A DNA stretch of 64,000 nt, taken from Acidimicrobiia bacterium (GTDB lineage Bacteria > Actinomycetota > Acidimicrobiia > IMCC26256 > PALSA-555). The DNA is taken from assembly GCA_035948415.1 (NCBI GenBank), contig DASZJD010000039.1:3626-67625 (forward strand), given 5' to 3'. Below, one piece after another: positions 1 through 64,000 of the stretch (position 1 is its first letter; the number at the start of each line of letters is the position of its first letter). The notes under the pieces are model-generated. The model worked only from the letters and a program-made list of their open reading frames with translations, was not told the origin of the DNA and did not search any database. The position numbers and the translations under genes are program-made.

Positions 1-335
1 CGGGGGCGGAACTCGAAGACGGTCTCGGTGTTCCTCGTCGCCACGACCACCTGCAGCAGCGGCCGGGCCCGGCGGACGCGCTCGACGCGGAACGCCTCGT
101 AGCGCTCGCTCGTGACCAGGTCGGTCGGCCGCGGGGCGCGGCCGCGGCGGCGCTCGAAGACGAGCAGCCGCCGGTCGGTGAGCAGGAGGAGGAACTGGCG
201 TCGTCGCTGCAGCAGCAGGGGAACCCGGCGACGGAGCGACGCGGCCCAGCACGGTCCGTGCCCGACCACCCGCTCGCCCTCGGCGAGCACCTCGTGCGCG
301 GCCGCGACGATCTGCTCGAGGCTCCGGCGGGGCAT
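1..335 (-). CDS. hypothetical protein, 5' part (gene runs off the left edge)
   Basis: Absent from the ORF track because it has no stop in the window. The reverse complement of 333-335 is ATG and the frame stays open to base 1 (MPRRSLEQIVAAAHEVLAEGERVVGHGP...). Almost every codon has G/C in the third position, like the confirmed genes. Divergent from pfkA. Confidence 0.45.
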   Translation of the reverse strand, partial: MPRRSLEQIVAAAHEVLAEGERVVGHGPCWAASLRRRVPLLLQRRRQFLLLLTDRRLLVFERRRGRAPRPTDLVTSERYEAFRVERVRRARPLLQVVVATRNTETVFEFRP

Positions 336-409
336 CGCCGGGCGAGGCTACCGGTCTTCGGCGTCGGGGCCTGGCCGCGCCAGGATGGGCGGTCGAGAAG
401 GGAGCGCCC

Positions 410-1438
410 ATGCGCGTCGGCATCCTCACCGGGGGCGGTGACTGCCCCGGGCTCAACGCGGTGATCCGCGCCGTCGTGCGCAAGGGCGAGGAGGTCTACG
501 GCCACCAGCTGGTCGGGTTCCGCCACGGGTGGCGCGGCGTGCTCGACTCCGAGACGGTCGAGCTCACGGTGGGCTCGACGCGAGGCACCCTCCGTCGCGG
601 CGGCACCATCCTCGGCACCTCCCGCACCAACCCGATGCAGCACGAGGGCGGCCTCGCGGCGGTGCAGGCGACCCTGGCCCGTGAGCGCGTCGACGCGCTC
701 GTGGTGATCGGCGGCGAGGACACGCTCGGCGTCGCGGCGGCGCTCGGCTCGGAGGGCGTGGCCAGCGTCGGGGTCCCGAAGACCATCGACAACGACCTGT
801 CGGCGACGGACGTCACGTTCGGGTTCCAGACCGCGGTGCAGATCGCCACCGACGCCATCGACCGGCTCCACACCACCGCCGAGAGCCACGACCGGGTCAT
901 GGTCGCGGAGGTGATGGGACGGCACGCCGGCTGGCTCGCCCTGTGGTCCGGGCTGGCCGGCGGCGCCGACGTCATCTTGATCCCCGAGCAGCCCTTCGAC
1001 CTCGACGCTGTGTGCGAGCGGCTCCGCCACCGGCACACCCGCGGCGCCAGCTACTCGATCGTCGTGGTCGCCGAGGGCGCCCAGCCGACCGAGGGCACGA
1101 TGACGATCCAGGACGCGGGCGTCGACGAGTTCGGCCACGTCCGCCTCGGCGGCATCGCCAGCGCGCTGGCCCCGGAGATCGAGGACCGCACCGGCTACGA
1201 GACCCGGGTCACGATCCTCGGCCACGTGCTACGCGGCGGCACGCCGACCGCGTTCGACCGGATCCTCGCCACGCGCTTCGGCCTCGCGGCAATCGACGCC
1301 GTCCACGAGCAGGACTTCGGGACCATGGTGGCGCTCCGGGGCACCGACATCGTCCGGGTGCCGATCGCCGACGCCGTTCGGACGCTGAAGACCGTCCCGC
1401 CGGCCCTCCTCGCCGACGCCGCCGTCTTCTTCGGGTAG
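410..1438 (+). CDS. pfkA: 6-phosphofructokinase (PfkA family; ATP- or PPi-dependent not resolvable)
   Basis: 342-aa ORF with MRVGILTGGGDCPGLNAVIRAVV, IGGEDTLG and PKTIDNDL motifs. A gaagggag RBS lies 5 nt upstream. Confidence 0.9.
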   Translation: MRVGILTGGGDCPGLNAVIRAVVRKGEEVYGHQLVGFRHGWRGVLDSETVELTVGSTRGTLRRGGTILGTSRTNPMQHEGGLAAVQATLARERVDALVVIGGEDTLGVAAALGSEGVASVGVPKTIDNDLSATDVTFGFQTAVQIATDAIDRLHTTAESHDRVMVAEVMGRHAGWLALWSGLAGGADVILIPEQPFDLDAVCERLRHRHTRGASYSIVVVAEGAQPTEGTMTIQDAGVDEFGHVRLGGIASALAPEIEDRTGYETRVTILGHVLRGGTPTAFDRILATRFGLAAIDAVHEQDFGTMVALRGTDIVRVPIADAVRTLKTVPPALLADAAVFFG

Positions 1439-1551
1439 GCCCGGGCCTCGTCTCGGCGCCGGGACGCGGCTCCGGGCGCGCCACACTGTCGGGACGGGCA
1501 TCGCCCGTCGACGCCGACCGCGACGAGGCGACGCCGGACCCGAGGAGCACG

Positions 1552-2424
1552 ATGGGCTCAGCGCTGGACGACCTGCTCGACCTGCTCGAGCTCGAGACCC
1601 TCGAGGTCAACCTGTTCCGGGGGCTGAGCCCCGACGAGGACCGCCAGCGGGTGTTCGGCGGTCAGGTCGCGGCGCAGGCGCTCGTCGCCGCCGGCCGCAC
1701 CGTCGAATCGGGTCGGCCCGTGCACTCGCTCCACGCCTACTTCCTGCGGCCCGGCGACCCCACGATCCCCATCGTGTACGAGGTCGACCGGATCCGCGAC
1801 GGGCACTCGTTCACGACCCGACGGGTGGTCGCGATCCAGCACGGCCGGGCGATCTTCAACCTCCAGGCCTCGTTCCAGATCGTCGAGGCCGGCCCCGACC
1901 ACTCGGCCGAGATGCCGGCCGTCCCGGACCCCGAGGAGCTCCCGACCTTCCGCGAGCGCGTCGAGGGCTCCCTCGACCGCTTCGGGCCGGCGGCGACCGA
2001 GTGGCTCGTCCGCGAGCGACCGATCGAATCCCGGCCCGTCGACGACCCCCACTGGCTGGCGCCCTCGCCCCGGCAGCCGGCCCAGGACGTCTGGATCCGC
2101 GCCAACGGGACGCTGCCCGACGACCCGCTCGTCCACGCCTGCGTCGTGGCGTACGCGTCCGACCTCACGCTGCTCGACACGGCCACGCTGCCGCACGCGA
2201 TCTCCTACGACGGCAACTTCATGATGGCGAGCCTCGACCACGCCATGTGGTTCCACCGGCCGTTCCGCGCCGACGAGTGGCTCCTCTACCACCAGCTCAG
2301 CCCGTCGGCGGCGGGAGCCCGCGGGCTCGCGCTCGGTCACGTCTTCCGGCGCGACGGCGACCTCGTGGTCACGGTGGCCCAAGAGGGCCTCATCCGACCG
2401 GTGCGCGACACCGAGCGGTCGTGA
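1552..2424 (+). CDS. tesB: acyl-CoA thioesterase II
   Basis: In-frame ATG at 1552 inside track ORF 943..2424; the upstream Arg/Pro-rich part is a shadow frame over pfk[25 protein letters not shown]...[12 protein letters not shown] fits the double hot-dog TesB pattern. Confidence 0.85.
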
Positions 2425-2425
2425 G

Positions 2426-3469
2426 GTGACCAGCCCCGACGGGCGCGTCGACCTGCGCTCCGACACCGTCACCACGCCCACCCCCGAGATGCGGCGGGCC
2501 ATGGCCGCCGCCGACGTCGGGGACGACGCCTACGGCGAGGACCCGACGGTGAACCGGCTCGAGGCGCTCGCCGCCGACCGGCTCGGCACCGACGCGGCGT
2601 TGTACGTCACGTCCGGGACCCTCGCCAACCAGCTGGCGCTGCGGGTGCTCGGCCGACCCGGCACCGAGGTGCTGTGCGGCGAGCGCGCCCACGTCTACCG
2701 CTACGAGCACGCCGCCGCGGCCGGGAACGCCGGCGTGCAGCTGCGCCCCGTCCCCGACCCCGACGGGCGGTTCGGCGACGCCGCCGTGACGCGGGCCGTG
2801 CAGGACGCCGGCGCGCACCTCCCGCCGCTCTCCGCCGTCGCGATCGAGAACCCGCACATGCCGGCCAGCGGCCGGCCGTGGTCCCCGGCCGAGGTGGCGG
2901 CGGTCGCCGCGGCCGCCCACGGGCACGGGCTCCCGGTCCACTGCGACGGCGCCCGCATCTGGAACGCCGCCGTCGCCACGGGCGTCGCGCCCCGAGACCT
3001 GGGCGCGCCCGTCGACACGGTCATGTTCTGCCTCTCGAAGGGGCTGGCGGCGCCCATCGGCTCGGTGCTCTGCGGCTCCCGCGCCGCGATCGGCGCCGCG
3101 CGGGAGGAGCGGGCCCGTCTCGGCGGCGCCTGGCGCCAGGCCGGGGTGATCGCCGCGGCCGGGATCGTCGCGCTCGAGACGATGGTCGAGCGGCTCGCCG
3201 ACGACCACGCGCGCGCCCGACGACTCGCCGACGCGCTCGCGGCCCGGTTCCCAGGCAGCGTCGAGCCCCAGCACGTCCGGACCAACATCGTGTGCGCGTC
3301 CGCCGACCATCTGCCGCCGCGGCTGGTGGAGCGGCTCGACGTCGAGGGCGTGCGCTGCGGCATGATCGACGGCCGCACCGTACGCTTCGTGACGCACAAG
3401 GACGTCGACGACCACGACGTCGACCGCACCGTCGCCGCCCTCGACGTGATCCGCAAGGAGGACGCATGA
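2426..3469 (+). CDS. ltaE: low-specificity L-threonine aldolase
   Basis: [36 protein letters not shown] and later PLP-fold blocks typical of threonine aldolase. GTG start 1 nt after the tesB stop. Confidence 0.85.
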
Positions 3470-4263
3470 GCCGGGTACTCATCACGGGCTGCTCGACCGG
3501 GTTCGGTCGGGCCGCCGCGGTCGAGCTGACGAAGCGCGGTCACGAGGTGGTCGCGACGGCACGACGGCCCGAGACCCTGGACGACCTCGACGTGGCGTCA
3601 CGCCTCGCGCTCGACGTCGACGACCCGACGTCGGTGCGGGCCGCCGTCGACGCCGCCGGCCCGGTCGACGCGCTCGTCAACAACGCCGGGTTCGGCGTGG
3701 CCGGGCCGGTCGAGACGGTGTCGCTCGACGCCGCCCGGCGCTGCATGGAGACGAACCTCTTCGGCGCCGCCCGCATGATCCAGGCCGTGCTGCCGGGCCT
3801 GCGGGCCCGCGGCGGCGGCACGATCGTGAACGTGTCGTCGGCCGCGGGACGGGTCGGCGCGCCGCTCGACGGCTTCTACTCGGCGACGAAGTGGGCGCTC
3901 GAGGGGCTCTCCGAGTCGTTGCACTTCGAGGTCTCCCACTTCGGGATCCGGGTGCGGATCGTCGAGCCGGGCGCGTTCGAGACCGCGTTCGACGGCAACG
4001 CGGTGCGAGGGGGGATCGAGGGCACCCCGTACGAGGAGCTCGACCGCCAGTGGGAGGCGGCGCGCCCCGCGCTGATCGGCGACGGGCCGCCGCCCACGGC
4101 CGAGCTGGTGGCGAGCGTCATCGCCGACGCCATCGAGAGCACCGCGCCGCGGCTGCGCTGGCTCGTCGGCCCGGACGCCGAGCTGGCGATCGGCGCGAAG
4201 GACTCGATGCCGTTCGAGGACTTCGAGTCGAGCATGCGGAACTTGCTCGGCGTCACGTGGTGA
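3466..4263 (+). CDS. short-chain dehydrogenase/reductase
   Basis: ATG 3466 overlaps the ltaE stop (ATGA). [13 protein letters not shown] Rossmann motif, NNAG, and catalytic YSATK (Tyr-x3-Lys). Confidence 0.85.
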
Positions 4264-4979
4264 TCCCGCTCGTCGACGACATCCCGAGCCGCGTCCTCGC
4301 GATCTTCGCCCACCCCGACGACCCCGAGATCGCGGCCGGGGGGACGCTGGCCCGGTGGGCGGCCGCCGGCGCCGCGGTGTGGGTGCTCATCACCACCCGC
4401 GGCGACAAGGGCTCCGACGACCCGCGCGCCGACCGCGACGCGCTGGCCCGTCGACGGGTCGAGGAGACGGCGGCGGCCAGCGAGCTGCTCGGGTTCGCCG
4501 GTCACCTGCACCTCGAGTACCCGGACGGCGAGCTCCCCGACGACCTCGACCTGCGCGCCGCGATCGTGCGGCGAGTGCGGGAGCTCCGGCCCGAGGTCGT
4601 CGTGTGCCCGGACCCGACCGCGGTGTTCTTCGGCGACTCCTACTTCAACCACCGGGACCACCGCGTCACCGGATGGGCCGCGCTCGACGCCGTCGCCCCC
4701 GCCTCCGGCAACCCGCACTACTTCGCGGACCAGATCGAGGCCGGTCTCGCCGTGCACCGCGTGGGGGCGGTGTACCTGTCCGGCACGATGGAGCCGAACT
4801 GCTGGGTCGACATCAGCGACGTCCTCGAGCGCAAGGTCGACGCGCTGTTCTGCCACGCCAGCCAGCTCACCCAGACGGGGGAGTGGTTCCGGGAGTTCCT
4901 GCGCGAGCGGGCCGAGGAGGCGGGCCGGGCCGCGGGCGTCCGGTACGCGGAGGGGTTCCGGCGCCTGGCGCTGCTGTGA
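4257..4979 (+). CDS. PIG-L/LmbE family deacetylase (MshB/Mca-like)
   Basis: AIFAHPDDPEIAAGGT and HRDH zinc-deacetylase motifs. GTG at 4257 or 4260 overlaps the SDR stop. The upstream part of track ORF 3891..4979 is a shadow frame. Confidence 0.8.
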   Translation: MVIPLVDDIPSRVLAIFAHPDDPEIAAGGTLARWAAAGAAVWVLITTRGDKGSDDPRADRDALARRRVEETAAASELLGFAGHLHLEYPDGELPDDLDLRAAIVRRVRELRPEVVVCPDPTAVFFGDSYFNHRDHRVTGWAALDAVAPASGNPHYFADQIEAGLAVHRVGAVYLSGTMEPNCWVDISDVLERKVDALFCHASQLTQTGEWFREFLRERAEEAGRAAGVRYAEGFRRLALL

Positions 4980-5255
4980 CTACGGGCGCGGTCGGCGCTT
5001 CCACTCGGCCATCGCCCGCAGCACCAGCACGGCGATGATCCCGACGCCCACGGCGCCACCGGCGGCGCCGACGAGCGTCCCGAGCAGCCTCGGGGTGCTG
5101 TCGGTGCCGGTCGCGCCGACGTCGACGATCCCGTAGCCGATGATCCCGCCGAACACGCCGGCGAGGACGACGCTGCCGAACGCGAGGAGGTACGCGGCGC
5201 GCGACGGCAGCCCCGCCGGCAGACCGCCCGATCCGGCGCCGTTCTCGCCTGGCAC
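4980..5255 (-). CDS. small membrane protein (two predicted TM helices)
   Basis: C-terminal 91 aa of track ORF 4980..5753, starting at GTG (reverse complement of 5253-5255). Hydrophobic LLAFGSVVLAGVFGGIIGYGIV and LVGAAGGAVGVGIIAVLVL segments, then a basic tail. The rest of the track ORF is antisense to the Nudix gene. Confidence 0.4.
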   Translation of the reverse strand: MPGENGAGSGGLPAGLPSRAAYLLAFGSVVLAGVFGGIIGYGIVDVGATGTDSTPRLLGTLVGAAGGAVGVGIIAVLVLRAMAEWKRRPRP

Positions 5256-5297
5256 GCCCCGATGGTACGGCCGAGGCGCGCCGATAGGCTGCTCGCG

Positions 5298-5807
5298 ATG
5301 CGCGAGTGGCTGGTCGCCGGCGCGCTCGTCGAGGTGGACGACGCGCTGCTCCTCGTCCGCAACGAGCGCCGTGGCGGCTACTCGGACTGGTCGACGCCGG
5401 GCGGGGTGATCGACGCCGACGACGGATCGGTGCTCGAGGGCCTGACCCGCGAGGTCGAGGAGGAGACCGGGCTGCGCGTGACCGCCTGGGAGGGACCCCT
5501 CTACGAGGTGCGGGCGGTCGCCGTGGACATGGGGTGGCGGATGCGCGCCGAGGTCTACCGGGCGCTGCGCTTCGAGGGCGAGGTGCGCGTCGCCGACCCC
5601 GACGGGATCGTGGTCGAGGCCGCCTTCGTCGACACGCCCACGTGCGCGGCCCGCCTCGCCGACGGCGCGCTCTGGGTGCGGGAGCCGCTGGCCGAGTGGA
5701 TCGCCGAGCGGTGGGGGCCCGAGGCCGTGCGCGGCTACACCTACGACGTCCACGGGACCCGACGCGAGGACCTCGCGGTCGTGCGGACGTCGCCCGCCGC
5801 CGGGTGA
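5298..5807 (+). CDS. NUDIX hydrolase
   Basis: Nudix box ...GGVIDADDGSVLEGLTREVEEETGL. ATG 5298 preferred over GTG 5262, which would leave only 6 nt before the divergent gene. Confidence 0.8.
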   Translation: MREWLVAGALVEVDDALLLVRNERRGGYSDWSTPGGVIDADDGSVLEGLTREVEEETGLRVTAWEGPLYEVRAVAVDMGWRMRAEVYRALRFEGEVRVADPDGIVVEAAFVDTPTCAARLADGALWVREPLAEWIAERWGPEAVRGYTYDVHGTRREDLAVVRTSPAAG

Positions 5808-7003
5808 CCGACGGCGCGGCCGCCGCCGCCATCCTCCACGTCGACCTCGACGCCTTCTACGCCGCCGTCGAGCAGCGCGACGACCCGTCGCTGCGGGGCC
5901 GACCGGTGATCGTCGGTGGCCTCGGCCGTCGCGGCGTGGTGGCGGCCGCCAGCTACGAGGCCCGCCGGTTCGGCGTCCACTCGGCGATGCCGACCGGCCG
6001 GGCCCGCCGCGCCTGTCCGGACGGGGTGTTCCTCGCGCCCCGCTTCGACCGCTACGGCGACGCCAGCCGCAGCGTCATGACGATCCTCCGCTCCTACACG
6101 CCGCTCGTGGAGCCGATCTCGCTCGACGAGGCGTTCCTCGACGCCCGGGGCGCGAGCCGGCTGCACGGCACCGGCCCGGCGATCGGTGCCGCGATCCGCG
6201 CCCGGGTACGCGACGAGACCGGCCTCACGGCGTCGGTCGGCGTCGGCACCACGAAGCTCGTGGCGAAGCTCGCCAGCGAGCTGGCCAAGCCCGACGGGCT
6301 GCTGCTCGTCGAGCCGGGCACCGAGGCCGCGTTCCTCGCTCCCCTCGACGTCCGCCGTCTCTGGGGCGTCGGCCCGGCCACCGAGCGGCGGCTGGCGCGG
6401 CTCGGCGTGCGCACGGTCGGCGACCTCACCGCGCTCCCGGTCGCCGCCCTCGAGGGCGCGCTCGGACGCGCGCACGGCGCCCACCTGGCCGCCCTCGCCC
6501 GCAACGACGACGACCGGCCGGTCGAGCCGGCGCGTCCCGTCAAGTCCATCGGCCACGAGGAGACCTTTGCCACCGACGTCACCGACCGTGCCGCGCTCGA
6601 ACGCGACCTGCTGCGGTTCGCCGAGCGCGTCGCGACCCGGCTGCGCGAGTCCCGGCTCCTGGCCCGCACCGTCCAGCTGAAGGCCCGCTACGGCGACTTC
6701 CGGACCATCACGCGGTCGCGCACGATGAGCGAGCCGACCGAGCTCGCCGAGGAGCTCGTGCGCGTCGGGCGGCAGCTGCTCGACGACGTCGACGTGCGCC
6801 CGGGATTGCGGCTGCTCGGGCTGTCGGCGCAGCAGCTCGTCTCGCTCGGCGAGGCGCAGGCCCGCCTGCCGCTCGACGCGCCGGCGGCGCTCGAGCGCGA
6901 CCGCCGCGGCGACCTCGAGCGCACGGTCGAGGACCTGCGCCGACGGTTCGGCGACGACGCCGTCACGCGCGCCGTGCCACCGCCGACCGCCCCCCGCCGG
7001 TGA
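5804..7003 (+). CDS. dinB: DNA polymerase IV (Y-family)
   Basis: GTG 5804 overlaps the Nudix stop (GTGA). ILHVDLDAFYAAVEQRDDPSLRGRPVIVGG and ISLDEAFLD catalytic motifs. Confidence 0.9.
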   Translation: MTDGAAAAAILHVDLDAFYAAVEQRDDPSLRGRPVIVGGLGRRGVVAAASYEARRFGVHSAMPTGRARRACPDGVFLAPRFDRYGDASRSVMTILRSYTPLVEPISLDEAFLDARGASRLHGTGPAIGAAIRARVRDETGLTASVGVGTTKLVAKLASELAKPDGLLLVEPGTEAAFLAPLDVRRLWGVGPATERRLARLGVRTVGDLTALPVAALEGALGRAHGAHLAALARNDDDRPVEPARPVKSIGHEETFATDVTDRAALERDLLRFAERVATRLRESRLLARTVQLKARYGDFRTITRSRTMSEPTELAEELVRVGRQLLDDVDVRPGLRLLGLSAQQLVSLGEAQARLPLDAPAALERDRRGDLERTVEDLRRRFGDDAVTRAVPPPTAPRR

Positions 7004-8058
7004 CGACCCGCGTCGGGCTCGTCGGCTGCGGGCTCATCGGCTTCGTCCACTCGTACACGCTGCGGCTGCTCGGGCGGAGCCGGGTCGTGGACGCGGCGGT
7101 CACGGCCACCTACGACCGGCGGCCGGAGCGCGCCGCCGCGTTCGCCGCCGCCCACGACGCCGTCGCCTGCGCCGACCTCGCCTCGCTCGTGGACCAGGTC
7201 GACGCGGTGTGGGTGTGCACGTGGACCGCGGCGCACCTCGAGGCGGTCGCCGCCGCGGCCGAACGGGGCCGGGCCGTGTTCTGCGAGAAGCCCCTCGCCC
7301 CGACCCTCGCCGAGTGCGAGGAGGTGGCCCGCCTCCTCGCCACCGTTCCCCACCAGGTCGGGCTGGTCCTGCGCTCGGCGCCGGTGTTCGTCGCCCTGAA
7401 GGCCGCGGTCGAGAGCGGGGAGCACGGGGCGCCGCTGACGATCCTGTTCCGCGATGACCAGTACTTCCCCATCCAGGGGCTCTACGGGTCGGACTGGCGG
7501 GCCGACGCGCGGAGAGCGGGCGCCGGCACGCTCCTCGAGCACTCGATCCACGACGTCGACATCCTCCGCTGGCTGCTCGGCGACCCCGACCACGTGCAAG
7601 CCGCGGTGCGGTCGCGGTTCGGGCACCCGGGAATCGACGACGTCGCCGCGGTCCTGTGCACGTACCCGGACGGGGCGGTGGCGACGCTGACCGGCGTGTG
7701 GCACCAGGTCCTCACCCGGGGCTCGGGCCGACGCGTCGAGGTGTTCTGCGAGCGGGCGCTGCTCTGGCTCGACGACGACTTCACCGGGCCGCTCCACGTC
7801 GAGACGTCGGACGGCGCGACCACGATCACGACCGACCCGCCGTCCTGGGTCGAGCGGCTCGACGCGCCCCCGGTGCTGGCGCGGGCGGTCGCCGAGTACG
7901 CCCCCGCCAGCAAGGCCTTCCTCGACGCTCTGGCCGCCGGGGCGGCGGAGGCGCCCGGGCCGGACGCGGCGACGGCGCTCGCCGCGCACCGAATCGTGGA
8001 CGCCGCCTATCGGTCCGCCGCCGCCGGGGGGGAAGCAACCGCACCCCTAGCGCGTTGA
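7000..8058 (+). CDS. Gfo/Idh/MocA family oxidoreductase
   Basis: GTG overlaps the dinB stop (GTGA). N-terminal VGLVGCGLIGFVH Rossmann fold and the EKPLA motif. Confidence 0.8.
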   Translation: MTTRVGLVGCGLIGFVHSYTLRLLGRSRVVDAAVTATYDRRPERAAAFAAAHDAVACADLASLVDQVDAVWVCTWTAAHLEAVAAAAERGRAVFCEKPLAPTLAECEEVARLLATVPHQVGLVLRSAPVFVALKAAVESGEHGAPLTILFRDDQYFPIQGLYGSDWRADARRAGAGTLLEHSIHDVDILRWLLGDPDHVQAAVRSRFGHPGIDDVAAVLCTYPDGAVATLTGVWHQVLTRGSGRRVEVFCERALLWLDDDFTGPLHVETSDGATTITTDPPSWVERLDAPPVLARAVAEYAPASKAFLDALAAGAAEAPGPDAATALAAHRIVDAAYRSAAAGGEATAPLAR

Positions 8059-8148
8059 TGGGGTGGGGGGCCTGCGCGACAATGACGATGGCGCCCCCGG
8101 GAGCGGTTCTCGCGACCGAAGCCAGCACCAAGGAGCCCCGTCCAGGTC

Positions 8149-8532
8149 ATGCCGCTATCTGAAGACGAGCAGCGGATCCTGAAGGACATCGAGGCCAACC
8201 TCTCGGTCACCGACCCGAAGCTGGTCCAGCAGGTCTCCGACACCACCCTCTACCGGCACGCCACCCGGATGATCAAGTGGGCCGTGGTCGGGTTCGTCGC
8301 CGGCCTCGTGGTGCTCCTCACCACCTTCACGAGCGTGCTCGCCCTCGGCGTCGTCGGCTTCCTCATCATGCTGTTCTGCCTCCTCGTCATCGAGCGCAAC
8401 GTCCGCAAGATCGGCCGGGCCGGCCTCGAGAGCCTCACCGGCTCCCTCCGCGGGGGCGCACTGAAGGGCCTCTTCGGCGAGACCGGCCGTCGGTGGCGGG
8501 AACGCTGGCGGCGCGACGACGACTCGTCCTGA
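8149..8532 (+). CDS. DUF3040-like membrane protein
   Basis: MPLSEDEQRILKDIE N-terminus followed by two hydrophobic helices. AAGGAG lies 12 nt upstream. Confidence 0.7.
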   Translation: MPLSEDEQRILKDIEANLSVTDPKLVQQVSDTTLYRHATRMIKWAVVGFVAGLVVLLTTFTSVLALGVVGFLIMLFCLLVIERNVRKIGRAGLESLTGSLRGGALKGLFGETGRRWRERWRRDDDSS

Positions 8533-8544
8533 CGACCCGAACGG

Positions 8545-8988
8545 ATGGGCTTTACCGCCCCGCAGGCGGCGCGGCTGACGGGATGCGCCCCGGCCCAGCT
8601 CGAGTACTGGCAGCGCTGCGGGCTCGTGGTGGCGCGCCCCCAGGACCCGGACGGCCCGTACTCGTTCCGTGACCTCGTGGCGCTCCGCGTCGTGCGGTCG
8701 CTCCTCGACGCCGGGCTGCCGCTGGCGCGGATCCGACGCGCCGTCGCGGCGCTCGTCGAGGCGGGGGAGGACGTCGCCGGGCTGCGCATGGTCACCGACG
8801 GCGAGCACGTCTGGGCCTGCCGCGACGACGGCCAGATCCTCGACGCCCTTCGACACGGCCAGCTCGCCCTCTTCGTCGCCATCGACCGCATGGCCGCCGA
8901 GGTCGACGCCGAGGTCCGCGCCTTCGCCCACGACCGTCAGTCGTTCGTGGACGGGCTCCGCCGCGACCACCCCGCCGGCTCCGGCTGA
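8545..8988 (+). CDS. MerR family transcriptional regulator
   Basis: N-terminal helix-turn-helix FTAPQAARLTGCAPAQLEYWQRCGLV...YSFRDLVALRVV. Confidence 0.75.
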   Translation: MGFTAPQAARLTGCAPAQLEYWQRCGLVVARPQDPDGPYSFRDLVALRVVRSLLDAGLPLARIRRAVAALVEAGEDVAGLRMVTDGEHVWACRDDGQILDALRHGQLALFVAIDRMAAEVDAEVRAFAHDRQSFVDGLRRDHPAGSG

Positions 8989-11168
8989 CGAGGCGGCCCG
9001 CCCACCCGCAGCCGCGACCGCAGCCGGGTGCGCAGGTCCAGCGCGGCGTCGAGCGCCGTGAGCACCGCGTCGGCGTCCTGCCACGCCGCCTGCACCGTCG
9101 CGTCGCTCGGGGGCAGCTCGCCGTACCGGGCCGCGGTGTAGCGGCCCGCCAGGGCGGCGAGGGGCGGCGCCAGCCGCTCGTCGAGTCGGACCGGCAGCGC
9201 CTCGGCGACCTCGTAGGGCGTGAGCGAGCGCGGCCAGCCGACGCCGGCGGCGCGGAAGCCGTCGAGCGCCTCCGCCCACGCCCCCGCGACCTGCTCGGCC
9301 GGATCGGGGACGGCGCGACGACGGGCGCGCCGCCGCGCCTTGCGCGCCACCGCGGCGCCGAGCGCGGCGAGGAGGCCGAGCGTCACGAGGCCGGCGATGA
9401 CGATCGCCCAGCCGAGCACCGACAGCCCCGTCGAGCGCCGCGGGGATGACACCGCCACCCGGTTCGGCACCGGCGTCGGGTTCGGCGCCACGCCGCCACC
9501 CGACGGCGTCGGCGTCGGCGCCGCCGGCACCGTCGACGGGGTCGGGGTCGACCGGGTCGCCGCCGGCGGCTCGCCGGGGAGCGGGGCGGCGCCGCCCGGC
9601 GCGCCGGTCCGCGGCGTCGGGTCGAAGAGATGGGTCCAGCCGAGCCCGGCGAGCCAGATCTCCGGCCACGCGTGGGCCTCGAAGTTCGTCACGTGGTACA
9701 CGCCGCCCTGCGCGGTGCCCGGCGTGAACCCGACCGCGACGCGCGCCGGGATCCCGAGGGACCGCGCCATGACCGCGTACGTGCTCGCGAACTGGACGCA
9801 GAACCCCCGGCGGGTGGCGAGGAACGTGACCATCGCGTTCTCGTCGTCGCCGAGGGTCACGCTCGCGTCGTAGGTGAACAGGGACGACCGGAAGTAGTCC
9901 CGGAGGGCCAGGGCCTCGTCGTAGGGGAGCGTCGCGCCGCCGACGGCCTGCCGGGCGCGCTCGCGCAGGGTGGCGGGGAGGTCCGACGGCAGCGCGAGGT
10001 ACCGGCGGAGCGCGGCCGGCAGCGGGGCCCCGGTGCCGAGCCGCTGCGTCGGGGTGACCGGCGCGCTCGGGAGCCGCGAGTCGACCGAGTAGCTCAACCC
10101 GTCCACGGACGACCGGTCGGTGACGAGCGTGCCCGACGACCGCACCACGAGCGTGTCGGGGCGGCTCACCGTGACCGGCTCGTACGCCGCCGGCATCCAC
10201 CGCTCACCGAGCGGACCGATCTGGTACCGCTGGTGGAGCGCGCCGCGGGGGGCGCGGGACGCGAGCCCTTGGCCGACGGCGCCGTTCCCGCGCGCGGTGA
10301 GCGTCCACTGCCCCCCACCGGCCGAGCTGTAGTCGTCGAGGGCGGTGATCCGCCAGTAGTCGGGGCTGGCGACGGCGACCGTGAACAGCTCGTGCCGTGG
10401 TCCCCGACGCAGCTGGTCCCCGACGTTCACGAGCGGGGCCACGCTGGTCTGGTAGCTCGAGCTCCCGGTCGACGAGCTGAGCGACCCGACGCTGACCAAG
10501 GGGTGGCCCGAGGTCGGCAGCGTCGGCGCCACCGCCGATGCCACGAGGGTCGCGGCCAGGCCCGCCACGGCCACGCCCGCGAGCAGCCGCGGCGCCGTCG
10601 CGCCGGGGGACCGACCGATCCGGGTGCGGCGCCGCTCCAGCAGGGTCTGGTGCTGCACGGCGAGGAACACGACCGCGGCGCCGCCGAAGGCCACGGTGCT
10701 CGGCACCCAGCCGTGGGGCGTCCCGAGCGCCCGCAGCCAGATCACCGCCACCGTCGCGGGGGCCAGGACGCTCATGGCCCCGTCGCGCCGGAAGGCGAGG
10801 TCGTCGGCCACCGCGCCGACGACGAAGACGGCGATGGCGCCCAGCAGCACCGCGCTGGGGCTGGCCGGGATCGGGCGCGCGTCGGTCCGGACCACGGTCC
10901 ACCCGGCGCGGAGCTGGTCGCCGAGCCGGGTCAGCGACCCCGTCCACGCGACCGCGGCGAGCAGCAGGCCGGCGCCGGCGACGACGGCGCTGGCGGCCGC
11001 GGAGCGGGTCCAGCGTCGGGTGACCCAGCCCAGGGCGTGGGGGAGCACCGCCGCCACGAGCAGCGGCCCGAGGTACGCGTCGGAGGCGAAGATCGCGCCG
11101 AAGCTCAGCGCGACCGACGCGCTCAGCGCCGCGAGCGCGACCGAGACGGGGAGTTCGCGGGTTGCCAT
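8937..11168 (-). CDS. transglutaminase-domain membrane protein (TgpA-like)
   Basis: Last 743 aa of track ORF 8937..13199, from ATG (reverse complement of 11166-11168). Multi-TM N-terminus, then a Cys-His-Asp core (GFCVQFASTYAVMARSLGIPARVAVGF...HAWPEIW...D), a Pro/Thr-rich linker and a C-terminal TM helix. Confidence 0.85.
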   Translation of the reverse strand: MATRELPVSVALAALSASVALSFGAIFASDAYLGPLLVAAVLPHALGWVTRRWTRSAAASAVVAGAGLLLAAVAWTGSLTRLGDQLRAGWTVVRTDARPIPASPSAVLLGAIAVFVVGAVADDLAFRRDGAMSVLAPATVAVIWLRALGTPHGWVPSTVAFGGAAVVFLAVQHQTLLERRRTRIGRSPGATAPRLLAGVAVAGLAATLVASAVAPTLPTSGHPLVSVGSLSSSTGSSSYQTSVAPLVNVGDQLRRGPRHELFTVAVASPDYWRITALDDYSSAGGGQWTLTARGNGAVGQGLASRAPRGALHQRYQIGPLGERWMPAAYEPVTVSRPDTLVVRSSGTLVTDRSSVDGLSYSVDSRLPSAPVTPTQRLGTGAPLPAALRRYLALPSDLPATLRERARQAVGGATLPYDEALALRDYFRSSLFTYDASVTLGDDENAMVTFLATRRGFCVQFASTYAVMARSLGIPARVAVGFTPGTAQGGVYHVTNFEAHAWPEIWLAGLGWTHLFDPTPRTGAPGGAAPLPGEPPAATRSTPTPSTVPAAPTPTPSGGGVAPNPTPVPNRVAVSSPRRSTGLSVLGWAIVIAGLVTLGLLAALGAAVARKARRRARRRAVPDPAEQVAGAWAEALDGFRAAGVGWPRSLTPYEVAEALPVRLDERLAPPLAALAGRYTAARYGELPPSDATVQAAWQDADAVLTALDAALDLRTRLRSRLRVGGPPRQPEPAGWSRRSPSTND

Positions 11169-12340
11169 CGGGTCCGGGTGCGGGTGGTGGCGGCCCACGC
11201 CACCGGGAACGGACGCTGCGAAGCGTCGACGAGCACGATGGGGCCGGTGGCGAGCGTCGCCGGCCCGGTGGTCACGAGGGTCACGACCCGGCGGCGGCGC
11301 AGCGCGGCCGCGGCGTCGAGGATGACCGGGTCGGCGGCCCCGGTCACGACCACGACGCCGCCGAGGCCGAAGCGCTTCCGCAAGGCGCCGGTGACCACGT
11401 CGAGGTGGTCGGTGGGGTCGGGCTCGACCACCGCCAGCCGGTCCAGCACCGCGTCGAGCGCGGTCCGCCCCGGCCGTCGCAGCGTCTCGCCCGCGCTCGT
11501 CACCACCTCGACCGGCTGGTGGGTCCGGTGCAGGCTCGCCGCGATCGACGCCACCGCCTCGACCGCGGCCTCGAAGGTGCGGGCGTCGTGCGCCGACGCC
11601 CGCACGTCGAAGAGCACGACGGCACGCCCAGGCGCGGGAGCGTCGTCGACGCGGACGAGCAGGTCGCCGCGGCGCGCCGTCGATCGCCAGTGGACGCGCC
11701 GCGGGTCGTCGCCGGGCTCGTAGTCGCGGAGGGCGAGGAACTCGCCGAGGGCCTCCACCACCGGGATGCGGGGCCCGCTGGCCCGCTCGGCCGGCTCCCC
11801 GCCCCCGCCCCGGCGGGGTGGCAGCACCGTGTGGACGCGGGGCCGCACGATGACCTCGCTCGTGCCCCCGACGGTCCACGTGCGACGGACGAGGCCGCAC
11901 GGGTCGGCCAGGGTCAGCAGCGTCGGGCCGACCACGTGCCGTCCCCGACGCTCGGTCGGGATCCGGTACCCGGCCTGGAGCTCGGTGCCGCCCGGCAGCG
12001 GCACCACGACGAACCGGGCGGCGCGGCGCCCGCCGTCGACGGTCTCGGTGAGGCTCAGCCAGGGCGTGGCGACCGTGGTCGTCCCGCGCAGGATCACCCG
12101 GCCCTCCTGCCCGACCGAGAGGCGCGCCGGGTGCACCGACCGATCGACCGTCATCACCACCCGGTGACGCAGCACCCAGACGGCGGCGATGCCGAGCACG
12201 AGCCCGCCGCCGAGGGCGAGCGCGGCGAGCGCGTCCGAGCCGAGGAGCCAGCTGCCGACGAGCAGACCGACGGCGGCGCCACCGAGGGTCCAGCCCCGCC
12301 GGGTCAGCTCGGGGACGCCGATCCGAGGGCCGCGGGCCAC
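11123..12340 (-). CDS. DUF58 (vWA-like) protein
   Basis: Two N-terminal TM helices and the LRDYEPGDDPRRVHWRSTARRGDLLVR motif typical of DUF58. Overlaps the transglutaminase start by 46 nt. Confidence 0.85.
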   Translation of the reverse strand: MARGPRIGVPELTRRGWTLGGAAVGLLVGSWLLGSDALAALALGGGLVLGIAAVWVLRHRVVMTVDRSVHPARLSVGQEGRVILRGTTTVATPWLSLTETVDGGRRAARFVVVPLPGGTELQAGYRIPTERRGRHVVGPTLLTLADPCGLVRRTWTVGGTSEVIVRPRVHTVLPPRRGGGGEPAERASGPRIPVVEALGEFLALRDYEPGDDPRRVHWRSTARRGDLLVRVDDAPAPGRAVVLFDVRASAHDARTFEAAVEAVASIAASLHRTHQPVEVVTSAGETLRRPGRTALDAVLDRLAVVEPDPTDHLDVVTGALRKRFGLGGVVVVTGAADPVILDAAAALRRRRVVTLVTTGPATLATGPIVLVDASQRPFPVAWAATTRTRTRWQPANSPSRSRSRR

Positions 12341-12343
12341 GGG

Positions 12344-13315
12344 CTACCCGCTGGCGCGCGGGACGGCGACGCCCGCCAGCACCCGCTCGAGCACGTCCTC
12401 GGCGGTCACGCCGCGCAGCTCCGCCTCCGGGGCGACGATCATGCGGTGCGTGAGCACGGCCGGCGCCAAGGCCTTGATGTCGTCGGGCACGACGTAGTCG
12501 CGTCCCGCGCCGGCGGCCAGCGCGCGGGCGCCCCGCTGCAGCGCCAGCGCCCCCCGGGGGCTCACGCCCAGCGCCAGCTCCGGGTCCCGTCGGGTGGCGT
12601 CGACCACGTCGACGACGTAGGCGCGCAGCGCCGCGGCGACGTGCACCGCGGTGGCGGCGTCGGCGGCGGCGGCAACGTCGGCCGCGGTCGTGACCGGCTG
12701 CAGGTCGTCGGGCTCGACCTGGCCGACGCCGTGCGTCTCGAGGATCGCCATCTCGGCCTCCCGGTCCGGGTAGCCCATCGGGAGCCGCATCAGGAACCGG
12801 TCGAGCTGGGCCTCGGGCAGGGGATAGGTGCCCTCGAGCTCGACCGGGTTCTGGGTCGCGATCACGAGGAACGGCCGCGGCAGCGCCCATGTCCGCGCGT
12901 CGACGGTGACCTGACGCTCCTCCATCGCCTCGAGCAGCGCCGACTGGGTCTTCGGCGACGCCCGGTTGATCTCGTCGGCCAGGACGACGTGGGCGAACAC
13001 GCCGCCGGGCCGGAACTCGAACTGGCTGTTGGCCCGGTTCCAGACCGACACGCCCAGCACGTCGGACGGCAGCAGGTCCGGGGTGAACTGGATGCGGTGC
13101 GCGGTGCCGGCGATCGAGCGGGCCATCGCCTTGGCGAGCGACGTCTTGCCCACCCCGGGGACGTCCTCGATGAGGAGGTGCCCCTCGGCGAAGAGGCACA
13201 CCAGGGCGAGCCGAATCTGGTCGTGCTTGCCCTGGATCACGCGCTCGACGTTGCGGGCCACGAGCTCGAAGAGCGCCGCGACGTCGACGCGCCGAGCGGT
13301 AGCAGGTTGGGCCAC
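12344..13315 (-). CDS. MoxR-family AAA+ ATPase
   Basis: Walker A DVPGVGKT, Walker B VVLADEINRA and the NPVELEGTYPLPEAQLDRF block. GTG start with GGAG upstream. Confidence 0.9.
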   Translation of the reverse strand: MAQPATARRVDVAALFELVARNVERVIQGKHDQIRLALVCLFAEGHLLIEDVPGVGKTSLAKAMARSIAGTAHRIQFTPDLLPSDVLGVSVWNRANSQFEFRPGGVFAHVVLADEINRASPKTQSALLEAMEERQVTVDARTWALPRPFLVIATQNPVELEGTYPLPEAQLDRFLMRLPMGYPDREAEMAILETHGVGQVEPDDLQPVTTAADVAAAADAATAVHVAAALRAYVVDVVDATRRDPELALGVSPRGALALQRGARALAAGAGRDYVVPDDIKALAPAVLTHRMIVAPEAELRGVTAEDVLERVLAGVAVPRASG

Positions 13316-13380
13316 GCTCCCTCCTCGAACGCGGCGCGCACGCTACCAGCAGGGCCCTCTCGCTCTGCCGCTACCGTCAC

Positions 13381-13680
13381 GTGATGCCGGCTCCCCGCAC
13401 CGGCTGGGCGCGCGCCGGGCTGGCGGTCGCGGCTCGGCCCTCGCTCTGGTCTGTCGCGGCGCGGCAGGCCTTCCGGCTCGCCCGCCCCCGCTGGTGGCGA
13501 CGTCCGCCTTTCCTGCCCCTCCCGGACTCCGCTTACCTCGCGTTCCGACTCGAGACCCAGTACGGGTCCGCCGACGCGCGACCCGCCGGCGGGGACGTCC
13601 TCGCGTACCTCCGGTGGTGCCGTGCGCAGGACGATCTCCGCCGCCAACGTCGCCGGGGGAGCGGTCAGGGGCCCCAGTAG
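13381..13680 (+). CDS. hypothetical protein
   Basis: 99-aa ORF with high third-position G/C, divergent from moxR. No recognisable motif. Confidence 0.4.
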   Translation: MMPAPRTGWARAGLAVAARPSLWSVAARQAFRLARPRWWRRPPFLPLPDSAYLAFRLETQYGSADARPAGGDVLAYLRWCRAQDDLRRQRRRGSGQGPQ

Positions 13681-13728
13681 ACTTCGCCCGACCCGCCAGC
13701 GGCGCGGGCCCCGGGGAGGTTCCGAGGC

Positions 13729-14238
13729 TTGGGGAGAGCTCTACTGCTCAACGCCAGCTTCGAGCCTCTCTGCGTCGTCACGGTGCGGCGGGCGGTCGTC
13801 CTCGTCCTCAAGGACAAGGCCGAGATCGTCGCTCGCAACGGCGCTGAGCTGCACTCGGAGCGCCGCGTGATCGCCGTCCCGTCGGTGATCCGGCTCATGC
13901 ACTTCGTCCGCGTCCCGTACCGCAGCCGGGTGCCGCTCTCCCGACGGGCGGTCTTCGCGCGCGACGGCCACCGCTGCCAGTACTGCAGCCACACGGCCGA
14001 GAACATCGACCACGTCGTCCCCCGCTCGCGGGGGGGCGAGCACAGCTGGGAGAACGTCGTCGCGTCCTGCCGCTCCTGCAACGCCCGCAAGGAGGACCGC
14101 ACCCTGGCCGAGTCCGGGCTCCGGCTGCGCCGCCCACCGGTGGCGCCCCACGCCAGCCTCTGGGTGGTCGCGACCGCCGGCGCCCTCGACCCGGCCTGGG
14201 AGCCCTTCCTGCCCGGCCTCGAGGCCGTCCCCGCCTGA
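13729..14238 (+). CDS. HNH endonuclease family protein
   Basis: HRCQYC...DHVVPRSRGGEHSWENVVASCRSCNARK HNH/zinc motif. TTG start with GGGGAGG 9 nt upstream. Confidence 0.8.
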   Translation: MGRALLLNASFEPLCVVTVRRAVVLVLKDKAEIVARNGAELHSERRVIAVPSVIRLMHFVRVPYRSRVPLSRRAVFARDGHRCQYCSHTAENIDHVVPRSRGGEHSWENVVASCRSCNARKEDRTLAESGLRLRRPPVAPHASLWVVATAGALDPAWEPFLPGLEAVPA

Positions 14239-14244
14239 CCCCGC

Positions 14245-14270
14245 CCCCGCGCCCGGAGGCGGGCGCGGGG
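14245..14270 (+). terminator. GC-rich hairpin after the HNH gene (terminator-like, no U tract)
   Basis: CCCCGCGCCC (14245-14254) pairs perfectly with GGGCGCGGGG (14261-14270) around the loop GGAGGC. It starts 7 nt after the stop codon. Confidence 0.45.
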
Positions 14271-14271
14271 T

Positions 14272-14370
14272 GTGGCTCGTGGGAGGAAGTGGGGTTCAAG
14301 GGGTTGACGTGGTGGAGTCGCGGGGCTTAGGGTGGGGCGTAGTGGTTGATCGTGGAGTGTCGGGGGTGGC
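14272..14370 (+). promoter_or_regulatory. dcw (Pmra-like) promoter region with two arrays of 10-bp-spaced GTGGN repeats (putative MraZ boxes)
   Basis: GTGGG 14279, GTGGG 14289, AGGGG 14299, GTGGT 14309. A second array reads GTGGG 14332, GTGGT 14342, GTGGA 14352, GGGGG 14362. Embedded candidate -35 TTGACG (14304-14309), an 18-nt spacer, and -10 TAGGGT (14328-14333). Confidence 0.6.
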
Positions 14371-14400
14371 CCCGCGACGCTCCGCCGGCGAGGGGACACC

Positions 14401-14832
14401 GTGGCGGCCCGCTTCTTCGGGTGGTTCCAGCACACGCTGGACGACAAGGGCCGGCTCATCCTCCCGGCGGAGTTCCGCCAGGGCCTGGAGGACGGGGCCT
14501 TCATCGGGCGGTTCCCGGATCACTGCCTGGCCATCTACCCCCCCGGCGAGTTCGACACCGTGACCGAGGACATCACGCGCGCGGCCAAGGAGGGGGGCGG
14601 CGACGCCCTCGCCGCCTCGCGGTTCTTCAACTCCGGGGCCCGACCGGTGGTCCCCGACAAGCAGGGCCGGGTGCCGATCGCTCCCCACCTGCGGGAGTGG
14701 GCCCAGCTGGGCCGCGAGGTCGTCGTCACCGGGCAGCAGAAGCGGATCGAGCTGTGGTCGCCCGAGAACTGGCGAGCGGTCGAGGAGCGCGGCCAGGCCG
14801 AGCTCGCTCGTCGCCAGGGCTGGGGCATGTAG
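14401..14832 (+). CDS. mraZ: transcriptional regulator MraZ
   Basis: Two SpoVT/AbrB-like repeats, LDDKGRLILPAEFR and PDKQGRVPIAPHLR. GTG start with GAGGGGA upstream. First gene of the dcw cluster. Confidence 0.9.
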   Translation: MAARFFGWFQHTLDDKGRLILPAEFRQGLEDGAFIGRFPDHCLAIYPPGEFDTVTEDITRAAKEGGGDALAASRFFNSGARPVVPDKQGRVPIAPHLREWAQLGREVVVTGQQKRIELWSPENWRAVEERGQAELARRQGWGM

Positions 14833-14930
14833 CGAGGAAGGAGCAGCACTAGGACCAAACGTGGCCCCTGGGCTCGGCAGCAGCCCCCCGGCCGGCGCGG
14901 TGAAGCCCCTACTCCGCCCGCTCCACCGGA

Positions 14931-14955
14931 CCGTTTCGGAGAGAAATCCGAACGG
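14931..14955 (+). other. AT-richer hairpin in the 175-nt mraZ-rsmH spacer
   Basis: CCGTTTCGGA (14931-14940) pairs with TCCGAACGG (14947-14955) around the loop GAGAAA. This gives 9 bp with one bulged U. GC content is locally much lower than in the surroundings. Confidence 0.35.
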
Positions 14956-15007
14956 ACATCGTCCGCCGGGGGGCTGCCGACGGGCCCAGGGTCGGCGAGG
15001 AGACGTG

Positions 15008-15955
15008 ATGGGTGGCTATCAGCACCGTCCGGTCATGGTCCGGGAGGTGGTCGAGCTCCTCGCCGCCGTGCCGACGGGGACCGTCGTCGACGCGACGGTC
15101 GGAGCTGGCGGGCACGCCCGCCGACTCCTGGAGGCCCGGCCGGACCTCCGCCTCCTCGGGATCGACCGTGATCCCGCGGCGGTGGCGGCGGCCCGGTCCG
15201 GGCTCGAGCCCTTCGGCGAGCGGGTCCGGATCGTGCACGGCGGCTTCGAGGACGTCGCCGAGATCGTCAAGCGAGCAAGCGAGGGGAACGTCATGGGCAT
15301 CCTGTTCGATCTCGGGGTCAGCAGCCCCCAGCTCGACCTGCGGGAACGCGGATTCACCTACTGGGGCGAGGCCCCGCTCGACATGCGGATGGACAGCGCC
15401 CAGGCGCTGACCGCCGAGCAGGTCCTCAACGAGTACGACGAGGGGGCGCTGGCGGCGGTCATCGCCCGCAACGGCGAGGAGCGGTTCGCCCGGCAGATCG
15501 CCGCCCGCATCGTCGCCAGCCGGCCCCTCCACACCACCGGCGACCTCGTGCGCGCCGTGCGCGAGGCCATCCCGGCTCCGGCCCGCCGCCGCGGCGGGCA
15601 CCCGGCGCGCCGCACCTTCCAGGCCATCCGGATGGAGGTCAACCGCGAGCTGCCGCACCTGGAGGCCGGGCTCGACGAGTCCGTGCACCTCCTCGGTCCC
15701 GGCGGCCGGGTGGTCGTGCTCTCGTACCACTCGCTCGAGGACCGGCTCGTGAAGGATCGCTTCGCGACGTGGGCCGGCGAGCGCGAGGCGACGCCGCCGG
15801 GCCTGCCGGTCGAGCCGCCGCGCCCGCGGCCGCTCCTCCGGCTCGTCACCCGCCGGGCGCGCCGACCGAGCCGGGACGAGGTCGCGGCCAACCCGCGGGC
15901 CGAGAGCGCCCGGCTCCGCGCCGCGGAGAAGCTCGACACGCCCACCGGGCGGTGA
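15008..15955 (+). CDS. rsmH: 16S rRNA (cytosine1402-N4)-methyltransferase
   Basis: HRPVMVREV, DATVGAGGHA (SAM site) and DLGVSSPQLD motifs. ATG 15008 lies inside track ORF 14861..15955. Confidence 0.9.
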   Translation: MGGYQHRPVMVREVVELLAAVPTGTVVDATVGAGGHARRLLEARPDLRLLGIDRDPAAVAAARSGLEPFGERVRIVHGGFEDVAEIVKRASEGNVMGILFDLGVSSPQLDLRERGFTYWGEAPLDMRMDSAQALTAEQVLNEYDEGALAAVIARNGEERFARQIAARIVASRPLHTTGDLVRAVREAIPAPARRRGGHPARRTFQAIRMEVNRELPHLEAGLDESVHLLGPGGRVVVLSYHSLEDRLVKDRFATWAGEREATPPGLPVEPPRPRPLLRLVTRRARRPSRDEVAANPRAESARLRAAEKLDTPTGR

Positions 15956-16389
15956 GCGGGGTGGCCGTCGCCGGCGCCGCGCCCCGGACCCGGGGCGCCG
16001 CCCGCCCCGCGCCGCGGGCCGTCCCCGCGCGCCGGCCGCGGCACCTGCGGCTCGTCACCACCGCCGCGCGGCGGCGCCGACTCCCGAGCACGGCCGCGCT
16101 CGTCGGGATCGGCACCGTGCTCATCGTCATCTCGCTGGTCGTCGTCCGCGTGATGCTGGCCCAGACCCAGCTGTCCCTCGACCGGCTCAACGGCCGCGTC
16201 GGCGCCGCGCAGCGGCGGTACGACCAGGCCCTCCTCCGGAACGCCGAGCTCGCCGCGCCCTCGTACGTCATCACCCGCGCCGGCCAGCTCGGCCTCGTCG
16301 CGCCGGGCCAGCCCCCCGTGGCCGTGGCGGTGCCCGCCGGCGCCGTCCCCACCGCGGCGCGCACGGCGACGCCGGTGCCCCGACCGTGA
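15952..16389 (+). CDS. ftsL: FtsL-like cell division protein
   Basis: GTG overlaps the rsmH stop (GTGA). Arg-rich N-terminus, one TM helix (ALVGIGTVLIVISLVVVRVML), then a coiled-coil-like LSLDRLNGRVGAAQRRYDQALLRNAEL. The position between rsmH and ftsI is canonical. Confidence 0.6.
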   Translation: MSGVAVAGAAPRTRGAARPAPRAVPARRPRHLRLVTTAARRRRLPSTAALVGIGTVLIVISLVVVRVMLAQTQLSLDRLNGRVGAAQRRYDQALLRNAELAAPSYVITRAGQLGLVAPGQPPVAVAVPAGAVPTAARTATPVPRP

Positions 16390-18254
16390 GCCCGCCGCGG
16401 GCGGTTCCCGTCCGGGCCCGACCGGGTCGGAACCGCAGCCCTCGGATCGGGCGACCGCCGGCCGGGCCGGCGGTCGCTCCGCGCGCACACCGACGCGCCC
16501 GCCCGGTCGCCGTCGCGCACGGCCGGGGCGGTCACCACGAATCTCGCCTCGTCGCGGTGGCGTCGGCGCCGCGCCGGCTCGCCGCGCTCCTCGTCGCCGT
16601 CGCGGTCGTCTTCGCGCTCATCGCCCTCCGCCTCGTCGACGTGCAGACGCGCAGCCGAGCCCGGTACGTGCGGCTGGGCCTGAGCCAGCGGGTGCGGACC
16701 GTGACCGTCGCCGCGCAGCGCGGCAGCATCCTCGATCGCAACGGCAACCAGCTCGCGGTCTCGGTGCCGGCCACGACGGTGTGGGCCAACCCGCGCGTGA
16801 TGCCGGACCCGGCCTTCGCCGCCGCCAAGCTGGCGCCGCTGGTCGGCGTGGACGAGGCGACCTTGCAGGCCCGGCTCAGCGATCGCCGCCGCGGCTTCGT
16901 GTACGTGGCGCGCAAGCTCGACGCCGGGCCGGCCGCGGCGGTGCGCAACCTGCACCTCGTCGGCCTCGGCTTCGAGTCGGAGCCGAAGCGCTACTACCCG
17001 GCCGACCCGCTGGCGGCGCCGCTGCTCGGGCTCGTGGGGACGGACAACGGCGGTCTCGGCGGGCTCGAGGCCGGCGACCAGTCGATCCTGGGCGGTCGCA
17101 ACGGGCGGCTCCTCGTCGAGCAGGACCCGCGCGGCCAGACCCTCCCGAACGGCACCCACGAGGAGCAGGCGACGAAGCAGGGCTCCGACGTGCTGCTCAC
17201 GATCGACCAGTCGATGCAGTACGCGGCGGAGCAGGCCCTCGCCGCCGAGGTCGGCAACCAGCACTCGCGGGGCGGGATGGCGATCATCGTCGACACCCGC
17301 ACCGGCGACATCCTGGCCATGGCGAGCGTCGACGGTCCCGCCGGGAGCCAGCCGGCGCGCCCGTCACCGGCCGGCGCCCGCAACCGTCCGCTCACCGACG
17401 TGTTCGAGCCCGGGTCCACGGCGAAGGTCGTCACCATCGCGGCCGCGCTCGAGGCCGGTCTCGTGACCCCGTCGACGGTCCTGTCGGTGCCGCAGTCGAT
17501 CATGGTCGACGGCACGAAGTACGAGGACGTCGAGACCCACGCGACTCTGATGACGGTGGCCGACATCGTGCGTCAGTCCTCGAACGTCGGGACCATCCTC
17601 ATCGCGCGGATGCTCGGTCGCGACCGCTTCGACGCCGCGCTCCACGCCTTCGGGTTCGGCGTGCCGACTGGCGTCGGGTTCCCCGGCGAGGCGGCCGGCA
17701 TCCTGCTCCCGCGAGGCCAGTACAACGCGACGAGCCTGGCCTCGATGCCGATCGGGAGCGGCATCGCCGTGACCGCCATGCAGCTCCTCGATGTCTACGC
17801 CACGATCGCCAACGGGGGCGCGGCGCGCGCGCCGCGTCTCGTCGCCGCGACCGTCGATCCCGCGGGCCACCGTCGGGACCGCGCCCGCGCGCTCGCGCAC
17901 CCCGTCGTGTCGGCCGGCACCGCGAACCAGGTGCGCCAGCTGCTCGTCGGGGTCGTCACCGGGGGCACGGGCACGAAGGCCCAGGTCCCCGGCTACCTGG
18001 TCGCGGGCAAGACCGGGACCGCGCGCAAGCCCCCGTACCTCGCGGGCCAGTACGTGTCCTCGTTCGCGGGGTTCGCGCCCGCGGACGCGCCCCGGCTCGC
18101 GGCGGTGGTCGTGCTCGACGAGCCGCAGGGCGGCTCCGTGTTCGGAGGCGACGTCGCGGCACCGGTCTTCGCCCGGATCATGCAGTACGCGCTGACGGTC
18201 GAGCGGGTGCCCGCGAGCGGCCCCTCGAGCATCGCAACCGGCCCGATACCCTGA
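16386..18254 (+). CDS. ftsI: penicillin-binding protein (FtsI-type transpeptidase)
   Basis: One TM helix plus a PBP dimerisation domain. SxxK (PGSTAKVV), SxN (QSSNVG) and KTG (AGKTGTA) motifs. GTGA overlap with ftsL. Confidence 0.85.
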   Translation: MSPPRAVPVRARPGRNRSPRIGRPPAGPAVAPRAHRRARPVAVAHGRGGHHESRLVAVASAPRRLAALLVAVAVVFALIALRLVDVQTRSRARYVRLGLSQRVRTVTVAAQRGSILDRNGNQLAVSVPATTVWANPRVMPDPAFAAAKLAPLVGVDEATLQARLSDRRRGFVYVARKLDAGPAAAVRNLHLVGLGFESEPKRYYPADPLAAPLLGLVGTDNGGLGGLEAGDQSILGGRNGRLLVEQDPRGQTLPNGTHEEQATKQGSDVLLTIDQSMQYAAEQALAAEVGNQHSRGGMAIIVDTRTGDILAMASVDGPAGSQPARPSPAGARNRPLTDVFEPGSTAKVVTIAAALEAGLVTPSTVLSVPQSIMVDGTKYEDVETHATLMTVADIVRQSSNVGTILIARMLGRDRFDAALHAFGFGVPTGVGFPGEAAGILLPRGQYNATSLASMPIGSGIAVTAMQLLDVYATIANGGAARAPRLVAATVDPAGHRRDRARALAHPVVSAGTANQVRQLLVGVVTGGTGTKAQVPGYLVAGKTGTARKPPYLAGQYVSSFAGFAPADAPRLAAVVVLDEPQGGSVFGGDVAAPVFARIMQYALTVERVPASGPSSIATGPIP

Positions 18255-18264
18255 CCCCCGTTCC

Positions 18265-19758
18265 GTGACGGAGAGTAGGACCGCGCGCGTGCAGCTCCAC
18301 GAGCTTCTAGCTGACGTCGACGTGCTCGACGTGCACGGCGACCCTTCGGTCGACGTGCAGGCCCTTGCCTACGACAGCCACCGCGTCGATCGGGGCGCGT
18401 GCTTCGCGTGCATCGTGGGCGCCAACCACGACGGCCACGACTACGCGCCGGCGGCGGTGCGCTCCGGCGCCGTCGCGCTCCTCGTCGAGCGCGACGTCGG
18501 GCTCACCGTCCCCGAGGCCCGCGTGACCGACGTGCGGCGGGCCTTGGGGCCGGCCGCGGCCCGACTCCACGGGCACCCGTCGCGCGCCCTCCGGTGCGTC
18601 GGCGTCACGGGCACGAACGGCAAGACGACGACCACCCACCTCTTCGCCGCCATCGCGGCCGCCGCCGGCGAGAACGCCGGGATCGTGGGCACGGTCGGCG
18701 CCCAGACCGGTGGCCCGCCGCTGCCCCTCGAGCACACGACGCCGGAGGCCCCCGACCTGCAGGCGCTGCTCGCCCGCATGCGCGACGACGGCGTGCAGAC
18801 CGTCGCGATGGAGGTCTCCTCCCACGCCCTCGCCCAGCACCGTGTCGACGGCACCTGGTTCCGGGTCGTGTGCTTCACGAACCTCACGCGCGACCATCTC
18901 GACTACCACGGCTCGCTCGACGAGTACTTCGAGGCGAAGGCCCGGCTCTTCGACCCGGCCCGAGCCGCGGCCGCGGCGGTGAACCTGGACGACGAGCGGG
19001 GAGCCGAGCTGGCCCGCCGCTGCCGGGAGCGCGGGCTGCCGGTGACGACGTACGCGCTCGACGCCGACGCCGACGTCGTCGCCGCGGACGCACGCGTCGA
19101 CGACCGCGGCGGTCACTTCGCGATGACGACGCGCGACGGGCCGCGTCACCCGATGCACACGCCGCTCCTCGGGCGGCTGAACCTCGCCAACGCGCTGGCG
19201 GCGGCGGTGACGGCTCAGCTCGCCGGCTTCGACGCCGACGCCATCGCCCGCGGGCTGGCGGCCGTGTCGACGATCCCCGGCCGGCTCGAACCGGTCGACG
19301 CCGGCCAGCCCTTCACCGTGCTCGTCGACTACGCGCACACGCCCGACGCCTTGGGCGCGGCCCTGGCCGCGGCGCGCCAGCTGGCGGGGCGGAATCGGGT
19401 GATCGCGGTCTTCGGTGCCGGCGGCGAGCGCGACCCGGCCAAGCGGCCGCTCATGGGTCGCGTCGCGGCCGACGCCGCCGACCTCGTGGTCATCACGACC
19501 GACAACCCGCGCTCGGAGGACCCGGCCGCGATCGCGGCCGCGGTCCGGGCCGGCGCCGCCGCGGGCGCGGCCGAGGTCCGCCTCGAGGCCGACCGCCGGT
19601 CCGCCATCCGCGACGCGCTCGCCGCGGCCCGGCCCGGCGACGTTCTCGTCGTCGCCGGGAAGGGCCACGAGACTGACCAGCGCTTCCGCGACCGTGTCGT
19701 CCCGTTCGACGACCGCGTCGTGACCCGCGAGGAGCTGGGGGGGCGGCCGTGGAGCTGA
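18265..19758 (+). CDS. murE: UDP-MurNAc-L-Ala-D-Glu:meso-diaminopimelate ligase
   Basis: GVTGTNGKTTTTHL P-loop and a DNPR motif (ITTDNPRSEDP). Confidence 0.9.
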   Translation: MTESRTARVQLHELLADVDVLDVHGDPSVDVQALAYDSHRVDRGACFACIVGANHDGHDYAPAAVRSGAVALLVERDVGLTVPEARVTDVRRALGPAAARLHGHPSRALRCVGVTGTNGKTTTTHLFAAIAAAAGENAGIVGTVGAQTGGPPLPLEHTTPEAPDLQALLARMRDDGVQTVAMEVSSHALAQHRVDGTWFRVVCFTNLTRDHLDYHGSLDEYFEAKARLFDPARAAAAAVNLDDERGAELARRCRERGLPVTTYALDADADVVAADARVDDRGGHFAMTTRDGPRHPMHTPLLGRLNLANALAAAVTAQLAGFDADAIARGLAAVSTIPGRLEPVDAGQPFTVLVDYAHTPDALGAALAAARQLAGRNRVIAVFGAGGERDPAKRPLMGRVAADAADLVVITTDNPRSEDPAAIAAAVRAGAAAGAAEVRLEADRRSAIRDALAAARPGDVLVVAGKGHETDQRFRDRVVPFDDRVVTREELGGRPWS

Positions 19759-21140
19759 CCGCGGCGGAGATCGCGACCGACACCGGGGGCCGGCTCGCGG
19801 GACCCGAGGCGGCGCGCGCGACCTCGTTCGCGATCGACTCGCGGGTGCTCGAGCCGGGCGCCTGCTTCGTCGCCCTCGTGGCCGAGCGGGACGGCCACGA
19901 CTTCGTGCCCCACGCCTGGGAGCGGGGCGCGACCGTCGCGCTGGTGAGCCGACCGGTCGGCCCGGCGCCTCCCGGGCGGAGTGTGGTGGAGGTCCGAGAC
20001 AGCCTGGCCGCCCTCGGTCGCCTCGGTGGCGCCGCCCGCCGCCGGCTGGCCGACGTGCCCGTCGTCGCGGTCACCGGCTCCGCCGGGAAGACGGCGACGA
20101 AGGACCTCACCGCGGCGGCGCTGGCGGCCAGCCGGCGGGTGCACGCCAGCCCGGCGTCGTTCAACAACGAGGCCGGCGTGCCCCTCACCCTGCTCGGCGC
20201 GCCGCCAGACGTCGAGGTCGTGGTGACCGAGATGGGCGCGCGGTTCGCCGGCAACCTGACGGCGCTGGCCGCGATCGCCGCGCCCACCATCGGCATCGTC
20301 ACCCACGTGGGCCTCGCCCACGCCGGCCACCTCGGTGGCCCGGACGGGATCGCGGCGGCCAAGGGGGAGCTGCTCGAGGCCCTCCCCGCCGAGGGCCTGG
20401 CCATCGTGAACGCCGACTGCGGCTCCGCGACGACGCTCGCGGCCTGCACCCGGGCGCGGGTCACGCGCGTCGGCCTCGCCGCCGACGCCGACGTCCGCGT
20501 CGTCGGGCTCAGCGTCGACGCGCGCGTCCGGCCCCGCTTCACCCTCGTGACGCCGGCGGGCGAGGCCCCGGTGGCGCTGGCGCTCCACGGCGAGCACCAC
20601 GCCACGAACGCGGCGATGGCCGCCGCCGCCGCGCTCGAGCTCGGCGTGCCCCTCGACGTCGCCGCGGCCGGCCTGGGGACCGCCCGCCCCGCGGCGCGGC
20701 GCATGGAGATCGCACCGACCCCCGACGGGGTGCTGCTCGTCAACGACGCCTACAACTCGAGCCCGAGCTCGGCCGCGGCGGCGCTGCGCGCCCTCGGCCA
20801 GCTCGACGTCTCGGGCCGGCGGGTCGCCGTGCTCGGCGAGATGCTCGAGCTGGGCGGGCACGGGCCCGAGGCCCACGCCGAGCTCGGGGCGCTCGCGGCC
20901 TCGGTCGGCGTCGACCTGGTCATCACGGTCGGCGCCGGCGCGGACCCGATCGCGGCGACGGCCCGCGCCGGGGGCGTCGCCGTCGTGCAGGCTCCGGATC
21001 CTTGCGCCGCCGTCGGCGTCGTGCGGTCCGAGGTGCGGACGGGCGACGCGGTCCTCGTGAAGGCCAGCCGCGCGGTCGGGCTCGACGTCGTGGCCGACGC
21101 CCTCCAGCCCGCCGACCGGAACTCGGGCGGGACGCCGTGA
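19749..21140 (+). CDS. murF: UDP-MurNAc-tripeptide:D-Ala-D-Ala ligase
   Basis: AVTGSAGKTATKD P-loop and Mur ligase central and C-terminal blocks. Overlaps the murE end by 10 nt. Confidence 0.9.
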   Translation: MELTAAEIATDTGGRLAGPEAARATSFAIDSRVLEPGACFVALVAERDGHDFVPHAWERGATVALVSRPVGPAPPGRSVVEVRDSLAALGRLGGAARRRLADVPVVAVTGSAGKTATKDLTAAALAASRRVHASPASFNNEAGVPLTLLGAPPDVEVVVTEMGARFAGNLTALAAIAAPTIGIVTHVGLAHAGHLGGPDGIAAAKGELLEALPAEGLAIVNADCGSATTLAACTRARVTRVGLAADADVRVVGLSVDARVRPRFTLVTPAGEAPVALALHGEHHATNAAMAAAAALELGVPLDVAAAGLGTARPAARRMEIAPTPDGVLLVNDAYNSSPSSAAAALRALGQLDVSGRRVAVLGEMLELGGHGPEAHAELGALAASVGVDLVITVGAGADPIAATARAGGVAVVQAPDPCAAVGVVRSEVRTGDAVLVKASRAVGLDVVADALQPADRNSGGTP

Positions 21141-22183
21141 CCTCGCTGCTCATCGCGGCGGGCACCGCGTTCACGATCGCGGTCCTCGGCACGCCGCTGC
21201 TCATCCGGCTGCTCCGCGCCCGCGGGATCGGGCAGCTCATCCGCGACGACGGGCCGTTCCGGCACCCGCACGCGGCCAAGGCGGGAACGCCGACGATGGG
21301 CGGCATCGCCCTGGTCGGCGCCGCCCTGATCGGGTACTCGGCTGCGCACGTGCGCACCGAGCAGCTGAAGTTCGCCCGCACCGGTGTCACCCTGCTGACG
21401 CTCGTGACCCTGCTCGCCGTGGTCGGCTTCGTCGACGACCTGCTCGGGGTGCGGCGGCGGCGCAACCTCGGCCTCCGGAAGCGGGGCAAGACCGCCGGCC
21501 AGCTGCTCGCCGCGTCCGGCTTCGCGCTGCTGGCCCTGAACTGGGTCCAGGTGTCCACGCACCTGTCCTTCATCCGAGACCTCGACCTCAACCTGGGCTC
21601 GACGCTGTGGTTCGTCGTCGCCGTCGTGGTGGTGGTGGGCGCGGCGAACGGGGTCAACCTCACCGACGGGATGGACGGCCTCGCCGCGGGCTCGGCCACC
21701 CTCGCGTTCGCGGCCTTCACGATCATCGCGTTCTGGCAGTTCCGCCACGCCGCCGTGTACCACGTGCGCCCCGCCGCGGTCGTCGACCTCGCCGTGGTCG
21801 CGGCGGCGATGATGGGTGCGTCGGGCGGCTTCCTGTACTGGAACGCGGCGCCGGCGCGGATCTTCATGGGCGACACCGGGTCCATGGCCATCGGCGGCGC
21901 GCTGGCGGGCCTGGCGCTGCTCACCAAGACCTTGCTGCTGCTGCCGATCCTCGGCGGCCTCTACGTCGTGGAGACGCTGAGCGTCATCGCCCAGGTCATC
22001 TCCTTCCGCGGCTTCGGGCGCCGGGTGCTCCGCATGGCGCCGATCCACCATCACTTCGAGGTGATCGGCTGGCCCGAGTTCACGGTCATCGTGCGGTTCT
22101 GGCTCTTCGCCGGCGTGTGCGTCGCGCTCGCCCTCGGCCTCTTCTACGCCGACTTCATCAACATCCCGGGAGCGATCGGCTGA
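21137..22183 (+). CDS. mraY: phospho-MurNAc-pentapeptide translocase
   Basis: GTGA overlap with murF. NGVNLTDGMDGLA and MGDTGSMAIGG motifs, polytopic. Confidence 0.9.
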   Translation: MTSLLIAAGTAFTIAVLGTPLLIRLLRARGIGQLIRDDGPFRHPHAAKAGTPTMGGIALVGAALIGYSAAHVRTEQLKFARTGVTLLTLVTLLAVVGFVDDLLGVRRRRNLGLRKRGKTAGQLLAASGFALLALNWVQVSTHLSFIRDLDLNLGSTLWFVVAVVVVVGAANGVNLTDGMDGLAAGSATLAFAAFTIIAFWQFRHAAVYHVRPAAVVDLAVVAAAMMGASGGFLYWNAAPARIFMGDTGSMAIGGALAGLALLTKTLLLLPILGGLYVVETLSVIAQVISFRGFGRRVLRMAPIHHHFEVIGWPEFTVIVRFWLFAGVCVALALGLFYADFINIPGAIG

Positions 22184-23340
22184 TGCCGTCCGCCACCCGC
22201 CATCGCTGGTCGACCCGGGCTCCGGCCCGCTCGGGGCCCGCCGCGGGGGCGGCGCCGCCCGCTCACTACCTCCTCCTCGTGATCACGGTGGCGGTCCTGA
22301 ACGTCGTCGGCGTGGTCATGGTGCTCTCGGCGTCGTCGGTGGTGTCGCTCACCACGTACGGGTCGGCCTGGTACTTCTTCGAGCGGCAGCTGATCTGGAC
22401 CGTGCTCGGCGCCGTCGCGTTCGTGGTCGCGTCCCGCATCGACTACCGACGGTGGCGCGACTGGGCGCGGCCCCTGCTCGTCGTCACCGCCGGCCTCCTC
22501 GTGCTCGTCCTCGTGCCGCACTTCGGCACGTACGTCGCCGGCTCGCGCCGGTGGCTCGGGATCGGCAGCTGGCGGTTCCAGCCCACCGAGCTGGCGAAGC
22601 TGACGGTCGTCCTCTTCGCCGCCGACCTGCTCACGCGCCGCGAGCACGAGCTGCACGACTGGCGGGCCACGCTCCGACCGGTCGTCGCCGTCGTCGCCGG
22701 CCTCGGCGGGCTCGTCTTCCTCGAGCCCGACCTCGACTCCACGATCCTCCTCGGGCTCATCGCGGCGGCGGTGCTGCTGGTCGGCGGCGTGCGGCTCCGC
22801 CACCTCGCCACCGCGGCCACGTGCGGCGTGACCCTCGCCACGATCCTCGCCTTCTCGGCCCCGTACCGGCGGGCCCGCCTGCTCACCTTCCTGCACCCGA
22901 CGGCGACCGCCGGCAACGGCGGCTACCAGATCGTCCAGTCGCTCATTGCGCTGGGCAGCGGCGGGGTCGCCGGGGTCGGGCTCGGGGCCGGGCGGGCCAA
23001 GTGGCTGTTCCTGCCGAACGCGCACACCGACTTCATCTTCGCCGTCATCGGCGAGGAGCTCGGGCTCGTCGGCGCGCTGGCCGTCCTCGGGCTCTTCGTG
23101 GCCTTCGCCGTCCTCGGGGTCCGGGCCGCCCACCGCGCCCCCGACCGCTTCGGCCTCCTCCTCGCGGCCGGGATCACGGCCTGGGTCGTCGGCCAGGCGG
23201 CCGTGAACATCGGCGGTGTCGTGGGCCTGCTCCCCGTGTCGGGGGTCCCGCTCCCGTTCGTGTCGTTCGGCGGCTCGGCCTTGGTCTTCACGATGCTCGC
23301 CGCCGGCGTCCTCGCCAACGTGGCGCGCCAGGCCCGATGA
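22183..23340 (+). CDS. ftsW: SEDS-family lipid II flippase/peptidoglycan polymerase FtsW
   Basis: ATG overlaps the mraY stop (TGATG). FQPTELAKL and NAHTDFIFAVIGEELG motifs. Confidence 0.9.
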   Translation: MPSATRHRWSTRAPARSGPAAGAAPPAHYLLLVITVAVLNVVGVVMVLSASSVVSLTTYGSAWYFFERQLIWTVLGAVAFVVASRIDYRRWRDWARPLLVVTAGLLVLVLVPHFGTYVAGSRRWLGIGSWRFQPTELAKLTVVLFAADLLTRREHELHDWRATLRPVVAVVAGLGGLVFLEPDLDSTILLGLIAAAVLLVGGVRLRHLATAATCGVTLATILAFSAPYRRARLLTFLHPTATAGNGGYQIVQSLIALGSGGVAGVGLGAGRAKWLFLPNAHTDFIFAVIGEELGLVGALAVLGLFVAFAVLGVRAAHRAPDRFGLLLAAGITAWVVGQAAVNIGGVVGLLPVSGVPLPFVSFGGSALVFTMLAAGVLANVARQAR

Positions 23341-24452
23341 CGGCCGCCGCCACGCCGACGGCCGTGTTCGCCCTCGTCACCGGCGGCGGCACCGGCGGCC
23401 ACGTGTACCCGGCCCTCGCGGTCGCGGAGGCGCTCGTGGACCGCGGCCACGACCCGGCCGCGATCCGCTTCGTCGGCGGTCGCCGCGGCCTCGAGGTGAC
23501 CGCAGTGCCTGCGGCCGGGTTCCGGCTCGACGCCCTCCCGGGCCGGGGGCTGCGACGGCGCCTCGACGTCGCGGCGTGGCGCGACAACGCCGGGGCCCTC
23601 GTCGGGACCGGCCGCGCCCTCGGCCAGGCGTGGCGGCTCGTGCGGCGCACCCGCCCCCGCGTCGTCCTCGGCGTGGGCGGGTACGCGTCGCTGCCCTGCG
23701 TGGTCAGCGCCCGCCTCGCCGGCGTCCCCACCGTCGTGCACGAGCAGAACGCGGCCCCCGGGCTCACGAACCGGCTCGCGGTGCGCCTCGGCGCGCACCC
23801 CGCGGTGTCGCTGCCCTGCACGCCGCTGCGGGGCGCGGTCCTCACCGGCAACCCGGTGCGGCGCGCGATCACGGTCGTGCAGCGCACCCCGGATCCCACC
23901 CGTCCTCTAGTCCTCGTCTTCGGCGGCAGCCTCGGCGCCCGGCGACTCAACGAGGCTGCGCTCGGCCTCTACGACCGGTGGCGAGACCGCGCCGACGTCG
24001 CCGTGTGCCACGTCAGCGGCCGCCGCGACCACGCCGACTGCGCGCGCGACCTCGCCGCGCTGCGCCGGGCCGGTGACCGCCTCGCGTACGAGCTCGTCGA
24101 GTACGAGGAGCACCTCGAGCGGCGATACGGACAGGCCGCGGTCGCCGTCTGCCGCGCCGGCGCCGTCACCGTCGCCGAGCTCACGGTCACCGGGCTGCCC
24201 GCGATCCTCGTGCCGCTGCCCGGCGCGCCCCACGACCACCAGACCGCAAACGCGGCGGCGCTCGCCGCCGCCGGGGCGGCGACGCTCGTCCCCGACCGCG
24301 ACGCCGACGCGGCCCGACTCGCGGCCGAGCTCGACGCGCTCCTCGGCGCGCCGGACCGGCTCGAGGCCATGAGCCGCGCCGCCCGCGCCCTGGCCCGCCC
24401 CGACGCCGCCGCCCGCGTCGCCGACCTCGTCGAGGCGGTGGCCCGTGCCTGA
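23337..24452 (+). CDS. murG: UDP-GlcNAc:lipid I N-acetylglucosaminyltransferase
   Basis: ATGA overlap with ftsW. GGGTGGHVYPALAVAE glycine loop. Confidence 0.9.
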   Translation: MTAAATPTAVFALVTGGGTGGHVYPALAVAEALVDRGHDPAAIRFVGGRRGLEVTAVPAAGFRLDALPGRGLRRRLDVAAWRDNAGALVGTGRALGQAWRLVRRTRPRVVLGVGGYASLPCVVSARLAGVPTVVHEQNAAPGLTNRLAVRLGAHPAVSLPCTPLRGAVLTGNPVRRAITVVQRTPDPTRPLVLVFGGSLGARRLNEAALGLYDRWRDRADVAVCHVSGRRDHADCARDLAALRRAGDRLAYELVEYEEHLERRYGQAAVAVCRAGAVTVAELTVTGLPAILVPLPGAPHDHQTANAAALAAAGAATLVPDRDADAARLAAELDALLGAPDRLEAMSRAARALARPDAAARVADLVEAVARA

Positions 24453-25827
24453 GCTCGACCTCAGCCGGCCGCGGGTGGTGCACATCGTCGGGATGGGCGG
24501 CGCCGGGATGAGCGCCATCGCCGCGGTGCTGGCTCGGATGGGCCACCGGGTCAGCGGCTCCGACCTCAAGGACTCGCACGCGCTCGACCGGCTGCGGCTG
24601 CTCGGCGTCGACGCCTTCATCGGTCACGCCGCGGCGAACGTCCCCGGCGACGTCGACGCCGTCGTGCACTCGAGCGCCATCCCGCCGACGAACCCCGAGG
24701 TCGTGGCGGCCGCCGACCGGGGCGCACGCGTCCTGCGCCGGGCCGAGGCGCTGCGCGCCCTCGTCGCCACCCGCCGCTCGATCGCGGTGGCGGGCAGCCA
24801 CGGCAAGACGACCACGTCGTCGATGCTGGCCCTCTGCCTGCGCGCGGCGGGCTGGCGGCCGACCTTCCTCATCGGGGGCGACCTCAACGAGGTCGGCTCG
24901 AACGCCGCCTACGACGACGGCGACTGGCTCGTCGTGGAGGCCGACGAGAGCGACGGCACGTTCCTCGAGCTGGCGCCCGAGGCGGCGGTCGTCACGAACG
25001 TCGCCCCCGACCACCTCGACCACTACGGCAGCTTCGAGCGGCTGGTCGACGCCTTCGCCGCCTTCCTCGACCGCGTGCCCGGCGCGCGGGTCGTGTGCGT
25101 CGACGACCCCGTCGCCGCCCGGCTCGCGGCCGAGCGACCGGGCGTGCGCACGTACGGCTTCACCGCCGACGACTACCGGCTCGACGACTACCGCGGCGGC
25201 CGGGCGGGCAGCCGCTTCCGGCTCCACCGCGGCGACGAGCCGCTCGGCCTGCTCGAGCTGCCCGTCCCCGGCCGCCACAACGCGCTGAACGCCACCGGCG
25301 CCGCCGCCGTCGCGCTCGAGCTCGGCGTCCCGTTCGAGGACGTGGCGCGCGCCCTCCGCGGCTTCGGCGGCGTGGCGCGCCGCTTCCAGTTCCGCGGCGA
25401 GATCGACGGCGTCACCATCATCGACGACTACGCCCACAACCCCGGGAAGGTCGCAGCCGTCCTCGAGGCGGCACGCGAGGGCGGCTGGCGGCGGGTCGTC
25501 GCCGTGTTCCAGCCCCACCGCTACACGCGCACGGCGACGCTCTGGCGCGACTACGCCGACGCCTTCCTCGACGCCGACCAGGTGGTCCTCACCGACGTGT
25601 ACGCGGCGGGGGAGGCGCCCCAGCCGGGCGTGTCGGGGCGGCTGGTCCTGCGCGCCGTCCTCGACGCGCACCCCGACACGCCGGTGACCTACCTCCCTCG
25701 CCGGGCCGACGTCGTCGCGCACGCGCTCCACCTGGCGCGCCCCGGCGACGTCCTCGTCACCCTCGGCGCCGGCGACCTGACCACCGTGCCCGACGAGTGG
25801 CTGGCGGCGCGGGAGGCGGACCCGTGA
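24445..25827 (+). CDS. murC: UDP-MurNAc:L-alanine ligase
   Basis: VGMGGAGMSAIA N-terminal Rossmann fold and AVAGSHGKTTTSSM P-loop. Confidence 0.9.
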   Translation: MPELDLSRPRVVHIVGMGGAGMSAIAAVLARMGHRVSGSDLKDSHALDRLRLLGVDAFIGHAAANVPGDVDAVVHSSAIPPTNPEVVAAADRGARVLRRAEALRALVATRRSIAVAGSHGKTTTSSMLALCLRAAGWRPTFLIGGDLNEVGSNAAYDDGDWLVVEADESDGTFLELAPEAAVVTNVAPDHLDHYGSFERLVDAFAAFLDRVPGARVVCVDDPVAARLAAERPGVRTYGFTADDYRLDDYRGGRAGSRFRLHRGDEPLGLLELPVPGRHNALNATGAAAVALELGVPFEDVARALRGFGGVARRFQFRGEIDGVTIIDDYAHNPGKVAAVLEAAREGGWRRVVAVFQPHRYTRTATLWRDYADAFLDADQVVLTDVYAAGEAPQPGVSGRLVLRAVLDAHPDTPVTYLPRRADVVAHALHLARPGDVLVTLGAGDLTTVPDEWLAAREADP

Positions 25828-26765
25828 GCCTCGGTGCGCTCGCCGCCGCGCTCACGTCGGCGCTGCCCCCCGGCGCGGTGCGGCGCGCCGTGCCCGTCGC
25901 CGACCTCACCACCTACCGCCTCGGCGGCCCCGTCGACGTCATGGTCCGCGTCACGACCGACGCCGAGCTCGCGGTCGTGGCCGCCGCGGCCGGGCGCGCC
26001 GACCCGCCGCCGGCGGTGCTCGTCCTCGGGCGGGGCTCGAACCTGCTCGTCGCCGACCGCGGCTTCCCCGGGCTCGGCGTCCTGCTCGCCGGCGACTTCG
26101 AGGCGATCGAGCTCGACCCGGCCGGGGTCGTCCGCGCCGGGGGTGGCACCCCGCTGCCGGTGCTGGCCCGGCGGGCCGCCGCCGCCGGCCTCGGCGGGCT
26201 CGAGTTCTACGTCGGGATCCCCGGCTCGGTCGGCGGCGCGGTGCGCATGAACGCCGGCGGGCACGGCCGCGACACCGCGGCGGTGTTGCGACTGGCGTTC
26301 ACGGTCGACCTCCTCGCCCGGGCCGAAGCGCCGCGCGCCCGGGCCGCCGCCGACCTCGACCTCGGCTACCGGCACTCGGCCCTCGGTCCGAGCGAGGTCG
26401 TCACCAGGGCCGAGTTCACCGCCACCCCCGACGACCCCGACGCGTGCGCGGCCCGCATCGAGGAGGTGGTGCGCTGGCGCCGCCAGCACCAGCCCGGCGG
26501 CGCCAACGCGGGCTCGGTGTTCCGCAACCCGCCGGGCGACTCGGCCGGCCGGCTCATCGACGCCGTCGGCCTCAAGGGCCTCCGGTTCGGCGGCGCGCTC
26601 GTGTCGCCGAAGCACGCCAACTTCTTCCAGGCCGAGCCCGGGGCCACCGCCGACGACGTCGCCATGCTCGTCGCCGAGGTCCAGGCGCGCGTCGACGCCG
26701 CCACCGGCGTTCACCTCGAGCCCGAGCTGCAGCTCGTGGGCTTCGAGCAGGAGGCCCGGCGGTGA
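25824..26765 (+). CDS. murB: UDP-N-acetylenolpyruvoylglucosamine reductase
   Basis: GTGA overlap with murC. FAD/PCMH blocks TTYRLGGP, LGRGSNLLV and GIPGSVGGAVRMNAG. Confidence 0.9.
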   Translation: MSLGALAAALTSALPPGAVRRAVPVADLTTYRLGGPVDVMVRVTTDAELAVVAAAAGRADPPPAVLVLGRGSNLLVADRGFPGLGVLLAGDFEAIELDPAGVVRAGGGTPLPVLARRAAAAGLGGLEFYVGIPGSVGGAVRMNAGGHGRDTAAVLRLAFTVDLLARAEAPRARAAADLDLGYRHSALGPSEVVTRAEFTATPDDPDACAARIEEVVRWRRQHQPGGANAGSVFRNPPGDSAGRLIDAVGLKGLRFGGALVSPKHANFFQAEPGATADDVAMLVAEVQARVDAATGVHLEPELQLVGFEQEARR

Positions 26766-27526
26766 CCGCCGCCACCGGGGTCGCCGGCCTCCGCGTCCGC
26801 ATCGACCCCCGCCTGCGCGCTCGCCGCGCCGCGGTCCGCCGCGACGCCGGCCGGCGCCGCCTCCACCGGCTCCTCCTCGGCGCCGGCGTCGTCGCCACGC
26901 TCACGGTGGCCGCCGCCGTCGCGTGGTCGCCGCTGCTCGCCGTGCACACGATCGTCGTCCGCGGCGCCGGCGCCGACCGGGCCGCGGTCCGCGCCGCGGC
27001 CCGGGTTCGGACGGGCCAGCCCATGCTCCTCGTCAACGCCGGCGGAGTCGCGGCCGCGGTCCGCCGCCTCCCGACGGTGGCCTCGGCGCGCGTCGAGCGC
27101 GACTTCCCGAACACGGTCACGATCACCGTGTCCCGCCGGGTGCCGGTCGCCTGGGCCCCCGCCGGGCCGGGCCGCGCCGCCGTCCTCGACCGGCACGGCG
27201 ACGTCCTGGCCGTCGGGCCCTGGCCGCCGGCCGGCCTCCCCGAGCTGGCCGGGCTGACCCGCGTCCCGGGGCCGGGCGGGCGCCTGCACGCGCCCGCCGC
27301 CGCGGCCGCGGCCGCGCTCGGGCCGTCCCTGCGGGGCCGGGTCACCACCGTGGTCGCCCTGCCCGGCGGGCTCGTCGCCCTCGTGGCCAACGGCCCCCAG
27401 ATCCGCTTCGGGGACGGCACCCAGCTGGCGGCCAAGGCCGAGGCGGCGGCGGCGGTGCTCGCCGCCCTCGTCGCCCCCGCCCGCTACATCGACGTCAGCG
27501 TGCCGAACGCGCCGGTGTCGGGGTAG
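26762..27526 (+). CDS. ftsQ: cell division protein FtsQ/DivIB
   Basis: GTGA overlap with murB. Basic N-terminus, one TM helix and a POTRA-like VHTIVVRGAG...ARVERDFPNTVTITV segment. Canonical position before ftsZ. Confidence 0.75.
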   Translation: MTAATGVAGLRVRIDPRLRARRAAVRRDAGRRRLHRLLLGAGVVATLTVAAAVAWSPLLAVHTIVVRGAGADRAAVRAAARVRTGQPMLLVNAGGVAAAVRRLPTVASARVERDFPNTVTITVSRRVPVAWAPAGPGRAAVLDRHGDVLAVGPWPPAGLPELAGLTRVPGPGGRLHAPAAAAAAALGPSLRGRVTTVVALPGGLVALVANGPQIRFGDGTQLAAKAEAAAAVLAALVAPARYIDVSVPNAPVSG

Positions 27527-27838
27527 GTGGCGATGGGCGACGACGACCGCTTCCCGGGCCCGCCCGGCCCGGCGATGGAGGGCCCGGGGCCCGGTGCGCT
27601 ACCGTCAGGGCCGCTCCCACCGGGGGTGGGTCCGGCTACGGCCCCGCGGCATGCCGACGCGGGCCGTCCCCCCGAGCCGCGAGACGGTGACCCGGAGCGA
27701 GCGGCGGGACCCGGGCAGGTCCCACGATCCCCGTCCCCCGGGGACGACAATGGGGGGTCGGGTTGGCAGGCCAATCGACCGACGACCCCAGGGCACCTCC
27801 GGCGCGTCGCCGGCAACCCGACGGGAAGGACGACCGAC

Positions 27839-28924
27839 ATGCTGGGCGACCCCCAGAACTACCTGGCCGTGATCAAGGTGGTCGGCGTCGGCGGCGGGGG
27901 CTGCAACGCCGTGAACCGCATGATCGACGCCGGCTTGAAGGGCACCGAGTTCGTCGCCGTGAACACCGACGCGCAGGCGCTGCTCGTCAGCGACGCCGAC
28001 GTGAAGCTCGACATCGGCCGCCAGCTCACCCGCGGCCTCGGCGCCGGCTCGGACCCCGACGTCGGCCGGCAGGCCGCCGAGGACCACCGCGACGAGATCG
28101 AAGAGGTGCTGAAGGGCGCCGACATGGTGTTCGTCACCGCCGGTGAGGGCGGTGGGACCGGCACCGGCGGGGCCCCGATCGTCGCCGAGGTCGCCCGCAA
28201 CATGGGGGCGCTCACCATCGCCATCGTCACCCGCCCGTTCGGGTTCGAGGGCCGGCGCCGGGCGGTGCAGGCCGACGCCGGCATCAGCCGGATGCGCGAG
28301 AAGGTCGACACCCTCATCGTGATCCCGAACGACCGCCTCCTCGACGTCGCCGACGAGAAGGCGTCGCTGCTCAGCGCCTTCCGGCTCGCCGACGACGTCC
28401 TCCTGCAGGGCGTCCAGGGCATCACCGACCTCATCACCACCCCCGGCCTCATCAACACCGACTTCGCCGACGTGCGGGTGATCATGCAGAACGCCGGCAC
28501 CGCCCTCATGGGCGTCGGCGAATCGTCGGGCGAGGGCCGGGCCGTCGGCGCGGCGCGCATCGCCATCTCCAGCTCGCTGCTCGAGGCGAGCATCGAGGGC
28601 GCACGCGGGCTGCTCCTCAACGTGGCCGGGCCGTCGGACCTCGGGCTCTTCGAGGTCAACGAGGCGGCCGAGATCGTGAAGGAGACCGCGCACCCCGACG
28701 CCAACATCATCTTCGGGGCCTCGATCGACGACTCGCTCGGGGAGACGATCCGAATCACCGTGATCGCGGCCGGCTTCGACCGCTTCGAGGGCGAGCGCCA
28801 CCCCGAGGGCGGGCGCCGGCGAATCGAGCCGATGGTCGGGATGCCCGTGCGGGACGAGCCCGGCGAGGGCGCAGCCGGCCGGGACGAGGACGACGACTTC
28901 GACGTCCCCGAGTTCCTGCGCTGA
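27839..28924 (+). CDS. ftsZ: cell division GTPase FtsZ
   Basis: ATG 27839 preceded by [20 protein letters not shown], the tubulin signature [10 protein letters not shown], and the C-terminal peptide [11 protein letters not shown]. Confidence 0.95.
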
Positions 28925-29634
28925 TCCACCACCGGCTCGGCCCGGCCCGAATCGCCTGGACCGACCGGCACGGCGGCGTCTCCACCGGCCGCTACTCCAC
29001 CGCCAACCTGTCCACCCGCAGCGCCGACGACCCCGCCGCCGTGCGCGAGAACCGGGCCCGGCTCGCCACCACGCTCGGGCTCGGCGACCCCGACCGCTGG
29101 TGGTGGCTGCACCAGGTGCACGGCGCCGCCGTCCTCGACGCCGACGAGCCGCCCCCGGCCGCGGTGCCGCCCGCCGACGCCGCCGTGACCACCACCGCCG
29201 GCCGGCCGCTGGCCGTCCTCACCGCCGACTGCGCCCCGGTCGTGCTCGCCAGCGACGACGCCGTCGCCGTCGTCCACGCCGGCTGGGTCGGGCTGCTCAC
29301 CGGCGTCGTAGCGGCCGCGGTCGACCGGCTCCGGGCCCGGGGCCGGGGCCCGGTCCGGGCCGCCATCGGCCCCTGCATCCACCCCGACCGGTACGCCTTC
29401 GGGGCCGACGACCTCGGCCGCGTCGTCGCCGCCTACGGGCCCACGGTCGCGGCCCGCACCGCCGACGGCGGGCCCGCCCTCGACCTCCCGGCGGCGGTCC
29501 GGGCCGCCCTCGCCGGGGTCGGGGTCACCGACGTCCACGACGTCGGCGTGTGCACGGCGGCGTCGGCCGACCACTTCTCCTACCGCCGCGACGGCGAGAC
29601 CGGCCGCCAGGCCGTGGTGGCCGTCCTCGGGTGA
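28921..29634 (+). CDS. pgeF: PgeF/YfiH (laccase-domain) purine nucleoside phosphorylase-like protein; start probably CTG 28921
   Basis: Family blocks [19 protein letters not shown] and VHAGW. The first block lies upstream of the first canonical start (GTG 29041). This frame has no ATG, GTG or TTG between the stop at 28144-28146 and 29041. The only CTG is at 28921, overlapping the ftsZ stop (CTGA). Confidence 0.75.
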
Positions 29635-30296
29635 CCGACGTCGCCGCCCGGGTGGCCGCGGTCCGGGCCCGCATCGCCGCGGCCGCCGCCCGGTCCGGTC
29701 GAGACCCGGGCTCGGTGACCCTCGTCGCCGCCAGCAAGACCGTGCCGGCCGACCGGGTGGCCGAGGCCGTCGCGGCCGGGGTGCGCGACGTGGGCGAGAA
29801 CCGGGCCCAGGAGCTGCTGGCGAAGGCGCCGGCGCTGGCGGCGGCCCCACCCCGCTGGCACTTCGTCGGCCCCCTCCAGCGCAACAAGGTGAAGGCCCTC
29901 GCCCCGTGGGTGACGTGGTGGCAGACGGTGGACCGGGTCGAGCTCGGGACGGTCATCGCCCGGCACGCGCCGGCGGCCCAGGTCCTCGTCGAGGTGAACC
30001 TGGGCCGCGAGCCGCAGAAGGCCGGCTGCGCGCCCGAGGCCACCGGGGGTCTGGTCGACGCCCTCCGCGGGGTCGGGCTCGTCGTCGCCGGGCTCATGAC
30101 CGTGCCCCCGCTCGGCGACGACCCCCGCCGGTGGTTCGCCCGGCTGCGAGACCTCGCCGCCGCGGCGACGCTGCAGGAGCTGTCGATGGGCATGACCGAC
30201 GACTTCGAGGTGGCGGTTGAGGAGGGCGCGACGATGGTGCGGGTGGGCCGGGCCCTCTTCGGTGACCGTCCCCCGTCACAGGCGCCCCAGCAGTAA
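29631..30296 (+). CDS. yggS: YggS/YlmE PLP-binding homeostasis protein
   Basis: GTGA overlap with pgeF. VTLVAASKT (PLP lysine) and HFVGPLQRNK. Confidence 0.85.
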   Translation: MTDVAARVAAVRARIAAAAARSGRDPGSVTLVAASKTVPADRVAEAVAAGVRDVGENRAQELLAKAPALAAAPPRWHFVGPLQRNKVKALAPWVTWWQTVDRVELGTVIARHAPAAQVLVEVNLGREPQKAGCAPEATGGLVDALRGVGLVVAGLMTVPPLGDDPRRWFARLRDLAAAATLQELSMGMTDDFEVAVEEGATMVRVGRALFGDRPPSQAPQQ

Positions 30297-30339
30297 CCTT
30301 CGACCCGGGAGGGCGTGCCGCCCCGGCACGTGACGCGTA

Positions 30340-30963
30340 TTGGCCTCGCTCTGGCGCCGAGCCATGGTCTACCTGGGACTCCAGGACGACGACGAGCAGT
30401 ACGGCTACGACGCGTACGGCTACGACGAGTACGGCGAGTACGGCGACGAGGGCCGGCGCGGGCCGCACGACGCCGGGCCCAACGACCCCAACCACCGCCG
30501 GGTCCCCGAGTACGCCGGCGGCCCCGCCTACCCGGAGTCACGGGACGCGCGACCGGTCCGCGACCCGCCGGCACCGATGGCACGCCCCGAGTACGGCGAG
30601 CCGACCGTGCGCGCGGTGCCCCGCGACGAGCCGCCGTCGGGCGTCTCGGTCCCGCGCCCGCCGGTCGTGCGGAGCGTGCCGACGTCGGCGGCCCGGGTCC
30701 ACGTGGTCGAGCCGCTGAACTTCAACGACGCCCAGGAGATCGGGGACCGCGTCAAGGGCAACCAGGCCGTCATCCTCAACCTGCAGGGCAGCAACCGGGA
30801 GCTGCAGCGCCGCCTCATCGACTTCTCGAGCGGCCTCGCCTACGCCGTCGGCGGGTCGATGTCGCGCGTCGCCGACTCCGTCTTCCTGCTGACGCCGATG
30901 AATGTGCAGCTCTCCGAAGAGGAGAAGGAGCGACTCGAGGCCCGCGGCCTCTACCGACGCTGA
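30340..30963 (+). CDS. sepF: cell division protein SepF
   Basis: TTG start giving the amphipathic N-terminus MASLWRRAMVYLGL, an acidic Tyr/Gly-rich linker, and the C-terminal core FNDAQEIGDRVKGNQAVILNL...LIDFSSGLAYAVGGS. Confidence 0.85.
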   Translation: MASLWRRAMVYLGLQDDDEQYGYDAYGYDEYGEYGDEGRRGPHDAGPNDPNHRRVPEYAGGPAYPESRDARPVRDPPAPMARPEYGEPTVRAVPRDEPPSGVSVPRPPVVRSVPTSAARVHVVEPLNFNDAQEIGDRVKGNQAVILNLQGSNRELQRRLIDFSSGLAYAVGGSMSRVADSVFLLTPMNVQLSEEEKERLEARGLYRR

Positions 30964-30969
30964 GCACCA

Positions 30970-31218
30970 GTGGGATTCGTCTGCGCGCTGCTCATCGTCT
31001 TCATCGTCGTGCTGTTCCTCCGCGCCGTGCTCTCGTGGTTCCCCGAGTCGCAGCGCCCCGGCACCGCGACCGCGCAGATCTCCCGGGTGCTCAACGACCT
31101 GACCGAGTGGGCGCTGCGCCCGCTCCGCCGCGTGATCCCGCCCGCCGGCATGTTCGACCTCTCGTTCCTCGTGCTGGTGTTCTTCCTGATCTTCCTCCGC
31201 ACCTTCCTCTGCGGCTGA
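30970..31218 (+). CDS. yggT: YggT/YlmG family membrane protein
   Basis: 82 aa with two TM helices and the LRAVLSWFP motif. Canonical position after sepF. Confidence 0.8.
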   Translation: MGFVCALLIVFIVVLFLRAVLSWFPESQRPGTATAQISRVLNDLTEWALRPLRRVIPPAGMFDLSFLVLVFFLIFLRTFLCG

Positions 31219-31264
31219 TCGTCGCATCGCCCCGGCGGGACCATCTCGCTACCATGGAACGCCT

Positions 31265-32239
31265 ATGGCTTCCATGGACGTGACCCCCCAGGAGTTGCGC
31301 GACGTCGAGATCCGTGAGGCGTGGCGCGGCTACCACCGCGACGACGTCGACGAGCTGCTTGAGCGGGCGGCCGCCACGATCGAGCACCTGCAGGACGAAG
31401 TTCGCCAGGAGAAGCTCCGGGCCGCGCAGGCGCCGACCCCGGCGCCGGCGCCGGCACGCACGCCGGCGGTGACGCCGCCGCCGGTGCCCGAGCGCCGCCC
31501 GCCGGGCGTCGACACCGACGTCATCCAGCGGACGCTCGTCCTCGCGCAGAAGGCCGCCGACGAGGCGGTCGCCGAGGCGCGCGCAGCCGCCCAGCAGATG
31601 CTGGCCGAGTCGGAGGCCAAGGCGCAGTCGCTGGTCGGCGAGGCCGAGGCGAACGCGCGTCGGATCGCCGACACCGAGCGCCGCCGCCTCGAGGAGGAGA
31701 TCGGACAGCTCACGGCGGCGCGCGAGACCTTGAACGCCGACGTGGACGCCCTCGAGCGCTTCGAGTCCGAGTACAAGGAGCGCCTCCGCCAGGCCATCCG
31801 CGCCGAGCTCGCCGTCCTCGATTCGCCCAACCCGCCGACCGGTGAGCGGCCGTCCCTCCACGCGGTGCACGTGCCCGCGCCGCGGTCCTGGTCGGCGTCC
31901 TCGGGCTACGCCCCGTCCGCCGAGGGGACGGGGTCGCCGGCGGCGCTGGCGTCGGGCGGAGTCCCGACGGTCAGCATCCAGGCCGTCTCCGCCCACGAGC
32001 AGTGGGAGGAGTCGAGCGGCGAGTGGGGCGAGACGCCCGCCGCCGCGGTCGTCGACGACGCCGAGGAGCCCGACCTGTCGGAGCGCAGCGAGAGCCTCGA
32101 CGACGACGCCTTCTTCGCGTCGCTGCGCGAGGCCGTGCGCGACGACACGCCCCTCGGCTCGCGGGAGCCGACGTCGGAGCACTTCCTCGACACCGAGGAG
32201 CCCGACGACCAGCGCAAGCTGTTCCGCCGGCGGCGCTGA
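31265..32239 (+). CDS. divIVA: DivIVA-domain protein (Wag31-like)
   Basis: VTPQELRDVEIREAWRGYHRDDVDELL DivIVA N-terminal domain followed by long coiled coils. Confidence 0.85.
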   Translation: MASMDVTPQELRDVEIREAWRGYHRDDVDELLERAAATIEHLQDEVRQEKLRAAQAPTPAPAPARTPAVTPPPVPERRPPGVDTDVIQRTLVLAQKAADEAVAEARAAAQQMLAESEAKAQSLVGEAEANARRIADTERRRLEEEIGQLTAARETLNADVDALERFESEYKERLRQAIRAELAVLDSPNPPTGERPSLHAVHVPAPRSWSASSGYAPSAEGTGSPAALASGGVPTVSIQAVSAHEQWEESSGEWGETPAAAVVDDAEEPDLSERSESLDDDAFFASLREAVRDDTPLGSREPTSEHFLDTEEPDDQRKLFRRRR

Positions 32240-32242
32240 GGG

Positions 32243-35200
32243 TCAGACCCGGTCCACGCGCACCCGCACCGGGTCGCCGTCGACCGCGAGCGTCGCCGCG
32301 CCGTCGAGCCCGTCGTCGCCGACGTCGGTGACCCGCCAGTCGGTGGCGAGCACCTCCTCCTGGATCCAGTCCGCGTGCCGCCGCGCCGCCGCGGCGACGC
32401 GGCCGTCGGCGCCGAGCTCCACGCGCACCCGGTCGGCGAGGTCGAGGCCGAGCGCCTTGCGGTGCTCGTTCAGGGCGCGGACGAGCTCGCGGGCCAGGCC
32501 CTCGGAGCGCAGCTCGTCGTCGAGGGCGGTGTCGAGCGCGACCGCCACGCCGCCGTCCTCGGCCAGGGCCAGCGACTCGTGGGTCCGGGCCCGCACGTCG
32601 ACGTCGTCGGGTCCGAGCTCGACCGCCTGGCCGTCGACCGTGACGACCACCCGCCCGTCGGTCTCGAGCGCCCGACGGAGGGCGGCGCCGTCGGCGGCCG
32701 CCAGCACGGCCTGGAGCGGGCGCACGAGCGGCCCGAGGCGAGGCCCGAGCGTCCGGAACCGGGGCGCCACCGAGTAGTCGAGGAGGCCCTCGAGGTCGCG
32801 GACGGGCTCGAGGGCCTTCACGTTCAGCTCGTCGGCGACCTGGGCGCGGAGCTCGTCGCCGAGGGTCAGGCCCGCCGGGAACAGGACCAGGGCCCGCCGC
32901 AGCGGCTGGCGCACCTTGATCCCAGCCTCGTTGCGGGCCGCGAGCCCGAGGGTCACCAGCCGGCGGGCGAAGGCCATCTCGGCCTCGAGGGCCGGGTCGA
33001 CGGCGCCGGGATCGGCGGCGGGCCAGTCGGCCAGGTGCACCGACACGCCGCTTTGGGTGACGGTGCGGTGCAGCTCGTCGGCGAGGAAGGGGCAGAACGG
33101 GGCCAGCAGCAGGCTGATCGTCGTCAGGCACTCGTGGAGCGTCGCCGGCGCGCCCGGGTCGGCCGACTTCCAGAAGCGCGGCCGGGAGCGGCGCACGTAC
33201 CAGTTCGAGCAGTCGTCGACCAGCCGGTCGAGGGCCTGCGCGGCGCGCAAGGCGTCGAAGCCCTCGAGCGCGTCGGTGACCTCGCCGACGGTCGCGTGGA
33301 GGCGGGACCGGATCCAGCGGTCGAGCACGTGCGGGGACCGAACCGGCGGCCCGGGCTCCCAGCCGTCGAGGTTCGCGTAGGTGACGAAGAACGACGCCGT
33401 GTTCCACAGCGTCAGCAGGAACCGGCGGGTCGACTCGTCGATCACCTGCTCGTCGACCCGTCGGCTCGTCCACGGTGAGCCGGCCGAGAAGAAGTACCAG
33501 CGGAGCGCGTCGGCGCCCCGGCTCCGCAGGATGGTCCACGGGTCGAGGACGTTCCCGCGCGACTTCGACATCTTCTGGCCGTCGCGGTCGACGATGTGGG
33601 CCAGGCACACGACGTGCCGGTACGGCGCCCGGCCGAACACCAGCGTGTTGACGGCCAGGAGCGAGTAGAACCAGCCCCGGGTCTGGTCGATGGCCTCGCA
33701 GACGAAGTCGGCGGGGAAGCGACGCTCGAACCGGTCGGCGTGCTCGAACGGGTAGTGCCACTGCGACGCCGGCATCGCGCCCGAGTCGAACCAGGCGTCG
33801 AGCACCGCCTCGACGCGGCGGGCCCGAGCGCCGCACGTGGGGCACGTGATCGCGACCTCGTCGACGTCCGGCCGGTGCAGGTCGAGCCCGGCCAGGTCGC
33901 GGCCGGCCAGCTCGGCGAGCTCGGCGACCGACCCGACGCAGGTGTCGTGCCCCTCCTCGCAGCGCCAGAAGGGGAGCGGCGTCCCCCAGAAGCGGTCGCG
34001 TGACAACGCCCAGTCGACGTTGTGCTCGAGCCAGTCGCCGAAGCGGCCGTGCTTGATGTGCTCGGGGTGCCACCCGACGGTCTCGTTCTCGCGCAGCAGC
34101 TCGGCGCGGTGCTCGGACGTGCGGGCGAACCACGTCGGCTTGGCCCAGTAGATGAGGGGCGTCGCGCAGCGCCAGCAGTGCGGGTACGAGTGCTCGTAGT
34201 CGACGACCCGCTCCAGCCGGCCGCGCGCCGCCAGGTCGTCGATGATGAGCGGGTCGGCGTCCTTCACGAAGCGCCCCCGGTACGGGGGCACGGAGTGGTC
34301 GAAGCGGGCGGCGGCGTCGACGGGGTTCAGCATCGGCAGGCCCTCGGCCTCGCCGACCTCGCGGTCGACCTCGCCGAAGGCCGGCGCCAGGTGCACGACG
34401 CCGGAGCCGTCCTCGACGGTCACGAAGTCGGCGGCGACCACGCGCGCCGCGTCAGCGGGGAGGGGCAGGACGTCGAACGGCCGCTCGTAGTGGCGTCCGA
34501 CCAGCGTGGCGACGGGCACGTCGGCGACCACCTCGGCGTCGTCGCCGAGCACCGGCGCGACCCGTTCCGCCGCCAGCACGAGGTCGCGCCGGCCGTCCTG
34601 CGCGCGCACGCGCGCGTACCGCACGTCGGGTCCCACCGCGGCGGCGACGTTCGACACCAGCGTCCACGGCGTGGTCGTCCACACCAGCAGGTCGACGTCG
34701 TCGTCGACGAGCGGGAAGCGCACGTACACGGACGGCTCGACCACGTCCTCGTACCCGAGCGCCACCTCGTGGCTCGACAGGGCGGTGCCGCAGCGCGCGC
34801 AGTAGGGCACGACCTTGAACCCCTCGTAGACGAGCCCGGCGTCCCAGAGCTGGCGAAGGTGCCACCAGACGCTCTCGATGTACTCGTTCGTCAACGTCCA
34901 GTAGGCGTTCGCGGTGTCGAGCCACATCCCGATCCGGGTCGTGAGCGCGGACCAGTCCTCGACGTATCGGTGCACCGACTCGCGGCAGCGCTGGTTGAAC
35001 GCTGCGACCCCGAACTCCTCGATCTCGGGCTTGCCCGAGAACCCGAGCTCCCGCTCCACCTCGAGCTCGACCGGGAGCCCGTGGCAGTCCCAGCCGCCCT
35101 TCCGGGCCACGTAGCGCCCGCGCATGGTGTGGAAGCGGGGATAGAGGTCCTTGAAGGAGCGGGCCCAGACGTGGTGGAGCCCGGGCTGGCCGTTGGCGGT

Positions 35201-35347
35201 CGGCGGTCCCTCGTAGAACACCCACTCCGGGGCCCCGTCGCGGCGACGAAGGCTCTCGCCGAACACGTCGTCGTCGGCCCACCGCCGCAGCACGCGCTCC
35301 TCGAGCGCGACGAGGTCGACCTCGCGAGGAAGTGACTCGAACGGCAT
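32243..35347 (-). CDS. ileS: isoleucyl-tRNA synthetase (about 1034 aa)
   Basis: Last 1034 aa of track ORF 32243..38152, from ATG (reverse complement of 35345-35347). HIGH-type PPTANGQPGLHHV and KMSKS (GQKMSKSRGN). Confidence 0.95.
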   Translation of the reverse strand: MPFESLPREVDLVALEERVLRRWADDDVFGESLRRRDGAPEWVFYEGPPTANGQPGLHHVWARSFKDLYPRFHTMRGRYVARKGGWDCHGLPVELEVERELGFSGKPEIEEFGVAAFNQRCRESVHRYVEDWSALTTRIGMWLDTANAYWTLTNEYIESVWWHLRQLWDAGLVYEGFKVVPYCARCGTALSSHEVALGYEDVVEPSVYVRFPLVDDDVDLLVWTTTPWTLVSNVAAAVGPDVRYARVRAQDGRRDLVLAAERVAPVLGDDAEVVADVPVATLVGRHYERPFDVLPLPADAARVVAADFVTVEDGSGVVHLAPAFGEVDREVGEAEGLPMLNPVDAAARFDHSVPPYRGRFVKDADPLIIDDLAARGRLERVVDYEHSYPHCWRCATPLIYWAKPTWFARTSEHRAELLRENETVGWHPEHIKHGRFGDWLEHNVDWALSRDRFWGTPLPFWRCEEGHDTCVGSVAELAELAGRDLAGLDLHRPDVDEVAITCPTCGARARRVEAVLDAWFDSGAMPASQWHYPFEHADRFERRFPADFVCEAIDQTRGWFYSLLAVNTLVFGRAPYRHVVCLAHIVDRDGQKMSKSRGNVLDPWTILRSRGADALRWYFFSAGSPWTSRRVDEQVIDESTRRFLLTLWNTASFFVTYANLDGWEPGPPVRSPHVLDRWIRSRLHATVGEVTDALEGFDALRAAQALDRLVDDCSNWYVRRSRPRFWKSADPGAPATLHECLTTISLLLAPFCPFLADELHRTVTQSGVSVHLADWPAADPGAVDPALEAEMAFARRLVTLGLAARNEAGIKVRQPLRRALVLFPAGLTLGDELRAQVADELNVKALEPVRDLEGLLDYSVAPRFRTLGPRLGPLVRPLQAVLAAADGAALRRALETDGRVVVTVDGQAVELGPDDVDVRARTHESLALAEDGGVAVALDTALDDELRSEGLARELVRALNEHRKALGLDLADRVRVELGADGRVAAAARRHADWIQEEVLATDWRVTDVGDDGLDGAATLAVDGDPVRVRVDRV
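32246..32275 (+). terminator. hairpin 7 nt after the divIVA stop, embedded in the ileS 3' coding end
   Basis: GACCCGGT (32246-32253) pairs perfectly with ACCGGGTC (32268-32275) around a 14-nt loop. No U tract. Confidence 0.3.
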
Positions 35348-35400
35348 CGTCCGGAGCGTATCGTGAGCCGGTTCGCGGGCCGCCCGAGAATGGAGCCGCG

Positions 35401-35754
35401 GTGAGCGACGTCGACGACCTCTACGCGTTCGACGGCAGCACGGTCGTGCTCGCCGTGCACGTGCAGCCCCGCGCAGGGCGGAGCGCGGTGCTCGGCCGCC
35501 ACGGCAACGCGCTGCGCCTCCGCGTCGCGGCGCCGCCGGTCGACGACCGGGCCAACGAGGCCGCACGCGCGCTGCTCGCCGAGCAGTTCGGCGTGAAGCC
35601 GGCCGACGTGCAGCTGGTCGCGGGCGAGCGGTCGCGCCTGAAGCGCTTCCGCCTCGCCAACGTCGACCACGACGAGTTCGTCGTGCGGCTGCGACGCGCC
35701 GTCCGCGAGGCCGACCAGGCCGCCGGGCCGCGCTCGCGCCACCACGTCGACTGA
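35401..35754 (+). CDS. DUF167 (YggU-like) protein
   Basis: GTG 35401 inside track ORF 35332..35754. VLAVHVQPRAGRSAV...LRLRVAAPPVDDRANEAARALLAEQFGVKPADVQLVAGERSRLKRFRL matches the DUF167 pattern. Confidence 0.75.
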   Translation: MSDVDDLYAFDGSTVVLAVHVQPRAGRSAVLGRHGNALRLRVAAPPVDDRANEAARALLAEQFGVKPADVQLVAGERSRLKRFRLANVDHDEFVVRLRRAVREADQAAGPRSRHHVD

Positions 35755-35854
35755 CCGTCCGGAGCGGCGGCGCCGGCCGTCGAGGGCGGCGACAGCGTGG
35801 CGTGCGGCACGCACTACCATCGCCCGCTCGCACATTCGCCGAAAGAGAGGCTGC

Positions 35855-36655
35855 ATGCCCGGGGCAGGCAAGAAGGCGACACCGCGCCGCGCCGCGACCG
35901 GGGGTCCCGCGGGCGGGGGGCGGGCCCGATCCGGCTCGAGCCGGGGCAACCCGGGCAAGCCGGCCGCGGCCAAGAAGCCCCCGGCCCGGAAGGCGGCGCC
36001 GAAGCCGCCGGCGGCCAAGACGGCGAAGCGGACGCCGGCGAAGGCCGTCCCGACCAAGAAGCCGGCGGCGAAGAAGGCCCCGGCCCCGCGGCCGGCCGCG
36101 AAGCGACTCCCGGCCAAGCCGGCGGCGGCGCCGAAGGCGACGACCAAGGCCGCCGCGCCCGCCCGCGCCCCGACCGCGACCCGTCCGGCCGCGCCCGGGG
36201 CGGGGGAGACAAGGTCCCGGGGCGGCAAGAAGACGGTCATCTGCCCGCTCTCGGGCTTCGAGGTGACGCCCGGGCCCGCCAACCTGAGCCCGAAGACGCT
36301 CGAGCGGCTCCGCCAGAAGCTGGTCGACGAGAAGAACCGGCTGCACCACCAGGCCGAGGAGCTCACGGCCGAGGCCGAGCAGCTGGCCCGGGAGCGGGAG
36401 GCCGGTGACACCCAGTTCGACGAGGAGTCGGGGGAGGGGGACACCGTCAACATCGAGCGGGAGCGCGACCTGCTCCTGTCGGCGACGGCCCGGCAGGTCG
36501 TGGAGGAGATCGACGACGCCCTCGAGCGGATGAAGCGCAACCGGTACGGCGTCTGTAAGCCCGCGGGGCGGAAGATCGCGCTCGAGCGGCTCGAGGCGAT
36601 CCCCTGGGCCCAGGTGTGCGTCGATTGCAAGGCGCGTGCCGAGCGGCGACGCTGA
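35855..36655 (+). CDS. DksA/TraR-family protein with an N-terminal Lys/Ala/Pro-rich histone-like extension
   Basis: Residues 1-126 are PAAKK/AKKP-type low complexity. The C-terminus has a DksA coiled coil (GDTVNIERERDLL...) and a partial zinc ribbon (GVCKPAG...CVDCK). RBS aaagagagg upstream. Confidence 0.75.
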   Translation: MPGAGKKATPRRAATGGPAGGGRARSGSSRGNPGKPAAAKKPPARKAAPKPPAAKTAKRTPAKAVPTKKPAAKKAPAPRPAAKRLPAKPAAAPKATTKAAAPARAPTATRPAAPGAGETRSRGGKKTVICPLSGFEVTPGPANLSPKTLERLRQKLVDEKNRLHHQAEELTAEAEQLAREREAGDTQFDEESGEGDTVNIERERDLLLSATARQVVEEIDDALERMKRNRYGVCKPAGRKIALERLEAIPWAQVCVDCKARAERRR

Positions 36656-37145
36656 TCCCGTCGCGGCGCGCCTCCGCGGGCGCCGCGGGCTGGTGGCCGG
36701 AATCGTCATCACGGTGGTGGCGCTCGACCAGGCCACGAAGGCCTGGGCGGCGGCGACGCTGCCGGGGTCGCCGGTGTCGATCGTCGGCTCGACCGTCGAG
36801 CTGCGCCTCGCCCGCAACACGGGGAGCGCGTTCAGCCTCTTCCAGACGATGACGCCGCTCCTCGTCATCCTCGTCATCGGCGTCGCCGTCGTCCTGCTCC
36901 GGGCCGTTCGCCGCGCCCACGAGCGCACCGTGCTCGTGGCCCTGGCGCTCGTGCTCGGCGGCGCCTTCGGGAACGTGGCCGACCGCCTCTTCCGGTCGCC
37001 GGGCTGGCTGCGCGGCGGGGTCGTCGACTTCGTGCGCCTGGACGGGTGGCCGACCTTCAACGTCGCCGACTCGGCGATCACCATCGGCGCCGTCCTCCTG
37101 GTGTGGTGGAGCCTCTTCGGCGGGCGGGCGGGCGCGGCGGCGTGA
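36636..37145 (+). CDS. lspA: lipoprotein signal peptidase II
   Basis: NTGSAFS and FNVADSAI motifs, four TM segments. GTG 36636 (alternative GTG 36693). Confidence 0.85.
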   Translation: MPSGDADPVAARLRGRRGLVAGIVITVVALDQATKAWAAATLPGSPVSIVGSTVELRLARNTGSAFSLFQTMTPLLVILVIGVAVVLLRAVRRAHERTVLVALALVLGGAFGNVADRLFRSPGWLRGGVVDFVRLDGWPTFNVADSAITIGAVLLVWWSLFGGRAGAAA

Positions 37146-38107
37146 ACGCCGAGCCCGACGCCATCACGGTGCCGGCCGAGCTGGCCGGCGACCGGGTCGA
37201 CCGGGCCGTAGCCCGGCTGACCGGCTGGAGCCGGGCCGAGGTCCAAGCCCTCCTCGCCGACGGCGCCGTCCTCGTGAACGGGCGGGCGCCGGCCAAGAGC
37301 CAGCGGGTCGCCGCCGGTGCCGTCGTCGAGCTGCTCGGCGGCCCGGAACCCCCGGGCCCACCGGGTCCGGAGGCGGTCCCGGTCGACGTCCGGGCCGCGG
37401 ACGAGGACGTCATCGTCGTGCACAAGCCGGCCGGCCTGGTCGTGCACCCGGGCGCCGGGCACGCCCACGGGACCCTCGTCCACGGGCTGCTGGCGCGGTA
37501 CCCGGAGCTCGCCGCCGTCGGCGACCCGTACCGACCCGGCATCGTCCACCGGCTGGACCGGGACACGAGCGGCCTGCTCGTCGTGGCGCGCTCCCCGTCG
37601 GCGTTCGAGGCCCTCGTGGCGGCGCTCGCGGCCCGCCGGGTCGAGCGCCGCTACCTGGCCCTGGTCCGGGGCGTGCCCGACGCCCCCGAGGCGCTGATCG
37701 ACGCCCCGATCGGCCGGGCCGAGGGCCGGCGGACCCGGATGGCGGTGCGCGCCGAGGGGCGCCCGGCCCGCACCGGCTACGAGCTCCTCGGCACCGACCC
37801 CGCCCGGCGGGTCGCCCTCCTCGAGTGCCGGCTCGAGACCGGCCGCACCCACCAGATCCGGGTGCACCTGGCCGCCATCGGCCACCCGGTGGTGGGGGAC
37901 CGGGCCTACGGGGGCGGGGGGCCGGGCGGGCCCCGGCCCTTCCTGCACGCCCACCGGCTGGCGTTCTCGCATCCCCGTGGCGGGGCGCGGCAGGCCTTCG
38001 AGGCGGCCCTGCCCGCAGAGCTGGCGGGGGTGCTGGCCGAGGTGGGGGTGGAGCCGCCCGCCCTGGAGGACCGACCAGCCCGAGCCGGCGGCGTCGAGGC
38101 GGGGTGA
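37142..38107 (+). CDS. rluD: RluA-family 23S rRNA pseudouridine synthase
   Basis: GTGA overlap with lspA. S4-like N-terminus and the catalytic HRLDRDTSGLLVVA motif. Confidence 0.85.
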   Translation: MNAEPDAITVPAELAGDRVDRAVARLTGWSRAEVQALLADGAVLVNGRAPAKSQRVAAGAVVELLGGPEPPGPPGPEAVPVDVRAADEDVIVVHKPAGLVVHPGAGHAHGTLVHGLLARYPELAAVGDPYRPGIVHRLDRDTSGLLVVARSPSAFEALVAALAARRVERRYLALVRGVPDAPEALIDAPIGRAEGRRTRMAVRAEGRPARTGYELLGTDPARRVALLECRLETGRTHQIRVHLAAIGHPVVGDRAYGGGGPGGPRPFLHAHRLAFSHPRGGARQAFEAALPAELAGVLAEVGVEPPALEDRPARAGGVEAG

Positions 38108-38261
38108 CTGTTCGACGTCGCCGGCGCCGGGCCGTCGGAACGGGCTGGACACCGATCAGCGGGGCGTGCTGACCCTCCACACGGTACGACGGGCCGTCTC
38201 AGCGTCGGCTCCGCGCCAGGCCAAGATTCGGTAAAGGTCCAGGCGCCCACGCGCCGACGCG

Positions 38262-38942
38262 GTGAGGATGCGGGTGCTCCTCATCGAGGACGACCTCACC
38301 ATTGCCAACCCGCTGGTCCGGGGCCTGGAGCGGGAGGGCTTCGCGGTCGCCCACGCCGAGTGCGGCGGCGACGTGGCCGGCGCCCTCGACGGGGCGCACC
38401 CCGACGTGATCCTCCTCGACCTCGGGCTCCCCGACGTCGACGGGTTCGAGCTGTGCCGGACCCTCCGGGCCAGCTCGGGGGTGCCGATCATCGTCGTCAC
38501 CGCCCGCGGCGAAGAGGTGGACCGGGTCGTCGGCCTCGAGCTCGGCGCCGACGACTACGTCGTGAAACCGTTCGGGTTCCGGGAGCTCGTCGCCCGCATC
38601 CGCGCCGTGCTCCGCCGGGCCGCCGGACGCGCCGCCGGCGGGGCGGCGTCGCTCGGGCCGCTCGTCGTCGACCGTCGCACCCGCCGCGCCGCCGTCGACG
38701 ACCAGCCGCTCACCCTGACGCCGAAGGAGTTCGACCTCTTGGCGCTGCTCGCCGACGACCCGGGGGCGGTGTGCAGCCGCCAGCAGATCCTCGACGAGGT
38801 CTGGGACCCCCACTGGTACGGGCCGACGAAGACCCTCGACGTGCACATCGCCAGCCTCCGCCGCAAGCTCGGGCGCCCCGAGCTCATCGAGACCGTCCGG
38901 GGGGTCGGCTACCGGCTCTGTGTCCCCGAGGCGGCGGCGTGA
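38262..38942 (+). CDS. OmpR-family response regulator
   Basis: Receiver domain (VLLIEDD, LLDLGLPDVDG, KPF) plus a winged-helix domain (LTPKEFDLLALL...GYRL). The start could be GTG 38262, ATG 38268 or GTG 38274. Confidence 0.9.
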   Translation: MRMRVLLIEDDLTIANPLVRGLEREGFAVAHAECGGDVAGALDGAHPDVILLDLGLPDVDGFELCRTLRASSGVPIIVVTARGEEVDRVVGLELGADDYVVKPFGFRELVARIRAVLRRAAGRAAGGAASLGPLVVDRRTRRAAVDDQPLTLTPKEFDLLALLADDPGAVCSRQQILDEVWDPHWYGPTKTLDVHIASLRRKLGRPELIETVRGVGYRLCVPEAAA

Positions 38943-40333
38943 AGCGGCGGCTGCTGATCAGCTCCCTGTCCATCACCTGCTTCGTGCTCCTCGCCCTCGC
39001 CCTGCCGCTTGGCCTCTCCTACCGGCAGGGCCAACAGCGGCAGCTCACGAGCCGCGTGCGCGACGAGGCGTTCGCGCTGGCGCTGCGGGCCGAGCAGCCG
39101 CTCGCGCACGGCGACACCGCCGTGCTGGGCCCGTTCGTCCACCAGCTGGCCGCCCGGACCGGCGACGGGATCGCGGTCGTCGACCTCGGCGGGCGCGTGG
39201 TCGACGCCGCCGGGGCTCATCAGCCGGCGACCGCCGCGTCCACCGTCGGCTCCGCCGACCTCGACGCGGCGCGGCGCGGCCACGGCGTCACCGCGCGGCA
39301 CACGGTTGGCGGCGACGACACGCTGACGGTCACGGTGCCGATCCTCTCGGGAGGCGCGACGATCGGCGCCGCGCGCGTCTCGTCCTCGCTCGCCGAGGTC
39401 GACGGGGCGGTGGCGCGGAACTGGCTGCTCCTCGGCGGCCTGGCCGGCGTCATCGCGCTCATCGTGCTGCTCGTGAGCACGCTGCTCGCCCGGTCGTTCA
39501 CGCGCCCGCTGGCCGAGCTCGACCGCGCCGCCGCCGCCCTCGGCGACGGCGACCTCGACGCACGCGTGCCCGTGCCCGACGACCCGCCGGAGCTGCGGCG
39601 GCTGGCGGGGTCGTTCAACGCCACCGCGGCTCGGCTGGCGTCGCTGCTGTCGTCGCAGCGCGCGTTCGTGGCCGACGCCTCCCACCAGCTGCGGACCCCG
39701 CTGGCAGCGTTGCGGCTGCGCCTCGAGAACGTCGAGGCGGACGGGCCGGAGCACCGACCCGAGGATCTCGACGGCGCGTTGACCGAGGTCCGTCGGCTCA
39801 CCGCCCTCGTCGAGAGCCTGCTCGTGCTCACGCGGGCGGAGGACGCGCCGGCGCCGACGGTCGACGTGTGGCTCCAGCCGCTGGTGGAGGCGCGCCTCGA
39901 GGCCTGGAGCGCGGTGGCGGCGGAGCGGGGGGTCGAGCTCGACGCCGCCGTCGGCGCCGTGGCCGTGCGCAGCGAGCCGGGGCGGCTCGAGCAGGTGCTC
40001 GACAACCTGCTCAGCAACGCCCTCGATGTCGCGCCGGGCGGGTCGGCGGTGCGGGTCTCGGCCCGGACCACGGGCCAGCGGGTCGAGCTCACCGTGCGGG
40101 ACGCCGGGCCCGGCATGAGCTCGGAGCAGCGGGCCCGGGCCTTCGACCGGTTCTGGCGGTCGCCGAGCGCTCGTCGGCACGACGGCGGCTTCGGGCTGGG
40201 CCTGCCGATCGTGCGGCGGCTCGTGGTCGCGGACGGGGGGGAGGTGCGCCTCGCCGACGCGCCCGGGGGCGGGCTCGCGGTCGTGGTGTCGCTCCCGGCG
40301 GCGCGCGTCGCGGCGCTGCGGGCCAGCGCCTGA
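38939..40333 (+). CDS. sensor histidine kinase (2 TM, HAMP, HisKA, HATPase_c)
   Basis: GTGA overlap with the regulator. H-box FVADASHQLRTPL, N-box LLSNALD, and G-boxes DAGPGM and GFGLGL. Confidence 0.85.
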   Translation: MKRRLLISSLSITCFVLLALALPLGLSYRQGQQRQLTSRVRDEAFALALRAEQPLAHGDTAVLGPFVHQLAARTGDGIAVVDLGGRVVDAAGAHQPATAASTVGSADLDAARRGHGVTARHTVGGDDTLTVTVPILSGGATIGAARVSSSLAEVDGAVARNWLLLGGLAGVIALIVLLVSTLLARSFTRPLAELDRAAAALGDGDLDARVPVPDDPPELRRLAGSFNATAARLASLLSSQRAFVADASHQLRTPLAALRLRLENVEADGPEHRPEDLDGALTEVRRLTALVESLLVLTRAEDAPAPTVDVWLQPLVEARLEAWSAVAAERGVELDAAVGAVAVRSEPGRLEQVLDNLLSNALDVAPGGSAVRVSARTTGQRVELTVRDAGPGMSSEQRARAFDRFWRSPSARRHDGGFGLGLPIVRRLVVADGGEVRLADAPGGGLAVVVSLPAARVAALRASA

Positions 40334-40339
40334 CCGATA

Positions 40340-40777
40340 TCAGGCGGTCGCGGCGTCGGACGCGCCGACGACCCGATGACCGACCCGGGTCCGGTGCACG
40401 AGGTCGGCCAGGGTGTAGCCCTCGAGGAGTCGACGCATCTCGTCGGACACGCCCACCCACACCTCTTGCAGCACGCAGTGCCCCTCGCAGTGGTCGTGCT
40501 CGCCGAGGGGGGTTTCGAGCGGACCCTCGACCGCGCTCACGATCTGGGCCAGCGTGATCTCGTGGGGGGGCCGGGCGAGCACGTAACCCCCGCCGACCCC
40601 GCGCTTTGAGCTCACCAAGCCCGCGCCCTTCGCAGCCAGGAGGATCTGCTCGAGGTAGGGCTGGGGCAAGGCGGTGCGCTCGGCGATCTCCTTCACCGAC
40701 GTCGGCCGGTCGAGCCCGTGCAGGGCCAGCGAGAGCAGGGCCCGCGCCGCGTAGTCGCCCCGGGTCGACATCTTCAT
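40340..40777 (-). CDS. Rrf2-family transcriptional regulator
   Basis: Last 145 aa of track ORF 40340..45427 (MKMSTRGDYAARALLSLA...SVKEIAERTALPQPYLEQILLAAKGAGLVSSKRGVGGGYVLA). Contains the HDHCEGHC cluster. Confidence 0.85.
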   Translation of the reverse strand: MKMSTRGDYAARALLSLALHGLDRPTSVKEIAERTALPQPYLEQILLAAKGAGLVSSKRGVGGGYVLARPPHEITLAQIVSAVEGPLETPLGEHDHCEGHCVLQEVWVGVSDEMRRLLEGYTLADLVHRTRVGHRVVGASDAATA

Positions 40778-40786
40778 GGCCTCACC

Positions 40787-41929
40787 ATGGTCGCGCGTCC
40801 CCAGCACAGGGTCGTGCCGGGACCCCATTACCCTGCCCGGGTGGAACCGGCCCGGCCCCGCTACGACGGCGCGGGGGTCGCCGGGGTGGTCCCAGCCCTG
40901 CTCGGGGCCCGGCCAGGGGAGTGGCTGCCGGCACCGGTGCGCGCCGCCCGCAGCGTCGTCCTCCTCGTCGTCGACGGCCTCGGCTGGGACGCGGTCAGCG
41001 CCCGGCCCGAGCTCGGCGAGCTGCGCGCCCTCGACGGCGGGGCGATCACGACCGTGGCGCCGTCGACGACGGCCAGCGCGCTCACCTCGATCACGACCGG
41101 GCTGCCGCCGTCGCAGCACGGCATCGTCGGCTACCGCGTCCTCATCGACCACGCCGTGCTCAACGTGCTGTCGTGGCAGATGTCGAACAACCGCCGCGCC
41201 CCCGAGCCGTTCAGCGTGCAGCGTCACCCACCCTTCTTCGGGCGGGCGGTGCCGGTGGTCACGAAGGCCGAGTTCGCGGCCACCGGCTTCACCGAAGCCC
41301 ACCTGCGCGGCGGGCGGTTCCTCGGCTGGCGGGCGGTGTCGTCGCTCGTCGAGTCGTGCCGCCAGCTCGTCGCCGGCGGGGAGCCGTTCGTCTACGCGTA
41401 CTACGACGGCGTCGACGCCGTCGCCCACGCCCACGGGCTCTACGACGGCTTCTACGACGCCGAGCTGCGAGCCGTCGACCGGCTCGTCGGGTCGGTGCTC
41501 GACGCGCTGCCCGAGGACGCGGCGCTGGCGGTCACCTCCGACCACGGGCAGGTGCACGTCGGGCCCGAGGGCTGGCTCGGCCTCAGCCCCCTCGAGGGTC
41601 TCGTCGAGCGCTGCTCGGGCGACGGGCGGTTCCGCTACCTCCACGCTCGGCCCGGGGCGGCAGCGGCCCTGCTCGACGCCGCGAGCAAGTGCTTCGGCGA
41701 TGACGCCTGGGTCTGGGGCCGGGCCCAGCTCCTCGACGAGGGCTGGCTCGGGCCGGCGCCGTCGGGCGCCACCCGCCGCCGGGTCGGCGACGTGGTCCTG
41801 GCGGCGCAGGGCCCGGTCGCGTTCATCGACCCGGCCCTGCCCCGCGAGGCGACGCTGGTGTCGGCCCACGGGTCCGTCACCGAGGCCGAGGTGCTCGTGC
41901 CCCTGCTCGCCGGGCGGGGGCGGGCGTGA
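40787..41929 (+). CDS. alkaline-phosphatase-superfamily protein (type I phosphodiesterase/nucleotide pyrophosphatase-like)
   Basis: LLVVDGLGWD (metal Asp), APSTTASALTSITTG (nucleophile region) and TSDHG motifs. The start is uncertain: ATG 40787 is only 9 nt from the divergent Rrf2 start, and GTG 40841 is an alternative. Confidence 0.75.
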   Translation: MVARPQHRVVPGPHYPARVEPARPRYDGAGVAGVVPALLGARPGEWLPAPVRAARSVVLLVVDGLGWDAVSARPELGELRALDGGAITTVAPSTTASALTSITTGLPPSQHGIVGYRVLIDHAVLNVLSWQMSNNRRAPEPFSVQRHPPFFGRAVPVVTKAEFAATGFTEAHLRGGRFLGWRAVSSLVESCRQLVAGGEPFVYAYYDGVDAVAHAHGLYDGFYDAELRAVDRLVGSVLDALPEDAALAVTSDHGQVHVGPEGWLGLSPLEGLVERCSGDGRFRYLHARPGAAAALLDAASKCFGDDAWVWGRAQLLDEGWLGPAPSGATRRRVGDVVLAAQGPVAFIDPALPREATLVSAHGSVTEAEVLVPLLAGRGRA

Positions 41930-41987
41930 GAGCCCTTGCGGCGGTCGGGCGCCCGGCGTAGGTTCGGGAGTTACACGCTTGTAGTTC

Positions 41988-42013
41988 TCCACAGGGCGCC
42001 GGGACCCTGTGGA
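41988..42013. other. 9-bp inverted repeat/hairpin between the phosphatase-family gene and dnaE
   Basis: TCCACAGGG (41988-41996) and CCCTGTGGA (42005-42013) around an 8-nt spacer CGCCGGGA, in a locally AT-richer stretch (ttacacgcttgtagttc). Confidence 0.35.
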
Positions 42014-42043
42014 TAGAGAGGGACCGGCGGGAGAACGCGGACC

Positions 42044-45000
42044 GTGACCACGTCCTTCGTCCATCTTCACCTGCACACCGAGTACTCGATGCTCGACGGT
42101 GCCGCCCGGGTCTCGGACGTGATCGCCACCGCCGCCGCCGACGGGCAGCCGGCGGTCGGGATCACCGACCACGGCAACATGTACGGGGTCCTCGAGTTCT
42201 ACCGGGCCGCGCTCGACGCCGGCATCAAGCCGATCATCGGCATGGAGGCGTACTTCGTCACCCACAGCCGCTTCGACCGGCCGCGGCGCGACGACCACGA
42301 CATCTTCCACCTCACGCTGCTGGCCGAGAGCGACGCCGGCTACAAGAACCTCATCAAGATCTCGTCGTCGGCGTACCTCGACGGCTTCTTCTACAAGCCC
42401 CGCGTCGACTTCGAGCTCCTCGAGGAGCACCGCGACGGGCTCATCGTCACCAGCGGGTGCCTCGGCAGCGCGGTGTGCCAGCGCCTGCTCGTCGACGACG
42501 CTCCGGGGGCGCGCGAGCTCGCGGGCCGGTTCCAGGACGTGGTCGGACCCGGCCAGTTCTTCATCGAGCTCCAGGACCACGGGCTCGCGGACCAGCACCG
42601 GGTGAACCGGAGCCTCCTCGACGTCGCCCGCGACCTCCGCGCGCCGCTCCTCGCCACCAACGACAGCCACTACACGCGCCGCGAGGACGCGGAGGCGCAC
42701 GACGCGCTCCTCTGCGTGCAGACCGGGTCGACCCAGGACGACCCCCGTCGCCTGAAGTTCGAGGGCCAGGAGTTCTACCTGAAGTCGGCGGCCGAGATGC
42801 GGGCGGTCTTCGCCGACCACGAGGACGCCTGCGACAACACGCTGCTGGTCGCCGAGCGCGCGAGCGTCGACATCGAGTTCGACCGGGCGGTGCTGCCCGC
42901 CTTCCCGACCCCGGAGGGCCACGACGAGGACTCCTACCTGCGCGAGCTGACCCTGGCCGGCGCGGCCGAGCGCTACGGCGAGCCGCTCCCGCCGACGGTC
43001 GGCGAGCGCATCGAGTTCGAGCTGGGCGTCATCAAGACGATGGGCTTCTCGGCCTACTTCCTCGTGGTGTGGGACCTGGTGCGGTACGCGCGGGAGCGCA
43101 AGATCCGAGTCGGCCCCGGGCGCGGCAGCGCCGCCGGCTCCTGCGTGGCGTACGCGCTCCGCATCGTCGACAGCGACCCCATCCGCTACGACCTGCTGTT
43201 CGAGCGCTTCCTGAACCCCGGCCGGGCCGAGATGCCCGACATCGACATGGACTTCGACTCCCGCTTCCGGGGCGAGATGATCCGCTACGCCGCGTCGCGG
43301 TACGGGGAGGACCACGTCGCCCAGATCGTCACGTTCTCGACCATCAAGGCCCGGGCCGCGGTGCGGGACGCGTCGCGGGTGCTCGGCTACCCGTACGGCA
43401 TGGGGGACCGCATCGCCAAGCTCATGCCCCCGCTCATCATGGGTCGGGACACGCCGCTGCGCGCCTGCCTCGAGGTCGTGCCCGGCCACGACGACGGGTA
43501 CAAGATGGCGACCGAGCTGCGGGAGCTCTACGCCGACGACCCCGACGCCCGGCGCGTCATCGACGTCGCCCGCGGCCTCGAGGGGCTGCGTCGCCAGGAC
43601 GGGATCCACGCCGCCGCGGTCGTGATCACCCGGGAGCCGCTCACCGAGTACCTGCCCGTGCAGCGGAAGCCCGAGCCGGGCCGGGAGCTGGCGGAGGGCC
43701 CGATCGTCACCCAGTACGAGATGCACGGCGTCGAGCGCCTGGGCCTGCTGAAGATGGACTTCCTCGGCCTGCGCAACCTCGACGTGCTCGAGGTCACGCT
43801 GGACCTCGTCGAGGCCGCCACCGGTCGGCGTCCGGACATCGACGCGGTGCCCCTCGACGACGCGAAGACCTTCGAGCTCCTCCGCCGGGGGGACACCGTC
43901 GGCGTGTTCCAGCTGGAGGGCAGCCCGGTCCGGGCGCTGCTCCAGCGACTGGCGCCGACCAGCTTCGAGGACATCGCCGCGCTCGTGGCGCTGTACCGGC
44001 CCGGGCCGATGGCCCAGAACTGGCACACCGAGTACGCCGACCGCAAGAACGGGCGCCGCCCGGTCGCGTACCCGCACCCCGACCTCGAGGAGACCCTGGC
44101 GCCGACGTACGGCCTGATGATCTACCAGGAGCAGCTGATGCGCGTCGCGCAGCGGCTCGCCGGGTACACCCTCGAGGAGGCCGACAACCTTCGGAAGGCG
44201 ACCGGCAAGAAGATCCGAGCGCTCATCGCCAAGGAGCGCTCGAAGTTCGTCGACGGCTGCGTGGCCCAGGGCCACGACCGGGCCTTCGGCGAGCGCATCT
44301 TCGACACCATCGAGCCGTTCGCCGACTACTCGTTCAACAAGTCGCACTCGGTCGGCTACGGCTACCTCGCCTACCAGACCGCGTACCTGAAGGCGAACTA
44401 CCCGGTCGAGTACCTCGCCGCGCTGCTGACCAGCGTGCGGACGAACAAGGACCAGACCGCGGTCTTCCTCAACGAGTGCCGACAGCTCGGCATCTCGGTG
44501 CTCGTACCCGACGTGAACGAGTCGGTCTCCGACTTCTCGGTGCACGTCGGTCCCGAGGAAGCGCAAGCGATCCGGTTCGGGCTCTCCGCGGTCCGCAACG
44601 TCGGTGAGGGCGTGGTGGCGATGATCGTCGCCGCCCGGACCGAGGGCGGTCCCTTCCGCGACTTCTACGACTTCTGCTCCCGGGTCGACCCGGCCGCGCT
44701 GAACAAGCGGACGATCGAGTCGCTGATCAAGGCGGGGGGCTTCGACTCGCTCGGGCACCCGCGCCAGGGCCTGCTCCACGTCTTCGAGCCCGTCGTCGAC
44801 CAGGCGGTCACCCGTCGGCGCGAGCGCGACGCCGGCATCATGAGCCTCTTCGGTGACGGAGGCGACGGCGAGGGGGACGGCGGGCTGTCCGAGCGGGTGG
44901 CGATCCCGGAGACCGAGTTCGACCGCAAGACCCGGCTCGACTTCGAGAAGGAGATGCTCGGCCTGTACGTCAGCGACCACCCGCTCCTCGGGATCGAGCG

Positions 45001-45544
45001 TCTCCTCCGTCGCCACGTCGACGCCAGCCTGACCGAGTTCCGCGAGGGTCGCGAGGGGGAGCTCCACACCGTCGGCGGCATCGTCACCGCGCTCACGCGG
45101 AAGTACACGAAGCGGGGCGACCTCATGGCGACGTTCGTCCTCGAGGATCTCGCCGCCGCGATGGACGTGATCGTGTTCCCGAAGACGATGACCGACTACG
45201 GGCACCTGCTCGAGGACGACGCCATCGTCTGCGTGCGGGGCCGGCTCGACCGGCGCGAGGACCAGCCGAAGATCGTCGCGATGGAGCTGACCCGGCCGGA
45301 GATCGCCCTCGACGGGGCGCCGCCGCTGCGGGTCCGGGTCCCGCTGGCGCGGCTCTCCGACGAGCGCGTCGACGACCTGCGGGAGCTCCTGCGCCGCCAC
45401 CCGGGGGACAGCCCGGTGTTCGTGCACCTCGAGCGCCCCGAGCGCGTCACGGTGCTGCGCCTGGCCGATGACTTCCGCGTCGACGCCACGAACGGCCTCT
45501 TCGCAGAGCTGCGGATCCTCCTCGGACCCGACTGCATCTGCTGA
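42044..45544 (+). CDS. dnaE: DNA polymerase III alpha subunit (DnaE1)
   Basis: 1166 aa. PHP domain FVHLHLHTEYSMLDG and palm motif GPGRGSAAGS. No intein-sized insertion. Confidence 0.95.
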   Translation: MTTSFVHLHLHTEYSMLDGAARVSDVIATAAADGQPAVGITDHGNMYGVLEFYRAALDAGIKPIIGMEAYFVTHSRFDRPRRDDHDIFHLTLLAESDAGYKNLIKISSSAYLDGFFYKPRVDFELLEEHRDGLIVTSGCLGSAVCQRLLVDDAPGARELAGRFQDVVGPGQFFIELQDHGLADQHRVNRSLLDVARDLRAPLLATNDSHYTRREDAEAHDALLCVQTGSTQDDPRRLKFEGQEFYLKSAAEMRAVFADHEDACDNTLLVAERASVDIEFDRAVLPAFPTPEGHDEDSYLRELTLAGAAERYGEPLPPTVGERIEFELGVIKTMGFSAYFLVVWDLVRYARERKIRVGPGRGSAAGSCVAYALRIVDSDPIRYDLLFERFLNPGRAEMPDIDMDFDSRFRGEMIRYAASRYGEDHVAQIVTFSTIKARAAVRDASRVLGYPYGMGDRIAKLMPPLIMGRDTPLRACLEVVPGHDDGYKMATELRELYADDPDARRVIDVARGLEGLRRQDGIHAAAVVITREPLTEYLPVQRKPEPGRELAEGPIVTQYEMHGVERLGLLKMDFLGLRNLDVLEVTLDLVEAATGRRPDIDAVPLDDAKTFELLRRGDTVGVFQLEGSPVRALLQRLAPTSFEDIAALVALYRPGPMAQNWHTEYADRKNGRRPVAYPHPDLEETLAPTYGLMIYQEQLMRVAQRLAGYTLEEADNLRKATGKKIRALIAKERSKFVDGCVAQGHDRAFGERIFDTIEPFADYSFNKSHSVGYGYLAYQTAYLKANYPVEYLAALLTSVRTNKDQTAVFLNECRQLGISVLVPDVNESVSDFSVHVGPEEAQAIRFGLSAVRNVGEGVVAMIVAARTEGGPFRDFYDFCSRVDPAALNKRTIESLIKAGGFDSLGHPRQGLLHVFEPVVDQAVTRRRERDAGIMSLFGDGGDGEGDGGLSERVAIPETEFDRKTRLDFEKEMLGLYVSDHPLLGIERLLRRHVDASLTEFREGREGELHTVGGIVTALTRKYTKRGDLMATFVLEDLAAAMDVIVFPKTMTDYGHLLEDDAIVCVRGRLDRREDQPKIVAMELTRPEIALDGAPPLRVRVPLARLSDERVDDLRELLRRHPGDSPVFVHLERPERVTVLRLADDFRVDATNGLFAELRILLGPDCIC

Positions 45545-45550
45545 TCGGGG

Positions 45551-45772
45551 TCACCGCGGCGGGCCGCGGCGACCGACCCACTTCCCGAGCGAGTACGCCA
45601 GGACCGCGACGACCACGTAGCCGGCGATCGCGACGACCGCTCGGGCCGCGCTGATCGCCGAGCCGAGGATGACCCAGGCGAGCAGCGCGATGACGACGAT
45701 GCCGACCAGGCGCAGCGAGACGGGCGGACGCGGCCGCGGTCGCGGGTCCACGCCGGCGCAGCGTAGGGGCAC
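45551..45772 (-). CDS. small membrane protein (two TM helices)
   Basis: 73-aa ORF. The hydrophobic core LVGIVVIALLAWVILGSAISAARAVVAIAGYVVVAVLAYSL is encoded with nearly 100% G/C third positions. GTG start. Confidence 0.45.
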   Translation of the reverse strand: MPLRCAGVDPRPRPRPPVSLRLVGIVVIALLAWVILGSAISAARAVVAIAGYVVVAVLAYSLGKWVGRRGPPR

Positions 45773-45810
45773 ACCGAGGCGCGCGCGTCGCGCCGTGCCA
45801 TGCTGGCCGG

Positions 45811-46476
45811 ATGGAGATCGGCGTGCTCGGAGCGACCGGCCCCGCCGGGCGAGGCGTGGCGGCTCGGTTCGCGGACCTCGGCCACGACGTCATCGTCGGG
45901 TCGCGCGCCCGGGCGCGGGCCGAGCAGGTCGTCGAGGAGCTGCGCCAGCGGTGGGACGGGCGCGTCGCGTCGCTCCGGCCCGGCACCAACGACGAGGCGG
46001 CCGCGGCGCCGGGTCCCGTCGTGGTGGCCACGAACTGGGAGGCGGCGCTCGAGACCACGGAGGCGCACGCGTCGGCGCTCGCCGGCAAGGTCGTCATCGC
46101 GATGGCGAACGGGCTGCGTCGCGAGGGCCGAGAGTTCCGGGCTGTGCCCACGAAGGAGGGCTCGATCGCGGCGGCGATGCAGGCCCGCGCCCCGGCGGCG
46201 CGGGTCGTGGCCGCCTTGCAGCACGTCCCGGCGCGTGCGTTCGAGGACCTCGATCGGCCGATCGACACCGACGTCGTGGTCTGCGCTGACGACGACGAGG
46301 CCCGGCGGACGGTGATCGAGCTGCTCGACGGCATCCCGGGGCTGCGAGCCTTCGACGGCGGCTCACTCGCCAACGCCGCCGGTGTCGAGGCGTTCGCGGC
46401 GTCGCTGCTCACCGTGAACCTCCGTCACCGGGGCACCTTCACGCTGCGCCTGGGCGAGGAGGGGAGCGGGCGGTGA
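45811..46476 (+). CDS. npdG: NADPH-dependent F420 reductase
   Basis: IGVLGATGPAGRG Rossmann N-terminus and overall NpdG/Fno-like pattern, including the C-terminal SLLTVN block. Confidence 0.75.
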   Translation: MEIGVLGATGPAGRGVAARFADLGHDVIVGSRARARAEQVVEELRQRWDGRVASLRPGTNDEAAAAPGPVVVATNWEAALETTEAHASALAGKVVIAMANGLRREGREFRAVPTKEGSIAAAMQARAPAARVVAALQHVPARAFEDLDRPIDTDVVVCADDDEARRTVIELLDGIPGLRAFDGGSLANAAGVEAFAASLLTVNLRHRGTFTLRLGEEGSGR

Positions 46477-47669
46477 CGGTTCGCCTGTTCGACACCGCGC
46501 AGCGGCGGGTCGTCGACTTCGCGCCCGGTCGGGTGGTGCGGATGTACGTGTGCGGGATCACGCCGTACGACTCGACGCACCTCGGCCACGCGGCGACGTA
46601 CCTGGCCTACGACCTCCTCGCCCGGCGGCTCGAGGAGCTGGGCCACGAGGTGCGGATGGTGCGGAACGTGACCGACGTCGACGATTCGATCCTCCCGAAG
46701 GCCCGGGAGCTCGGCGTCCCGTACCTGGACCTGGCCGAGGCCGAGCTGGACCGCTTCCGTTCCGACATGGACGCCCTCGGCATGAGGCCGCCGGTGGCCG
46801 AGCCCCGGGCGACGGAGTGGATCCCCGGGATGATCACGATGATCGCCGACCTCCTCGACGCCGGGCACGCCTACTGCACCCACGGCACGACGTACTTCGA
46901 CGTGTCCACCTTCCCGCGCTTCGGTGCGCTGTCCCAGTACTCGCGCGAGCACATGGTGCGGCTCGCCCGGGCGAGGGGCGGGCGCCCCGAGGACCCGCAC
47001 CGGCGCGACGCGCTCGACTTCGTGCTCTGGCAGCCCTCGCTGTCCGACGAGCCGGCGTGGCGGGCGCCGTTCGGCGTCGGACGACCGGGCTGGCACATCG
47101 AGTGCTCGGTCATGGCGATGGAGACCGTCGGCACCCCCTTGGACCTGCACGGCGGGGGCACGGACCTGATCTTCCCGCACCACGAGTGTGAGATCGCCCA
47201 GAGCGAGAGCGTGGCGGACGGGCCGTTCTCTCGTCACTGGATGCACTCGGCGATGGTCAGCTACGAGGGCGAGAAGATGAGCAAGTCGCTCGGCAACCTC
47301 GTGTTCGTGAGCGACCTGCTGAAGACCGCCGACGCCCGCGCCATCCGGTTGGCGCTGATGCGACACCACTACCGGGCCGGCTTCGAGTGGTACGACACCG
47401 ACCTCGACGATGGCGTCGCCCTGCTCCACCGGCTGCTCGTGGCGGCGGGCCGAGACGCCGGACCGGACCCGGAGCCGTTCGCGCGTCGGGTCCGAGCCGC
47501 GCTCGACGAGGACCTCGACGCTCCCCGCGCCGTGGAGGCGCTCGACGATCTGGCCAGCGCGGTCCTCTCCGAGGGCGACGACCCGCGCGCGCCGGCGGTG
47601 CTGCGCGAGCTCGGGGCGCTCGTCGGCGTCAGCCTCGACCGACCGGTCGAGAACTTGCCCGGCCGCTGA
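46473..47669 (+). CDS. mshC: cysteine:1D-myo-inosityl 2-amino-2-deoxy-alpha-D-glucopyranoside ligase (mycothiol ligase)
   Basis: CysRS-like catalytic core (MYVCGITPYDSTHLGHAATY, GRPGWHIECS, KMSKSLGN). At 398 aa it is too short for a CysRS anticodon-binding domain. The C-terminal LDEDLDAPRAVEALD...LVGVSL is as in MshC. Confidence 0.8.
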   Translation: MTVRLFDTAQRRVVDFAPGRVVRMYVCGITPYDSTHLGHAATYLAYDLLARRLEELGHEVRMVRNVTDVDDSILPKARELGVPYLDLAEAELDRFRSDMDALGMRPPVAEPRATEWIPGMITMIADLLDAGHAYCTHGTTYFDVSTFPRFGALSQYSREHMVRLARARGGRPEDPHRRDALDFVLWQPSLSDEPAWRAPFGVGRPGWHIECSVMAMETVGTPLDLHGGGTDLIFPHHECEIAQSESVADGPFSRHWMHSAMVSYEGEKMSKSLGNLVFVSDLLKTADARAIRLALMRHHYRAGFEWYDTDLDDGVALLHRLLVAAGRDAGPDPEPFARRVRAALDEDLDAPRAVEALDDLASAVLSEGDDPRAPAVLRELGALVGVSLDRPVENLPGR

Positions 47670-47670
47670 G

Positions 47671-49674
47671 ATGCCGTCGGGTACCGTCGCCGGGATGGCC
47701 GGCGACGTCACGATCGTGCTGCCCGACGGGTCGAGCCGCGCCTATCCGAAGGGCACGACGCCCGCCGACGTCGCGGCGTCGATCGGCAAGCGGCTCGCCC
47801 GCGACGCGCTGGCGGGGATCGTCGACGGGGAGTGGGTGGACCTGGACCGCCCGCTCGACCACGACGCCCGGCTCACGATCATCACGCCCGACAGCCCGGC
47901 GGGCCGGGAGGTGCTCCGCCACTCGACGGCTCACGTGCTGGCGCAGGCAGTGACCGACCTGTTCCCCGGGGCGAAGTACGCGATCGGGCCCGCGGTCGCG
48001 GACGGCTTCTACTACGACTTCCAGCTCCCGGACGACGGCCGGTTCACGGACCAGGACCTCGAGCGGATCGAGGCCCGCATGCGCGAGATCGTCGCCGAGG
48101 ACCAGCCCTTCGTGCGGGACGAGGTGGCGCGCGACGACGGGTTGGCGCTGTTCGCGGACCAGCCGTTCAAGCGGGACATCATCGAGCGGGTCGAGGACTC
48201 CGAGGTCGGGGGCGGCACGGTGATCTCGCTGTACCGGAACCCGCGGCCCGGGGGGGACGCGTTCGTGGACCTCTGCCGCGGGCCGCACGTCCCGAGCACC
48301 GGTCGCCTCGGCGCCTTCCACCTCATGCGGGTCGCCGGCGCCTACTGGCGGGGCGACGAGCGGGGACCGGTCCTGCAGCGGATCTACGGCACGGCCTGGG
48401 AGAGCCCGGCCGCGCTGGCCGAGCACCTCCACCGGCTCGAGGAGGCCGAGCGGCGCGACCACCGTCGGCTCGGGCTCGAGCTCGACCTCTTCTCGTTCCC
48501 CGAGGAGATCGGGTCCGGTCTCGCGGTCTTCCACCCGAAGGGCGCGCTCGTCCGCACGATCATGGAGGACTACTCGCGGCGCCGCCACGAAGCCGCCGGG
48601 TACTCGTTCGTCCACTCGCCGCACATCTCGAAGGCGGAGCTGTTCGAGACGTCCGGTCACGTCCAGTGGTTCGGCGAGAGCATGTTCCCGCCCATGCACC
48701 TCGACGAGGGGCCGGGGGAGGGCACGGCCTACTACGTCAAGCCGATGAACTGCCCGTTCCACATCCTCATCTACCGGAGTCGCAGCCGCTCGTACCGCGA
48801 GCTGCCGATGCGCCTCTTCGAGTTCGGCACCGTCTACCGGTACGAGCGGTCGGGCGTCGTGCACGGTCTCACGCGCGTTCGGGGCATGACCCAGGACGAC
48901 GCCCACATCTTCACCACCCGGGAGCAGCTGGCGGACGAGCTCCGCTCGCTGCTGGTGTTCGTCCTGGAGGTGCTCCGCGACTTCGGCCTCGACGACTTCT
49001 ACCTCGAGCTCTCCACGAAGCCGGGCGAGAAGGCGGTCGGCAGCGACCGCGACTGGGACGAGGCGACGGCGGCGCTACGGGCGGCGGCCGAGGCCATGGA
49101 CCTCGACCTCACCCTCGACGAGGGCGGCGGGGCGTTCTACGGCCCGAAGATCTCCGTGCAGGCCCAGGACGCCATCGGGCGGACGTGGCAGCTCTCGACG
49201 ATCCAGCTCGACTTCCAGCTGCCGGCCCTCTTCGACCTCCACTACGTCGGATCCGACAACGAGCGGCACCGGCCGGTGATGATCCACCGGGCCCTCTTCG
49301 GGGCGATCGAGCGCTTCTTCGCCATCCTCCTCGAGCACTACGCCGGGAACTTCCCGGTCTGGCTGGCACCGGTGCAGGTGACGGTCGCCCCGGTGGCGGA
49401 CCGTCACCACGCCTACGCGTACCGGCTCGCGGACCGGCTGCGGGCCGAGGGGTACCGGATCGAGCTCGTCGACGCCCACGACGACACCCTGAACGCCCGG
49501 GTCCGGCGGGCGAAGCTCGAGAAGGTGCCGTACGTGCTGGTCGTGGGCGACGAGGACGCTGAGGCGGGCACGGTCGGCGTCAACGCCCGCGGCGCCGACG
49601 GTCCACCCGAGCGGCTCGTGCCCGTGGAGGCCTTCGTGCAGCGCCTGGCCGCCGAGGTCGCGGAGCGGCGATGA
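47671..49674 (+). CDS. thrS: threonyl-tRNA synthetase
   Basis: TGS domain (VTIVLPDGS), editing-site HSTAHVLAQA and class II core (FHPKG, YRYERSGV, GAFYGPK). ATG 47671 or ATG 47695. Confidence 0.9.
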   Translation: MPSGTVAGMAGDVTIVLPDGSSRAYPKGTTPADVAASIGKRLARDALAGIVDGEWVDLDRPLDHDARLTIITPDSPAGREVLRHSTAHVLAQAVTDLFPGAKYAIGPAVADGFYYDFQLPDDGRFTDQDLERIEARMREIVAEDQPFVRDEVARDDGLALFADQPFKRDIIERVEDSEVGGGTVISLYRNPRPGGDAFVDLCRGPHVPSTGRLGAFHLMRVAGAYWRGDERGPVLQRIYGTAWESPAALAEHLHRLEEAERRDHRRLGLELDLFSFPEEIGSGLAVFHPKGALVRTIMEDYSRRRHEAAGYSFVHSPHISKAELFETSGHVQWFGESMFPPMHLDEGPGEGTAYYVKPMNCPFHILIYRSRSRSYRELPMRLFEFGTVYRYERSGVVHGLTRVRGMTQDDAHIFTTREQLADELRSLLVFVLEVLRDFGLDDFYLELSTKPGEKAVGSDRDWDEATAALRAAAEAMDLDLTLDEGGGAFYGPKISVQAQDAIGRTWQLSTIQLDFQLPALFDLHYVGSDNERHRPVMIHRALFGAIERFFAILLEHYAGNFPVWLAPVQVTVAPVADRHHAYAYRLADRLRAEGYRIELVDAHDDTLNARVRRAKLEKVPYVLVVGDEDAEAGTVGVNARGADGPPERLVPVEAFVQRLAAEVAERR

Positions 49675-50165
49675 GCCTGGACCGCCTGTGGGCGGGGTGG
49701 CGGGCGTCGTACATCGAGGACTTCGCAACCGTCGACCACGGCGACCAGGCCTGCCTGTTCTGCGCGCTGGAGGCGTCCGGGGACGACGGTCAGATCCTGG
49801 CCCGCGACCCGCTCGCCTTCGCCGTCCTCAACCTGTACCCCTACACGTCGGGGCATCTCATGGTGGCGCCCGTCCGCCACGTGGGCGAGCTCGAGGCGCT
49901 CACGACGGAGGAGGCGAGCGCGGTGATGGCGATGGCCCAGCACGCCACCGCGGCGGTGAAGGCGGCCTACCGACCGGACGGCGTGAACCTCGGCATGAAC
50001 CTGGGCCGGGCCGCGGGTGCGGGCGTCCCCGGCCACCTGCACGTCCACGTGTTGCCCCGCTGGGTCGGCGACACGAACTTCATGACCAGCGTCGCCGAGG
50101 CCCGGGTGCTGCCCGAGCCGCTGAGCCGGAGCCTCGAGCGGCTGCGGGCGGCCTGGCCGACCTAG
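49671..50165 (+). CDS. HIT-family protein (Ap4A phosphorylase/GalT-like branch)
   Basis: ATGA overlap with thrS. Histidine triad HLHVHVLPRW. Confidence 0.85.
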   Translation: MSLDRLWAGWRASYIEDFATVDHGDQACLFCALEASGDDGQILARDPLAFAVLNLYPYTSGHLMVAPVRHVGELEALTTEEASAVMAMAQHATAAVKAAYRPDGVNLGMNLGRAAGAGVPGHLHVHVLPRWVGDTNFMTSVAEARVLPEPLSRSLERLRAAWPT

Positions 50166-50175
50166 CGTCGGGGGA

Positions 50176-50643
50176 GTGGGGCACCAGGACCGGGACGAGC
50201 TGCCCGCCGACCTCGACGTGACGGCGTACGTCGGCCCGTACCTCTTCCCCAGCCCCCGCCGCCGCCTGGTCGCGGCGGCGTGGCAGATCCCCGTCGGCCT
50301 GGCCGGCCTCGCCGGCTACGTCGTGAGCGGCAACGACGGGCTGCTCGCGGGGGCGCTCGCGCTCTTCGCCGTGGCCGCCTACCACGCCCTCACGGCCTGG
50401 CCCCTCGTCGTGGACCAGACCGAGGCCCTCCTCGTCGCCACCCGCGCCGTGGGCTTCCCCGTCGGGCACGCCTCGGCCCAGCTGACCTGGCGGGGCCTGC
50501 GCTCCCGCCCGACCTGGCGCATCCTCCTCTACAGCGCCGATTCGCCCCCGTCGAGCCGCGGCCTCGTCGAGCTCGACGCCGTCGATGCCCACGTGCTCGG
50601 CGAGTACACCGAGGCCAACCCAGAGGACTGGTCCGGTTACTGA
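50176..50643 (+). CDS. hypothetical membrane protein
   Basis: 155-aa ORF with two hydrophobic helices and gene-like codon bias. No recognised motif. Start uncertain (GTG 50176 or GTG 50218). Confidence 0.55.
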   Translation: MGHQDRDELPADLDVTAYVGPYLFPSPRRRLVAAAWQIPVGLAGLAGYVVSGNDGLLAGALALFAVAAYHALTAWPLVVDQTEALLVATRAVGFPVGHASAQLTWRGLRSRPTWRILLYSADSPPSSRGLVELDAVDAHVLGEYTEANPEDWSGY

Positions 50644-50699
50644 GGTCGCGTTTCCCCAGGTCCGAGGCAGGATCCACCGGTAGCCCCGGGCTTACGGCG

Positions 50700-50714
50700 T
50701 ACAATCCATCCGTG
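50700..50714 (+). promoter_or_regulatory. -10 box TACAAT placed for a leaderless integrase transcript
   Basis: TACAAT at 50700-50705, then 6 nt (ccatcc), then GTG 50712. No Shine-Dalgarno sequence. The region is locally AT-richer. Confidence 0.4.
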
Positions 50715-51590
50715 GGCGGTGACGACGAGGCGCTCCTGGCCTCGTGGGACCTGGCGCTCCACGACAAGGCCAGCAGCACCCGGCGCCTGTATCGCGAGGT
50801 CCTGACCGGCTTCGCCCGGTGGCTCCCGGACGGTGCGAGCCTGGTCGGCGCCGAGCGCCGGGACTGCCAGCGGTACTTCGCAGCCCTGGGTGAGGAGGGC
50901 CGGGCCCAGGCGACCATCCGATCCCGCTGGATCGCCCTGCGGAGCTTCTACGGGTGGGCGGCCGACGAGGGCGAGGTCGCCGAGAACCCGATGGGCGACA
51001 TCACGGTGAAGCGGGCGGAGCCGCCACCGGTCGCGATCCCCGACGACCATGACGTGGCGCTGCTCCTCCAGGCGTGCGGCGGCCGAGACTTCGCGGCGCG
51101 GCGCGACCTGGCGCTGATCCGCACCGCGGCGGCGACGGGCGGACGCCTCGGCGAGCTCTGCGGCGTCGGGGTCGCTGACGTCGATCTCAAGAGCCGGATC
51201 CTGTCCCTCCGGCGCGGGAAGGCCCGGAAGGGTCGAGGCGCGGGCATAGACCCCGAGACGGCCCGCGCCATCGACCGCTACCTGAGAGTGCGGGCCGACC
51301 ACCGGCTCGCCGACCTGCCGGCCCTGTTCATCACGCGCTTCGGGCCGCTCACCCGCAAGGGCGCGCACGCGATGCTGCGGCGCCGCTGCGCCGAGGCCGA
51401 CATCCCGGCGCTGCACTTCAACCAGCTGCGCGATCGATTCGCGTACGAGTACCTCCGACGGGGCGGGACCGAGCGCAATCTGGCCGCGCTCGGCGGATGG
51501 ACCGACGCGTCGATCACGCGCCGCTACGGCAGCGCGCTCGCGAGCGACCGGGCGCTGAGCGAGTACGACACCCTCGGCGGCGTGCTCTGA
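50712..51590 (+). CDS. tyrosine recombinase/integrase (XerC/D-like fold, divergent active site)
   Basis: GTG 50712 inside track ORF 50280..51590. SAM-like N-domain (TRRLYREVLTGFARWL...IRSRWIALRSFYGWA). Catalytic-domain blocks ATGGRLGEL (Arg), RGKARKGRG (Lys), QLRDRFA (Arg) and LGGWTDASITRRYG (Trp, Tyr). Confidence 0.8.
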   Translation: MGGDDEALLASWDLALHDKASSTRRLYREVLTGFARWLPDGASLVGAERRDCQRYFAALGEEGRAQATIRSRWIALRSFYGWAADEGEVAENPMGDITVKRAEPPPVAIPDDHDVALLLQACGGRDFAARRDLALIRTAAATGGRLGELCGVGVADVDLKSRILSLRRGKARKGRGAGIDPETARAIDRYLRVRADHRLADLPALFITRFGPLTRKGAHAMLRRRCAEADIPALHFNQLRDRFAYEYLRRGGTERNLAALGGWTDASITRRYGSALASDRALSEYDTLGGVL

Positions 51591-51668
51591 CCCTCGGCGA
51601 GGCGCCGCGGGGCGGGGCCGCGGCGGGACACGCGGGCCACCCCGGCCGGCGCGCGGCGCCGAGGCTCG

Positions 51669-53675
51669 CTACGACGCCACGGCGACCTTGGCGGCCAGCT
51701 GCGACGGCACGGGGTCGTAGTGGGAGTGGCGCATCGTGAAGCGGCCGCGTCCGGCCGTGACCGACCGCAGGTCGATCGCGTAGCGCAGCACCTCCGAGGT
51801 CGGGACGAGGGCGACGATCTCCACCTCTCCGTTCCCGATGCTGCCGGACCCCTGGATGCGCCCGCGCTTCGAGTTGAGGTCGCCCATGATGTCGCCCTGG
51901 GCGTCCTCGGGGGCCGTCACGACCAGCTCGCTGATCGGCTCCAGGAGGATCGGGCTGGCCTTGGCCATCGCCTCCTTGAAGCCGAGGGAGCCGGCCATCT
52001 TGAAGCTCATCTCGGACGAGTCGACCGAGTGGTACTTGCCGTCGAAGCAGGTGACGCCGACGTCGACGACCGGGTAGCCGTAGACGCCCCCGGAGTGCAT
52101 CGTCTCGACGACGCCCTTCTCGACCGCGGGGATGAACTGTCGGGGGATGGCACCGCCGACGATGGCGTCGGTGAACTCGAACCCGGAGCCTCGCTCCCGG
52201 GGCTCGACCCGCAGGAACGCCACCCCGAACTGGCCGTGGCCGCCGGTCTGCTTCTTGTACTTCCCCTCGGCCTCGGCGGTGCCCGTGATCGTCTCCCGGT
52301 AGGCGACCTTCACGTCGTCGGTCTCGACCGCCACCCCGAACTTGCGTTGGAGGCGCTCGAGGGCGATGCCGAGGTGGGTCTCGCCCATGCCCCACAGGAG
52401 CGTCTGGTGGGTCTCGCCGTTGCGCTCCACCCGGATGGCCGGGTCCTCGTCCTGGAGGCGCCGGAGCGCGTTGGCGAGCTTGTCCTCGTCGCCCTTCGAC
52501 TTGGCCCGGATCGCCACGGGCAGCACCGGCTGCGGACGCTCGAGCCGCTCGACGTCCAGCTCGGCGCCGCGGGCGCCGAGCACGTCGCCCGTGGCCGTGT
52601 CGCTGAGCTTGGCGACGGCGGCGAGGTCCCCGGCGACCGCGGCCTTCAACGGCTCCTGGTCCTTGCCCCGCAGCGTGACGAGCTGGTGGAGGCGCTCCTC
52701 GGCGACCGAGCGGTCGTTGACCAGCGTGGCGTCCGATTCGATCGTCCCCTGCAGGACCCGGAACAGGTTCACGCGGCCGACGTACGGGTCGACCACGGTC
52801 TTGAACACGAAGGCGGCGGGTGGCCCCTCGCCGACGGCCGGCGCCGGTCCCTCCTCCACGATGAAGTGCGCGAGCCGGTCGATGCCGATGAGCTTCGTGG
52901 CGCTCCCACACAGCACCGGGAACACGGTGGCTTCGGCGATGCCTTTGGCCAGGGCCGCCTCGAGCTCGGTGACCTGGATCGTTTCGTCGCCGAGGTACCG
53001 CTCCATGAGGTCGTCGTCGGCGACCACGATGCCCTCGACGAGCGCGTCGTGGACGGAGTGCTCCTCGGTGGCCATGTCGTCGGGGACGGGTCCGGCCGTG
53101 CCGCGACCGGTGGCGCCGTTGTAGCGGACCGCCTCGTCGGTCAGCAGGTCGACGACGCCCGAGAACGCCGCCTCCTCGCCGAGCGGGAGCTCGAGGGGCG
53201 CGACCCCGGCTCCGAAGCGCGCCTTCAGCTCGTCGAGGGTGCGGCTGAACGAGGCGCGCTCCCGGTCGAGCTTGTTCACGAAGATGGCCCGGGGCATCCC
53301 GCGGGCTGCGGCCAGCCGCCAGGCCGCGTCGGTCTGGACCTCGACGCCCTCGACCGCCGAGACGACGAACACCGCCAGGTCGGCGACCCGGAGGGCGGCG
53401 GCGACGTCGCTGACGAAGTCGGCGTACCCGGGCGCGTCGAGGACGTTGACCTTGTGGTCCTCCCACTCGAAGGGAGCCACGGCGAGGGAGACCGAGATCG
53501 TCCGCTTGTGCTCCTCGGGGTCGAAGTCGGTGACCGTGGTCCCGTCCTCGACCCGCCCCATCCGGTTGATGGCGCCGGCCAGGAAGAGGAGCGCCTCGGT
53601 CACCGTCGTCTTGCCCGCCCCGCCGTGGCCGACCAGGGCCACGTTGCGGATCATGGACGACGGAACCGGCCTCAT
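51669..53675 (-). CDS. elongation factor G paralog (EF-G2-like)
   Basis: Last 668 aa of track ORF 51669..54392, from ATG (reverse complement of 53673-53675) with AAGGGGGTGG upstream. G1 GHGGAGKTT, G3 DAPGYADF, G4 NKLD, and EF-G domains II-V (KYKKQTGGHGQFG...). Confidence 0.85.
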   Translation of the reverse strand: MRPVPSSMIRNVALVGHGGAGKTTVTEALLFLAGAINRMGRVEDGTTVTDFDPEEHKRTISVSLAVAPFEWEDHKVNVLDAPGYADFVSDVAAALRVADLAVFVVSAVEGVEVQTDAAWRLAAARGMPRAIFVNKLDRERASFSRTLDELKARFGAGVAPLELPLGEEAAFSGVVDLLTDEAVRYNGATGRGTAGPVPDDMATEEHSVHDALVEGIVVADDDLMERYLGDETIQVTELEAALAKGIAEATVFPVLCGSATKLIGIDRLAHFIVEEGPAPAVGEGPPAAFVFKTVVDPYVGRVNLFRVLQGTIESDATLVNDRSVAEERLHQLVTLRGKDQEPLKAAVAGDLAAVAKLSDTATGDVLGARGAELDVERLERPQPVLPVAIRAKSKGDEDKLANALRRLQDEDPAIRVERNGETHQTLLWGMGETHLGIALERLQRKFGVAVETDDVKVAYRETITGTAEAEGKYKKQTGGHGQFGVAFLRVEPRERGSGFEFTDAIVGGAIPRQFIPAVEKGVVETMHSGGVYGYPVVDVGVTCFDGKYHSVDSSEMSFKMAGSLGFKEAMAKASPILLEPISELVVTAPEDAQGDIMGDLNSKRGRIQGSGSIGNGEVEIVALVPTSEVLRYAIDLRSVTAGRGRFTMRHSHYDPVPSQLAAKVAVAS

Positions 53676-53852
53676 CCCTGCCACCCCCTTCAGCTCGTGC
53701 CGTCGGGCGGATCGTATCGGCGGCCCACGCTCGGACGCGCCGGGGAAGGGCGCTGCTGGTACCCTCCGAGGAGTTCGCGCGGGTCGCGCGCCGGCTCGGC
53801 CTCCGCCCCGGCGACCGGCCCCGGCCTCCGAGCCCGGAGGGACCCCGAAGCC

Positions 53853-54551
53853 ATGCTCGACCGACGATGGCGCGCCAAGGCTGAGCGTGCCCTGGAGCCC
53901 GTGGGCCGGGCCCTGCACGTGTTCGGGCTTTCGGCCGACGGGCTCACGATCCTCGGGCTCGTCGCCGCCGCCGGTACCGCCGCGCTCATCGCCAACGGGA
54001 ACCTCGTCCTGGCCGTGTTCGGGCTCGTGCTCACCGGCCTCCCCGACGTGCTCGACGGGTCCGTCGCCCGTCAGAGCGGCACCGCCGGCCGCCGGGGCGC
54101 CTTCTTCGATTCGGTCTGCGACCGCGTCGCCGACGCCCTCCTCCTCGGAGGCGTGGCCTGGCACCTCACCGGAGGCGGCGGCGAGCTGGCGGTCCTGGCG
54201 CTCGCGGTGCTGGCCGTGTCGATGCTCGTCTCCTACGAGCGGGCCAAGGCCGAGGCGCTCGGGCTGAGCGCCCGCGGCGGGGTGATGGAGCGGGCCGAGC
54301 GGCTCGTGCTCCTCGGCGTCGGGCTGGCCTTCAACGTGCTCGTCCCCGTGCTCTGGCTCATGCTCGCCCTCACGAGCCTCACCGCGCTCCACCGCTTCGT
54401 CATGGTGTGGCGCCAGGCGACCTCGGCGCAGTCACCGCACCCCACGCCGAGCTCGGTGAACCCCGACCCGCGGTGGTCGCCCCGCTTCCGCAGCTTCCGT
54501 GCCCGGCGCACGCGCCCGCGCCGTATACGCCGGGTATCGGGTCGCCGCTGA
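53853..54551 (+). CDS. pgsA: CDP-alcohol phosphatidyltransferase (phosphatidylinositol-phosphate synthase-like)
   Basis: ATG 53853 inside track ORF 51720..54551. Motif DVLDGSVAR...GAFFDSVCDRVAD (D-G-x2-A-R...G-x3-D-x3-D). Confidence 0.85.
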   Translation: MLDRRWRAKAERALEPVGRALHVFGLSADGLTILGLVAAAGTAALIANGNLVLAVFGLVLTGLPDVLDGSVARQSGTAGRRGAFFDSVCDRVADALLLGGVAWHLTGGGGELAVLALAVLAVSMLVSYERAKAEALGLSARGGVMERAERLVLLGVGLAFNVLVPVLWLMLALTSLTALHRFVMVWRQATSAQSPHPTPSSVNPDPRWSPRFRSFRARRTRPRRIRRVSGRR

Positions 54552-55398
54552 CGTCGCGCGGGTCGTCCCGCCCGCGCTCGGCGAACTGCTGGCGCGCTCG
54601 ACCGCCTGGGTGTACCAAGCCGCCAACCCGGCCCGGCGGCGGCAGGTCGCCCGGAACCTCGACCGGGTGGCGCCGGCGCCGCTGGACCCGGCGGCGCGAC
54701 GCCGGGCGGTGGCCTCGGTCTTCGACCACTACGGCCGCTACTTCCACGAGCTCTTCCGCCTCTCGGTCTCCGACCCGGCCGCGCTCGTCGCCGGGTTCGC
54801 CTGCGAGGGCAAGGAGCACGTGGCCGCCGCCGCCGCCCTCGGGCGGGGGGTGGTCATGGCCCTCCCGCACCTCGGGAACTGGGACCTGGCCGGGGCGTGG
54901 CTGGTGAGCGAGGGCTACGAGCTCACCGTCGTGGCGGAGCCCGTCGAGCCGCCCGAGCTCTTCGACTGGTTCGTCGCCACCCGGGAGCGCCTCGGCATGC
55001 GGGTGGTCGCGCTCGGCCCCGACTCCGGCGCCGCGCTGCTGCGCGACCTCCACGCCGGCCGCGTCGTGGCCCTCGTCTGCGACCGGGACATCAGCGGCGA
55101 CGGCGTCCCCGTCGACTTCTTCGGGGAGCGGACCCGGCTCCCGGGGGGTCCGGCCGCGCTCGCGCTGCGGACCGGGGCGCCGCTGCTCCCGGTCGGCTGC
55201 TACTTCCGGCCCCGGCGGGGCCACGAGGCCCACATCCTCGAGCCGCTGGCCACGAGGCGCGAGGCGCGCGTGCGCGACGATGTCGCCCGAGTGACCCAGC
55301 AGCTGGCCCACCGGTTCGAGGAGTTGATCCGGGCCGCGCCCGACCAGTGGCTGCTGATGCAGCCGAACTGGCCGTCGGACGCGGTCGACCGGTCATGA
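54499..55398 (+). CDS. patA: HtrB/LpxL-family acyltransferase (PIM acyltransferase PatA-like)
   Basis: HLGNWD (H-x4-D) motif. The position between pgsA and pimA matches the actinobacterial PIM cluster. Overlaps the pgsA tail by 53 nt. Confidence 0.8.
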   Translation: MPGARARAVYAGYRVAADVARVVPPALGELLARSTAWVYQAANPARRRQVARNLDRVAPAPLDPAARRRAVASVFDHYGRYFHELFRLSVSDPAALVAGFACEGKEHVAAAAALGRGVVMALPHLGNWDLAGAWLVSEGYELTVVAEPVEPPELFDWFVATRERLGMRVVALGPDSGAALLRDLHAGRVVALVCDRDISGDGVPVDFFGERTRLPGGPAALALRTGAPLLPVGCYFRPRRGHEAHILEPLATRREARVRDDVARVTQQLAHRFEELIRAAPDQWLLMQPNWPSDAVDRS

Positions 55399-56510
55399 GC
55401 GGCACCCGCCCGCTGCGGGTCGTGCTGAGCTCCCCGTACTCGCTGTCGCTGTACGGCGGCGTGCAGCTCCAGGTCCTCGGCCTCGCCCTGGCGCTCCGGG
55501 CCCGGGGCGTCGACGCCCGCGTCGTCGCTCCCACCGACGGGCCGCCGCCCTTCCCCGGCGTGACGAGCGTGGGGCCGAGCGTCCGCTACCCGTCGAACGG
55601 CTCGATCGCGCCGATCACGACGTCGAAGGCGGCGGCCCGGCGGTTCCTGGAGGCGTTGCGGGTCCTCGAGCCCGACGTGCTGCACCTCCACGAGCCGCTG
55701 TCGCCCGGCATCAACCACGCCGCCCTGGTCGGGACCGACATCCCGGCCGTCGGCACCTTCCACGCCGCCTTCGGCGGTCGGAACGCCTGGTACGACGCGT
55801 TCCGGCTCCCGCTCCGCAAGATGGTGGGCCGCCTCGACGTCCGCACCGCGGTGTCCGAGGAGGCCCAGCGGAACGTCGAGACGTCCTTCGGCGTCCCGTG
55901 CGAGATCCTCCCCAACGGGGTGGACGTCGGGATGTTCGCCAGCGCCGAGCCCTGGCCCTCCGACCGGCCCTCGGTGTGCTTCGTCGGACGGCACGAGCGC
56001 CGGAAGGGGCTCGGCGTGCTGCTCGAGGCGTTCCGTGGGCTCGAGCGCGACGCCGTCCTGTGGGTGGCGGGGGAGGGCCCCGAGACGGCGACGCTGCGCG
56101 CCCAGGCCGGGCCCGACGTGGTGTGGCTGGGGCCGATCTCGGAGCGGGAGAAGGCGCGCCGCCTCCGCGGGGCCACCGTCGCCTGCTTCCCCTCGGTCGA
56201 GGGGGAGTCCTTCGGCGTGGTCCTGCTCGAGGCCATGGCCGCGCGCACCGCGGTCGTCGCCTCCGACCTCACGGGCTACCGGCACGTCGCTCGGGACGGA
56301 CGCGAGGCCGTCCTGGTGCCGCCCGACGACCCCGCCGCGCTGTGCGCCGCGGTGCGGCGGCTCCTCGACCACCCCGAGGAGCGGGCCGCGCTCGCCGAGG
56401 GGGGCCGGGCTCGGGCCGACGAGTTCTCGATCGGCGGCCTCGCCGAGCGGTTCGTCGAGCGCTACGAGACCGCCCTGGCGCGGCGGGCGCCCACCTCGGT
56501 CCCGGCCTGA
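55395..56510 (+). CDS. pimA: GT4 glycosyltransferase (phosphatidylinositol mannosyltransferase-like)
   Basis: ATGA overlap with patA. E-x7-E motif (EGESFGVVLLEAMA) and a GT-B fold pattern. Confidence 0.8.
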   Translation: MSGTRPLRVVLSSPYSLSLYGGVQLQVLGLALALRARGVDARVVAPTDGPPPFPGVTSVGPSVRYPSNGSIAPITTSKAAARRFLEALRVLEPDVLHLHEPLSPGINHAALVGTDIPAVGTFHAAFGGRNAWYDAFRLPLRKMVGRLDVRTAVSEEAQRNVETSFGVPCEILPNGVDVGMFASAEPWPSDRPSVCFVGRHERRKGLGVLLEAFRGLERDAVLWVAGEGPETATLRAQAGPDVVWLGPISEREKARRLRGATVACFPSVEGESFGVVLLEAMAARTAVVASDLTGYRHVARDGREAVLVPPDDPAALCAAVRRLLDHPEERAALAEGGRARADEFSIGGLAERFVERYETALARRAPTSVPA

Positions 56511-56523
56511 CGCCCGCGAGCGC

Positions 56524-56543
56524 GTCCGGCCCCGTGGCCGGGC
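56524..56543 (+). terminator. short GC hairpin after pimA
   Basis: GTCCGGCC (56524-56531) pairs with GGCCGGGC (56536-56543) around the loop CCGT, including one G-U pair. It lies 14 nt after the stop. No U tract. Confidence 0.3.
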
Positions 56544-56603
56544 TGCGGGTGCGGAGGGGCTTCGACGGCCGCCTCCTAGACTGCGGAGCCGATCGAGAGG
56601 TAG

Positions 56604-57170
56604 GTGGCCGTGGTCGCAGTCATCGTCGTCATCGCCATCGTCGTGGTGCTGCTCCTCGGGGTGGCGCTCTTCTACAACGGCCTGGTCCGGACCCGGAACC
56701 GGGTCGACAACGCCTGGTCGCAGATCGACGTGCAGCTGAAGCGTCGGTACGACCTGATCCCGAACCTCGTCGAGACGGTCAAGGGCTACGCCGCCCACGA
56801 GCGTCAGACCCTCGAGGCGGTGACGAACGCGCGCAGCAACGCCATCAACGCCCAGCAGGGCGGCGACCTCGCCCAGCAGGCCCAAGCCGAGAACGTGCTG
56901 AGCGGGGCCTTGAAAAGCCTGTTCGCGGTGGCGGAGCAGTACCCGGACCTGAAGGCGAACCAGAACTTCCTCCAGCTCCAGGAGGAGCTGACGTCGACCG
57001 AGGACCGCATCGCCTACGCCCGGCAGTTCTACAACGACGCCGTCCTCAACTACAACAACAAGATCCAGGTGTTCCCCCGCAACCTGCTCGCGAGCACCTT
57101 CAGCTTCGAGAAGCGTCAGTACTTCGAGGGCGACCCGGAGGCGACCGGCCCGGTCAAGGTGCAGTTCTGA
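56604..57170 (+). CDS. lemA: LemA family protein
   Basis: N-terminal TM helix, then YNGLVRTRNRVDNAWSQIDVQLKRRYDLIPNLVETVKGYA, the typical LemA block. Confidence 0.85.
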   Translation: MAVVAVIVVIAIVVVLLLGVALFYNGLVRTRNRVDNAWSQIDVQLKRRYDLIPNLVETVKGYAAHERQTLEAVTNARSNAINAQQGGDLAQQAQAENVLSGALKSLFAVAEQYPDLKANQNFLQLQEELTSTEDRIAYARQFYNDAVLNYNNKIQVFPRNLLASTFSFEKRQYFEGDPEATGPVKVQF

Positions 57171-57195
57171 CCGCCACGCCACCGAGGCGGCCCCG

Positions 57196-58023
57196 ATGAG
57201 CACGCGCGCCCCGCAGCCGACGGCGCGCCCGGACTTCCACCGCGAGAGCCGACGCAACCAGTGGCGGGCCGCCGCCATCCTGGCCGCGTTCGCGGCGGTC
57301 ATCGTGCTGATCGGCGCGGCCGTGGTCCTGGCCGCCGGGCTCGGCCTCGTCGGCGTCGTCGTCGTGGTGGTGCTGGTCGCGGGCCTGGCCGGCTTCGCCT
57401 ACGCGCGGTCGGACGCGGTGACGCTGGCGCTGGCGCGGGCCCGTCCCGCCGACGGCCCGAGCGTCGAGCGCTACCACAACGTCGTCGAGGGCCTCTGCAT
57501 CGCCGCCGGGCTCCCGAAGCCCCGCCTGTACGTCGTCGACGACGAGGCGCCGAACGCGTTCACCACCGGCCGCAACCCCAAGCACGCCGCCCTGGCGGTG
57601 ACGACGGGCCTGCTCGAGAAGCTGAACCGGGTCGAGCTCGAGGGCGTCGTCGCCCACGAGCTGTGCCACATCAAGAGCTACGACGTCCTGCCGTCGACGG
57701 TGGCGGTCGTCGCGATCGGGCCGCTGGCGGTGCTGCTGGCCCCGGTCGGGTGGCCGCTCCTGCAGCTCGCGACGAGCCCGGACCGGGAGCTCCACGCCGA
57801 CGCCGCCGGCGTGCAGCTCACCCGGTACCCGCCGGGGCTGGCCTCGGCCCTGCGGAAGCTCCGGGCGGACCCGGCGGTGGTGCGGCACGCGTCGCGAGCC
57901 ACCGCCCCGATGTGGATCGAGGCGCCCGTCGAGCGCGGTCCCGAGCCGGGCTCACGACGAACCCGGGCCTCCGACCTCCAGCCGCCGCTCGACCAGCGCA
58001 TCAAGGTCCTCGAGTCGATGTGA
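57196..58023 (+). CDS. htpX: M48-family zinc metallopeptidase (HtpX-like)
   Basis: TM helices and the HEXXH motif [10 protein letters not shown]. The LemA-M48 pairing is common. Confidence 0.8.
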
Positions 58024-58105
58024 CGCCCCGCTCGTCGTCGCGACGGCCCGGGGCGGCGCGCCTTCCCCCGGTCGATTCGGCGAGGCCCCCGGTAGACTGG
58101 CGGCG

Positions 58106-59002
58106 ATGACCGAACCGCGCGCCGCTCGAGCGGTGGGCACCGCCCGCGTGAAGCGGGGGCTGGCCGAGATGCTGCGCGGGGGCGTGATCATGGACGTCGT
58201 GACCGCCGAGCAGGCCCGGGTGGCCGAGGACGCCGGCGCCGTCGCCGTCATGGCCCTCGAGCGGGTGCCGGCCGACATCCGTCGGGACGGCGGCGTCGCC
58301 CGCATGAGCGATCCCGCCATGATCGAGGCCATCCAGGCCGCGGTCACGATCCCGGTGATGGCGAAGTGCCGGATCGGCCACTTCGCCGAGGCCCAGGTGC
58401 TCGAGGCCCTCGGCGTCGACTACGTCGACGAGAGCGAGGTCCTCACCCCCGCCGACGAGGCCCACCACGTCGACAAGTGGCCGTTCACGGTCCCGTTCGT
58501 GTGCGGCGCCACCAGCCTCGGCGAGGCGCTGCGCCGCGTCGGCGAGGGCGCGGCGCTCATCCGGTCGAAGGGCGAGGCCGGCACCGGCAACATCGTCGAG
58601 GCGGTGCGCCACCTCCGGTCGATCCTCGGCGCCGTCCGCCAGCTGACCGTGGCCGACGAGGCCGAGCGGTACGCCGCGGCCAAGGACCTGCGGGCGCCGG
58701 TCGAGCTCGTCCTCGAGGTCGCCACCCGCGGCGAGCTCCCCGTGCCGCTCTTCTGCGCCGGCGGGATCGCCACGCCGGCCGACGCCGCGCTCGTGATGCA
58801 GCTCGGCGCGCAGGCCGTGTTCGTCGGCAGCGGGATCTTCAAGAGCGCCGACCCGGCCGCCCGCGCCAAGGCCGTGGTCGAGGCCACCACCCACTACGCC
58901 GACCCCGCCATCCTGGCCAAGGTGTCCCGTGGCCTCGGCGAGCCGATGCGCGGCGACGAGATCGCGACGCTCGACGTGAAGCTCGCCGAGCGGGGCTGGT
59001 AA
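58106..59002 (+). CDS. pdxS: pyridoxal 5'-phosphate synthase, synthase subunit
   Basis: GGVIMDV, the [11 protein letters not shown] block and KGEAGTGN motifs. Confidence 0.95.
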
Positions 59003-59032
59003 GCGTGCGCACCGCCGCGCGCCCCCCAGGCC

Positions 59033-59611
59033 ATGAAGGTCGGCGTCCTCGCCCTCCAGGGGGCGTTCCGCGAGCATCGTGAGACCCTCGACGCCCTCGG
59101 CGTCGAGGCCCACGAGGTCCGCTCGGTGGCGGCGCTGGCGCCCCTCGACGCGCTGATCCTGCCCGGCGGGGAGTCGACGACGATCGGCCGGCTGCTCGCT
59201 ACGTCGGGGCTGCTCGACCCGCTCCGGGAGCGGATCGCCGACGGGATGCCCGTCCTCGGCACCTGCGCCGGCGTGATCCTGCTCGCCACCCGGGTCCTGG
59301 ACGGCCGACCGGACCAGCCGACGCTCGGCGCCCTCGACGTCACCGTGCGCCGCAACGGCTACGGCACCCAGCTCGAGTCCTTCGAGGCCGACCTGGACGT
59401 GGCGGGCGTCGGCGGCCGACCGTTCCCCGGCGTGTTCATCCGCGCGCCGGTGCTCGAGGAGGTGGGCGCCGGCGTGGAGGTGCTCGCCCGCCACGGCGAC
59501 CACCCGGTGCTCGTTCGCCGCGGCCCGGTGTGGGGCGCGACCTTCCATCCCGAGCTGGCCGGCGACCTGCGCGTCCACGAGCGGTTCCTCCACCCGACCG
59601 ACACCCGATGA
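59033..59611 (+). CDS. pdxT: pyridoxal 5'-phosphate synthase, glutaminase subunit
   Basis: GVLALQGAF, PGGESTT, catalytic Cys in GTCAG, and FHPE. Confidence 0.9.
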   Translation: MKVGVLALQGAFREHRETLDALGVEAHEVRSVAALAPLDALILPGGESTTIGRLLATSGLLDPLRERIADGMPVLGTCAGVILLATRVLDGRPDQPTLGALDVTVRRNGYGTQLESFEADLDVAGVGGRPFPGVFIRAPVLEEVGAGVEVLARHGDHPVLVRRGPVWGATFHPELAGDLRVHERFLHPTDTR

Positions 59612-59621
59612 AGGGGGTGCG

Positions 59622-60374
59622 ATGAGCGGACATTCGAAGTGGCACTCGATCAAGCACAAGAAGGGCGCGGCCGACAGCGCGCGCGGGAAGCTGTTCGCCA
59701 AGCTCATCCGCCAGATCGAGGTCGCCGCCCGGGAGGGCGGGGCCGACCCGGACGCCAACCCGACGCTGCGCACGATGGTCGGCAAGGCGCGCGACGCGTC
59801 GGTGCCGGTCGACACGATCGACCGGGCGATCAAGCGCGGCACCGGCCAGCTCGAGGGCGTCCGCTACGAGCAGTGCACCTACGAGGGCTACGCGCCGAAC
59901 GGCGTCGCCGTGCTCGTCGAGTGCCTCACCGCCAACCGCAACCGCACCGGCGCCGAGGTCAAGAACGTGTTCACCCGCCTCGGCGGCTCGCTCGCCGAGC
60001 CCGGCGCGGTGTCGTGGCAGTTCGAGCGCAAGGGCGTGATCGTCCTCGAGAAGGCGGCCGCCAGCGAGGACGACCTCATGCTGGCCGCCCTCGACGCCGG
60101 CGCCGAGGACATCGTCGACCAGGGCGACACCTGGCAGGTGACGACCGGGCCCGCCGACCTGCATCGGGTTCGGGACGGGCTCGACGCCGCCGGCATCCCG
60201 GTCACGAGCGCCGACCTGCTGATGCTCCCCACCACGACGGTCCCGCTCACCGACGAGGCCGGAGCCCGGTCCGTCCTGCGGGTGATCGACGCCCTCGAGG
60301 AGCAGGACGACGTGCAGACGGTGAACGCCAACTTCGACATCCCCGACGACGTGCTCCAGGCGGTGATGGCATGA
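59622..60374 (+). CDS. yebC: YebC/PmpR-family transcriptional regulator
   Basis: MSGHSKWHSIKHKKG N-terminus; 250 aa. Confidence 0.9.
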   Translation: MSGHSKWHSIKHKKGAADSARGKLFAKLIRQIEVAAREGGADPDANPTLRTMVGKARDASVPVDTIDRAIKRGTGQLEGVRYEQCTYEGYAPNGVAVLVECLTANRNRTGAEVKNVFTRLGGSLAEPGAVSWQFERKGVIVLEKAAASEDDLMLAALDAGAEDIVDQGDTWQVTTGPADLHRVRDGLDAAGIPVTSADLLMLPTTTVPLTDEAGARSVLRVIDALEEQDDVQTVNANFDIPDDVLQAVMA

Positions 60375-60832
60375 GACCCAAGGTCGGCGAGGCCGCTCCC
60401 GACTTCCGGCTCCCCGGCGTCGAGGCCGGCGCTCGGCGCGAGTTCACGCTCTCCGAGTACCGGGGCCGCAAGGTCGTGCTCGCGTTCTACCCCGGCGACT
60501 TCACCCCCGGCTGAACGCGGCAGCTGCGCTCGTACCGCGACGACTTCGCCGCGTTCGAGCGGGCGGGTGCGGTCGTGCTCGCCGTCTCCCCCCAGGACGT
60601 GGACAGCCACGAGCGGTGGGCCGCCCAGGAGGGCTTCGGGTTCGCGCTGCTCGCCGACCCGGACCGGGTCGCGATCCACGCCTACGGCGTGGGCGCGCCC
60701 GTCGTGGGCGTGCGCCGGTCGATCTTCCTGATCGATACTGGCGGCGTGGTCCGTTGGCGCTACAGCGGCACGGTCCGGGCCATCTTCAAGCGCCCGGAGC
60801 AGCTGACCCGCATCCTGGCCGGGATGTCCTGA
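60371..60832 (+). CDS. BCP-type peroxiredoxin with an in-frame TGA (60512-60514) at the peroxidatic-Cys codon: candidate selenoprotein, or a pseudogene
   Basis: One frame reads [13 protein letters not shown][TGA][11 protein letters not shown]...[15 protein letters not shown]...FALLADPD...[11 protein letters not shown]. There is no frameshift. ATGA overlap with yebC and TGATG overlap with the next gene. Confidence 0.6.
60512..60557 (+). other. hairpin starting at the in-frame UGA (candidate bacterial SECIS)
   Basis: GAACGCGGC (60513-60521) pairs perfectly with GCCGCGTTC (60548-60556), with a U-G closing pair at 60512/60557. An inner GCG (60526-60528)/CGC (60536-60538) stem closes the apical loop CUCGUAC. 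Confidence 0.4.
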
Positions 60833-61242
60833 TGGACCTCCCCGAGGCGCTCGACTTCGTGCGGGCCAACCACCGGGCCGTGCTCGCCACCGGCCGGGCC
60901 GACGGTCGCCCCCAGCTGTCGCCCGTCGTCGCGGCGGTGGACGACGACGACCACGTCGTCGTCAGCACGCGGGAGACCGCGATGAAGACGCACAACGTGC
61001 GCCGCGAGCCTTCGGTGTCGCTCTGCGTGCTCTCGGACGCCTTCTTCGGCGCGTGGGCGCAGCTCGACGGGACCGCGACGGTCGTCTCGCTGCCGGCGGC
61101 GATGGAGCCCCTCGTCGACTACTACCGCCGGATCGCCGGCGAGCACCCCGACTGGGACGCGTACCGCGCCGCGATGCAGCGCGAGCAGCGAGTGCTGCTG
61201 CGAATCGCGGTGACGCACGCCGGGCCCACCCGGTCCGGGTGA
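60832..61242 (+). CDS. PPOX-class (pyridoxamine 5'-phosphate oxidase fold) probable F420-dependent enzyme
   Basis: [27 protein letters not shown]...[25 protein letters not shown] pattern. ATG overlaps the upstream stop (TGATG). Confidence 0.75.
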
Positions 61243-61277
61243 GGCTAGATTTCGCCGCGCGCACACCCGGGGGAGCA

Positions 61278-61736
61278 GTGGAAGTCTCGATCACCGTCAA
61301 CGGCCAGACGCGGACCCACGACGTCGAGGCTCGCACGCTGCTGGTCCAGTTCCTGCGGGACGAGTGCCGGCTGACCGGCACCAAGATCGGCTGCGACACG
61401 TCGTCCTGCGGCGCCTGCACCGTCCTCGTCGACGGCGAGTCGGTGAAGTCCTGCACCATGCTGGCGGTCCAAGCCGACGGGACGAGCGTCACCACCATCG
61501 AGGGGCTCGCGGACGGTGATGCGCTGCACCCGGTGCAGCGAGCGTTCCAGGAGCACCACGCCCTCCAGTGCGGGTTCTGCACCGCCGGCATGGTGATGGC
61601 GGCGGTCTCGCTCCTCGACGAGATCCCGAACCCGACCGAGCGCGACGTCCGCCTCGGTCTCGAGGGCAACCTCTGTCGCTGCACCGGCTACCACAACATC
61701 GTGGCCGCCGTGCTGGCCGTGGGGGAGCGGGCGTGA
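61278..61736 (+). CDS. coxS: [2Fe-2S]-binding small subunit of a molybdenum hydroxylase (CoxS/XdhC-type)
   Basis: GTG 61278 with GGGGGAG upstream. [12 protein letters not shown] and CGFCTAG...CRCTGY cluster motifs. Confidence 0.85.
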
Positions 61737-62554
61737 TCCCGGCCCCGTTCGAGTACGTGCGCGCCGGCACGGCCGACGAGGTAGTCGGCGCGCTCGCCGA
61801 GCACGGCGACGAGGCCAAGGTCCTGGCCGGCGGCATGTCCCTGCTGCCGCTCATGAAGCTGCGGCTCGCCACCCCGTCGGTGCTCGTCGACGCGGCCCGG
61901 ATCCCCGACCTCGCCTTCATCCGCGACGCCGGCGACCACATCGCCGTCGGCGCGCTCACCCGCCACCGCGACCTCGAGACGAGCGACCTGCTCGCCGCGC
62001 AGTGCGGCGTGCTCCGCGCCGTCGCGGCGCAGGTCGGCGACAACCAGGTCCGGCACCGCGGCACGCTCGGCGGGTCGGTCGCCCACGGCGACCCGGCCTC
62101 GGACCTGCCCGCCGCCCTGCTCGCCCTCGACGCCACGCTCGTGGCCCGCGGCCCCGACGGTGAGCGCACGGTCGCCGTCGCCGACTTCTTCCTCGGCTTC
62201 CTCGAGACCGCGCTCGCCCCCGACGAGCTGCTCACCGAGGTCCGGGTGCCGAAGACCGGGGCCGGAGGCTTCTCGTACCAGAAGTTCAACCGGCGAGCCC
62301 AGGACTGGGCGACCGTCGGCGCCGTGGCCGTCGTGAACGGCGCCGCCCGGGTCGCGCTGGTGAACATGGGCGGCACGCCCCTGCGCGCCACCGGCGTCGA
62401 GGCCGCGCTCGCGGGCGGCGCGTCGGTGGGGGAGGCCGCCGAGCACGCCGCCGACGGCACGGACCCCCCGAGCGACCTCAACGCCTCCCCGGAGTACCGG
62501 GCGCACCTCGCCCGCGTCCTCGTCCGCCGGGCGCTCACCGAGGCGCGCGCCTGA
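61733..62554 (+). CDS. coxM: FAD-binding medium subunit of a molybdenum hydroxylase (CoxM-type)
   Basis: GTGA overlap with cox[14 protein letters not shown] and [12 protein letters not shown] motifs. Confidence 0.85.
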
Positions 62555-63156
62555 CCGACGGGCCGCTCCCCGGGACGGCGGCGGCGATCCTGGCCGCCGG
62601 GCGCGGCTCCCGGCTCGCCGGCCGCACGCCGAAGCCGCTCCTGACCCTCGACGGGCGACCCCTCGTCCGGTGGGCCATCGACGCCGCGACGGCCGCGGGC
62701 GCGGCGCCGGTGCTGCTCGTCGTGGGCCGGGCCGGCCGAGCGGTGGGTCGCGCCGCGCCGCCCGGCGTCGCCGTCGTCCGATCGCGGGGCTGGCGCCTCG
62801 GCATCGCGCACTCGCTGCGCGCCGCGCTGGACGCGCTCGCCGGAACCTCCGTGCCGGCGCTGTGCGTCGGGCTGGCCGACCAGCCCCTCGTCGGCCCGGA
62901 CGCCTACCGGCGACTCGCGGCCGCGCACGCCCGCGGCGCACGCCTCGCGGTGGCCACGTACGCGGGGGAGCGCGGCAACCCGGTGCTCCTGGACCGGTCG
63001 CTGTGGCCGGCGGCCGGCGCGCTGCGCGGCGACGTCGGTGCTCGGGCGCTCATGGCCACCCACGAGGTGACGGAGGTCGACTGCACCGGCACGGGTGACC
63101 CGGCCGACGTCGATACGCTCGAAGACCTGCGCGCTCTCGAGGGGAGGTCAGCATGA
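62551..63156 (+). CDS. mocA: MobA-like NTP transferase (molybdenum cofactor cytidylyltransferase MocA-like); start probably CTG 62551
   Basis: The nucleotide-binding N-terminus AAILAAGRGSRLAG...KPLL is encoded at 62581-62640, upstream of the first canonical start (GTG 62710). No ATG, GTG or TTG lies in frame before it. CTG 62551 overlaps the coxM stop (CTGA), with GAGG 7 nt upstream. Confidence 0.7.
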   Translation: MTDGPLPGTAAAILAAGRGSRLAGRTPKPLLTLDGRPLVRWAIDAATAAGAAPVLLVVGRAGRAVGRAAPPGVAVVRSRGWRLGIAHSLRAALDALAGTSVPALCVGLADQPLVGPDAYRRLAAAHARGARLAVATYAGERGNPVLLDRSLWPAAGALRGDVGARALMATHEVTEVDCTGTGDPADVDTLEDLRALEGRSA

Positions 63157-63791
63157 AGCTCGACCACGACTTCCGGGTCGACGCCGGGCTCGACACGGCG
63201 TGGCTCGTGCTGCTCGACATCGAGCGCATCGCCCCGTGCATGCCCGGCGCCCAGCTCCAGGAGGTCGAGGGCGACGAGTACCGCGGCACCGTGAAGGTGA
63301 AGGTGGGCCCGATCACCGCGCAATACCGGGGTGTCGCCCGCGTCGTCGAATCGGACCCGGCGACGCACCGCGTCGTGCTCCACGCCGAGGGACGGGACAC
63401 GCGCGGCCAGGGCAACGCGTCGGCAACGATCACCGCCACGCTCGCCCCGGACGGCGACGGGACCCGAGTCCGGGTCGACACCGACCTGAGTGTCACCGGC
63501 AAGGTGGCCCAGTTCGGCCGGGGCGTGATGGCGGACGTCTCGACCAAGCTGCTCGGCCAGTTCGTGGACTGCCTCGGCACCACCGTCCTCGCGGCCGAGA
63601 GCCCGGATGGGCCGGCGCCGACGCCGACCCCGCCCGCCGCGGCCCCGACCGGGGCCCGAGCCGTCGACGCCCCCGCGGCCGAGGCGGTCGACCTCATGCG
63701 GGCGGCCGGCGGCGCCGTGGCCAAGCGGCTCGTCCCCGTGGCCGCGGCGGTCATCGTCGTGGGCGTCGTGATCTGGCTCGTCGCTCGCTGA
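63153..63791 (+). CDS. coxG: SRPBCC/CoxG-family protein with a C-terminal membrane anchor
   Basis: ATGA overlap with mocA. MKLDHDFRVDAGLDTAWLVLLDIERIAPCMPGA...GKVAQFG CoxG pattern, a Pro/Thr/Ala linker, and a terminal TM helix VAAAVIVVGVVIWLV. Confidence 0.75.
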   Translation: MKLDHDFRVDAGLDTAWLVLLDIERIAPCMPGAQLQEVEGDEYRGTVKVKVGPITAQYRGVARVVESDPATHRVVLHAEGRDTRGQGNASATITATLAPDGDGTRVRVDTDLSVTGKVAQFGRGVMADVSTKLLGQFVDCLGTTVLAAESPDGPAPTPTPPAAAPTGARAVDAPAAEAVDLMRAAGGAVAKRLVPVAAAVIVVGVVIWLVAR

Positions 63792-63826
63792 GGGGTCCGC
63801 CACCGCGGTCCGGCCCACCCCTAGCA

Positions 63827-63842
63827 TCGAATATGTGTTCGA
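63827..63842. promoter_or_regulatory. LexA (SOS) box overlapping the ruvC start
   Basis: TCGAAT-ATGT-GTTCGA compared with the actinobacterial consensus TCGAAC-N4-GTTCGA (one mismatch). Candidate -10 TAGCAT at 63822-63827, 7 nt before GTG 63835. Confidence 0.55.
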
Positions 63843-64000
63843 CGCGCGCGGGCCGGTGCTCGGCATCGACCCTGGGCTCTCCTGCTGCGGCTACGGCGCG
63901 GTCCGCCGCCACGAGCGGGCGCTCACGGCGGTGGCCTGCGGCGTCCTCCGCACCGAGCCGACGGCGCCGTTGCCGGACCGGCTCGCGACCCTCGAGGCGG
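63835..64000 (+). CDS. ruvC: crossover junction endodeoxyribonuclease RuvC, 5' part (runs off the right edge)
   Basis: VFDARGPVLGIDPGLSCCGYGAV... contains the catalytic-Asp block (LGIDPG). Not in the ORF track because it has no stop in the window. Confidence 0.8.
   Translation, partial: MFDARGPVLGIDPGLSCCGYGAVRRHERALTAVACGVLRTEPTAPLPDRLATLEA

Follow-up and report, generated by a model that had tools for sequence, protein, structure and literature searches.

A peroxiredoxin gene in the window, by which we mean the whole 64-kb stretch of DNA analysed here, is interrupted by an in-frame UGA. The comparative evidence points to an intact gene (60371-60832, forward strand) in which this UGA (60512-60514), at the peroxidatic position, most likely specifies selenocysteine (Sec), and we put the probability of this reading at about 0.9. 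Cysteine (Cys) and Sec forms of the gene alternate at one syntenic locus. Purifying selection acts on the frame after the TGA, and the RNA structures that follow the UGA, termed stem-loops 1 and 2, are specific to the Sec forms and co-vary. We infer Sec as the inserted residue from this comparative evidence and not from demonstrated decoding machinery.

The peroxiredoxin gene and its neighbours

The gene runs from ATG 60371 to the stop TGA at 60830-60832 and comprises 153 codons, including the putative Sec codon. A reading of the DNA made from the sequence alone had described it as a full-length BCP/AhpC-TSA protein in a single frame, and this description is borne out: the product matches Pfam family PF00578 (E 7.1e-35, profile positions 1-123 of 124), no frameshift is present and the TGA is followed by 105 sense codons before the stop. 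The protein is BCP/PrxQ-like, and its nearest solved relatives in a PDB search are BCP/PrxQ proteins (E 5e-20 to 1e-16), although none of the NCBIfam BCP models reaches its cut-off. JGI gene calling splits the locus into fragments of 47 and 85 aa, and an exact look-up of the full-length protein in the sequence collection, with X or C at residue 48, gave no match.

The gene overlaps its neighbours on both sides, in line with the translational coupling that had been proposed. Upstream lies yebC (59622-60374, forward strand; TACO1/YebC family by Pfam), which overlaps the peroxiredoxin start in the sequence ATGA (60371-60374), while the peroxiredoxin stop overlaps a downstream gene in the sequence TGATG (60830-60834). 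The latter gene (60832-61242, forward strand) encodes a 136-aa protein of the PNPOx_N family (PF01243). It adjoins the peroxiredoxin in some Sec and some Cys loci only, and therefore is not a Sec-specific neighbour.

The interrupted codon, codon 48, occupies the peroxidatic position of the PxxxTxxC/U motif, which in the window protein reads P41-G-D-F-T45-P-G-[TGA]48. In an alignment with 20 homologues this column is Cys in at least 90%, in agreement with the earlier placement of the sole interruption at the peroxidatic Cys, and Pro41, Thr45 and Arg116 are kept. The sequence-only reading had given Leu as the residue five positions after the peroxidatic one (Cp+5), where E. coli BCP has its resolving Cys; this was mistaken, since Cp+5 is Arg53 and the Leu sits at Cp+4. 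The associated claim that the resolving Cys is absent holds more strongly than proposed, as there is no Cys anywhere in the protein.

Conservation of the TGA codon among relatives

Six assemblies of the same species (L001-L006), comprising five metagenome assemblies and one NCBI MAG contig, all independent, are 99.7-99.9% identical to the window and differ from it at 6-35 positions each. All six carry the TGA. The A at 60514 is thus present throughout, and the base-call error that had been named as a competing explanation is ruled out. Beyond the species, a comparison of orthologues, which had been proposed as a check, gives TGA at the same codon in many genomes and TGC or TGT in others: TGA occupies the homologous codon in 27 of the 80 genome loci that hold relatives, at protein identities down to approximately 60%. 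A Cys at Cp+5 is absent from all 27, and none of the 33 Sec-type proteins has a Cys from codon -40 to the end.

Counted as distinct sequences, there are 32 Sec-type genes (that of the window species and 31 further) and 49 Cys forms with TGC or TGT. The gene order pdxT-yebC-prx is common to nearly all loci of both kinds, so the Sec and Cys forms are positional orthologues, and in a tree Cys forms are nested within the Sec clade. The Sec-type clade occurs in MAGs of high G+C content that bear the label Acidimicrobiia or Actinomycetota, most of them recovered from soil and fresh water. One locus, L008, is carried on chromosome OY970233.1.

Selection on the frame after the TGA

In every Sec-type gene the TGA is the sole in-frame interruption, and 104-107 codons follow it. 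From a codon alignment, dN/dS downstream of the TGA is 0.35 in the Sec forms versus 0.48 in the uninterrupted Cys homologues; an ungapped estimate was dropped, as it was inflated by indels. The Sec group also shows constraint at synonymous sites, which, in this group alone, are frozen at codons +5, +6, +7, +14, +15 and +19 to +21 relative to the TGA. Accordingly, dS in the Sec group is 0.45 in the zone of the putative Sec insertion signal (SECIS) versus 0.83-0.93 in the flanks, whereas in the Cys group the values are 0.74 and 0.73-0.83.

RNA structures downstream of the UGA

Stem-loop 1 (60528-60560, forward strand) is conserved and co-varying. Beginning 13 nt downstream of the UGA, it consists of an outer helix, GCUCG (60528-60532) paired with CGAGC (60556-60560), and an inner helix (60535-60540 with 60546-60551) closed by the apical loop CGACU (60541-60545), 26 nt after the UGA. 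Across the Sec forms 96.3% of alignment cells pair, a score reached by none of 500 shuffles, with slid controls at 19-40%. Compensatory changes occur at three pairs in three lineages (L046/L072, L012/L013 and L014), and the outer helix is also predicted independently by RNAalifold, as are four of the six inner pairs. All 11 pairs are formed in 26 of 32 Sec versus 1 of 49 Cys sequences. The mean minimum free energy (MFE) of the region is -17.8 kcal/mol in the former versus -8.8 in the latter. The window's own copy has a C-C mismatch at 60536:60550, leaving an inner helix of 4 bp plus the mismatch.

The constraints on bacterial SECIS elements (bSECISearch) were taken as given in PMC13188914. They comprise an apical loop of 3-9 nt closed by an upper stem of 4-16 bp; a G at loop position 1 or 2, with G or U as the usual next base; a distance of 16-37 nt from UGA to apical loop; and an MFE of -7.5 kcal/mol or lower (PMC13188914). 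Stem-loop 1 fits all four, with a 5-nt loop, a 6-bp upper stem, a spacing of 26 nt (60515-60540) and -17.8 kcal/mol. The G at loop position 2 is invariant, but is followed by A, giving GA instead of the commoner GG or GU. No Rfam family matched the structure, and a permissive run on 60480-60620 gave chance miRNA and snoRNA matches only. Rfam coverage of bacterial SECIS elements is poor.

Stem-loop 2 (60564-60581, forward strand) is a 7-bp stem (60564-60570 with 60575-60581) capped by the tetraloop GGUC (60571-60574). Here 95.5% of cells pair, compensatory changes occur at three pairs and again no shuffle of 500 reaches the score. The GGUC loop is found in all 32 distinct Sec sequences versus 7 of 49 Cys sequences; the full stem is present in 22 of 33 Sec versus 1 of 49 Cys sequences, with MFEs of -12.3 and -6.0 kcal/mol, respectively. 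Its 4-nt loop, 7-bp stem, common GGUC pattern and -12.3 kcal/mol lie within the bSECIS constraints; its spacing of 56 nt from UGA to loop exceeds the published range of 16-37 nt. The same GGUC(U) loop caps the fdhA SECIS hairpins of three actinobacterial loci (L103, L136 and L207). Nine hairpins with a GGUC loop occur in the 64-kb window, and that of the peroxiredoxin gene is the only one preceded by an in-frame TGA within a coding-like frame.

A different hairpin had been put forward from the sequence alone, in which 60513-60521 pairs over 9 bp with 60548-60556 (forward strand) and an inner GCG/CGC stem closes a 7-nt loop as the SECIS. The 9-bp pairing is indeed perfect and forms part of the MFE fold of the window sequence, which favours it over stem-loop 1. 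Its stability, however, does not exceed what chance would give in a sequence of 75% G+C (z-score -1.76; 12 of 200 shuffles at least as stable), and it is not conserved, with 67% of cells pairing across orthologues and 480 of 500 shuffles doing as well. The inner stem amounts to 3 bp, the first broken in half of the sequences, and shows no covariation. Both were therefore rejected as the conserved element, and the 9-bp stem is best described as a lineage-specific alternative that competes with stem-loop 1. The wrong SECIS had been named: the conserved element is situated 3' of the earlier stem, with which it is in partial competition. Folded without the 13 nt that directly follow the UGA, the window RNA adopts the outer helix of stem-loop 1 plus stem-loop 2. 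In RNA this rich in G+C, the folding energies of single sequences do not differ significantly from those of shuffles.

The two hairpins might act as one composite SECIS, in which the GGUC hairpin at 60564-60581 would bind SelB while stem-loop 1, conserved in structure but variable in sequence, would serve as a spacer: folded out, it would place the GGUC hairpin within reach of SelB bound to the ribosome. With stem-loop 1 folded out, the spacing to stem-loop 2 becomes 13+3+7 = 23 nt. We regard this arrangement as tentative and rather doubtful; if true, its architecture would go beyond the current consensus model for bacteria. Such a composite element may have arisen twice, or spread by recombination: in the tree, L046 and L072 sit among 2-Cys forms yet carry both hairpins.

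Searches for Sec machinery and further selenoproteins

Genes for Sec synthesis and decoding were sought around the peroxiredoxin loci. Using E. coli SelD, two actinobacterial SelA, one SelB and one SelD as queries, tblastn against the 64-kb window and 86 peroxiredoxin loci (approx. 0.5 Mb) gave no match to selA, selB or selD. No tRNA-Sec was found by ARAGORN in the window and 35 Sec loci, or by Rfam in the window. A high-G+C version of the SelA motif GDKLLGGPQ retrieved 120 SelA loci from metagenome contigs, and no motif match fell on the long contigs that carry the Sec peroxiredoxin. Neither tetranucleotide profile nor shared genes discriminated Acidimicrobiia-like SelA loci; the groups chosen as candidates for this lineage were rejected, since protein searches placed them in Streptosporangiaceae/Microbispora and Nocardioides. 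Within the class Acidimicrobiia, Actinomarina is reported to possess selA, selB, selC and selD (bioRxiv 10.64898/2026.04.03.716425).

A search of the window for further selenoprotein genes, based on in-frame TGA codons flanked on either side by coding signal, returned ordinary adjacent genes in the same frame only. The in-frame TGA at 8530-8532 is the junction of a membrane protein gene and a MerR-type gene.

Alternative readings of the UGA

An ordinary BCP gene might have been inactivated by a recent nonsense mutation from TGC to TGA, or might only look so through an error in sequencing, and TGA is both the usual stop at 75% G+C and one substitution away from TGC. The two fragments called by JGI agree with this. 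A pseudogene or artefact is nevertheless extremely improbable given a TGA found in six independent same-species assemblies and 27 other genome loci, a frame beyond it that is intact and under purifying selection, and a Sec-specific, co-varying RNA structure on its 3' side. The orthologues with TGA or with TGC/TGT, together with this structure, support the original proposal of a Sec peroxiredoxin in preference to a defective gene. Alternatively, the locus might yield two products, a 47-residue peptide ending at the UGA and an 85-residue fragment restarted at GTG 60575, with the hairpins used for termination-reinitiation or regulation. This GTG is in frame, is the earliest start 3' of the TGA, as noted previously, and lies within the 3' arm of stem-loop 2. 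Neither fragment, however, would contain the peroxidatic residue; the 20 codons between TGA and GTG have the strongest protein-level conservation (dN 0.10); and the GTG is replaced by GTA in 2 of 33 sequences. We know of no peroxiredoxin that works as two chains without the catalytic residue, and consider a split product very unlikely.

The UGA might also be read through with a residue other than Sec, either Cys, via a tRNA-Sec-like tRNA(Cys) and SelB, or Trp or Cys by near-cognate suppression stimulated by the downstream structure. Systems that insert Cys via a tRNA-Sec-like tRNA(Cys) with SelB have been described; no Sec machinery was found in the window and the 86 peroxiredoxin loci, and the comparative data, while proving that the UGA is read through and that an RNA signal exists, do not identify the residue chemically. 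Yet the codon lies at the peroxidatic position, where only Cys or Sec gives activity, and for Cys a TGC would serve, as it does in relatives. The Sec forms have lost all other Cys, which is consistent with catalysis by selenium that can dispense with a resolving thiol, and the GGUC loop matches the SelB-type SECIS hairpins of fdhA. Recoding to another residue is accordingly unlikely, and Sec is the reading that we follow below.

Proposed decoding and chemistry

During translation, the mRNA structure downstream of the UGA would recruit SelB with Sec-tRNA(Sec) to the ribosome, and this recruitment would out-compete termination by RF2. The recruiting structure would be stem-loop 1 followed by stem-loop 2 with its GGUC loop. 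In the folded protein, the selenolate would reduce peroxide and be converted to selenenic acid, as expected from peroxiredoxin chemistry. A polypeptide without Cys has no resolving residue, and recycling would thus be carried out directly by an external thiol reductant, making this a '1-Sec' enzyme by analogy with 1-Cys peroxiredoxins. SelB binding, the choice of hairpin that is bound and the reductant are all steps that we infer.

Implications

The lineage most likely uses selenocysteine, and the gene adds a widespread, mis-called selenoprotein to this high-G+C actinobacterial group, with 32 distinct sequences from the window species and 27 other loci. Splitting of the gene by JGI into 'peroxiredoxins' of 47 and 85 aa means that selenoproteome surveys and annotation pipelines miss it. 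The locus offers a natural series of Sec/Cys exchange in which an RNA structure is gained and the resolving Cys is lost. This series lends itself to the study of how a SECIS arises from pre-existing coding sequence, in which the codons for Ser-Tyr-Arg-Asp-Asp and Phe-Glu supply the helices. If both tandem hairpins are functional, the bacterial SECIS model would be extended.

Comparison with known systems

The SECIS of E. coli fdhF is a 40-nt hairpin with a 17-nt upper stem-loop that begins 11 nt after the UGA, a bulged U17 and G23/U24 in the loop (PMC8659212). The structures described here likewise form a coding-region stem-loop 3' of the UGA. They differ from the fdhF type in three respects: the hairpin nearest the UGA, which begins 13 nt downstream, carries a CGACU loop, in which GU is absent; a bulged U is not evident; and the distance from the UGA to the start of the GGUC hairpin is 49 nt instead of 11.

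Among proteins, the window product resembles the Cys-containing BCP/PrxQ enzymes (E. coli BCP, Xanthomonas BCP, Sulfolobus Bcp and Burkholderia 5enu) in length and in the catalytic Pro, Thr and Arg; it differs in the predicted Sec at the catalytic position and scores 68.9 against PRK09437, for which the cut-off is 140. It shares the lack of a resolving Cys with the 1-Cys AhpE of Mycobacterium tuberculosis (Rv2238c). PrxU of Eubacterium acidaminophilum is the experimental case of Sec at the peroxidatic position, as summarized in a later source (Sohling et al. 2001, in PMC13188914). The window protein belongs to another subfamily and another phylum: it has 153 residues, compared with a model length of 233 for NF040737 (peroxi_PrxU), and scores 69.3 bits with that model, below the cut-off of 270.

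The closest comparison is with the Sec-containing peroxiredoxins of the TxxU type (PF00578/COG1225), represented by 43 Sargasso Sea sequences and found in 78 sequenced bacteria (PMC1088965, PMC5029168, PMC13188914). Sec peroxiredoxins have been known since 2001-2005, and the enzyme type is not new. The shared features are the AhpC/TSA fold, the PxxxTxxU motif, Sec in place of the peroxidatic Cys, widespread Cys homologues and a coding-region stem-loop after the UGA. Going by published descriptions, the present clade is set apart by its occurrence in high-G+C Acidimicrobiia/Actinomycetota MAGs, by proteins without any Cys and by two consecutive conserved hairpins where the known genes have one. 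This candidate tandem-hairpin SECIS is the only unusual feature of the gene.

A TGA-interrupted peroxiredoxin gene

A single reading frame of 153 codons lies at window positions 60371-60832 on the forward strand and contains one internal stop, the TGA at 60512-60514 (codon 48). With Cys placed at this codon, the translation matches the Pfam AhpC-TSA family from end to end (E 7e-35), identifying an AhpC/TSA (BCP/PrxQ-like) gene, termed prx; among solved structures, the protein comes closest to BCP/PrxQ peroxiredoxins and to AhpE, a 1-Cys enzyme of M. tuberculosis. Comparison with 20 aligned full-length homologues puts the TGA in the peroxidatic-Cys column (Cp) of the P-x-x-x-T-x-x-C motif and shows the catalytic residues Thr45 and Arg116 to be invariant. 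The protein itself contains no Cys.

An earlier, sequence-only reading proposed a selenocysteine (Sec) peroxiredoxin with a 9-bp hairpin at the UGA. It correctly described how prx overlaps its neighbours, as ATGA with yebC and as TGATG with the following gene (here assigned to the PNPOx_N family), as well as GTG 60575 as the first in-frame start past the TGA. Its observation is real, save for the choice of hairpin and a slip at Cp+5, the resolving Cys position of 2-Cys relatives: Cp+5 is Arg53, and the Leu assigned there occupies Cp+4. The Sec interpretation is upheld by conservation of the TGA, by translation of the frame beyond it and by co-varying RNA structures specific to TGA forms. From these sequence comparisons, prx very probably encodes a selenocysteine peroxiredoxin (probability about 0.9).

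Conservation and translation past the TGA

The competing explanation is that the TGA is a base-call error or a recent nonsense mutation of TGC. An identical YebC protein is encoded by 11 public contigs, six of which were compared with the window: the NCBI MAG contig DASZEW010000112.1 (GCA_035940415.1) and five JGI metagenome contigs. These are 99.7-99.9% identical to the window and, because each differs from it by 6-35 mismatches, represent independent assemblies; the TGA is present in all six. A scan of orthologues, taking one genome per species, yielded 80 loci encoding relatives; their MAGs carry the labels Acidimicrobiia or Actinomycetota, or looser ones. The homologous codon is TGA in 27 of these loci and TGC or TGT in the remainder. 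The presence of TGA in independent assemblies and in 27 other loci rules out both an error and a recent mutation. Including the window's species, there are 32 distinct Sec-type sequences, with protein identities from about 80% to about 60%, and 49 distinct TGC/TGT sequences.

The frame beyond the TGA is translated. Each Sec-type gene carries a single in-frame stop, with 104-107 sense codons after it. For the region downstream of the SECIS zone, codon alignment gives dN/dS values of 0.35 in Sec forms and 0.48 in Cys homologues, which have no interruption; the upstream value is 0.23. At the putative restart codon, 2 of the 33 sequences have GTA in place of GTG. From codon -40 onwards no Cys occurs in any of the 33 Sec-type proteins, and Cp+5, the resolving Cys in 2-Cys relatives, is Arg or Ser.

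RNA hairpins downstream of the UGA

The 9-bp stem of the sequence-only reading (60513-60521 with 60548-60556) exists in the window sequence but is not conserved: across the 32 distinct Sec sequences only 67% of cells pair, no more than with shuffled partners. The 3-bp stem within it, closing a CUCGUAC loop, is likewise unsupported across these sequences. RNAalifold and pair counts indicate a different element, stem-loop 1 (60528-60560, forward strand), which consists of an outer helix (GCUCG 60528-60532 with CGAGC 60556-60560), an inner helix (60535-60540 with 60546-60551) and the loop CGACU (60541-60545). Here 96.3% of cells pair, against 19-40% in slid controls, and none of 500 shuffles does as well. 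Three pairs, each in a different lineage, covary through compensatory double changes: L046/L072 have C-G for G-C, and both L012/L013 and L014 have U-A for C-G (L numbers denote relative or metagenome loci). Directly 3′ of this element, starting 49 nt past the UGA, is stem-loop 2 (60564-60581, forward strand), a 7-bp stem with a GGUC tetraloop, in which 95.5% of cells pair, three pairs show compensatory changes and again 0/500 shuffles match.

Both hairpins are specific to TGA forms. Stem-loop 1 is complete, with all 11 pairs, in 26/32 Sec versus 1/49 Cys sequences, with mean MFEs of -17.8 and -8.8 kcal/mol, respectively; the full stem of stem-loop 2 is found in 22/33 versus 1/49 (-12.3 versus -6.0 kcal/mol), and the GGUC loop in 32/32 versus 7/49. 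Synonymous sites are invariant or nearly so in the Sec group only, at CGC +5, TCG +6, TTC-GAG +14/+15 and GCG-GTC-GTG +19 to +21; about half of the other Gln/Glu codons in the same sequences end in A. Measured by zone, dS in the Sec group is 0.45 in the SECIS zone versus 0.83-0.93 in the flanks, and in the Cys group 0.74 versus 0.73-0.83.

Folded singly, L010, L026 and L046 each adopt the two-hairpin structure. The MFE fold of the window prefers the 9-bp stem; without the first 13 nt past the UGA, the window sequence folds into the outer helix and stem-loop 2. With the UGA in the A site, the ribosomal mRNA channel would be expected to hold at least part of these 13 nt.

Sec and Cys forms at one locus

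Nearly all Sec and Cys forms share the pdxT-yebC-prx position, which makes them positional orthologues that alternate between Cys and Sec. An ordinary 2-Cys BCP paralogue lies elsewhere in genomes that have a Sec form (L044, L050, L067). Two prx genes follow yebC in tandem in L034 (2684, 3142) and L035 (2671, 3136), the 2-Cys form (TGC) first and the Sec form (TGA) second, an arrangement that suggests tandem duplication and conversion of one copy. With the U/C column removed, neighbour-joining gathers the Sec forms into one large clade, within which a small Cys subclade is nested. The exception is L046 (3133), placed among 2-Cys forms; its SECIS region is near-identical to that of L072 (3133), and both have Ser at Cp+5. 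These two loci, informative for the choice between the hairpins as SelB-binding element, have both hairpins and the same GGUC, with the apex of stem-loop 1 built differently, while the nearest 2-Cys forms have neither hairpin. Such a pattern suggests that Sec arose here by a separate switch from Cys or by recombination of a SECIS-bearing segment.

Search for Sec-decoding machinery, and other features of the window

No tRNA-Sec, selA, selB or selD was found in the 64-kb window or in about 0.5 Mb of peroxiredoxin loci. SelA loci on metagenome contigs were rejected as this lineage's selA, as they proved to be from Streptosporangiaceae and Nocardioides. Within the class Acidimicrobiia, selA, selB, selC and selD are reported for Actinomarina (bioRxiv 10.64898/2026.04.03.716425); together with the Sec-specific SECIS-like structure and its SelB-type loop, this indirectly suggests that the lineage may possess Sec machinery.

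ARAGORN calls an 89-nt tRNA-Pro (cgg) at 34977-35065 on the reverse strand, with the anticodon at position 29. The predicted tRNA lies within the coding sequence of ileS, and Rfam detects none in any part of the window; the call is most likely a false positive. At 32243-38155 (reverse strand) a frame of 1,970 codons is free of stops; its 3′ half holds ileS and its 5′ half a long stretch, rich in Arg and Pro, that does not look genic, an example of the spurious long ORFs that arise at the window's 75% G+C. A division and cell-wall (dcw) cluster at 14500-32300, recognised solely from reading translations, includes rsmH, ftsI, murE, murF, murC, ftsZ, sepF, yggT and divIVA-like genes; no selenium-related genes were seen among these translations.

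Comparison with known selenoproteins and SECIS elements

Peroxiredoxins that contain Sec form an established family of selenoproteins, with 43 'Prx, COG1225, TxxU' sequences from the Sargasso Sea and 78 organisms in a 2016 survey (PMC1088965, PMC5029168, PMC13188914). PrxU of Eubacterium acidaminophilum was demonstrated experimentally in 2001 (as cited in PMC13188914). The window protein is not PrxU itself: with the PrxU model NF040737 it scores 69 bits, where the cut-off is 270, and it falls short of the cut-off of every NCBIfam model. The type is already known and prx would add a member: a clean, conserved, mis-annotated selenoprotein that would not surprise specialists. JGI annotation splits the gene into 'peroxiredoxins' of 47 and 85 aa (same-species assembly L002, 8574-8717 and 8778-9035), and the 47-aa N-terminal fragment forms its own cluster of seven near-identical sequences in the protein collection. 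The NCBI record (same-species assembly L001, 10750-11211) has one 153-codon call spanning the TGA, which could be a selenoprotein annotation or a pseudogene span.

Published constraints on bacterial SECIS elements are a loop of 3-9 nt with G at one of its first two positions and usually G or U next to it on the 3′ side, an upper stem of 4-16 bp, a UGA-to-loop distance of 16-37 nt and an MFE of at most -7.5 kcal/mol (PMC13188914). Stem-loop 1 falls within all of these limits (5-nt loop with G at position 2, 6-bp stem, 26 nt, -17.8 kcal/mol), the base after its loop G being A; the loop of stem-loop 2 is of the textbook kind, but its distance from the UGA is 56 nt. Position favours stem-loop 1 as the putative SelB-binding hairpin, and loop invariance and identity favour stem-loop 2; a tandem-hairpin signal may be a variant. 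On actinobacterial metagenome contigs, fdhA of L103 (about 879), L136 (about 10692) and L207 (1-160, reverse strand) adjoins selA, selB and tRNA-Sec, and JGI and ENA gene calls cut these fdhA genes short at the Sec codon. In each fdhA a 7-bp stem topped by a GGUCU loop begins 11 nt past the UGA, as is classical in E. coli (PMC8659212). Stem-loop 2 of prx matches this SECIS in its loop but starts 49 nt past the UGA.
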